The notes under the pieces are model-generated. The model saw nothing but the letters and a program-made list of their open reading frames with translations, did no database searches and was not told the origin of the DNA. Below, piece by piece: positions 1-49,556 of a DNA stretch of 49,556 bases. This DNA is from Nemertoderma westbladi (taxonomy: Eukaryota > Animalia > Xenacoelomorpha). A program made the translations under genes and the position numbers. The first letter of the stretch is position 1; each line of letters starts with the position of its first letter. Where the stretch lies: the NCBI GenBank assembly GCA_032718475.1, contig JAUCBJ010005925.1:1-49556 (forward strand). The letters are read 5' to 3'.

Positions 1-11
1 CCGGTAAGTGT

Positions 12-114
12 GTATATACGATATAGAAAACGGTACTGCCTGACTGGTGGTATATACGATATAGAAAACGGTACTGCCTGACTGGTGGTATATACGATGT
101 AGAAAAACGGTACT
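12..114. repeat. 38-bp tandem repeat, ~2.7 copies
   Basis: GTATATACGATATAGAAAACGGTACTGCCTGACTGGTG repeated directly after a CG|GTAAGT donor-like site at 4-9. Confidence 0.9.
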
Positions 115-467
115 TGGAGTAATTTAAACTTAACTGGGGGTAATTAATTGTATACCAATACCGGTAGGCCTACAGTAAAAAGAAAGGAAAAGGGAGTAAA
201 TCTGAAATCTCCAATATAGGACAAAACGACAAAAATATATTATAGTTTCCATTAACTGATCAAGGCTAGAAAAGCAAAACATAGTATATGTATGTGTATG
301 TACAGATATATATATTGTATGTTAAGTATGAACCTGTTTATTCAAAGCGACATCTTGGCGGCGGTAGTAGTACTAGTACATAGTACACTGCTGCATGATG
401 CAACAGAGGTACGAAGAACGTAAAAGATACTAGGAACCAGTATAGAATAGGCCAATTTGCCAAACGT

Positions 468-1118
468 CTACTCGCCTTTACGTAGACCTGAACCACGAAT
501 TAGAGTGCCGATGTCCACATCGCTGTGGATTGGCACAGGTTTGACACCCTCCTGGGCCTTAGCCATGATGGTTCCATTGAATGTATATGCCGAGTGAAGC
601 AGACCATTCCGTTTGTGCTCCTTTAAAGTACTGAGTAGAGTGGCACGTCTTTTCGTCAGATGTTCGGTAATAAAGAGGCCGTTTGATGCAACCGAACCCT
701 TGTTTTTCATAACATGGATTTTCTTTGCCTGGGACAGAAGACAGACTAGAACGGGTCGCGATTTGCCATGGTCATTCTTCTTTACCCCGAAACGATGAGA
801 GATATCTATGTCAGAAGGCTGCAACCCGAGATCGTGAAGAACTGGATGGATGGTGATCTTTATTCTCTGGCAGAGCGTGAATCAGGAAATTGGACCTTCG
901 AGAGAACTGATCGAGGTCATCGAACTTTGTATCAAATGTGGCTAATCTAGACTTAAGCGAAGCCGCTTCTATCTCAAGTTGATCGACGCGAAGTAGTAAG
1001 GCGGACAGTTCCGACGTGTCTTTTTTGATGGACGATACTTCCTTCTTAAGGGTGGTGATATCGTTAATTACTTTCTTCAGGGGCGCAACCTCGGACTTGA
1101 GGAACGGAGTTAGGGAAG
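468..1118 (-). pseudogene. Frameshifted LINE ORF1 / L1TD1-like (Transposase_22-like coiled-coil + RRM + CTD) sequence
   Basis: Coiled coil followed by DDLDQFSRRSNFLIHALPE (ORF 811-1194), then in a second frame DIDISHRFG..SRPVLV..LFITEHLTKRRATLL..AYTFNGTI (ORF 468-824). These match the LEQYSRRxN / HR / RPI / I.E.LT motifs of this family. Frameshift near 855. Minus-strand AATAAA at ~337-342. No ORF2 follows. Confidence 0.8.
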
Positions 1119-4100
1119 CTGGTGGGTAAAGGAACGGAGTTAGGGAAGCTGATGAGTAAAGGAACGGAGTTAGGGAAGCTGGTAGGTAAAGCAACGGAGT
1201 TAGGGAAGCTGGTAAGTAAAGGAACGGAGTTAGGGAAGCTGATGAGTAAAGGAACGGAGTTAGGGAAGCTGGTGGGTAAAGGAACGGAGTTAGGGAAGCT
1301 GATGAGTAAAGGAACGGAGTTAGGGAAGCTGGTGGGTAAAGGAACGGAGTTAGGGAAGCTGGTGGGTAAAGAAACGGAGTTAGGGAAGCTGGTGGGTAAA
1401 GGAACGGAGTTAGGGAAGCTGATGAGTAAAGGAACGGAGTTAGGGAAGCTGGTGGGTAAAGGAACGGAGTTAGGGAAGCTGGTGGGTAAAGGAACGGAGT
1501 TAGGGAAGCTGGTGAGTAAAGGAACGGAGTTAGGGAAGCTGGTGAGTAAAGGAACGGAGTTAGGGAAGCTGGTGGGTAAAGGAACGGAGTTAGGGAAGCT
1601 GATGAGTAAAGGAACGGAGTTAGGGAAGCTGATGAGTAAAGGAACGGAGTTAGGGAAGCTGGTGGGTAAAGGAACGGAGTTAGGGAAGCTGGTGGGTAAA
1701 GGAACGGAGTTAGGGAAGCTGGTGGGTAAAGGAACGGAGTTAGGGAAGCTGGTGAGTAAAGGAACGGAGTTAGGGAAGCTGGTGAGTAAAGGAACGGAGT
1801 TAGGGAAGCTGGTGGGTAAAGGAACGGAGTTAGGGAAGCTGATGAGTAAAGGAACGGAGTTAGGGAAGCTGATGAGTAAAGGAACGGAGTTAGGGAAGCT
1901 GGTGGGTAAAGGAACGGAGTTAGGGAAGCTGGTGGGTAAAGGAACGGAGTTAGGGAAGCTGATGAGTAAAGGAACGGAGTTAGGGAAGCTGATGAGTAAA
2001 GGAACGGAGTTAGGGAAGCTGGTGGGTAAAGGAACGGAGTTAGGGAAGCTGGTGGGAAAAGGAACGGAGTTAGGGAAGCTGATGAGTAAAGGAACGGAGT
2101 TAGGGAAGCTGGTGAGTAAAGGAACGGAGTTAGGGAAGCTGGTGGGTAAAGGAACGGAGTTAGGGAAGCTGATGAGTAAAGGAACGGAGTTAGGGAAGCT
2201 GGTGGGTAAAGGAACGGAGTTAGGGAAGCTGGTGGGTAAAGGAACGGAGTTAGAGAAAGGTGGTGAGTAAAGGAACGGAGTTAGGGAAGCTGGTGAGTAA
2301 AGGAACGGAGTTAGGGAAGCTGGTGGGTAAAGGAACGGAGTTAGGGAAGCTGATGAGTAAAGGAACGGAGTTAGGGAAGCTGGTGGGTAAAGGAACGGAG
2401 TTAGGGAAGCTGATGAGTAAAGGAACGGAGTTAGGGAAGCTGGTGGGTAAAGGAACGGAGTTAGGGAAGCTGGTGGGTAAAGGAACGGAGTTAGGGAAGC
2501 TGGTGGGTAAAGGAACGGAGTTAGGGAAGCTGGTGGGTAAAGGAACGGAGTTAGGGAAGCTGGTGGGTAAAGGAACGGAGTTAGGGAAGCTGGTGGGTAA
2601 AGGAACGGAGTTAGGGAAGCTGATGAGTAAAGGAACGGAGTTAGGGAAGCTGGTGGGTAAAGGAACGGAGTTAGGGAAGCTGATGAGTAAAGGAACGGAG
2701 TTAGGGAAGCTGGTGGGTAAAGGAACGGAGTTAGGGAAGCTGGTGAGTAAAGGAACGGAGTTAGGGAAGCTGGTGAGTAAAGGAACGGAGTTAGGGAAGC
2801 TGATGAGTAAAGGAACGGAGTTAGGGAAGCTGGTGGGTAAAGGAACGGAGTTAGGGAAGCTGATGAGTAAAGGAACGGAGTTAGGGAAGCTGGTGGGTAA
2901 AGGAACGGAGTTAGGGAAGCTGGTAAGTAAAGGAATGGAGTTAGGGAAGCTGGTGAGTAAAGGAACGGAGTTAGGGAAGCTGGTAAGTAAAGGAATGGAG
3001 TTAGGGAAGCTGGTGAGTAAAGGAACGGAGTTAGGGAAGCTGATGAGTAAAGGAACGGAGTTAGGGAAGCTGGTGGGTAAAGCAACGGAGTTAGGGAAGC
3101 TGGTAAGTAAAGGAACGGAGTTAGGGAAGCTGATGAGTAAAGGAACGGAGTTAGGGAAGCTGATGAGTAAAGGAACGGAGTTAGGGAAGCTGGTGGGTAA
3201 AGGAACGGAGTTAGGGAAGCTGGTAAGTAAAGGAATGGAGTTAGGGAAGCTGATGAGTAAAGGAACGGAGTTAGGGAAGCTGGTGGGTAAAGGAACGGAG
3301 TTAGGGAAGCTGGTGAGTAAAGGAACGGAGTTAGGGAAGCTGGTGGGTAAAGGAACGGAGTTAGGGAAGCTGGTGAGTAAAGGAACGGAGTTAGGGAAGC
3401 TGGTGAGTAAAGGAACGGAGTTAGGGAAGCTGGTGAGTAAAGGAACGGAGTTAGGGAAGCTGGTGAGTAAAGGAACGGAGTTAGGGAAGCTGGTGAGTAA
3501 AGGAACGGAGTTAGGGAAGCTGGTGGGTAAAGGAACGGAGTTAGGGAAGCTGGTGAGTAAAGGAACGGAGTTAGGGAAGCTGGTGAGTAAAGGAACGGAG
3601 TTAGGGAAGCTGATGAGTAAAGGAACGGAGTTAGGGAAGCTGGTGGGTAAAGGAACGGAGTTAGGGAAGCTGATGAGTAAAGGAACGGAGTTAGGGAAGC
3701 TGGTGGGTAAAGGAACGGAGTTAGGGAAGCTGGTAAGTAAAGGAATGGAGTTAGGGAAGCTGGTGAGTAAAGGAACGGAGTTAGGGAAGCTGGTAAGTAA
3801 AGGAATGGAGTTAGGGAAGCTGGTGAGTAAAGGAACGGAGTTAGGGAAGCTGATGAGTAAAGGAACGGAGTTAGGGAAGCTGGTGGGTAAAGCAACGGAG
3901 TTAGGGAAGCTGGTAAGTAAAGGAACGGAGTTAGGGAAGCTGATGAGTAAAGGAACGGAGTTAGGGAAGCTGATGAGTAAAGGAACGGAGTTAGGGAAGC
4001 TGGTGGGTAAAGGAACGGAGTTAGGGAAGCTGGTAAGTAAAGGAATGGAGTTAGGGAAGCTGGTGAGTAAAGGAACGGAGTTAGGGAAGCTGATGAGTAA

Positions 4101-7100
4101 AGGAACGGAGTTAGGGAAGCTGGTGGGTAAAGGAACGGAGTTAGGGAAGCTGATGAGTAAAGGAACGGAGTTAGGGAAGCTGGTAAGTAAAGGAACGGAG
4201 TTAGGGAAGCTGGTAAGTAAAGGAACGGAGTTAGGGAAGCTGATGAGTAAAGGAACGGAGTTAGGGAAGCTGATGAGTAAAGGAACGGAGTTAGGGAAGC
4301 TGATGAGTAAAGGAACGGAGTTAGGGAAGCTGGTGGGTAAAGGAACGGAGTTAGGGAAGCTGATGAGTAAAGGAATGGAGTTAGGGAAGCTGATGAGTAA
4401 AGGAACGGAGTTAGGGAAGCTGGTAAGTAAAGGAACGGAGTTAGGGAAGCTGGTAAGAAAATGAACGGAGTTAGGGAAGCTGGTGAGTAAAGGAACGGAG
4501 TTAGGGAAGCTGATGAGTAAAGGAACGGAGTTAGGGAAGCTGATGAGTAAAGGAACGGAGTTAGGGAAGCTGGTAAGTAAAGGAACGGAGTTAGGGAAGC
4601 TGGTAAGAAAATGAACGGAGTTAGGGAAGCTGGTGAGTAAAGGAACGGAGTTAGGGAAGCTGGTGGGTAAAGGAACGGAGTTAGGGAAGCTGATGAGTAA
4701 AGGAACGGAGTTAGGGAAGCTGGTGGGTAAAGGAACGGAGTTAGGGAAGCTGATGAGTAAAGGAATGGAGTTAGGGAAGCTGATGAGTAAAGGAACGGAG
4801 TTAGGGAAGCTGGTGGGTAAAGGAACGGAGTTAGGGAAGCTGATGAGTAAAGGAATGGAGTTAGGGAAGCTGATGAGTAAAGGAACGGAGTTAGGGAAGC
4901 TGATGAGTAAAGGAACGGAGTTAGGGAAGCTGGTAAGTAAAGGAACGGAGTTAGGGAAGCTGATGAGTAAAGGAACGGAGTTAGGGAAGCTGATGAGTAA
5001 AGGAACGGAGTTAGGGAAGCTGGTGGGTAAAGGAACGGAGTTAGGGAAGCTGGTAAGTAAAGGAACGGAGTTAGGGAAGCTGGTAAGTTAAGGAACGGAG
5101 TTAGGGAAGCTGATGAGTAAAGGAACGGAGTTAGGGAAGCTGATGAGTAAAGGAATGGAGTTAGGGAAGCTGATGAGTAAAGGAACGGAGTTAGGGAAGC
5201 TGATGAGTAAAGGAACGGAGTTAGGGAAGCTGGTGGGTAAAGGAACGGAGTTAGGGAAGCTGATGAGTAAAGGAACGGAGTTAGGGAAGCTGGTGGGTAA
5301 AGGAACGGAGTTAGGGAAGCTGATGAGTAAAGGAACGGAGTTAGGGAAGCTGGTGGGTAAAGGAACGGAGTTAGGGAAGCTGGTGAGTAAAGGAAGGAAG
5401 TTAGGGAAGCTGGTAAGTAAAGGAACGGAGTTAGGGAAGCTGGTAAGTAAAGGAACGGAGTTAGGGAAGCTGGTAAGTAAAGGAACGGAGTTAGGGAAGC
5501 TGATGAGTAAAGGAACGGAGTTAGGGAAGCTGGTGAGTAAAGGAAGGAAGTTAGGGAAGCTGGTGAGTAAAGGAACGGAGTTAGGGAAGCTGGTGAGTAA
5601 AGGAAGGAAGTTAGGGAAGCTGGTAAGTAAAGGAACGGAGTTAGGGAAGCTGGTAAGTAAAGGAACGGAGTTAGGGAAGCTGGTAAGTAAAGGAACGGAG
5701 TTAGGGAAGCTGATGAGTAAAGGAACGGAGTTAGGGAAGCTGGTGGGTAAAGGAACGGAGTTAGGGAAGCTGGTGAGTAAAGGAAGGAAGTTAGGGAAGC
5801 TGATGAGTAAAGGAACGGAGTTAGGGAAGCTGGTGGGTAAAGGAACGGAGTTAGGGAAGCTGATGAGTAAAGGAACGGAGTTAGGGAAGCTGATGAGTAA
5901 AGGAACGGAGTTAGGGAAGCTGGTAAGTAAAGGAACGGAGTTAGGGAAGCTGGTGGGTAAAGGAACGGAGTTAGGGAAGCTGATGAGTAAAGGAACGGAG
6001 TTAGGGAAGCTGATGAGTAAAGGAAGGAAGTTAGGGAAGCTGATGAGTAAAGGAACGGAGTTAGGGAAGCTGGTAGGTAAAGGAACGGAGTTAGGGAAGC
6101 TGATGAGTAAAGGAACGGAGTTAGGGAAGCTGGTGAGTAAAGGAAGGAAGTTAGGGAAGCTGGTGAGTAAAGGAACGGAGTTAGGGAAGCTGGTGAGTAA
6201 AGGAACGGAGTTAGGGAAGCTGGTGAGTAAAGGAACGGAGTTAGGGAAGCTGGTGAGTAAAGGAACGGAGTTAGGGAAGCTGGTGAGTAAAGGAAGGAAG
6301 TTAGGGAAGCTGATGAGTAAAGGAACGGAGTTAGGGAAGCTGGTGAGTAAAGGAACGGAGTTAGGGAAGCTGATGAGTAAAGGAACGGAGTTAGGGAAGC
6401 TGGTAAGTAAAGGAACGGAGTTAGGGAAGCTGGTGGGTAAAGGAACGGAGTTAGGGAAGCTGATGAGTGAAGGAACGGAGTTAGGGAAGCTGGTAAGTAA
6501 AGGAACGGAGTTAGGGAAGCTGATGAGTAAAGGAACGGAGTTAGGGAAGCTGGTAAGTAAAGGAACGGAGTTAGGGAAGCTGGTGGGTAAAGGAACGGAG
6601 TTAGGGAAGCTGATGAGTAAAGGAACGGAGTTAGGGAAGCTGATGAGTAAAGGAAGGAAGTTAGGGAAGCTGGTGAGTAAAGGAACGGAGTTAGGGAAGC
6701 TGGTGAGTGAAGGAACGGAGTTAGGGAAGCTGGTGAGTAAAGGAACGGAGTTAGGGAAGCTGGTAAGTAAAGGAACGGAGTTAGGGAAGGTGGTGAGTAA
6801 AGGAACGGAGTTAGGTAAGCTGGTAAGTAAAGGAACGGAGTTAGGGAAGCTGGTGAGTAAAGGAACGGAGTTAGGGAAGCTGGTGAGTAAAGGAACGGAG
6901 TTAGGGAAGCTGGTAAGTAAAGGAATGGAGTTAGGGAAGCTGGTAGGTAAAGGAACGGAGTTAGGGAAGCTGGTGGGTAAAGGAACGGAGTTAGGGAAGC
7001 TGGTGGGTAAAGGAACGGAGTTAGGGAAGCTGGTAAGTAAAGGAACGGAGTTAGGGAAGCTGGTGGGTAAAGGAACGGAGTTAGGGAAGCTGATGAGTAA

Positions 7101-10100
7101 AGGAACGGAGTTAGGGAAGCTGATGAGTAAAGGAAGGAAGTTAGGGAAGCTGGTGAGTAAAGGAACGGAGTTAGGGAAGCTGGTGAGTGAAGGAACGGAG
7201 TTAGGGAAGCTGGTGAGTAAAGGAACGGAGTTAGGGAAGCTGGTAAGTAAAGGAATGGAGTTAGGGAAGCTGGTGAGTAAAGGAACGGAGTTAGGGAAGC
7301 TGGTAAGTAAAGGAATGGAGTTAGGGAAGCTGGTAAGTAAAGGAATGGAGTTAGGGAAGCTGGTAGGTAAAGGAATGGAGTTAGGGAAGCTGGTGAGTAA
7401 AGGAACGGAGTTAGGGAAGCTGGTAAGTAAAGGAATGGAGTTAGGGAAGCTGGTAAGTAAAGGAACGGAGTTAGGGAAGCTGGTGAGTAAAGGAACGGAG
7501 TTAGGGAAGCTGGTAAGTAAAGGAATGGAGTTAGGGAAGCTGGTAGGTAAAGGAACGGAGTTAGGGAAGCTGGTGGGTAAAGGAACGGAGTTAGGGAAGC
7601 TGGTGGGTAAAGGAACGGAGTTAGGGAAGCTGGTGAGTAAAGGAACGGAGTTAGGGAAGCTGGTGAGTAAAGGAACGGAGTTAGGGAAGCTGGTAAGTAA
7701 AGGAATGGAGTTAGGGAAGCTGGTAGGTAAAGGAACGGAGTTAGGGAAGCTGGTGGGTAAAGGAACGGAGTTAGGGAAGCTGGTGGGTAAAGGAACGGAG
7801 TTAGGGAAGCTGATGAGTAAAGGAACGGAGTTAGGGAAGCTGGTGGGTAAAGGAACGGAGTTAGGGAAGCTGGTGGGTAAAGGAACGGAGTTAGGGAAGC
7901 TGATGAGTAAAGGAACGGAGTTAGGGAAGCTGATGAGTAAAGGAACGGAGTTAGGGAAGCTGGTAAGTAAAGGAACGGAGTTAGGGAAGCTGGTGGGTAA
8001 AGGAACGGAGTTAGGGAAGCTGATGAGTAAAGGAACGGAGTTAGGGAAGCTGATGAGTAAAGGAAGGAAGTTAGGGAAGCTGGTGAGTAAAGGAACGGAG
8101 TTAGGGAAGCTGGTGAGTGAAGGAACGGAGTTAGGGAAGCTGGTGAGTAAAGGAACGGAGTTAGGGAAGCTGATGAGTAAAGGAACGGAGTTAGGGAAGC
8201 TGGTGAGTAAAGGAAGGAAGTTAGGGAAGCTGGTGAGTAAAGGAACGGAGTTAGGGAAGCTGGTGAGTAAAGGAACGGAGTTAGGGAAGCTGGTGAGTAA
8301 AGGAACGGAGTTAGGGAAGCTGGTGAGTAAAGGAACGGAGTTAGGGAAGCTGGTGAGTAAAGGAAGGAAGTTAGGGAAGCTGATGAGTAAAGGAACGGAG
8401 TTAGGGAAGCTGGTGAGTAAAGGAACGGAGTTAGGGAAGCTGGTGAGTAAAGGAACGGAGTTAGGGAAGCTGGTGAGTAAAGGAACGGAGTTAGGGAAGC
8501 TGGTGAGTAAAGGAACGGAGTTAGGGAAGCTGGTGGGTAAAGGAACGGAGTTAGGGAAGCTGATGAGTAAAGGAACGGAGTTAGGGAAGCTGATGAGTAA
8601 AGGAACGGAGTTAGGGAAGCTGATGAGTAAAGGAACGGAGTTAGGGAAGCTGATGAGTAAAGGAACGGAGTTAGGGAAGCTGGTAAGTAAAGGAACGGAG
8701 TTAGGGAAGCTGGTGGGTAAAGGAACGGAGTTAGGGAAGCTGATGAGTAAAGGAACGGAGTTAGGGAAGCTGATGAGTAAAGGAAGGAAGTTAGGGAAGC
8801 TGGTGAGTAAAGGAACGGAGTTAGGGAAGCTGGTGGGTAAAGGAACGGAGTTAGGGAAGCTGGTGGGTAAAGGAACGGAGTTAGGGAAGCTGATGAGTAA
8901 AGGAACGGAGTTAGGGAAGCTGATGAGTAAAGGAAGGAAGTTAGGGAAGCTGGTGAGTAAAGGAACGGAGTTAGGGAAGCTGGTGGGTAAAGGAACGGAG
9001 TTAGGGAAGCTGATGAGTAAAGGAACGGAGTTAGGGAAGCTGGTGGGTAAAGGAACGGAGTTAGGGAAGCTGATGAGTGAAGGAACGGAGTTAGGGAAGC
9101 TGGTGAGTAAAGGAACGGAGTTAGGGAAGCTGGTGGGTAAAGGAACGGAGTTAGGGAAGCTGATGAGTAAAGGAACGGAGTTAGGGAAGCTGATGAGTAA
9201 AGGAACGGAGTTAGGGAAGCTGATGAGTAAAGGAACGGAGTTAGGGAAGCTGATGAGTAAAGGAAGGAAGTTAGGGAAGCTGGTGAGTAAAGGAACGGAG
9301 TTAGGGAAGCTGGTGGGTAAAGGAACGGAGTTAGGGAAGCTGGTGGGTAAAGGAACGGAGTTAGGGAAGCTGATGAGTAAAGGAACGGAGTTAGGGAAGC
9401 TGGTGGGTAAAGGAACGGAGTTAGGGAAGCTGGTGGGTAAAGGAACGGAGTTAGGGAAGCTGATGAGTAAAGGAACGGAGTTAGGGAAGCTGGTGGGTAA
9501 AGGAACGGAGTTAGGGAAGCTGGTGAGTAAAGGAACGGAGTTAGGGAAGCTGATGAGTAAAGGAACGGAGTTAGGGAAGCTGATGAGTAAAGGAACGGAG
9601 TTAGGGAAGCTGATGAGTAAAGGAACGGAGTTAGGGAAGCTGGTAAGTAAAGGAACGGAGTTAGGGAAGCTGGTGGGTAAAGGAACGGAGTTAGGGAAGC
9701 TGATGAGTAAAGGAACGGAGTTAGGGAAGCTGATGAGTAAAGGAACAGAGTTAGGGAAGCTGGTGGGTAAAGGAACGGAGTTAGGGAAGCTGATGAGTAA
9801 AGGAACGGAGTTAGGGAAGCTGGTGAGTAAAGGAACGGAGTTAGGGAAGCTGGTGGGTAAAGGAACGGAGTTAGGGAAGCTGATGAGTAAAGGAACGGAG
9901 TTAGGGAAGCTGATGAGTAAAGGAACGGAGTTAGGGAAGCTGGTGGGTAAAGGAACGGAGTTAGGGAAGCTGATGAGTAAAGGAACGGAGTTAGGGAAGC
10001 TGGTGAGTAAAGGAACGGAGTTAGGGAAGCTGATGAGTAAAGGAACGGAGTTAGGGAAGCTGGTGAGTAAAGGAACGGAGTTAGGGAAGCTGGTGAGTAA

Positions 10101-13100
10101 AGGAACGGAGTTAGTAAAGGTGGTGAGAGAAGGAACGGAGTTAGGGAAGCTGGTGGGTAAAGGAACGGAGTTAGGGAAGCTGGTGGGTAAAGGAACGGAG
10201 TTAGGGAAGCTGATGAGTAAAGGAACGGAGTTAGGGAAGCTGGTGGGTAAAGGAACGGAGTTAGGGAAGCTGGTGGGTAAAGAAACGGAGATAGGGAAGC
10301 TGGTGAGTAAAGGAACGGAGTTAGGGAAGCTGGTGAGTAAAGGAACGGAGTTAGGGAAGCTGGTGAGTAAAGGAACGGAGTTAGGGAAGCTGGTAAGTAA
10401 AGGAATGGAGTTAGGGAAGCTGGTGGGTAAAGGAACGGAGTTAGGGAAGCTGGTAGGTAAAGGAACGGAGTTAGGGAAGCTGGTGAGTGAAGGAACGGAG
10501 TTAGGGAAGCTGGTGAGTAAAGGAACGGAGTTAGGGAAGCTGGTGAGTAAAGGAACGGAGTTAGGGAAGCTGGTGAGTGAAGGAACGGAGTTAGGGAAGC
10601 TGGTGAGTAAAGGAACGGAGTTAGGGAAGCTGATGAGTAAAGGAACGGAGTTAGGGAAGCTGATGAGTAAAGGAACGGAGTTAGGGAAGCTGGTGGGTAA
10701 AGGAACGGAGTTAGGGAAGCTGATGAGTAAAGGAACGGAGTTAGGGAAGCTGGTGGGTAAAGGAACGGAGTTAGGGAAGCTGGTGGGTAAAGGAACGGAG
10801 TTAGGGAAGCTGGTAAGTAAAGGAATGGAGTTAGGGAAGCTGGTGAGTAAAGGAACGGAGTTAGGGAAGCTGGAGAGTAAAGGAACGGAGTTAGGGATGC
10901 TGGTGAGTAAAGGGACGGAGTTAGGGAAGCTGGTGAGTAAAGGAACGGAGTTAGGGAAGCTGGTGAGTAAAGGAACGGAGTTAGGGAAGCTGGTAAGTAA
11001 AGGAACGTAGTTAGGGAAGCTGGTAAGTAAAGGAACGGAGTTAGGGAAGCTGGTGAGTAAAGGAACGGAGTTAGGGATGCTGGTGAGTAAAGGAACGGAG
11101 TTAGGGAAGCTGGTGGGTAAAGGAACGGAGTTAGGGAAGCTGGTGAGTAAAGGAACGGAGTTAGGGAAGCTGGTAAGTAAAGGAACGTAGTTAGGGAAGC
11201 TGGTAAGTAAAGGAACGTAGTTAGGGAAGCTGGTAAGTAAAGGAACGGAGTTAGGGAAGCTGGTGAGTAAAGGAACGGAGTTAGGGATGCTGGTGAGTAA
11301 AGGAACGGAGTTAGGGAAGCTGGTGGGTAAAGGAACGGAGTTAGGGAAGCTGGTGAGTAAAGGAACGGAGTTAGGGAAGCTGGTAAGTAAAGGAACGTAG
11401 TTAGGGAAGCTGGTAAGTAAAGGAACGGAGTTAGGGAAGCTGGTGAGTAAAGGAACGGAGTTAGGGAAGCTGGTGAGTAAAGGAACGGAGTTAGGGAAGC
11501 TGGTGAGTAAAGGAACGGAGTTAGGGAAGCTGGTAAGTAAAGGAACGTAGTTAGGGAAGCTGGTAAGTAAAGGAACGGAGTTAGGGAAGCTGGTGAGTAA
11601 AGGAACGGAGTTAGGGATGCTGGTGAGTAAAGGAACGGAGTTAGGGAAGCTGGTGGGTAAAGGAACGGAGTTAGGGAAGCTGATGAGTAAAGGAACGGAG
11701 TTAGGGAAGCTGGTGGGTAAAGGGACGGAGTTAGGGAAGCTGGTGAGTAAAGGAACGGAGTTAGGGAAGCTGGTGAGTAAAGGAACGGAGTTAGGGAAGC
11801 TGGTAAGTAAAGGAACGTAGTTAGGGAAGCTGGTAAGTAAAGGAACGGAGTTAGGGAAGCTGGTGAGTAAAGGAACGGAGTTAGGGAAGCTGGTAAGTAA
11901 AGGAACGGAGTTAGGGAAGGTGGTGAGTAAAGGAACGGAGTTAGGGAAGCTGGTGAGTAAAGGAACGGAGTTAGGGAAGGTGGTGAGTGAAGGAACGGAG
12001 TTAGGGAAGCTGGTGAGTAAAGGAACGGAGTTAGGGAAGCTGGTGAGTAAAGGAACGGAGTTAGGGAAGCTGGTGAGTAAAGGAACGGAGTTAGGGAAGC
12101 TGGTGAGTAAAGGAACGGAGTTAGGGAAGGTGGTGAGTAAAGGAACGGAGTTAGGGAAGCTGGTGAGTAAAGGAACGGAGTTAGGGAAGCTGGTGAGTAA
12201 AGGAACGGAGTTAGGGAAGCTGGTAAGTAAAGGAACGGAGTTAGGGAAGCTGGTGAGTAAAGGAACGGAGTTAGGGAAGCTGGTGAGTAAAGGAACGGAG
12301 TTAGGGAAGCGGTGAGTAAAGGAACGGAGTTAGGGAAGGTGGTGAGTAAAGGAACGGAGTTAGGGAAGCTGGTAAGTAAAGGAACGGAGTTAGGGAAGGT
12401 GGTGAGTAAAGGAACGGAGTTAGGGAAGCTGGTGAGTAAAGGAACGGAGTTAGGGAAGCTGGTGAGTAAAGGAACGGAGTTAGGGAAGCTGGTGAGTAAA
12501 GGAACGGAGTTAGGGAAGCTGGTGAGTAAAGGAACGGAGTTAGGGAAGCTGGTGAGTAAAGGAACGGAGTTAGGGAAGCTGGTGAGTAAAGGAACGGAGT
12601 TAGGGAAGCTGGTGAGTAAAGGAACGGAGTTAGGGAAGGTGGTGAGTAAAGGAACGGAGTTAGGGAAGCTGGTAAGTAAAGGAACGGAGTTAGGGAAGCT
12701 GGTGAGTAAAGGAACGGAGTTAGGGAAGCTGGTGAGTAAAGGAACGGAGTTAGGGAAGCTGGTGAGTGAAGAAACGGAGTTAGGGAAGCTGGTAAGTAAA
12801 GGAACGGAGTTAGGGAAGCTGGTGAGTGAAGAAACGGAGTTAGGGAAGCTGGTGAGTAAAGGAACGGAGTTAGGGAAGCTGGTGAGTAAAGGAATGGAGT
12901 TAGGGAAGCTGGTGAGTAAAGGAACGGAGTTAGGGAAGCTGGTGAGTAAAGGAACGGAGTTAGGGAAGCTGGTAAGTAAAGGAACGGAGTTAGGGAAGCT
13001 GGTGAGTGAAGGAACGGAGTTAGGGAAGCTGGTGAGTAAAGGAACGGAGTTAGGGAAGCTGGTGAGTAAAGGAACGAAGTTAGGGAAGCTGGTAGGTAAA

Positions 13101-16100
13101 GGAACGGAGTTAGGGAAGCTGGTAAGTAAAGGAACGGAGTTAGGGAAGCTGGTGAGTAAAGGAACGGAGTTAGGGAAGCTGGTAAGTAAAGGAACGGAGT
13201 TAGGGAAGCTGGTAAGTAAAGGAACGGAGTTAGGGAAGCTGGTGAGTAAAGGAACGGAGTTAGAGAAGCTGGTGAGTAAAGGAACGGAGTTAGGGAAGCT
13301 GGTAAGTAAAGGAACGGAGTTAGGGAAGCTGGTACGTAAAGGAACGGAGTTAGGGAAGCTGGTGAGTGAAGGAACGGAGTTAGGGAAGCTGGTGAGTGAA
13401 GGAACGGAGTTAGGGAAGCTGGTGAGTAAAGGAACGGAGTTAGGGAAGCTGGTGAGTAAAGGAACGGAGTTAGGGTAGCTGGTGAATAAAGGAACGGAGT
13501 TAGGGAAGCTGGTAAGTAAAGGAACGGAGTTAGGGAAGCTGGTGAGTAAAGGAACGGAGTTAGGGAAGCTGGTGAGTAAAGGAACGGAGTTAGGGAAGCT
13601 GGTGAGTAAAGGAACGGAGTTAGGGAAGCTGGTAAGTAAAGGAACGGAGTTAGGGAAGCTGGTGAGTAAAGGAACGGAGTTAGGGAAGCTGGTAAGTAAA
13701 GGAACGGAGTTAGGGAAGCTGGTAAGTAAAGGAACGGAGTTAGGGAAGCTGGTGAGTAAAGGAACGGAGTTAGAGAAGCTGGTGAGTAAAGGAACGGAGT
13801 TAGGGAAGCTGGTAAGTAAAGGAACGGAGTTAGGGAAGCTGGTACGTAAAGGAACGGAGTTAGGGAAGCTGGTGAGTGAAGGAACGGAGTTAGGGAAGCT
13901 GGTGAGTGAAGGAACGGAGTTAGGGAAGCTGGTGAGTAAAGGAACGGAGTTAGGGAAGCTGGTAAGTAAAGGAACGGAGTTAGGGAAGCTGGAGAGTAAA
14001 GGAACGGAGTTAGGGAAGCTGGTGAGTAAAGGAACGGAGTTAGGGAAGGTGGTGAGTAAAGGAACGGACTTAGGGAAGCTGGTGAGTAAAGGAACGGAGT
14101 TAGGGAAGCTGGTGAGTAAAGGAACGGAGTTAGGGAAGCTGGTAAGTAAAGGAACGGAGTTAGGGAAGCTGGTGAGTAAAGGAACGGAGTTAGGGAAGGT
14201 GGTGAGTAAAGGAACGGAGTTAGGGAAGCTGGTGAGTAAAGGAACGGAGTTAGGGAAGCTGGTGAGTAAAGGAACGGAGTTAGGGAAGCTGGTAGGTAAA
14301 GCAACGGAGTTAGGGAAGCTGGTAGGTAAAGGAACGGAGTTAGGGAAGCTGGTGAGTAAAGGAACGGAGTTAGGGAAGCTGGTGAGTAAAGGAACGGAGT
14401 TAGGGAAGCTGGTAAGTAAAGGAACGGAGTTAGGGAAGCTGGAGAGTAAAGGAACGGAGTTAGGGAAGCTGGTGAGTAAAGGAACGGAGTTAGGGAAGGT
14501 GGTGAGTAAAGGAACGGACTTAGGGAAGCTGGTGAGTAAAGGAACGGAGTTAGGGAAGCTGGTGAGTAAAGGAACGGAGTTAGGGAAGCTGGTGAGTAAA
14601 GGAACGGAGTTAGGGAAGCTGGTAGGTAAAGCAACGGAGATAGGGAAGCTGGTGAGTAAAGGAACGGAGTTAGGGAAGCTGATGAGTAAAGGAACGGAGT
14701 TAGGGAAGCTGGTAGGTAAAGCAACGGAGTTAGGGAAGCTGGTAAGTAAAGGAACGGAGTTAGGGAAGCTGGTGAGTAAAGGAACGGAGTTAGGGAAGCT
14801 GGTAGGTAAAGGAACGGAGTTAGGGAAGCTGGTGAGTAAAGGAACGGAGTTAGGGAAGCTGGTGAGTAAAGGAACGGAGTTAGGGAAGCTGGTAAGTAAA
14901 GGAACGGAGTTAGGGAAGCTGGTGAGTAAAGGAACGGAGTTAGGGAAGCTGGTAAGTAAAGGAATGGAGTTAGGGAAGCTGGTGAGTAAAGGAACGGAGT
15001 TAGGGAAGCTGGTGAGTAAAGGAACGGAGTTAGGGAAGCTGGTGAGTAAAGGGACGGAGTTAGGGAAGCTGGTGAGTAAAGGAACGGAGTTAGGGAAGCT
15101 GGTGAGTAAAGGAACGGAGTTAGGGAAGCTGGTAGGTAAAGGAACGGAGTTAGGGAAGCTGGTGAGTAAAGGAACGGAGTTAGGGAAGCTGGTGAGTAAA
15201 GGAACGGAGTTAGGGAAGCTGGTAAGTAAAGGAACGGAGTTAGGGAAGCTGGTGAGTAAAGGAACGGAGTTAGGGAAGCTGGTAAGTAAAGGAATGGAGT
15301 TAGGGAAGCTGGTGAGTAAAGGAACGGAGTTAGGGAAGCTGGTGAGTAAAGGAACGGAGTTAGGGAAGCTGGTGAGTAAAGGAACGGAGTTAGGGAAGCT
15401 GGTGAGTAAAGGAACGGAGTTAGGGAAGCTGGTGAGTGAAGAAACGGAGTTAGGGAAGCTGGTAAGTAAAGGAACGGAGTTAGGGAAGCTGGTGAGTGAA
15501 GAAACGGAGTTAGGGAAGCTGGTGAGTAAAGGAACGGAGTTAGGGAAGCTGGTGAGTAAAGGAATGGAGTTAGGGAAGCTGGTGAGTAAAGGAACGGAGT
15601 TAGGGAAGCTGGTGAGTAAAGGAACGGAGTTAGGGAAGCTGGTAAGTAAAGGAACGGAGTTAGGGAAGCTGGTGAGTGAAGGAACGGAGTTAGGGAAGCT
15701 GGTGAGTAAAGGAACGGAGTTAGGGAAGCTGGTGAGTAAAGGAACGAAGTTAGGGAAGCTGGTAGGTAAAGGAACGGAGTTAGGGAAGCTGGTAAGTAAA
15801 GGAACGGAGTTAGGGAAGCTGGTGAGTAAAGGAACGGAGTTAGGGAAGCTGGTAAGTAAAGGAACGGAGTTAGGGAAGCTGGTGAGTAAAGGAACGGAGT
15901 TAGGGAAGCTGGTAGGTAAAGCAACGGAGATAGGGAAGCTGGTGAGTAAAGGAACGGAGTTAGGGAAGCTGATGAGTAAAGGAACGGAGTTAGGGAAGCT
16001 GGTAGGTAAAGCAACGGAGTTAGGGAAGCTGGTAAGTAAAGGAACGGAGTTAGGGAAGCTGGTGAGTAAAGGAACGGAGTTAGGGAAGCTGGTAGGTAAA

Positions 16101-19100
16101 GGAACGGAGTTAGGGAAGCTGGTGAGTAAAGGAACGGAGTTAGGGAAGCTGGTGAGTAAAGGAACGGAGTTAGGGAAGCTGGTAAGTAAAGGAACGGAGT
16201 TAGGGAAGCTGGTGAGTAAAGGAACGGAGTTAGGGAAGCTGGTGAGTAAAGGAACGGAGTTAGGGAAGGTGGTGAGTAAAGGAACGGAGTTAGGGAAGCT
16301 GGTAAGTAAAGGAACGGAGTTAGGGAAGCTGGTGAGTAAAGGAACGGAGTTAGGGAAGCTGGTGAGTAAAGGAACGGAGTTAGGGAAGCTGGTGAGTGAA
16401 GAAACGGAGTTAGGGAAGCTGGTAAGTAAAGGAACGGAGTTAGGGAAGCTGGTGAGTGAAGAAACGGAGTTAGGGAAGCTGGTGAGTAAAGGAACGGAGT
16501 TAGGGAAGCTGGTGAGTAAAGGAATGGAGTTAGGGAAGCTGGTGAGTAAAGGAACGGAGTTAGGGAAGCTGGTGAGTAAAGGAACGGAGTTAGGGAAGCT
16601 GGTAAGTAAAGGAACGGAGTTAGGGAAGCTGGTGAGTGAAGGAACGGAGTTAGGGAAGCTGGTGAGTAAAGGAACGGAGTTAGGGAAGCTGGTGAGTAAA
16701 GGAACGAAGTTAGGGAAGCTGGTAGGTAAAGGAACGGAGTTAGGGAAGCTGGTAAGTAGAGGAACGGAGTTAGGGAAGCTGGTGAGTAAAGGAACGGAGT
16801 TAGGGAAGCTGGTAAGTAAAGGAACGGAGTTAGGGAAGCTGGTAAGTAAAGGAACGGAGTTAGGGAAGCTGGTGAGTAAAGGAACGGAGTTAGAGAAGCT
16901 GGTGAGTAAAGGAACGGAGTTAGGGAAGCTGGTAAGTAAAGGAACGGAGTTAGGGAAGCTGGTACGTAAAGGAACGGAGTTAGGGAAGCTGGTGAGTGAA
17001 GGAACGGAGTTAGGGAAGCTGGTGAGTGAAGGAACGGAGTTAGGGAAGCTGGTGAGTAAAGGAACGGAGTTAGGGAAGCTGGTGAGTAAAGGAACGGAGT
17101 TAGGGTAGCTGGTGAATAAAGGAACGGAGTTAGGGAAGCTGGTAAGTAAAGGAACGGAGTTAGGGAAGCTGGTGAGTAAAGGAACGGAGTTAGGGAAGTT
17201 GGTGAGTAAAGGAACGGAGTTAGGGAAGCTGGTGAGTAAAGGAACGGAGTTAGGGAAGCTGGTAAGTAAAGGAACGGAGTTAGGGAAGCTGGTGAGTAAA
17301 GGAACGGAGTTAGGGAAGCTGGTAAGTAAAGGAACGGAGTTAGGGAAGCTGGTAAGTAAAGGAACGGAGTTAGGGAAGCTGGTGAGTAAAGGAACGGAGT
17401 TAGAGAAGCTGGTGAGTAAAGGAACGGAGTTAGGGAAGCTGGTAAGTAAAGGAACGGAGTTAGGGAAGCTGTTACGTAAAGGAACGGAGTTAGGGAAGCT
17501 GGTGAGTGAAGGAACGGAGTTAGGGAAGCTGGTGAGTGAAGGAACGGAGTTAGGGAAGCTGGTGAGTAAAGGAACGGAGTTAGGGAAGCTGGTGAGTAAA
17601 GGAACGGAGTTAGGGTAGCTGGTGAATAAAGGAACGGAGTTAGGGAAGCTGGTAAGTAAAGGAACGGAGTTAGGGAAGCTGGTGAGTAAAGGAACGGAGT
17701 TAGGGAAGCTGGTGAGTAAAGGAACGGAGTGAGGGAAGCTGGTGAGTAATGGGAGGAAGTTAGGGAATCTGGTGAGTGAAGGAACGGAGTTAGGGATGCT
17801 GGTGAGTAAAGGAACGGAGTTAGGGAAGCTGGTGAGTAAAGGAACGGAGTTAGGGAATCTGGTGAGTGAAGGAACGGAGTTAAGGAAGCTGGTAAGTAAA
17901 GGAACGGAGTTAGGGAAGCTGGTGAGTGAAGGAACGGAGTTAGGGAAGCTGGTGAGTAAAGGAACGGAGTTAGGGAAGCTGGTGAGTAAAGGAACGGAGT
18001 TAGGGAAGGTGGTGAGTAAAGGAACGGAGTTAGGGAAGCTGGTGAGTAAAGGAACGGAGTTAGGGAAGCTGGAGAGTAAAGGAACGGAGTTAGGGAAGCT
18101 GGTGAGTAAAGGAACGGAGTTAGGGAAGGTGGTGAGTAAAGGAACGGAGTTAGGGAAGCTGGTAAGTAAAGGAACGGAGTTAGGGAAGCTGGTGAGTAAA
18201 GGAACGGAGTTAGGGAAGCTGGAGAGTAAAGGAACGGAGTTAGGGAAGCTGGTAAGTAAAGGAACGGAGTTAGGGAAGGTGGTGAGTAAAGGAACGGAGT
18301 TAGGGAAGCTGGTGAGTAAAGGAACGGAGTTAGGGAAGGTGGTGAGTAAAGGAACGGAGTTAGGGAAGCTGGTGAGTAAAGGAACGGAGTTAGGGAAGCT
18401 GGAGAGTAAAGGAACGGAGTTAGGGAAGCTGGTGAGTAAAGGAACGGAGTTAGGGAAGGTGGTGAGTAAAGGAACGGAGTTAGGGAAGCTGGTAAGTAAA
18501 GGAACGGAGTTAGGGAAGGTGGTGAGTAAAGGAACGGAGTTAGGGAAGCTGGTGAGTAAAGGAACGGAGTTAGGGAAGGTGGTGAGTAAAGGAACGGAGT
18601 TAGGGAAGCTGGTGAGTAAAGGAACGGAGTTAGGGAAGGTGGTGAGTAAAGGAACGGAGTTAGGGAAGCTGGTGAGTAAAGGAACGGAGTTAGGGAAGCT
18701 GGTGAGTAAAGGAACGGAGTTAGGGAAGCTGGTAGGTAAAGCAACGGAGTTAGGGAAGCTGGTAGGTAAAGGAACGGAGTTAGGGAAGCTGGTGAGTAAA
18801 GGAACGGAGTTAGGGAAGCTGGTGAGTAAAGGAACGGAGTTAGGGAAGCTGGTAAGTAAAGGAACGGAGTTAGGGAAGCTGGAGAGTAAAGGAACGGAGT
18901 TAGGGAAGCTGGTGAGTAAAGGAACGGAGTTAGGGAAGGTGGTGAGTAAAGGAACGGACTTAGGGAAGCTGGTGAGTAAAGGAACGGAGTTAGGGAAGCT
19001 GGTGAGTAAAGGAACGGAGTTAGGGAAGCTGGTGAGTAAAGGAACGGAGTTAGGGAAGCTGGTAGGTAAAGCAACGGAGATAGGGAAGCTGGTGAGTAAA

Positions 19101-22074
19101 GGAACGGAGTTAGGGAAGCTGATGAGTAAAGGAACGGAGTTAGGGAAGCTGGTAGGTAAAGCAACGGAGTTAGGGAAGCTGGTAAGTAAAGGAACGGAGT
19201 TAGGGAAGCTGGTGAGTAAAGGAACGGAGTTAGGGAAGCTGGTAGGTAAAGGAACGGAGTTAGGGAAGCTGGTGAGTAAAGGAACGGAGTTAGGGAAGCT
19301 GGTGAGTAAAGGAACGGAGTTAGGGAAGCTGGTAAGTAAAGGAACGGAGTTAGGGAAGCTGGTGAGTAAAGGAACGGAGTTAGGGAAGCTGGTAAGTAAA
19401 GGAATGGAGTTAGGGAAGCTGGTGAGTAAAGGAACGGAGTTAGGGAAGCTGGTGAGTAAAGGAACGGAGTTAGGGAAGCTGGTGAGTAAAGGGACGGAGT
19501 TAGGGAAGCTGGTGAGTAAAGGAACGGAGTTAGGGAAGCTGGTGAGTAAAGGAACGGAGTTAGGGAAGCTGGTAAGTAAAGGAACGTAGTTAGGGAAGCT
19601 GGTAAGTAAAGGAACGGAGTTAGGGAAGCTGGTGAGTAAAGGAACGGAGTTAGGGAAGCTGGTAAGTAAAGGAACGGAGTTAGGGAAGGTGGTGAGTAAA
19701 GGAACGGAGTTAGGGAAGCTGGTGAGTAAAGGAACGGAGTTAGGGAAGGTGGTGAGTGAAGGAACGGAGTTAGGGAAGCTGGTGAGTAAAGGAACGGAGT
19801 TAGGGAAGCTGGTGAGTAAAGGAACGGAGTTAGGGAAGCTGGTGAGTAAAGGAACGGAGTTAGGGAAGCTGGTGAGTAAAGGAACGGAGTTAGGGAAGGT
19901 GGTGAGTAAAGGAACGGAGTTAGGGAAGCTGGTGAGTAAAGGAACGGAGTTAGGGAAGCTGGTGAGTAAAGGAACGGAGTTAGGGAAGCTGGTAAGTAAA
20001 GGAACGGAGTTAGGGAAGCTGGTGAGTAAAGGAACGGAGTTAGGGAAGCTGGTGAGTAAAGGAACGGAGTTAGGGAAGCGGTGAGTAAAGGAACGGAGTT
20101 AGGGAAGGTGGTGAGTAAAGGAACGGAGTTAGGGAAGCTGGTAAGTAAAGGAACGGAGTTAGGGAAGGTGGTGAGTAAAGGAACGGAGTTAGGGAAGCTG
20201 GTGAGTAAAGGAACGGAGTTAGGGAAGCTGGTGAGTAAAGGAACGGAGTTAGGGAAGCTGGTGAGTAAAGGAACGGAGTTAGGGAAGCTGGTGAGTAAAG
20301 GAACGGAGTTAGGGAAGCTGGTGAGTAAAGGAACGGAGTTAGGGAAGCTGGTGAGTAAAGGAACGGAGTTAGGGAAGCTGGTGAGTAAAGGAACGGAGTT
20401 AGGGAAGGTGGTGAGTAAAGGAACGGAGTTAGGGAAGCTGGTAAGTAAAGGAACGGAGTTAGGGAAGCTGGTGAGTAAAGGAACGGAGTTAGGGAAGCTG
20501 GTGAGTAAAGGAACGGAGTTAGGGAAGCTGGTGAGTGAAGAAACGGAGTTAGGGAAGCTGGTAAGGAAAGGAACGGAGTTAGGGAAGCTGGTGAGTGAAG
20601 AAACGGAGTTAGGGAAGCTGGTGAGTAAAGGAACGGAGTTAGGGAAGCTGGTGAGTAAAGGAATGGAGTTAGGGAAGCTGGTGAGTAAAGGAACGGAGTT
20701 AGGGAAGCTGGTGAGTAAAGGAACGGAGTTAGGGAAGCTGGTAAGTAAAGGAACGGAGTTAGGGAAGCTGGTGAGTGAAGGAACGGAGTTAGGGAAGCTG
20801 GTGAGTAAAGGAACGGAGTTAGGGAAGCTGGTGAGTAAAGGAACGAAGTTAGGGAAGCTGGTAGGTAAAGGAACGGAGTTAGGGAAGCTGGTAAGTAAAG
20901 GAACGGAGTTAGGGAAGCTGGTGAGTAAAGGAACGGAGTTAGGGAAGCTGGTAAGTAAAGGAACGGAGTTAGGGAAGCTGGTAAGTAAAGGAACGGAGTT
21001 AGGGAAGCTGGTGAGTAAAGGAACGGAGTTAGAGAAGCTGGTGAGTAAAGGAACGGAGTTAGGGAAGCTGGTAAGTAAAGGAACGGAGTTAGGGAAGCTG
21101 GTACGTAAAGGAACGGAGTTAGGGAAGCTGGTGAGTGAAGGAACGGAGTTAGGGAAGCTGGTGAGTGAAGGAACGGAGTTAGGGAAGCTGGTGAGTAAAG
21201 GAACGGAGTTAGGGAAGCTGGTGAGTAAAGGAACGGAGTTAGGGTAGCTGGTGAATAAAGGAACGGAGTTAGGGAAGCTGGTAAGTAAAGGAACGGAGTT
21301 AGGGAAGCTGGTGAGTAAAGGAACGGAGTTAGGGAAGCTGGTGAGTAAAGGAACGGAGTTAGGGAAGCTGGTGAGTAATGGGAGGAAGTTAGGGAATCTG
21401 GTGAGTGAAGGAACGGAGTTAGGGATGCTGGTGAGTAAAGGAACGGAGTTAGGGAAGCTGGTGAGTAAAGGAACGGAGTTAGGGAATCTGGTGAGTGAAG
21501 GAACGGAGTTAGGGAAGCTGGTAAGTAAAGGAACGGAGTTAGGGAAGCTGGTGAGTGAAGGAACGGAGTTAGGGAAGCTGGTGAGTAAAGGAACGGAGTT
21601 AGGGAAGCTGGTGAGTAAAGGAACGGAGTTAGGGTAGCTGGTGAATAAAGGAACGGAGTTAGGGAAGCTGGTAAGTAAAGGAACGGAGTTAGGGAAGCTG
21701 GTGAGTAAAGGAACGGAGTTAGGGAAGCTGGTGAGTAAAGGAACGGAGTTAGGGAAGCTGGTGGGTAAAGGAACGGAGTTAGGGAAGCTGATGAGTAAAG
21801 GAACGGAGTTAGGGAAGCTGGTGGGTAAAGGAACGGAGTTAGGGAAGCTGGTGGGTAAAGGAACGGAGTTAGGGAAGCTGGTGAGTAATGGGAGGAAGTT
21901 AGGGAATCTGGTGAGTGAAGGAACGGAGTTAGGGATGCTGGTGAGTAAAGGAACGGAGTTAGGGAAGCTGGTAAGTAAAGGAACGGAGTTAGGGAAGGTG
22001 GTGAGTAAAGGAACGGAGTTAGGGAAGCTGGTAAGTAAAGGAACGGAGTTAGGGAAGCTGGTAGGTAAAGGAAC
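1100..22074. repeat. 21-kb satellite, ~700 copies of a 30-bp unit (GGAACGGAGTTAGGGAAGCTGGTGAGTAAA)
   Basis: Uninterrupted 30-bp periodicity. Only three register shifts (+1 near 2255, -1 near 12311, -1 near 20080). Variation is concentrated in the GGTGAG/GATGAG/GGTGGG/GGTAAG positions. Confidence 0.99.
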
Positions 22075-22264
22075 ACAAAAAATTGAAAATTCAATAGCCT
22101 GAAAATTACGATTAAATAAGGTAGTTTGGGTTTGTATATTTTTTAATATTTTAGTAGAATTATGGAAAGTAATAGAAAACATATTTTATATAATATAAAC
22201 ATATAGTATTACATTATATTACTCATATTACGAATAATTTACGAATAGTTGTCTTCACATCTAG

Positions 22265-22398
22265 GAATAAATCCCGATGAGTTTTTATACAACATGCTGC
22301 ATCCACTGGATAGGAATACCAACATACCAATGGAGGATATCCTACGGGTTTATATCTTACTGACACTGACACAACAGCTGGAAAGTATGGGACCACAG
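22265..22398 (+). CDS. Internal exon of RNF115/RNF126-like RING-H2 E3 ligase
   Basis: Acceptor ttcacatctAG|, donor CAG|GTGAGT. Open frame (G)INPDEFLYNMLHPLDRNTNIPMEDILRVYILLTLTQQLESMGPQ ends in phase 0 and joins APPPLSESDIKRLP. The joined sequence resembles the 'LDAIITQLLNQFENTGPPPA..I..LP' segment of RNF126/115. Confidence 0.7.
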
Positions 22399-23070
22399 GT
22401 GAGTGGAAGGGGTGAGCTTACATAACAGCAGAGTATGGGACTTAGGTCAGTACGCGAGTAGGGAAGGGGTGAGCTTACATAACAGCAGAGTATGGTACTT
22501 AGGTCAGTACGCGAGTAGGGAAGGGGTGAGCTTTAACCAACAGCTGAGGATGAGACCACAGGTGAGTGGAAGGGGTGAGCTTACATAACAGCAGAGTATG
22601 GTACTTAGGTCAGTAGGCGAGTAGGGAAGGGGTGAGCTTTAACCAACAGCTGAGGATGAGACCACAGGTGAGATTATGCGACCACAGATGAGTGGGGAAG
22701 GGGTGGGCTTACAAAACAGCTGAGTATGGGACATAGGTGAGTGGGGAAGGGGTGAGCTTTGATAAACAGCTGAGTATGAGACCACAGGTGGGTGGAGAAG
22801 GGGTGGGCTTACACAACAGCTGAGTATAGGACCACAAGTGAATGGGGAAGGGGTGGGCTTACACAACAGCTGAGTATGGAACCACAGGTTAGTGGGGAAG
22901 GGGTGACTTACACACGAGCTGAGTATGCGACCACAGGTGAGTGGGGAAGGGATGATGAGCTTACATAAATAGCTGAGTATGGGACCACGTGAGATTATGG
23001 GACCACAGGTGAGTGGGGAAGGGCAGGGCTTACATAACAGGGACACGTATGGGACTACAGGGAAGTAGGG
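22368..23070. repeat. Degenerate ~48-57-bp tandem repeat (roughly 14 units) copied from the exon end plus splice donor
   Basis: Units such as CTTACACAACAGCTGAGTATGGGACCACAGGTGAGTGGGGAAGGGGTGGG. The first unit overlaps the 3' end of exon 22265-22398. Confidence 0.9.
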
Positions 23071-23422
23071 GGGGGGGGGGGGGGGGGGGGGGGTTGCACA
23101 ACAGGGAAAATTATAGGTGTAAGTGAGGAAGAGGAGGTACAGTATGTGCTTACAGAGTAAAGTATGAGGCAAGTGGTGTAGGAGTGGACTTAGTCAACAG
23201 GTAAAGAATGGAACCACAGGAAGATAATTGGGGGGCTTACAAAACAGCGAAACTATGGGATCACTGGACCACAACTAGGTGAGGGGATGTGGTTAAACAA
23301 CAGGGGAAGTTTGGGACCACAGATGAACAGGTGGGCGCACCAGCTGGGCGAGGTGTTTGTGGTTGCCGTGAGAAAAAAATACACAACGTATTTAACCCAA
23401 AAATATATTTTACTTTTCGAAG

Positions 23423-23656
23423 GCTCCCCCACCGCTATCCGAGAGCGATATTAAAAGGTTGCCCCGACGACAACCAATAGCAACTCGTAACGAGTCCCAA
23501 TGCAGCGTTTGCTTAACATCCTACGACAAACGGGAATCAGTTATATACCTGCCCTGCGACCACGAATTCCATGAGGCCTGTATAACAACGTGGCTAATGA
23601 AGACAAGCACATGTCCTGTGTGTCGGTTACAGCTGGGTACGACGCCGGTTAACTGA
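23423..23656 (+). CDS. Terminal exon of RING-H2 (C3H2C3) E3 ubiquitin ligase, RNF115/RNF126-like
   Basis: Acceptor ttttacttttcgaAG|. Encodes APPPLSESDIKRLP...CSVC-x14-CDHEFHEAC...W...CPVCR, with stop TGA at 23654-23656. Confidence 0.88.
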   Translation, partial: APPPLSESDIKRLPRRQPIATRNESQCSVCLTSYDKRESVIYLPCDHEFHEACITTWLMKTSTCPVCRLQLGTTPVN

Positions 23657-23721
23657 ACAGGTGGGTACGACGCCGGTTAACTGAACAGCTGGGTACGACG
23701 CCGGTTAACTGAACAGCTGGG
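23629..23721. repeat. 28-bp tandem repeat (~3.3 copies) spanning the RING gene stop codon
   Basis: ACAGCTGGGTACGACGCCGGTTAACTGA x3. The first copy contains the last codons and the TGA. Confidence 0.92.
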
Positions 23722-24164
23722 CACAATTAACACCAATTAACTAAACAATAACTGTTAAAAGACATCGCTCAGTTAACTGATGAGTTACTAGAAAGAACAC
23801 CAGTTACTGTGATGAGTTGTTATAGAACCATTGGAGAGAAGACTACCTATTTTTACAATAATTGGATACCGGTAACCTGTACCTTATAGAACATTACCAG
23901 ATAATTTAATAGGTGCTACATTTTTGTATTTAATTGAAGGTCAGTTTTGTTTATTAACCTTATCTCACTCTTGTCACACAGTCTGGGGGCGGGGGTATGT
24001 TATTTTTCAACGAAATCAACTTCAATATCAACTGTATGTCCTATATACGTGCTAGACCGGGATTACGCACAAAGTCTGACGACTTATTTCCAGTGCGGTC
24101 CCCCCAGAACTTTACTCCCCAGAGGAAACTCCATTACTCATTTAGCTACCACTTAAGGATGCAA

Positions 24165-24235
24165 GGCAGAAAGCATTCGTGCCGAAATGAAAACTTCCCT
24201 GGCCCATGCTAGGATCGAACCCACGACCTACGGGA
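24165..24235 (-). mobile_element. Truncated tRNA-derived SINE fragment
   Basis: Minus strand CCGTAGGTCGTGGGTTCGATCCTAGCATGGGCC contains a pol III B-box (GGTTCGATCC). No A-box or complete cloverleaf. Confidence 0.5.
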
Positions 24236-24841
24236 CCACTATACACCAAGGTGGAACCTAGGTAACATAGGTTGTAACATAGGTTTCTTTGGAATATTTT
24301 ATTGACATTTAAGTAGCATTACAGGTGAGGGGGGGGGGGGGGGGTGGGAACAAAGCAAACGACACACCCTGACTTCATAACTTTAAATACTAACACGTCC
24401 GTGGGTCCTTCGCGCAGCACGAGGCACCAGGCAGTGCCGTTCAACTCGCCCCGTAGTGGCAGACAGAGGAACTGTAGAAGTCTGGACTTGTTTACAATTT
24501 CTAATTCAGCAATGCTCAGGTCACTCCTACCAAAGTTCAGATGAATCTGATCTTTGGTTCTATAATTACAGCTACTTCTACGTTTCTGTCAATTCGCCCC
24601 GTAGCGGCAGACAGATGAACTACAGAAGTCTGTTTCTCCGTAGAATTTCTAAACCTTTGATAGATTACATATATATACCAAGTTAGGTTGCATTTCATCC
24701 ATGATTGACCGCCTTATTAACGTTCAAACACTTCGTGGCTCGCCCCACATGCTGTTGGCTGAAATTTGGACAGCGAACATGGGATAGATGGTTCTTTCAT
24801 ATTATAAGGTTTTTATGATTGGAGTTGTACATCATAGTTAA

Positions 24842-25321
24842 CCAGGTCCATTACAGGGGGGGGGGGGGGGGGGGGGGGGGCGTTTTTTTTTATTGAAAAA
24901 CAATAAAATTGTCTAATGATTATTCTTACTGATAGACGTAACCTAAGATACATTGGACAACAATAAATAATATATTAGCTTCTGCAGGATTTTATGCTCT
25001 TTCAAATGGTACATTATAATTATGGTGTGTCTAATGTTATTGTTTTAGTTTTGGCCACTTTTAGAGATTTTGACCCTTATATGTTTTTAGGAATGAAATG
25101 GAAATTATTTTGAATCTTTGCGAGAATCTTATCTACAACTTTGGAGGTTTATTGAAAAAGCCACATAAGAGTCGGTACCAAAAATACCCGAGGGGACAAA
25201 AACGGCGAAAATCTTAAAATAAAAGTCAGAGGAACTCCCTGACTTTTTCTCAGATTTACAAAAACGGATGTAGCTATTATAGCGGGACCCCCCCCCCCCC
25301 CTCCCCTTGGGGTAGATAGGG
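24842..25321. mobile_element. piggyBac-like (TTAA) non-autonomous element
   Basis: Flanked by TTAA at 24838-24841 and 25322-25325. Ends are CC... and ...AGGG. A poly-G tract near the left end mirrors a poly-C tract near the right end. TIR match is otherwise poor. Confidence 0.45.
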
Positions 25322-26156
25322 TTAAAACCAAATTGTTTATGATTATGTTGGATATTTTATATTATTTATTATAATTAATGAGATTTATAAAAAAGATGAC
25401 GATTAATGACGATTAGACTCTCGACAGTCTACAGGGGTCTACCAAGTTTAGTTTAATTTAATCAAAGATTGTCTGAGTTATTAGCCTTCGAACATTTTCC
25501 GACAAAGAGACCGACTGACAAACCGACAATTGTTGAAACAACGGCAACAATATGCTAGGCTCGCCCCAAATCTGACCAAACAATATGTTGAATAATTCGG
25601 GAAAGGAAACCATCAAACCAATTAACAAACACGGTACTACTATACACTCCATTGTGGGTGTTATTTTTTATTAATTTGGAAAAGTTGACACATAAATATC
25701 TACCATAATATATTCATGTTTATAAGTATGAAAAATTATCGTTTACTAATAAACGTTATAGTCATAGTAAAAAAATATACACACCGAATAAATAAAGATA
25801 TAAATCTACCAGCAGCCTAGCCTGCACTCATAATATAAACCATGGACTAATCAATGGTGTAAGTGGTACACAGCATTACCTTAAAATACAATGATTATAA
25901 TTTAATATGGGTATATTTTACGTTGAACAAGTACTTTAAATTAAACAGGACTTTGGTGCACAAATAGCAGACATTCAATAGAATAAATAGCATTCAATCG
26001 AATATATCATTCAGCATATAGTCCAAGTCATTATAGATATTGTCAAGATATTCATTCCAAGAAGACCAAAATTATGACAGTCAACCTAGACAGCCCTCAA
26101 GAAATGTCTGATCGTAAGGGCATAAACTCTAAAGGACGGCTTGCTTCAGCACGTGG

Positions 26157-26543
26157 ATGACTTCTGCTACTTGGGATCAAGGATCAGAAAGACCTTCACT
26201 TCAGATACGTAAGGGGAAGGCATCGTTAAATATTCTGTCCAGGATTTGGAAGTCCCATAGAATAAAACGGAACCTTAAGGTCCGATTATTTAGAGCAGCA
26301 GTAGTACCAGTACACTTATATGGGAGTCCATGCTGGGCTCTAACTGCTGAGGACACCAAATCTCTGGATGGCACATTCACAAGAATGCTACGCCGGGTTT
26401 ATTGTGTCAAGTACAATGCACACATCTCCAACCAGACACTATATAATGTTGGAGGTTTCTCATTGGTTTCCCCAAGCTTGAGACTAGAACCAAGTCGCCT
26501 CCGCTTTGCAGGACATTGCTTTCGCCATTTTCGGCATTTTTAA
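26157..26543 (+). mobile_element. RTE-clade LINE ORF2 C-terminal fragment
   Basis: LSRIWKS..LKVRLFRAAVVPVHLYGSPCWAL..LDGTFTRMLRR..HISNQTLY..RLRFAGHCFR is the typical post-RT region of RTE elements. Confidence 0.85.
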
Positions 26544-27439
26544 TAAATATGTAATATAAATATATATATAATGCAGCTACAATGCAGCATGCCGATCGTA
26601 GTAATGTCATTCAGCATTCAATAGATTAAATAAATAGCAATAGTTTTTCGCTTCAATTACTTTTAGAGTTGTTCATTAGAAGTCCTGTTTAAATTACATA
26701 TTTATTTTGGGTATTCAAAATATAATATATGGAACGGAGCACCAATAAGGAGTAATTGAAATACCACACGAAATATTTGAATTTCTCCCCTATGAGGAAA
26801 ATGTTTGGAAGATGCCATGTGCGATAGAAGTTTGCTTCATAAATTATTACGGAATATCTAACTACATTTAGCTTTAATACAAAATATCAATTAAAAACAA
26901 ATACAATGTAAAGAGCTACAAAAATAATTTATACCACTGTATTCGTCAAATAAAGATATCGGATAATTTTCTCTCAAAATTGGTAATTTCATTATAATTT
27001 TGAAATTGATGGAAAAAATAACTTTTTCACTATTTTTATGTGAAAATTGGTGTAAAATATATTTTTCCACCAATTATCAGAGAAAAATTAAAAAACGGTT
27101 CGTTTCCACCAATTTAAAATTTATAGTGAAATTACCAATTTTTAGAGAAAATTAGTCAATATCATTGTTGTTATTGTGGCCCAATGTTGATTTGAGGAAA
27201 CAATAATGTACAATTTTACCAATTGTAATAATATTAATGACAACTCCCTATCCCTCATGACTTTCGCGAGATTATCCGCATCTTCCAAACAGGTGATGGG
27301 CTGTCCACCATTCTTATTCACTCCATTGGGCTGCCAAAGCATTTAAGTTTTATCCAATCAAAGAGTTTAATAGATTCCAAATCGTTCAATAAACAAGCTT
27401 TTAGAATTGTTGTTAGCTGCGAAATGGGTGAGTGCAAAT

Positions 27440-27749
27440 AAAGGCGATACCTAATCCAGGCCATGGGAGGCCGACCTACTTACTGTCAGACTGTAGTCGG
27501 TACCGGTGGTCACCAGCACTCAACGTGTCTTGTCTAGGATCCGAAAACCGACACTTTATAATTTTGAAACATATTCGATTGTGCAAACTATTGAAAACAA
27601 AAATTGTCTTAAAAGATTCTCTGATAAAAGATAGGATAAGTATTTAAATTTGGTAATCAAATGGTACGCACTTCTATGGTTCCTAACGGTTCTACAAAGT
27701 CGGCTTCCGCTAATTTTGCATGTCATGGCCTGTATTAGGAATCGCCTTG
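27440..27749. mobile_element. 310-bp MITE with 8-bp TSD (P-element- or hAT-like)
   Basis: TIRs AAGGCGATACCTAATCCAGGCCATG / CATGGCCTGTATTAGGAATCGCCTTG. Direct repeat GTGCAAAT at 27432-27439 and 27750-27757. Confidence 0.85.
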
Positions 27750-28867
27750 GTGCAAATACATACGGACCAGAACAAAATCATATTTGCAAAAAGTACAAGC
27801 AGTTTTATATTCCAAAATTGTAAAATTGCGGCACTGCTGCTGATGAAAAAACTGCATAACAAACTTTCGTTTAAAGAAAAGTAAAATATGTTTGATGAAA
27901 CGTTTTATTTATTTATGGTGAAATATTTACTAAATTTAAATAAATTGGATTGTAAAATACAATAGACGTCGTCAGTTTATAAATTATAATAACCCTGTAA
28001 GAAGCACTAAGTTACGAAATCCGAACCCCGGACTGGCGCAGACAGAGTGAAAAAAAAAACGTTAACCTTAACTTTAACTTAATTTTTATTAAAACTTCGC
28101 GAAAATCCAAAATTGGTAAGATAATGATTACCAATTTAGGTAAAAATTTATCAGGGATGTTCTAATACTCGTTCAAGGTTTACATTTTATATTCCACACC
28201 AACCGGAAGTGAAATCTGTAACCTGCTCCTTTCTCTTAACGTTTTAAACTAAATTTAATTACCTTTACCTTAGTAGGGCACTTGAGTTCAGAAATGGAAT
28301 ATTATATTTCTCAAGGTTTATCCAAGAGCAACAAACAGGGAAAAGTGACGGGGAAATGTATCAAATGTAATAAATAATAACCTCGTCTCACAACTCAAAG
28401 GATAAATTTTATATGATGGAAGTTGATCTCGACAGCTTAATGTGATAAAGTAGCAAATATTATTGAGACGTTCTGGAAATTTTTTCACTCTATCTGAGCA
28501 CTACTGGGGATAAACTGGGAATAAAAAACGAATATTATGATCCTAAAATAATATAATTGTGACATAAAATTATTTGAATGAAAACTAGGATAACGTATCT
28601 ACATGAAAATCGGCATGAAACAAGCGGATCGAAGCGAATAAAACTAAAATAAATCTAATTAAATTAAATAATTTACACAAAACAAAAGAGTTGAGACAAT
28701 ATAAAAAGCGGTGGTACCACGGTAGTGTGAGTACCTAGGAGCGTGCACGCGCATTGCAGCCAACTTTAAGTATTTCAGAGTAAGAGATTTGCATAGGTAA
28801 ATAACTAGTTATTAATATGAAATATTCACAACACCGAACATGGAAACGAAACTCAACCAATTATCAG

Positions 28868-29091
28868 ATATTATCGCCCTTATTAATTATCACCCATATT
28901 ATCGCCCTTATTAATTATCACCCATATTATCGCCCTTATTAATTATCACCTATATTATCGCCCTTATTAATTATCACCTATATTATCGCCCTTATTAATT
29001 ATCACCTATATTATCGCCCTTATTAATTATCACCTATATTATCGCCCTTATTAATTATCACCTATATTATCGCCCTTATTAATTATCACCT
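28868..29091. repeat. 28-bp tandem repeat (8 copies) spanning the EXT1 stop codon
   Basis: TATTATCGCCCTTATTAATTATCACCYA x8. On the minus strand the first unit is GGT GAT AAT TAA, the last codons and stop of EXT1. Confidence 0.95.
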
Positions 29092-29502
29092 TGCTCAGCG
29101 TGACGATAGCGTTTTCTATAGATAGAAACGTTATCCATAAACAAAACAGGGTCCAATTTAAACTGAGACTTTCTGAGCGGCATATATCCGTAATGTGACA
29201 CAAACTTCCTGAGACAACCCTGTTTTAAATGGAAGGTTCTAGAAGTTTCCGCTATCTGCCACGTAGACCGCTGTTTAACCAATGAGTAATGATGAATTCG
29301 ACTAAGGACTTTGATTGGCGGTTGTTGAGTTGTATCGGCTATCATCATATTAAATAGCAATGAATGGCATTGGTTCTCGTTGTCAGCTAATTCAATAAGT
29401 TTAGGTGACAGATAATGGTTGTACATGTATCCATAGTAACGGTGGTAAAACGCCCCAGATGTCTCGATAATAGAATATTCATTTGACAGTTGCGATGTGT
29501 AT
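29079..29502 (-). CDS. EXT1: Exostosin-1, last coding exon (C-terminal GT64 part)
   Basis: Acceptor tatttcAG|A at 29503/29502 (phase 2, AG|A = Arg). Encodes YTSQLSNEYS..YHRYY..PPIKV..GYMPL..LDPVLF.DNVSIYRKRYR, matching the EXT1 C-terminus. Confidence 0.93.
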
Positions 29503-29899
29503 CTGAAATAGAAGATAATTCTGGATGAGAAATTAAAATCTAACAGCTTATTAAACTCCATGCACAATAAATATCTTATTCACACCAAAATACAGAAACT
29601 CACAGACATCAAACACAAAACTACTGAAAACTAGACTGAAATTTACTAAAACTTCACCCTCACTAAATTTGCGTTAACAACAATAAATAGAAACACAATA
29701 AATAATTAATTAGATGGAATCCAAACAAACCGAACAGTTTGGTTACATTCGAATATTCGAAACTCCAGATCGACAAGGATGAAAATAATGATACCCATAG
29801 TACGGCTCGCCTTACTTTAAGGCTCGCCCCACTCGAAAGCTGATCATAAAACAATATAAAATAATAATAATTAATAGATTAGAACCATTACTCACGTAC

Positions 29900-31608
29900 C
29901 TCCAGTTATTATTCCTGTAATCCCAATAGAAATCCCTCGAAACGAACCCGACCAAACGCTGCGGGAATTCCAACCAAACGTTGAAGGCGAAATCCACCTC
30001 GTCGGTGGTGAAGGAGGAATCGTCGTCCAACGAGAGCACAGCCGGATAGCCGTCGGTCGCCCGGACTCCCGCGGGATAGAAACGGCCGGGGGCGGACGCG
30101 TTAGCGACGGTCTCTATGGTAACCGGGACCCGGAGACCCAGCCACAACGACTCGATTGGCCGTCTCTCCGCGCTCCACAGAATAACGACTCCTTTACAGT
30201 GGGAACTCAACGCCACGTTGGTTAACAATCGATAGGAAGACGAGGATTTGGAGGATAAACCCCGACGAATCGATATAACCGCGATGAAACCGGATCGAGG
30301 GACCTCTAGCGAGATCAAAGGGAAGTCGTTTAGATTGTCTGAGTATCCCGGTAGATGGCGCAACCCTCCCGCTACCGAGGTCCACACGGCCGGAGGCGCG
30401 GTCTCCGTGACAACCCGCTGTCGGAGGATCTCGAGGGTCGTATCGACGATTGCCTCCACGGAGGAGAAGTAATTCCTCCAGTAGCGAAACGACTGCTCCT
30501 CCAGTTCGAGAACGCGTCGACGCGGAATCCCGCGGAGCAACGAGGGAGTCTGCAGGAGGAGTCGCTCCTCGACGACGACGGAGGCGAGACTCCAGTCGAG
30601 GAGTTCCGAGAACGGGAGGACCCAGCCGTCGGCGGCGACGACGGGAACGCAACCGGCGGCGAGGGACTCGGTGAACCGGAACGAGGCGAGTCGCCGCCCC
30701 CGCGGGACCAGACAGAAGCTCGAGTTACCTAGCAACGCGTCGAACTCGTAGGCGTCGTAGTCGCGTTGGTCTGCGTCGCAACGGGAGTCGGCGTGGGCGC
30801 GCCACTGCTTCCCGTGGCGACACGTGGTCACCAGGACGACGTCGACGCCGTTGTGCAGCTGGTGCAGGAGGTCCCGAGACGCCGAACCGATTCCGTACAG
30901 GTAGCGCTTCCCTTTAAACGCGAGTAGGATGCGGCGCCGAGCGGCGCGCCGGCCGGACGACAGGCCGGCGCGCTGCGGTAGGTCCGCCGTCACCAGGGGC
31001 AACGACACGTCGAACCCCCGGCGGTAGGCCTCCGAGCTGAAACTCGCTTTAGCGAGGATCGCAGCGCCCGCGGGGAAGTCCATGGACTCGTCGTAGTCGG
31101 GCCAGGTCCCCGCGAACATGTTGAACAGCAGGTGGTTCCGGCCGGAGTTCCAATGGGGGAGCGAAGCAAGCGTGTCCCCGAGTCGGGGCGAGAAGTTTGG
31201 GCTGAGTGGGTCGCGGTCCACTGGATCCACCGAGGGGACCAGCAGACACGCCTCCCGCGGATCCGCCGTGTAGTACCGACTACCCCGCACCGCCGCCAGT
31301 ATCTTGGCGTACAGCGGTGAGACTTTAGCGCCCTCCACCGGTGGGTACACGTACACACGGAAACCACGTCGTTGGCATGGTAACCAGTCGAAACAGTTTG
31401 ACATCCCGCAGCGAGCGGCGCCGTTGGATCGGCGAGTACGCGGCTCTCCGCTAAGGGGCGACCCATAGCTAGAGAAGTCTGACAACCGAACGGACGGGGT
31501 TATTGCGCCACGCGAGATGTAGTCTCTGAGCAATGACGTCACCAGGTACGTGGCGACGAGAAGGAAAACAACAGCTATTAGGTATATATAGCGGTAGACT
31601 ATCTGCAT
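29900..31608 (-). CDS. EXT1: Exostosin-1 (heparan sulfate co-polymerase, ttv-like), first coding exon; spliced protein ~710 aa
   Basis: N-terminal type II TM segment. GT47 motifs WNSGRNHLLFN..GTWPDY, FKGKRYLYGIGS, TTCRHGK.W, FCLVPRGRRLASFRF are EXT1-type. GT64 LSLDDD and DFAF.VW..FP.RLVG present. Donor AG|GTACGT at 29900/29899; intron 29503-29899 (397 bp). Confidence 0.96.
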
Positions 31609-33253
31609 TAATGCGACGACAAACCAACAGCTGTTTATTGGAGAAGCCGACGCGCAATACGAAATTTACCAACATTTATTAGAGATTTGAGTTTATAGAG
31701 ATTCAAACAGCAGTTAAATCAACCAAAACCCAATCTGAAGAAAAAAAGTGATCAATTATATTTATCATTCATTATGTTTATTACAATATATACTATTAAC
31801 TATTAACTAACTATTATAAGTACAATATAGGCCTATTTAAATAATTATAGTAGTAGTGCAACAAACTGGCTGGAAAAGTATAAAACAAACAACAATCACG
31901 AATAATAAACAAAAAATAGAAACAGTCATAAACGACCGATTAGAACATTAAATAAGAAAATTCCTAATAATTTACGTAAAAAATAAATCCTTTACAGAAC
32001 TTGAGGGAATGAAATAAGTAAAAAAAAAAAAATAGTATAACAAAATAATATCAGTTCATTTAAAATGCTAATTATAATCAGATAATTTTAGAAAAAAATA
32101 ACAATAAAAATTATAAACAGCAAAATGAATACAATGTGATGTTACTGTTAATGTAATGTGATGGAATGTTACTGTATTCTATATAACTTATATTATTAGT
32201 TCAAAATTCCATTAAATTGTGGTTAAAGAAAACCGCGAATAAATAAAAAAATTTACACATATAAACACATAGTTTTCTTTTGTATACAAGAGAACACAGT
32301 AGACAATAGTTACCAACAATGTCTGTAGGACACTGGACACCGCATAGATACATAGGGATATCAGGATTTTGTTATCATGATAAAATAGTTTTAAACAAAC
32401 AAGATATTAACGTTTTGATATTGACTAAAACTGATATACAATACTCTAATAGTTAATGTATGACAGGCAGTAATTGTATAATTAACGTTAAACTTAATGA
32501 CGTTGTTTGTGTTCGTGGAATAACCTCAATATAATAATAATAGCACAATAAACGGGCTAAAAAAGGCTGACAACTTTCTAGGAGTGGTTGAGTGAGTGTA
32601 TACCACGGTCAATCTACTCTCCTTAATGTCCGGAGCGAACAAAAGGTAGTACGGAGAGAGGCCAGCCACACACAGGGCCCAATATACAGGGGACATTTGA
32701 TTGGCGGGGGGGCGAGAGCAGTATACAGTAAACGTAACGACATAGTGTGGGGGGGGGGGGGGGGGGGGGTAACAGCACACAAAGAGAAAGGAGAGGTTCG
32801 GTGCCAAAGTGTAGGAGGATAGCAAGTGGACGATGCGTCGGGAAATTACTTTAAACTATTCGTGAAAAAAAAACAGCAGGACAAGTTATGTAACTTGGAA
32901 TCTCTTTGTTATATAAAGTCGTCGATGGGTTGATGGTGGGGGTTGTAGTAACTCGAATGTACAGTTTTGTGTGTTACAGTACGAGTACAGGAGTACAACT
33001 CCAAAATGCAAAGTAATATCCGTTTGGGCCCATTACTATTATGAAGTCGTCTTATCTTAAAGAACCCCCGTTATCACAGAAGCGGGTATAGCATATACGA
33101 AACTAGAGTAATATACAATTAATTGGCTGTAAGTTTGTCGATTGGTGTTTGTAAAACAAACTATTGTGTGAGACAAGGTTTCACCGCATTGTGTTTCCTT
33201 TCAGTGGCAGAAAGAAATCGCGACTTACGTATAAACAAATTGATTTGAGCGCA

Positions 33254-33447
33254 TCAGGCTCTAAGCTGGTCACAGAAAGCGTTTACAGTTCGTACAGCCT
33301 CTATTGCTGTGTAGGGGTAGGCGTATGCCGCGACCAGCACACCGTAAGGTAACTGGGTAACGACTAAACCCTCCCGGTTGGCGTCACTCGTTGCGTAGCA
33401 ACTGTATCGAGATTTATTGTAGATATGGAATCTGATACTTGGTGAAC
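33254..33447 (-). CDS. Divergent profilin-like protein, terminal exon
   Basis: Acceptor tttttgtgatttAG|GT (phase 1). Encodes (G)SPSIRFHIYNKSRYSCYATSDANREGLVVTQLPYGVLVAAYAYPYTAIEAVRTVNAFCDQLRA*, matching the profilin C-terminal strand-strand-helix pattern. Confidence 0.72.
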
Positions 33448-33629
33448 CTAAATCACAAAAATTATAATACTGAAAGAAAATAACCCATATAAAATATAAA
33501 TAATTCAAAAGACGATAACATTCAATGTAATATAATAGACGAGTAATTACGCCTATAATATTAACATTATCATAAATTATTCATGGACGTCCCAGCATCA
33601 CATATTCCGCGCGGATCCTTGCAGAGTCA

Positions 33630-33860
33630 ATGAGTAATGTAGAACTTAATCATCTTGATGTCTATTATCAAAAGGCTCTTCGTGGTTTATTATTCCTGGG
33701 ACCCTACACTAGTAACTCCATTCTATACGACAATACGACTGTTAGGATGTCGTCCGATTACCGACGAAATCTTACGGGATTGTGCAGGAATAATTCGGAG
33801 AATTCCTCAATGTCCAAACTTCTTCTTGCAGACCTCACTTCGATCCTGCATGCGTCATAA
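33630..33860 (+). mobile_element. Degenerate non-LTR retrotransposon ORF2 C-terminal fragment
   Basis: LDVYYQKALRGLLFLGPYTSNSILY resembles the 'l...q.k.lR.il..p..tsn..ly' motif found after LINE RT domains. Confidence 0.45.
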
Positions 33861-34291
33861 TATTCACCGTAGGGCTTGGTTCTTGGTTCAACCTTCGAAA
33901 AGTGTGGACTTAGTAACTACGCTGTGCCAAGCATAAACTTGTAAATACAACTCGAACTCAATATTAGGTCGACTGGACCTAATATTTATCCAGCATTGTG
34001 AACTTCTTCAACTTATACGGGCAATTTGTATATCATGCTGGGAAACACGAACAGTATTTTATCTGTATCATTGAATCGCTTTTAGTGGCGGTGTGCTGAG
34101 CTGCTGTCCCTCGGCACTGGAGACTCAATCGTCTATAATCGATGTAGAATTTATATTTTATGGTGCTTTTATTTTGTTTTGCGGACCGAGACCTACCAGA
34201 ATGTTACATATTTATATCGGCGCAATTTTATGTTTATGCACAACTACCGGGAAATTTTATCTTGATACCGGCTTGTCCGGGTTTTATGAAA

Positions 34292-34532
34292 TAAAAAAAA
34301 AAAAAGCAAACAGTCGGCTGAAGCCGGAGGCGACCCGAAGGCTCCACTTTCGATAGCTGCTACCCGAGGGTAGGGGTGGGCGCTACTCCTATCCCAAGAT
34401 TTGCTCCCAGTTATTTAACTGGTACTCATTTTATCGACCCCAGTGGATGAAAGGCTGAGTGGACCCTGGCGGGGCTGAACCTAAAACCAATAGATTGCAG
34501 GCCCGGCGCTCAACCAACTGAGCTACCCCGCC
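34292..34532 (-). mobile_element. Full-length tRNA-derived SINE with conserved central domain
   Basis: Head GGCGGGGTAGCTCAGTTGGTTGAGCG..GGTTCAGCCCCGCC (A-box, degenerate B-box). Central CACTCAGCCTTTCATCC..GGTCGATAAAATGAGTACCAG is of the kind shared by widespread animal SINE families. Tail ends in a T-run. Confidence 0.8.
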
Positions 34533-34573
34533 GTTAGTGGTTTTAAAAGCTATTAAATTTAATTGAAAACATT

Positions 34574-34947
34574 AAGGGAAAGGAGCAGGTTACAGGGTCG
34601 GTATGTTCTAACCAAAATAATAAACAACCTTCAACCCGTGTCCAATCTTCGCCCGCGTCCAATCTTCGCCCAATAAGATTTGTGTTACTAAGCAGTTTAG
34701 TTACCAATTGAGGGAAAGGAGCAGGTTACAGAGACGGCTTTTTCTAACCAAAATAATAAACGATGTTGTTACCAATTGACGGAAAGGAGCAGGCTATAGA
34801 GGCGGCTTTTTCTAATAAAAAAATAATAATTGTTTAGTGGGCGAAGGTTGCTCGCGGACGAAGGTTACCGCCGGGCGAGTTGCTCATTTTGAGGGCGAAG
34901 ATAGGACGCGGGCGAAGCATTCTCGCAGCGAAGTTTGCTGCGTACCG
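34574..34947. mobile_element. DNA-transposon remnant with subterminal GGGCGAAG repeats
   Basis: CGTCCAATCTTCGCCC-type copies (x2, ~34640-34672) are inverted relative to multiple GGGCGAAG/GGGCGAAGATAGGACG copies (34839-34935). Three AAGGAGCAGGTTACAG..AACCAAAATAATAAAC-type units lie in the same stretch. Confidence 0.5.
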
Positions 34948-37384
34948 TAAAACGGAATATATGTTTGACAACAACTCCCATGCAAGCCAAGATATAAGTT
35001 ATCTTCAAATTATAATCGTAGACTATAAAATTCAGAGAGGGAAAGGAAAACAACGAACAAAATAAACAAAACTATGACAAATAAAAGGCAAGGGAATAAT
35101 ACAATGAGTATCACATCATAATAAATATTAGAAAAACGAACAAATCTGAGTTGTGTCGTCCAGCCGTCCAGGGTCTACAATTACACAATACACCTGATCT
35201 GGATGGTTAGATCTCGCACCCAGACACAGCACACAGCCAAAACAAAGAATCAGACAAAATCATATATTAGGTTTCCCACAATATAAAATCACGGAAACCA
35301 TGAAATGCAGAAATAAAAATGTTACAAACAATAAAACCTGACAGACAAAATTGATTACAAATCCTACATATTCACTTACAAATTATTCATGTGATGATAA
35401 TACATTGAACTTATGAATCATAACCATTAGCCATCTCATCCCCAAAGCTCCAAATGGCAGCGAATGAAAGAACCGCCTGGATCGCGAAATACAGTCACAT
35501 ACCCACAGCAGCCCAAGTGACAAACCCAACTAACTATGGGACGATGTTGGCAGGCCTACACTTATTACAAAACAAAAGGACAAATGACATTCACAGTATA
35601 AAAGGTAGAGTCAGAACAAATAATTATATTTCCGCTGTAACAATGTGACGTTGAAGTTGGGTCGGTAGGAGTATGACACATGCAGATAATAGTGGCTTTA
35701 TTACTATATAGAAATATAAGAGTAAGCAAGCTCCTACTAATTCGTGCTAATACCATAATACAATTATTATACAGCTGTCGTTACCACAGTTAGGATGTTA
35801 TTGGATGCGGAATGCTCCTTCTTTTTATGCACAAACGGTGAGGACTCACGTACTTACAGCCTTGGAGATCTGTGTGGAATTGAACTCAAACTGTAGTGGG
35901 TGATGCATAACATATAAAATTATGACTGCAAACGCATGTCGCGCCTAATTAATGCATCAATGGCACGCTCCTCGGAGGAGGAGCCTGTCACACAGGATAA
36001 TTAGTTAGAAAAGATTGTAAAAGCATCCAGAATGTGCCAATCTTTCGCATTTACACAGATTAACAGAAACACCAACCTACCTACTTACTTCTCAAGCTGC
36101 CTCCATGTGTCAGTCGTGGAGTTGGCAGAGTGCAATGTGAGTAATTCCATATTGACAAACAAGTGAGCAAGATAAGTTGATGAGTGATGATGTATGTATG
36201 TGAGGCATCTTCACGTTCGCAATGCGATCGCTTCATCTTACTTACGTGTCGACAATATGGAATTGTATACATAGCATATGGAATATATGGAGCGATTGAT
36301 CGTTGGGGAATGGATCAACAACATGAATATCCTGCTTAATTTCAAATTTATACATGCAGACATGCAGTCCCACGGATATTATCATGAAAATTTGCATTGA
36401 ACATAACCCGTGAGGATTCCAAACACCAGAGAAACCCACCAAGGGCTAATCTTGAATGTCCATGGAATAAATTACATATGTGAAGCAACAGCCCACCAAC
36501 GAAGGAATCCTCAAAAAATGTAACTCAATTTCCAATTTAAACTAACGCAATTGAAAATCTCGGCACGACACCAAACCAGTTTCAGATGATAAAATGATGA
36601 ACAACAACCAAGGGATTTATAGGATGTTGTGTCCAAGATGAGGTATTAATTAATTACGGTAAAATCATTGTCTCAAGGGATATTTTCAACGGAGATTAGT
36701 GCTCGGAGTTGGTGATTCGCTTCATACCTCAGCTGGGTAACAATGACGGCCGCTAGCAACTAATGAAAATCACAACATTGCGATTGGGTTTCCGGAGACG
36801 ATATATAAACAAACCTGTTTTCCCAGGGTACATACGGAACCAAAATAATGATGATAACGCTGGCGCATTCTCGTATTTCCTTACGACATAACATTGCAAA
36901 GAAGTTTAATTTCCCAAGAGGGAGACCACGGTATAATAATATGCATTGCTGAAATAAAGTTACTTTGAGAAAGTAAGTAAGCTTGTCTCAAGACAGGCCA
37001 ATCCCAGGGTAAGTGAAGAGTTACGATAGCTGAATAATGAATTCAATTTATAAACTTAAAAGAAGGATATAATATCAGGGGGAGATTTAAACCAGTTAGG
37101 ATGCCATGCATTGGGTATCGGAGCAGAATCAGTTTCATTACGAATTCCCTATATATCTGGAGTTGAAATTGGAAGAGATAACGTCCCATTTGCACACAGT
37201 AGGACAGAAACAACTGGGTATATCACTGATTACAATTAATTAATAGATGTGTCCCATGTTAAGCTGCTTACTAATGTTTCCGGTTTCGTGATGTGTAATG
37301 GTTGCTATGTATCCTTTACCACTTTTAAATAGTTATTATCACTAATCCCAGTGTTATTTCCATTATACCAGGTCAGAATAGTAT

Positions 37385-38292
37385 TTAATTCGCCCATGTG
37401 AAGAATTCCTATGGTTTTCACTTTTCGGTCGCATTTTACTTGAATTTTATATAAAAAATTATGAAGAATTTGTATTTCTCCAAATTTCTCCTTATTAGTG
37501 TTGTATAGCACTTATTTCTGTCTTATAACCAACCTGTATATACTTATGCGTTTATTGTTTTGGTTAGAATCAGCCCTTCTGAGCCTGTATTAAATAGTAT
37601 GGTAGATCACAATGGGGGTGAACAGCAATGAGATATCTACAACAAAACGGAAGTACATCAATCGTGGCCGATGGAGGCCGGTTATTCTAAACCAAACTGT
37701 CAGCGAGTCAAATACAAAGGTTCGTATTGTTGCGTGTGCGTAATCAGAAGTTTAATACTTTTTGTCGATGTTCCCCTGGCAGGTGGTAGACCCCCCGGAC
37801 TCCCTGACCTGTATGAGTATCCATTCATTCTCTAACCTGAGGACTTTTGCACAGTGAATCCTTGGCGCTGGATATCTTCTTCTTTAGCGTCACTGTGGTC
37901 GTTAAATAAGCCAAGAAATTGTCGGGTTTCAACCTAAAGTAAACAATAAGTTATAGAGAAAAATGGAAAAGCGTGGCTTAGTTAAAAAATAAATGTGTGG
38001 CCAATTGTGGGCCCATGTGAATAATACCAGACTTACTGCCGTTATATTTCACTTTTCAGTTACCCCCATGTGAAGAATACCAGGTTTTCAATAAAAACAC
38101 AGGTTACAATAGGGCTGAATCAAACCAAAACAATAAACGAATTAGTATATGTACAGGTTATAAGACAGAAATAAGCGCTATAAAACACTTAATAAAGATA
38201 AATTAAAAAAAATAAAAAATCTTCATATATAAAATTCCAATAAAAAGTTGACCGAAAAGTGAAATCCTGGTATTCTTCACATGGGCGAAATA
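37385..38292. repeat. ~190-bp inverted repeat pair (MITE-like arms) enclosing a profilin-like exon
   Basis: TTCGCCCATGTGAAGAAT..TTTTCGGTC..TGTCTTATAACC..CGTTTATTGTTTTGGTT (37389-37575) is the imperfect reverse complement of 38110-38290. Confidence 0.8.
37837..37933 (-). CDS. Divergent profilin-like protein, internal exon (97 nt)
   Basis: Acceptor ttgtttactttAG|, donor CAG|GTTAGA. Encodes VETRQFLGLFNDHSDAKEEDIQRQGFTVQKSS(G). Phases 0/1 match both neighbouring exons. Confidence 0.72.
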
Positions 38293-40294
38293 AATAAACC
38301 TACCGTATTACTTGAACTTACACTTTAAAGGCCCAATATCCAATATATATATTGATGTACGAATGATATAAGTGCATAAAGTACACACAGAGAACGATTA
38401 AATAATTAAATTAAAACTATAACCCACATCTTAAATGAATTGGAGAACTCTATGCAAAACTATAAATTTAACAAAGACAACAGACGAATAACCAGAATTG
38501 CAAAACGTGGAAGAAAACATAAACACTTTAGTTTCGAGTTAACACCACTTCAGTACAACTAATAGCCAGCCAGACAAAAATACGATAAAGTTAATAACAC
38601 AGAGAATGCAGACAATTCCATGTAATGGATTAATACAAGAACTGTCACTAACAGATAACATGGCCTCTAAAAACCTCGTCCAAGAAATAGTCCACTATAG
38701 GCTTCAAATGAGCCTGTCCTTATTGGCTATTGCTATCTGCTAAGCAACCAACCATCCAAAGATGGTTGGTTGGATGGAGAAGAGAAACCATACATGTTCC
38801 CGTGAAAAGTGGTAATTATGGGGCGAGCCGGCGAGTTAAAACTCCGAGTCATCAGCGAACGGTGCAAATTATGGGGATGTTAGTGTGTCATTGTGTGTTG
38901 GTGTGTCGGAAACCATAATAGGCGGAAGCCAATATATAACTACTACCTAGCGATAGCATGATAACTGTTGGCTGGTAAGATAAGGGCTTACAGTTCTTAC
39001 GTGGCAACAATGCCCAAGACCTACTGATGATTGGGTAGGTGATTAATCATAATTAAATAAATGTAAGAAATAGAGGTAAATTAGGTGATGGGATATAATT
39101 GAGAACAGAGTATAGAAAAGGAAACGATTAAATGATAATGGCAGTGCCCAGTTGGGTGGGGCTGAAAGTAGCTGGTAGTAAAATGTGCCGCAGTGATCGC
39201 GTTCGTTATTAACTATTATTTAAGCGTATTTAATTCACCGAGTGGTGGTTACACAACAACTTTAGTCTCTACATCAAATGGATATTTTTTTAAACATTCT
39301 TTACACCATTATTCAAGGTAAATTAATAATAAACAACAACATATAGCACAATAATAAAATTTATAAGTAATAATAATTATTTTAGTTTAGTTATGGTAGG
39401 GAGCAGAGCCCTACAATGTAGCCCTTTTCGTCAAGTCCCGTGAGCCAGGCGGGTGACGGTGTAATGTACAGACAGACCCATTTTGAGTGTCATGGGATGT
39501 CCTTCAAGGTGATATGTTAATTCAGAAACAAAGCGACATGCTGCGCTGTCAGTGTCAGACACTAAACTGAACTGTAAAACCACACTGCACAACAGCAAAT
39601 AACAAAGTTACCGGTACCTCTAATGTATGTATTAGGATAAGACACATAGTGGGGCGAGCATAAAATAGGTGGAACTATATAATTGCACATTGTATTAGAC
39701 GGGTATATCGAAAATTATAAAAATATGGAGATATACAATTTCCCAAAATTACATGAGATTTTACTGTTCGGTTTAGTGTTTATCAGTTTATATCAGTTTG
39801 AAGAAAGGCCTAGGCCAGAAAGAACTCACTTAATCAATCTATTTCAGTTTGAATTTTCCCCGCTTAATAAAAAATTCCCTGACTACAACAGGTACACTAA
39901 TTTTTATAAAATACCGGTATATTATATTTGCCGCTTTATCTTGTTTATTTGTTTTATTATATTACCAAAAAGCTACATAGAAATTTAATTAGTGAGTCCT
40001 TCAATATCAGGATAATTGGCAAACTACCACAACAGACCAATTATAATCAAACAGGCAAATAGAGTTTAACGATATATATTTAGTGATGAGAGGAAAAGGA
40101 ATGGAGAGCGACGCGAGCAGATAACATTTTACACATTTTCGCTTATGACACATATTATCCTCGAAATATCAAATTCCCGTACGTTTCAATGACTTGTCCA
40201 TTTTTTACAATAATTCCCTGACATTTACGATATCAGCTGTAGGCGTACTATACATAGTATTGTTAATATATAGTCAGTAGACTAGCGTACTCAC

Positions 40295-40392
40295 GTTGAC
40301 AACGTGTGATAACCAACCCCGGGAGTATACGTGGCTTCCTTGAGTAGATATCAGTAAAGCACTGCAGATTACTTTCGACTTGAACAATTTAT
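40295..40392 (-). CDS. Divergent profilin-like protein, internal exon (98 nt)
   Basis: Acceptor tttttttatAG|, donor AAC|GTGAGT. Encodes xKLFKSKVICSALLISTQGSHVYSRGWLSHVVN, resembling profilin 'L..tg.v..aai....Gs.vwa'. Ends in phase 0. Confidence 0.72.
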
Positions 40393-40489
40393 CTATAAAA
40401 AAATCACACAATAACTGCAATATGTATCAATAAACTTTGCAGAATATTTTTAACCTTATAACTGAATACTACACCTACTACTACTACTA

Positions 40490-41070
40490 CTGTACTACTA
40501 GGTCGAGCTTACTGTCCAAATGTCAGACAGACAGACAGACAACCGATAGACGGACAAACTACATTCACCCAAATATTAAAAGTGACATCGGAAATGAAAT
40601 CAGCGACCCGAAAACCCCCATTAACCAACCAGACCCCATACAGGTAGTTTTGCGAGAAAGACATTGACGAGTAAAAGACTTTGACGGCGATTATCTCAGA
40701 ATGACATTTTTTCGCACGAAAAATCTGATCCGTCATCTCATAAGAACTCATCCGCCATACCTTGCAATTTTTGCTTTATATGAAAGGTAATTTCACGCAC
40801 TTTTCTTACCTTGACAAAATTTAATTTTTTAATTTAATTTGGGTTTTTTCAGTTTTTAAAAATTTAATTATTATTTTTACAAAATTGTCAATTATCAGAA
40901 ATAGAAAACGAAAATACAAAATGTGGGTGAAAAATATGATGAAAATGATCATGCTGGTTCCAAAAAATGTGGTATCGAAAAATAAAAATTGAGAATAACG
41001 GAGGATTAATCTTTTCAGTGAAATTTTTAAAATCTCACGCAGGCCGCTAAGAGGCGACAAGTATTTTTTT
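40490..41070. mobile_element. Possible non-autonomous Helitron/Helentron (DINE-1-like) element
   Basis: Internal (GACA)n microsatellite near one end, GAAATCAGCGACCCGAAAACCCC motif, and a GC-rich patch followed by CAAGTA-T-run at the other end. Confidence 0.4.
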
Positions 41071-41356
41071 TTATTATTTTATTATTATTTTATTTTTTTT
41101 TATTTACTTTTGATGATTCTCTATCCGATTGTATATGTAAATAAATTATTATTACATCCCATTTTTATACTAGCTAATATTAGAAAATTTGATATTATAA
41201 ATATATCACTGGACATATTAGCTATATATTTTGAAATAATTGTTATTTTCTTGAGCAACAAGTTTTCCACGTGTCGAGCAACAAGTTTCAGAAAATTTTT
41301 TTGTTCCGTGTGAGGGGGTCTTATTGTCCTTTTATTTATCATGACAACATTTATAA

Positions 41357-43221
41357 TGGGGTAGACGACTCGGAAATTTTTTTTCGAGTTTTCGTTGGTT
41401 TCATGTGAAAGAGCATGTGAAAAAACCCCAGAGAGCAATTTTACTTAGAAAAAATTAATATTGGCCGAGTTATAGCGATTTTAAAACGCAAAATTAGCAA
41501 CATCGAAAAATCAGGCCGTTTCAGAAAACTGCACTAGTGACGTCAGCCATAACACAGCAACAGTTGTCAAGCGCAGTTGATTGGCTAATATAAAGTATAA
41601 TATTGCAGTATCTAAAATAAAACAAATAATAAATGTAGCTATGTATTTATTTGGATGTGTATTTATGTTGTGTTAAAAATCGATTATAGGATAGCGGTAT
41701 GGAGCCAAATTATTCATATCAAGTTAATTATTCTAGAATAATATTGATTTCGCCCATACCTGTATCGTAGAGCTGTATGTAGCTAAAAATAAATATAGCT
41801 AGCTAAATACTGCCAGGCGTTTCATTAATCTATTTTTTAATTGTTTTTACAGCGAACAATGCGGGATGGGTAGATTAGCACTAGATGGAAATTATTTAGT
41901 TTTTTTTTGTCAGTTCACTGTAAAGTGTTACTGGTACTAGTGTTGCACGTGTCACCATTCTTCTGCCTTTCATAATAGCTGTTTTTGGTTTGACATTCAA
42001 AAATATCAAAATACCAAAAAATACCAAAACATAATGTTTTGGGCTATAGGTTTATGTTCTTGACATATTTTGGCTAGTTACATGTGAAAAAAAAATGTTT
42101 TAAAGAAAATAAAAACAAATGTTTGTGGTAGCTAGTGTTTTCAATGGTATGTACTGTTTTAATATTGTAGCTAGTGTTTTTATAAAATACCACAAAATCT
42201 TATTTTTTGATGCCATTTCAGATGCCATTACACCAACGCAAGTGGTAGAAGTAAAATGCCCAACATTAAAACATGCCATTCAAAAATCTTATCTTACACA
42301 ATCGAATATCGTAAGCGCTAAATTCATGGCACAAATCCAACTTCAAATGCATCTTTGCAATAAACAATGGGCCTTGTTTAGCATCGCAGATCCATCTTTT
42401 GAAATAAATGGCGAAGTGAAAATAGTTGAAGTATCACATGATTCCATATACATGCAAAGTTTACTGAAAAGTAGTCGTAGCTTCTGGAAGGAATATATAT
42501 TTCCCAAAATTGTGAAAAAATAGATAATTAAAAAATGTAAATAATACAGTAGTTATAGTTCAACTAAATTCTGATTAATGCTGATTGTATTGAGATGGCA
42601 GCTGAAGATATTTTTACTACGTCATCCATTACAGCTACATGGACTAACTATCAACTATCAATCGGAATTCAATAATTTAACTTGTATAAAAATAATTACA
42701 ATCGAAAAAGTGCGAATCCACAATCTAAACCAAAGTAATCTAAGTTTTGAAGCTGAATAAAACATCAATAAGCTACTGGATTTCTCCCACCTGGCAGTTT
42801 TAGCTACAAATATATTTTATTTGTATAGCTAACAACTGTATAGTTTGGGAAAAATAATTATTATTCTGGAATAATTAACTTGTCATGAATCAATTTCCAC
42901 ATTAAGATATCAAATAAAGGATTCTTAACACAACACAAAAACACACCAAATAAATATTAGCTACACAATTTATTTTAGTTACTAAGAGATTTATATTGTA
43001 TAGTAACCAATGAACATTTACTGCTGCACTAGTGACGTCACTAGTGCAGTTTTCTGAAACGGCCTGATTTTTCGATGTTGCTAATTTTGCGTTTTAAAAT
43101 CGCTATAACTCCGCCAATATTTATTTTTTTTAAGTAAAATTGCTCTCTGGGGTTATTTCACATGCTCTTTCACATGAAACCAACGAAAACTCGAAAAAAA
43201 ATTTCCGAGTCGTCTACCCCA
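41357..43221. mobile_element. Internally deleted long-TIR DNA transposon carrying a YqaJ-like exonuclease fragment (Kolobok-like?)
   Basis: ~190-bp near-perfect TIRs (41357-41545 / 43033-43221) starting TGGGGTAGACGACTCGG, with degenerate inverted similarity continuing to ~460 bp. TTATAA on both flanks. Confidence 0.88.
42222..42523 (+). pseudogene. YqaJ / lambda-exonuclease-like PD-(D/E)xK nuclease, C-terminal fragment
   Basis: DAI....VVEVKCP....KFMAQIQLQMHLC....ALF....D.......FW..YIFP carries the D..EVKCP and QxQxQM motifs. The N-terminal half is absent. A possible acceptor ttcAG| lies at 42221. Confidence 0.8.
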
Positions 43222-44382
43222 TTATAACTCCATATAAATCGTACTCTAATGTAATAACTATTTCTTTTACAAAAGGAAAGAAACATTTTTTGTCTGACTT
43301 TTTATATAGTAAAATAATTTTTTTCGGTATCAACACTAACCGTACATGTACACCAAATCGGCATTTTTTAAATTTTAGTTATTAGAAGTTTATTACTGTC
43401 TAATTATGACTTTTATTTCTTTATCATAATGTTTTTATGGTAGCTATATAAATAAGTGATTGTTTGGTAGCAAGTGCTTTATGAAAATTTGGCAAATAAT
43501 AATTATAAAATAACATATATTTGGTACTTTCTATACCTCTAAACCAATTAAAATATTAATTAGTACTAGCTAGAATTAATAAGTTATTAACATTTTGTTT
43601 TCATAGTTTTCAATCAATACTAGATTTCAATAGGTACCAGAGCTATTTGTGGTTGTTTATAAGTTCAAGTAGTGTAGTGAAAAGTAATTATTAAAAAAGG
43701 CTAGTTCCGTATAGAACTGAATTTTTAAAACATATGTCATTGTTACGATGGCAACATTGAAGAGTTCTAGAACAATAGAAAAAATAAAAAATATAATGTT
43801 CTAGAACATATAGCTAGGTTTTTTTAATTTTAAAATAGCTAGTAAATTTAACAAATAATACAATTTGGTACCGGTGGATAAATTTTTGAATAATAATATA
43901 AATAAATAATTTTTTTTAATTACTAGCTATATGTTCTAGAACAATAATTTTTTTATTTTATTTTTGTTCTAGAATAGTGTATATTATATATTATTTGTTC
44001 TAGAACTCTTCACTGTAGCCATGGTAACAATGATTTATGTTATAAAAATGCAGTTCTATACGGAACTGTTACCAAAAAAAACACACATATACACCATGTA
44101 TATAATACGAATCAATTCAAAGTGCTACTGCACAGCCCGTCTAACTGAAGGAATATATATAATTGAAATGAGTCCGCCACTGAGGATAGCTTCACGATAA
44201 AAAATGATGGTGTTACCCAAATTTTCGAATATATTTCATATCCTTCATCCAGGGTTAATATAAACAAATATTTGTTTATATTTCCGTGTACTACTGTATA
44301 TTTATTTTTATCTTTTGTAATATATGTAAATATTTATACTGTATATTTTTATCTACGCTATCGTTAGATTCGATCTGATATT

Positions 44383-44549
44383 TTTATTTCCCTGTTCTAC
44401 TGTATACTTATTAGGTTTTTTATATATGATTTTATCCGTTACAATCCTAGTTATTTTATTTCACTGTTCTACTGTATACTTATTAGGTTTTTTATATATG
44501 ATTTTATCCGTTACAATCCTAGTTATTTTATTTCACTGTTCTACTGTAT
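44383..44549. repeat. ~68-bp tandem duplication
   Basis: CTGTTCTACTGTATACTTATTAGGTTTTTTATATATGATTTTATCCGTTACAATCCTAGTTATTTTATTTCA present about 2.3 times. Confidence 0.85.
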
Positions 44550-44651
44550 GTTTTTTTCATCAGCACTACTGTCGACTGTTATTTACTTCTAGTTAATACG
44601 TTATTTATATTTTCCTGCTTTCTGTAGGCCTATGTTTTTATCAGCCCTTTG

Positions 44652-46187
44652 TAGGGATGTCCCGGAATCGATATTTTGATTCCGGCCGGAACCGGAATTC
44701 AACATGCCGGAATATTCCGGTCGCAATTCCGGCCGGAACCGGAATTTTCTATAATTAGTGAAATACACTAAATGACCCATGAAACTGTATAATTTTTTGT
44801 GAAACAGATGAATTTTTTTAATTTCTACAGCTAAGTTTGATAATGAGATGAATCAGAACCTTGGGGGAATTAAGCTGGGTGGAGTGGATAATGACCTGTG
44901 CCGTTATGGCCTATTATGGTGACGGTATGGTACTTCGGCATTATTCAATATCATTTTTTTTCTAAAATCGATAACTTGGCCAAAAGTTAGGGTTTTAGCC
45001 TTTAACTCCTAAAAAACCTACGTTAAACAAAAACCTATGGTTTCGCGTCATTAGGTCCTTTGGTGCAATATCGTGGTGTCTTTAAGGGAAAGGAGCATGT
45101 TATAGAGACATGTTACTCGAACCAAAACAATAAACGACGCCCCTAGTACATCACATGTTACAGTTTAATTGTTGCTGGGAATAAATAGATTTATGGTAAG
45201 AAATGGATTTGCTGTAAATAGTAAAGAAAACTACTATATTATGCAGCACCTACGACGCACGATTGAACTAACGACCACTCGCAGGACCTGTACGTATTGT
45301 AATAACGTTTTATATTAGTTTTAGGTTAGAGTAGTAATTGTAATTGTGTTAATCGTTAATCGAGTTTCATTGCTAACTTTACAATGTTAGCAATTTATTT
45401 AGCCTCCTGTAATTATCATATTATTTAATAATTAATTCAATGTAAAATAATGTACTTAAAATCAATGTCAAATAATGTAAAATCAATCTAAAAAAACGCC
45501 ATTTTATAAGCAAATTGTAATAATTAAATTGGAAAAACTACCCGCTAAGGTCCGTGCTCCATTGGTAAGTCTTATGTAGTCTTAGTCAGAATAAATTATG
45601 GAACACATTGGTTTCAATGGGAGCGTCTCCACTGGTAAATCGTAAGTTACGACCTATAAGTCGAAAGTGATTATGTCCCATGTTCCTTCCATCTTTTGAC
45701 ACATGACTCAAGTGTTATATCCGGCAAGATGCCTGTGATTGGTTACTTTGGGTATAAATATGCAGTAAATGTGAGACACGCATCTTATATTTTCTATCAA
45801 ATGACTTATGACTTGTGTTACCAATGGAGCATTTTGAGATTCTGACTAAGACAAAATCTGAAAACGACTTACCAGTGTTACAAGGGGCTAACCAGGGGAC
45901 ATCTATGCCTTTCATCCTTAAATGTTAGCTCTAACGGTCGAAGAAATCTTTATTTCTATACTTGTTTACAAGTGTTGAAAAGTATCTTAAACTAATTGGT
46001 AATAATGTTTAATAAATATATATAAATGTTGATAATAATTTAACAAACTAATTGCAACTATCAAACTAGATATGAACCTTGCAATTCCGGTAAAATTCCG
46101 GCCGGAATTGACCCAATTCCGGCCGGAACCGGAATCGGGCAAAAACCGCCGGAATTCCGGCCGGAACGGAATTCCGGGACATCCCTA
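44652..46187. mobile_element. Non-autonomous hAT (Ac-like) element, 1536 bp
   Basis: 17-bp TIR TAGGGATGTCCCGGAAT / ATTCCGGGACATCCCTA. Perfect 8-bp TSD GCCCTTTG (44644-44651, 46188-46195). Subterminal TTCCGGCCGGAA repeats at both ends. Confidence 0.95.
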
Positions 46188-47564
46188 GCCCTTTGTATAC
46201 TATTGATTTTTAAATTACCATTGGATATACTGTATATTTTAATTAGATGCATTGGTCACTTTCTTTCTGATAATTCCGTTTGGTGTCTGTTTTTATTTTC
46301 TTCTGTGTCCGCTTAGCAACTGTGAGTGTACCTGGTTTTTACCGTAAGTGTACCAAGTGTTAAATCACAAGTGTTCACTGTGTTAATAATATAATAATTA
46401 ACCCTGATGAAGGATATGAAATATATTCGAAAATTTTCATTTTTTATCATGAAGCTTATCCTCAGCAACGGACTCATTTCAATTATATAATAGGCATTAT
46501 GTTTGTCGGTTTAGAGAAAATAAAAATAACAACAAATTGTCTTTTTCAACAAATTGTCATGCTTTTTTGTTAGGTTTTTCTCTCGATAAATGTTCTAGAA
46601 CTTATATTGAGTGTTCTAGAACTTTAAAAAATGTTCTAGAACATTTTAATTATGAATTTTCTAGAAAATAAATTACTTACTCTTAAAAAGAAAATTATTT
46701 AAAAAATTGTTCAATTTTAAAATTGTTTATGCTATTTTGCCTGCTTTTTTTCTATTGACAAGAGATCTAGACCATTTATTAAATGTTCTAGAACATGTAC
46801 CAAATGTTCTAGATCATTTTTATTATCAATTTTCGAAAAAAAATATTCTAGAATATTTGTTCTTTTAAAAAGAATTATTAAAATGATTGTTTAATTAAAA
46901 AAAATTGGAATACAGAACAACTAACCATAACGATAGCATCCCAGAACATTTTTTAAAATGTTAGCTAGGGCTAGCTATAGGTATAACTATAGACTATACG
47001 CTATAGACTATAGGCTATAGCTATAGGCCTAGATATAAATTACTAGCTATAATTGTAAATTATTACTTGAGTACATAAAATTACTAGATATATGTTAATT
47101 ATACAAAAAAAATTGTTAAAAAAAAAACAAAAAAATATTAAAACATTTTTTTTTTAAATGTTCTAGAACAAAAAATTGTATGTTCTAGAACATTATTTAA
47201 TAAAAAAAATAATTCGAAATATCCTAGAATACTTCACACTAACATTAAAAAGTAGTAGCTGGTAAACTAAACACATTTTAGAGCAAACTGAAAATGTTGC
47301 ACATACGGAACTCTAGCCGTTTTCATAATTATTATTTGCAATATCTCATAAAACACTAGCTACCATAAAAATATTTGATAGCTACCCTAATATTATGGGA
47401 AGGTCCAATTGTGTTCTAAAACACTAATTAAAACAAAAAAGCACATTAAAAATCACAATCCAGATTTGGTGTACATGTACGGTGGTGATACCGTTATCGA
47501 GGCCGACAAAAAATACTTTCTTTTTGTAAAATATGTTGTAAGATATGTCTTTAAAATATTGAAT

Positions 47565-48150
47565 TTTGAATTAGAAGTTTAACGTAACAAAGTTATCGCA
47601 AATTTTAGGTTATTTTTAAGCTATACTTTGTGTGTGGAGATGATATTCCAGAACTTTAATCAACTAATTAATCAAACAAAAAATTTGATTTAACTAGCTA
47701 CTGGAGCAAAATAACCTAATACTAAACATGCTAAAAATGCTAAATTTATTAATAATAACCAACGTGATTACTGATCTAGAAAAAATAATGCGAATTCCAC
47801 AGAGTAAACTTCTCTTTGATTGGATAAATATTTTATTATCCGCATTATTTATGGAAGATTGATTGGATAATTACTATATTATTGTACACAAATGGGGACA
47901 TAATAAAGTAATTATTGTGCGCACTTTTGCAGACAACAAAGGGGATATTTAAAGAAAGATAATGATGTTCAACATTAATCAATAAGAAAGGCAAAGGGAA
48001 TTATGATTTGAAAGAATGGGGGGGGGGGGGGGGGGGGGGTGATTGGGGCAGGCAAAGTAATACCGCATAGCTAGTAGTAGCTAATATTATCTCATTTAAA
48101 ATTTGTGGCTTTTTGCGATAACTTTGTTACGTTAAAATTCTAATTTAAAA
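47565..48150. repeat. ~40-bp inverted repeat pair (MITE remnant)
   Basis: TTTAACGTAACAAAGTTATCGCAAA (47578-47602) vs TTTGCGATAACTTTGTTACGTTAAA (48112-48136), with flanking partial matches. Confidence 0.7.
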
Positions 48151-48546
48151 GTGGCTCTTTCAAAGAAAACAACATCTTTTACACTGTAGTTATAGACAAT
48201 AATAAAATCACGTTATAAATAATTGCAGTGAATTTTGAAGAAATATAATTTAATTTTGAAAAATAAATAGAAATGAAAGACATATTATTGGCGGGAAATA
48301 CGAGAAAATATTGAACAGAAATGTTAGGCTAATATGAAAGGTTGTGGGGGGGGGGGGGGGGGGGGGGGGGGTGGGGGACTTGGACAAGAGCAGTAAAAAC
48401 CTACAGTAAAACCGGTAGCCTACCTACAGTACATAAGCAGACTGTCTGATATGTGTGTTATTATTGTGTTTTTCATTATAGTTTATAGAAATATATAAAT
48501 ATATATATATAGTAAGACAAGATTGTGTGTTGCAGCTCGGCTAATC

Positions 48547-49499
48547 TATATATATTTAGTTTAACAAGGGAGATAGTCACTGTTGAAAAGAAAAGCAGTC
48601 ATAGTTAAACCAAATTTTCGATCCTATTCCAGTACCGTTATCAAGGATATAATGTATTAAATCACCAACTGTTAAAAATGACAGAATGCAAAAACAATGA
48701 CTGTAGGCCTAAAGGCAATCTAGTTATATTACTGTAGGCAAGTAAGACAATTAAGATATATATAATTAAGTAGGATATATATATACTGTATCTATTTATA
48801 CCCATTAACAAAAAAGCATTATCAAAAGTAAAGAAATTAACCGGCGACATACAGTAGAAACCATATATCTGATTAGATAAAGTAGGCAACTGAACAGTTC
48901 ACGCACATTAGACAGTATTATTATGAAGTTGCAGAATGGTAAAACTTTTCACATAATATAGTGATTTATTACTCAAGAACCAAAAACAAGGCATTACACA
49001 GTAAACTGCATTAGCACAGCATTACTGTGTAATGCCTTGTTTTTGGTTCTTGAGTAATAAATAATCACTATATTATTTGTAAAGTTTTACCATTCTGCAA
49101 CTTCATAATAATACTGTCTAATGTGCGTTTACTGTTCAGTTGCCTACTTTATCTAATCAGATATATGGTTTCTACTGTATGTCGCCGGTTAATTTCTTTA
49201 CTTTTGATAATGTTTTTTTGTTAATGGGTATAAATAGATACAGTATATATATATCCTACTTAATTATATATATCTTAATTGTCTTACTTGCCTACAGTAA
49301 TATAACTAGATTGCCTTTAGGCCTACAGTTATTGTACATGCCTACAGTCATTGTTTTTGCATTCTGTCATTTTAACAGTTGGTGGTTTAATACATTATAT
49401 CCTTGATAACGGTACTGGAATAGGATCGAATATTTGGTTTAACTATGACTGCTTTTCTTTTCAACAGTGGCTATCTCCCTTGTTAAACTAAATATATAT
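48547..49499. mobile_element. ~950-bp near-perfect palindrome (foldback MITE) bounded by (TA)n
   Basis: Arms of ~455-475 bp meet at a ~17-nt spacer (~49005-49021). The mirrored ORFs 48662-48889(-) and 49140-49406(+) share the same N-terminal sequence. Both ends run into TA dinucleotide tracts. Confidence 0.93.
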
Positions 49500-49556
49500 A
49501 TATATATATACTTCTTATTATAGTTCCACCAGTGGCTACGTTTTGTTCTTATAAGT

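What the first reader, a model, noticed from the sequence alone, without database searches (positions are those of the whole stretch)
1100..22100. 21-kb satellite that appears to be a ~700-fold amplified 3' splice site
Seen: on the minus strand the unit reads TTTACTCACCAG|CTTCCCTAACTCCGTTCC. It has a pyrimidine run ending in CAG, and a CTAAC branch-like motif about 20 nt before the next AG. The right junction continues into an ordinary intron end (AATTTTCAATTTTTTGTGTTCCTTTACCTACCAG). The left junction runs in frame into the ORF1-like sequence (ASLTPFL-KSEVAPLKK). Removing the array leaves one intron/exon boundary with GTTCCT microhomology 30 bp apart, a plausible slippage seed. The common variants (CACCAG, CATCAG, TACCAG) change the intron-side bases but keep the AG. 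Inference: this is a satellite caught at its birthplace, offering hundreds of candidate acceptors. The unit is 10 stop-free codons, so the ~38 acceptors left of the +1 indel at ~2255 would all stay in frame.
Basis: partly seen in the sequence, partly recalled or inferred. Interest (0 to 1): 0.8.

Follow-up and report, generated by a model that had tools for sequence, protein, structure and literature searches.

The report
Giant splice-donor repeat, not acceptor
The 21-kb array of 699 copies of a 30-base unit lies just upstream of a spliced exon of a ubiquitin-ligase-type (RING-H2) gene on the opposite strand from the one first proposed, and is likely that gene's own exon end and splice donor copied head-to-tail, a very large case of a repeat type already known from lancelets and humans ("mirage").

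Summary
The array is real: 699 units of 30 bp at 1100-22074. In three public runs (two samples) the ORF1-like sequence runs on in frame past 1104 with no intron and without the window's 4-bp frameshift. A run that behaves as RNA shows a spliced PLUS-strand RING-H2 transcript. It enters an exon at the AG at 22264, 190 bases right of the array, and skips a GT-AG intron at 22399-23422. On the plus strand each unit reads as exon end plus donor (GT in 582 of 699, G|GTRAGT in 448). Collapsing the array leaves a 204-nt GT-AG intron, and the minus-strand CAG is that donor's reverse complement. The gene's next intron opens with a 50-bp repeat of its own used donor. Best reading: a donor-type 'mirage' minisatellite grown to satellite size (0.75). 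The upstream exon's letters were not seen, so use of the array's first donor is inferred. The ORF1-like flank is a broken copy of a multicopy element joined through 4-5 shared bases: a private rearrangement or an assembly mis-join. Known kind; interest low.

The parts
1100..22074 (+). 30-bp tandem array, 699 units. Plus-strand unit = 21-22 exon-like bases + donor-like GTRAGT + start of intron
   Evidence: GT intact in 582 of 699, GTRAGT in 448; 693 of 699 units end in a stop codon in the frame needed to join exon A
1101..1121 (+). Inferred 3' end of the upstream exon of the RING-H2 gene (first unit); inferred authentic donor at 1122
   Evidence: Inference. Open in the phase-1 frame that exon A needs. 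Run X1 joins a different unique flank at 1101 that is open only in this frame (30 letters read by eye)
22061..22264 (+). 204-nt residual GT-AG intron: donor of the last unit, 190 unique bases (79% A+T), acceptor AG at 22263-22264
   Evidence: the X5 contig leaves the genomic sequence exactly at 22264, while a DNA contig of the same sample (X2) runs on to 22098
22265..22398 (+). Exon A of the RING-H2 gene, 134 nt, phase 1 to phase 0, 44 whole codons
   Evidence: (X5 record 24)
22366..23080 (+). Second, degenerate 50-57-bp minisatellite built from the end of exon A and its donor (about 11 copies); the first donor is the one used
   Evidence: X5 joins 22398 to 23423
22399..23422 (+). GT-AG intron, 1024 nt
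   Evidence: skipped in X5; DNA inside it is held by X2 of the same sample; ends checked
23423..23656 (+). Last coding exon: RING-H2 finger and stop; transcript continues to at least 23889
   Evidence: Pfam zf-RING_2 E 2.1e-15; PDB sequence hits RNF38, RLIM, Praja-1, Arkadia, RNF126
468..1104 (-). Front-truncated, frameshifted copy of an ORF1-like gene (coiled coil + RRM/CTD-like part) of a multicopy element; 4-bp duplication at 843
   Evidence: 392 relatives at E<=0.001; both halves match one profile in order, E 3e-14 and 8e-43, the second by construction; contig depth 115-164 vs 14.5 at EXT1 in X1, 90-116 vs 17-19 in X2
1100..1104 (.). Junction of element and array through 4-5 shared bases
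   Evidence: intact element leaves at 1104; the other X1 flank enters at 1101
1081..1121 (+). Candidate 41-nt chimeric exon in this assembly: T-rich acceptor from the element's antisense strand at 1080 + first donor of the array. Untested
   Evidence: sequence only; open in the required frame

Best explanation
The array is likely a donor-type 'mirage' minisatellite: the last 21-22 bases of an exon of the plus-strand RING-H2 gene and the first 8-9 bases of the next intron, copied head-to-tail 699 times into what would otherwise be a 204-nt intron. Shown: the array; the plus-strand spliced gene; use of the acceptor at 22264; a consensus donor in most units; the same kind of repeat at the gene's next donor, where the first copy is used. 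Inferred: a 5-base direct repeat 30 bp apart (one copy in the exon, one in the intron) seeded a duplication by slippage. Unequal exchange then grew it, leaving identical blocks of up to 35 units several kb apart. The spliceosome would use the most upstream donor and remove the rest with the intron. Use of a later donor would add an in-frame stop before the RING finger, so such products would be lost. The 'acceptor' on the minus strand is the reverse complement of the donor. The ORF1-like sequence at the left is not the array's parent. It is a broken copy of a multicopy element that in this assembly replaces the front of the upstream exon; a real insertion or deletion in this haplotype and an assembly mis-join are about equally likely.
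For:: X5 record 24 (576 nt) = 41 unlaid letters + 22264-22396 + 23421-23628 + 23696-23889; the first skip is GT-AG once shifted by the ambiguous AG, which fixes the plus strand; 582 of 699 units keep GT; the collapsed intron is 204 nt with GT and AG ends; the exon-like part is open in the required phase. X1 holds another unique flank joined at 1101; of three frames only the required one is open through its 30 shown letters (by eye; about an even chance for one given frame); the intact element has no intron at 1104 in 3 of 3 runs that cover the place; the neighbouring repeat is an amplified used donor; the donor core alone explains the acceptor look. Known precedent: PMC3087553, PMC3902484 (passages), PMC1557585 (abstract).
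Against: The 41 upstream letters of the X5 contig were not shown, so no call shows that the upstream exon ends in the unit. The spliced transcript rests on one contig (depth 10.9) of one run whose RNA nature is inferred, not on record. The other X1 flank is not listed for X2 or X3. The window itself holds no intact upstream exon. The 9-base core reads as donor on one strand and acceptor on the other, so the shuffle test cannot choose the strand; 1.9% of shuffles give a G|GTRAGT donor by chance. The first unit in the window has a weak donor (GTGGGT).
Confidence: 0.75

Rival explanations
1. An ordinary satellite of unrelated origin sits inside an intron of the RING-H2 gene; its donor-like and acceptor-like motifs are chance, and the true upstream exon lies further left or on another contig.
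For: The upstream exon was not seen. X1 holds two different left neighbours of unit-like sequence and apparently more GTGAGT-type copies than the window (about 28 depth units per window copy against 11 for two other types), so a second locus is possible. X5 holds a unit variant that is not among the window's variants.
Against: G|GTRAGT arises in only 1.9% of shuffles. The polarity fits a donor repeat, with the last unit running into a short intron whose acceptor is used. The next intron of the same gene has a proven donor repeat. The second X1 flank is open in just the required frame.
Confidence: 0.17
2. One reading: an amplified 3' splice site of a minus-strand ORF1-like gene, offering hundreds of acceptors.
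For: 667 of 699 units carry YAG with a pyrimidine run and a CTAAC 21 nt upstream; the junction is in frame.
Against: Intact copies continue in frame with no intron at 1104 in X1, X2, X3. The window's copy is frameshifted at 843. The flank taken for an intron end belongs to a plus-strand gene. All three minus-strand frames of a pyrimidine-rich unit are open in 56% of shuffles, and at least two in 96%, so the in-frame junction is unremarkable.
Confidence: 0.03
3. The array is an assembly over-expansion of a short minisatellite.
For: Only short-read contigs could be laid; no listed piece spans the array.
Against: About 50 unit variants in a regional pattern with kb-scale duplications. X1 contigs of single unit types have depth 1000-6111 against 4-19 for unique sequence, about 11-28 per window copy (types inferred from the number of differences; depth is a rough guide).
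Confidence: 0.05

Closest known systems
Lancelet 'mirage' minisatellites (Adh3, globins BflGb6 and BflGb9, troponin C, PGBD5); PMC3087553 and PMC3902484, matching passages read
   Same: Tandem copies of an exon-intron boundary; many but not all copies keep the splice signal; normal mRNA is still made; either boundary can be duplicated; unit size (10-160 bp there) includes 30 bp.
   Different: 699 copies and 21 kb here against 3-6 copies at BflGb6; a different animal; here the front of the parent exon is replaced by an element fragment in the assembly, and use of the first donor of the 30-bp array is inferred.
Human F7 intron 7 37-bp VNTR; PMC1557585, abstract and outline read
   Same: First unit spans the exon-intron boundary; later units are functional pseudo-donors that stay silent because the most upstream donor is chosen.
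   Different: 'Several' pseudo-sites there, hundreds here; the scanning rule was shown in mammalian cells and is untested in this animal.
LINE ORF1-like / baculovirus FP25K-related coiled-coil proteins (left flank only)
   Same: Coiled coil followed by a domain whose relatives match Pfam Baculo_FP_2nd (10 of 40 top hits at E<=0.001; the window's own piece E 0.023); Atlas clusters with Baculo_FP_2nd 50% and Transposase_22 20% of members.
   Different: No reverse-transcriptase frame follows within the 467 bases left in the window; the class of element is not established, and 'ORF1-like' is a resemblance partly recalled.

Membership tests
Mirage minisatellite, donor type (30-bp array) | Unit spans an exon-intron boundary of a real gene | tested here: inconclusive
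   Gene, downstream acceptor, donor consensus, phase and polarity fit; the upstream exon's letters were not shown
Mirage minisatellite, donor type (30-bp array) | Many but not all copies keep the splice signal | tested here: met
   GT in 582 of 699, GTRAGT in 448
Mirage minisatellite, donor type (30-bp array) | mRNA uses the authentic (first) site and skips the copies | tested here: inconclusive
   X5 contig enters exon A after only 41 unlaid letters; which donor it left from is not shown
Mirage minisatellite, donor type (30-bp array) | Length or sequence varies between haplotypes | tested here: inconclusive
   Variant proportions in X1 differ from the window and X5 has a variant the window lacks; no second full-length allele seen
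Mirage minisatellite, donor type (50-bp neighbour, 22366-23080) | Unit spans a real boundary and the first site is used | tested here: met
   X5 splices at 22398; later copies repeat the exon end and donor
   Intact copies run on in frame past 1104 in X1, X2, X3
   Only unstranded contigs were available
RING-H2 E3 ligase (host gene) | C3H2C3 zinc ligands | tested here: met
   Translation; zf-RING_2 57.2 bits against cut-off 27.3
Autonomous LINE (left flank) | ORF2 with reverse transcriptase after ORF1 | tested here: inconclusive
   No frame of 100 aa in 1-467; the element goes on at least 1.8 kb beyond the window start

The most novel reading that the evidence does not exclude
In this haplotype a mobile-element fragment has cut off the front of a coding exon right at the first repeat unit, and its antisense strand supplies a new T-rich acceptor (1080). 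The gene would then survive through a 41-nt chimeric exon spliced across about 580 decoy donors. The decoys nearest the exon are the weak or dead ones (GTRAGT in 112 of the first 300 units against 303 of the last 349), which would mean selection shapes a satellite's sequence to protect splice-site choice.
Probability: 0.1. Interest if true: 0.55.

Novelty: new member of a known kind. Interest (0 to 1): 0.25.

Why it matters
The correction matters for annotation: the array is not a bank of alternative acceptors for an ORF1-like gene but, likely, a bank of decoy donors in a ubiquitin-ligase gene. If so, it is a natural test of the 'first donor wins' scanning rule at about a hundred times the scale of the known cases, with a built-in readout, since any later donor adds a stop. 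The type is in print, and unreviewed notes describe many equally large arrays in this same genome, so this locus adds one example rather than a new principle. The genome-wide abundance of such arrays is more interesting than this locus.

Tried and rejected
No whole genome is held for the window, so other loci of the unit or the element could not be searched. No RNA holder was listed by the run search; X4 and X5 were recognised as RNA-like only from intron skips. X4 has no depth at 22035-23366 and covers only 50-227 of the left flank; that is no evidence on expression. The two loose-end sequences (intact element front; other X1 flank) are not in the window with up to 3 mismatches. The unit has no significant match elsewhere in the window; its local likeness to the 50-bp neighbour was reached by 26 of 500 shuffles and is treated as shared donor motif and G-richness, not descent. 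Exact unit pattern in metagenome contigs: 0. Word-based protein searches found nothing among longer proteins for the ORF1-like half or exon A, so the full host protein and its upstream exon were not found; orthology (RNF38/RLIM/Praja/RNF126 group) is unresolved. Earlier findings by sequence or nearby place: none. Paper searches: mirage/amphioxus gave 2 papers; acoel plus minisatellite terms (15 of 35 listed, titles and abstract starts only) and boundary-spanning repeat terms (3 papers) showed no report of satellite-size mirages; the library lacks most subscription papers, so this is not proof of absence. Supplements of the cited papers were not read. Selection on splice signals was considered and not claimed: units descend from each other, so the counts are not independent. 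Recursive splicing was considered and rejected: plus-strand units have no pyrimidine tract before their AGs. No structure prediction or complex job was run.

Full report
The array. Tandem Repeats Finder gives one array at 1100-22074, period 30, 699.2 copies, 95% matches. Parsing gives 699 units and about 50 variants, with length changes only at 2240, 12291 and 20060. Variation is concentrated at unit positions 23, 25 and 26 (16%, 22%, 18%); other positions vary by 6.5% or less. Identical runs of 35, 32 and 27 units recur 4-8 kb apart, as expected of growth by unequal exchange. Contigs of single unit types in run X1 have depth 1000-6111 against 4-19 for unique sequence, about 11-28 per window copy, so over-expansion is unlikely. 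The right junction is held by an X1 contig with no differences. X1 matches the window in all 8 pieces listed there and may be the assembly's own sample, so it is not independent.

The minus-strand motifs. They are present: YAG in 667 of 699 units, CTAAC 690 times, branch-like A 21 nt from the AG end. But a quarter of base shuffles of this pyrimidine-rich unit give a YAG with a pyrimidine tract, and 3% also give a branch-like motif. At least two minus-strand frames are open in 96% of shuffles. With those 9 bases fixed, 46,737 of 50,000 shuffles look like an acceptor on the other strand. Sequence alone therefore cannot choose the strand.

The left flank. 468-1104 on the minus strand is an ORF1-like gene piece: 392 relatives at E<=0.001, both halves in order on one profile, weak links to Baculo_FP_2nd and Transposase_22. 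In X1, X2 and X3 (two samples, two studies) the contig covering it leaves the window at 1104 and goes on for more than 250 letters with the same non-array sequence. Read by eye, the 30 letters shown are ten sense codons in the same frame that continue the coiled-coil heptad pattern, with no pyrimidine tract. All three runs also lack the 4-bp duplication at 843 that shifts the window's frame. These contigs are 8-11 times (X1) and 5-7 times (X2) deeper than EXT1, so they stand for a multicopy element, and the window has a broken copy. The window's junction uses 4-5 bases shared by element and unit. It is in no listed contig, which proves little because contigs drop rare paths. X1 holds a different unique flank joined to the unit at 1101.

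The real host gene. In one search, X5 record 24 (576 nt, depth 10.9) consists of 41 unlaid letters, then 22264-22396, 23421-23628 and 23696-23889. Shifted by the ambiguous AG, the first skip is a GT-AG intron at 22399-23422. X2, DNA of the same sample, holds sequence inside it and runs on leftwards past 22264 to 22098, so both joints are splicing and the strand is plus. The exons encode 44 residues and then a RING-H2 finger (Pfam E 2.1e-15; closest solved relatives RNF38, RLIM, Praja-1, Arkadia, RNF126). The upstream donor must lie left of 22264. Short pieces are not listed in that table (in one search a 20-letter piece appears only among the joints), so a 21-base match of the unlaid letters to the unit is neither shown nor excluded.

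How it likely works. With all but one unit removed, the locus is an exon end, a donor, 190 A+T-rich bases and the used acceptor: a 204-nt intron. Exon A needs a phase-1 donor; the unit's exon-like part is open in that frame, and the other X1 flank is open only in that frame through the 30 letters shown (by eye; modest evidence). GT survives in 582 of 699 units and GTRAGT in 448; 693 of 699 units end in a stop in that frame, so only the first donor can give a RING protein. The gene's next intron begins with a 50-57-bp repeat of the end of exon A and its donor, and there X5 uses the first copy. I infer the same for the 30-bp array: slippage between two 5-base repeats 30 bp apart, growth by unequal exchange, and tolerance because the most upstream donor is chosen. 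Strong donors are rarer near the exon (112 of the first 300 units; dead ATGAGT in 100) than far from it (303 of the last 349; ATGAGT in 5). This may be drift of related units; it was not tested statistically.

Against this reading. The upstream exon was not seen. The transcript is one contig of one run. The other X1 flank is not listed for X2 or X3. The window holds no intact upstream exon, only a possible 41-nt chimeric one (1081-1121) whose length happens to match the 41-42 unlaid letters in X5; X5 comes from a sample in which the window's junction was not seen, so this may be coincidence. X1 depth is low at 22045-26083 (2-5 against 10-19 further right), so haplotypes may differ here in ways I could not resolve.

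Comparison with the known. Tandem duplications of exon-intron boundaries are the lancelet 'mirages' (PMC3087553 and PMC3902484, matching passages read). The human F7 intron 7 VNTR shows first-donor choice (PMC1557585, abstract). The name and these papers came to me through unreviewed notes on other windows of this genome, which describe many arrays of this type up to 63 kb. Those notes raised my odds for the donor reading from 25% (stated) but are not evidence; I did not check their loci. The organism is an animal (EXT1 44-49% identical to the listed vertebrate and sea-urchin hits); one note suggests an acoel, unchecked.

Verdict. Observation partly confirmed; interpretation right in kind, wrong in strand, site and gene. 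Donor-type mirage 0.75, unrelated intronic satellite 0.17, over-expansion 0.05, acceptor of the ORF1-like gene 0.03. New member of a known kind; interest 0.25.

Noticed in passing
window 29079-31608 (-): Two-exon exostosin (EXT1-like) gene; the 397-nt GT-AG intron 29503-29899 is skipped in run X4. Its stop abuts a 28-bp tandem repeat at 28868-29091.
   Followed up: yes
window 50-227: An X4 contig ends at 227 in letters that resemble a template-switching cDNA adaptor (recalled, not checked), hinting at minus-strand RNA from the element downstream of the ORF1-like frame.
   Followed up: no
window 22035-22074: X5 holds array sequence at higher depth relative to DNA run X2 (0.14) than three other repeats (0.001-0.01), while X4 holds none; a weak hint of intron-containing RNA.
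   Followed up: partly
window 23629-23721: A 28-bp tandem repeat overlaps the RING gene's stop codon; the X5 contig lacks 67 bases here without GT-AG ends, likely an allele with a different protein end.
   Followed up: no
window 12-114: 38-bp tandem repeat in the element copy; the contigs of the four runs show one unit fewer.
   Followed up: partly
window 48544-49503: A 960-bp near-perfect inverted repeat (92% identity to its own reverse complement); smaller palindromic elements at 26949-27169 and 43703-44067, and inverted pairs at 41351-41817/42790-43227 and 37382-37591/38096-38296.
   Followed up: no
window 42113-42523 (+), inside the inverted pair 41351-43227: YqaJ-like recombinase fragment (E 0.00067) between inverted repeats; likely a decayed DNA transposon.
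   Followed up: no
window 24059-24235, 26089-26603, 27240-27339: Very high-copy interspersed repeats (summed depth up to 7.8e5 in X2); 26133-26543 encodes a DUF6451-bearing fragment typical of LINE ends (LINE link recalled).
   Followed up: no
window 23068-23093, 24856-24880, 48346-48377 and others: Several pure G runs of 20-32 bases.
   Followed up: no
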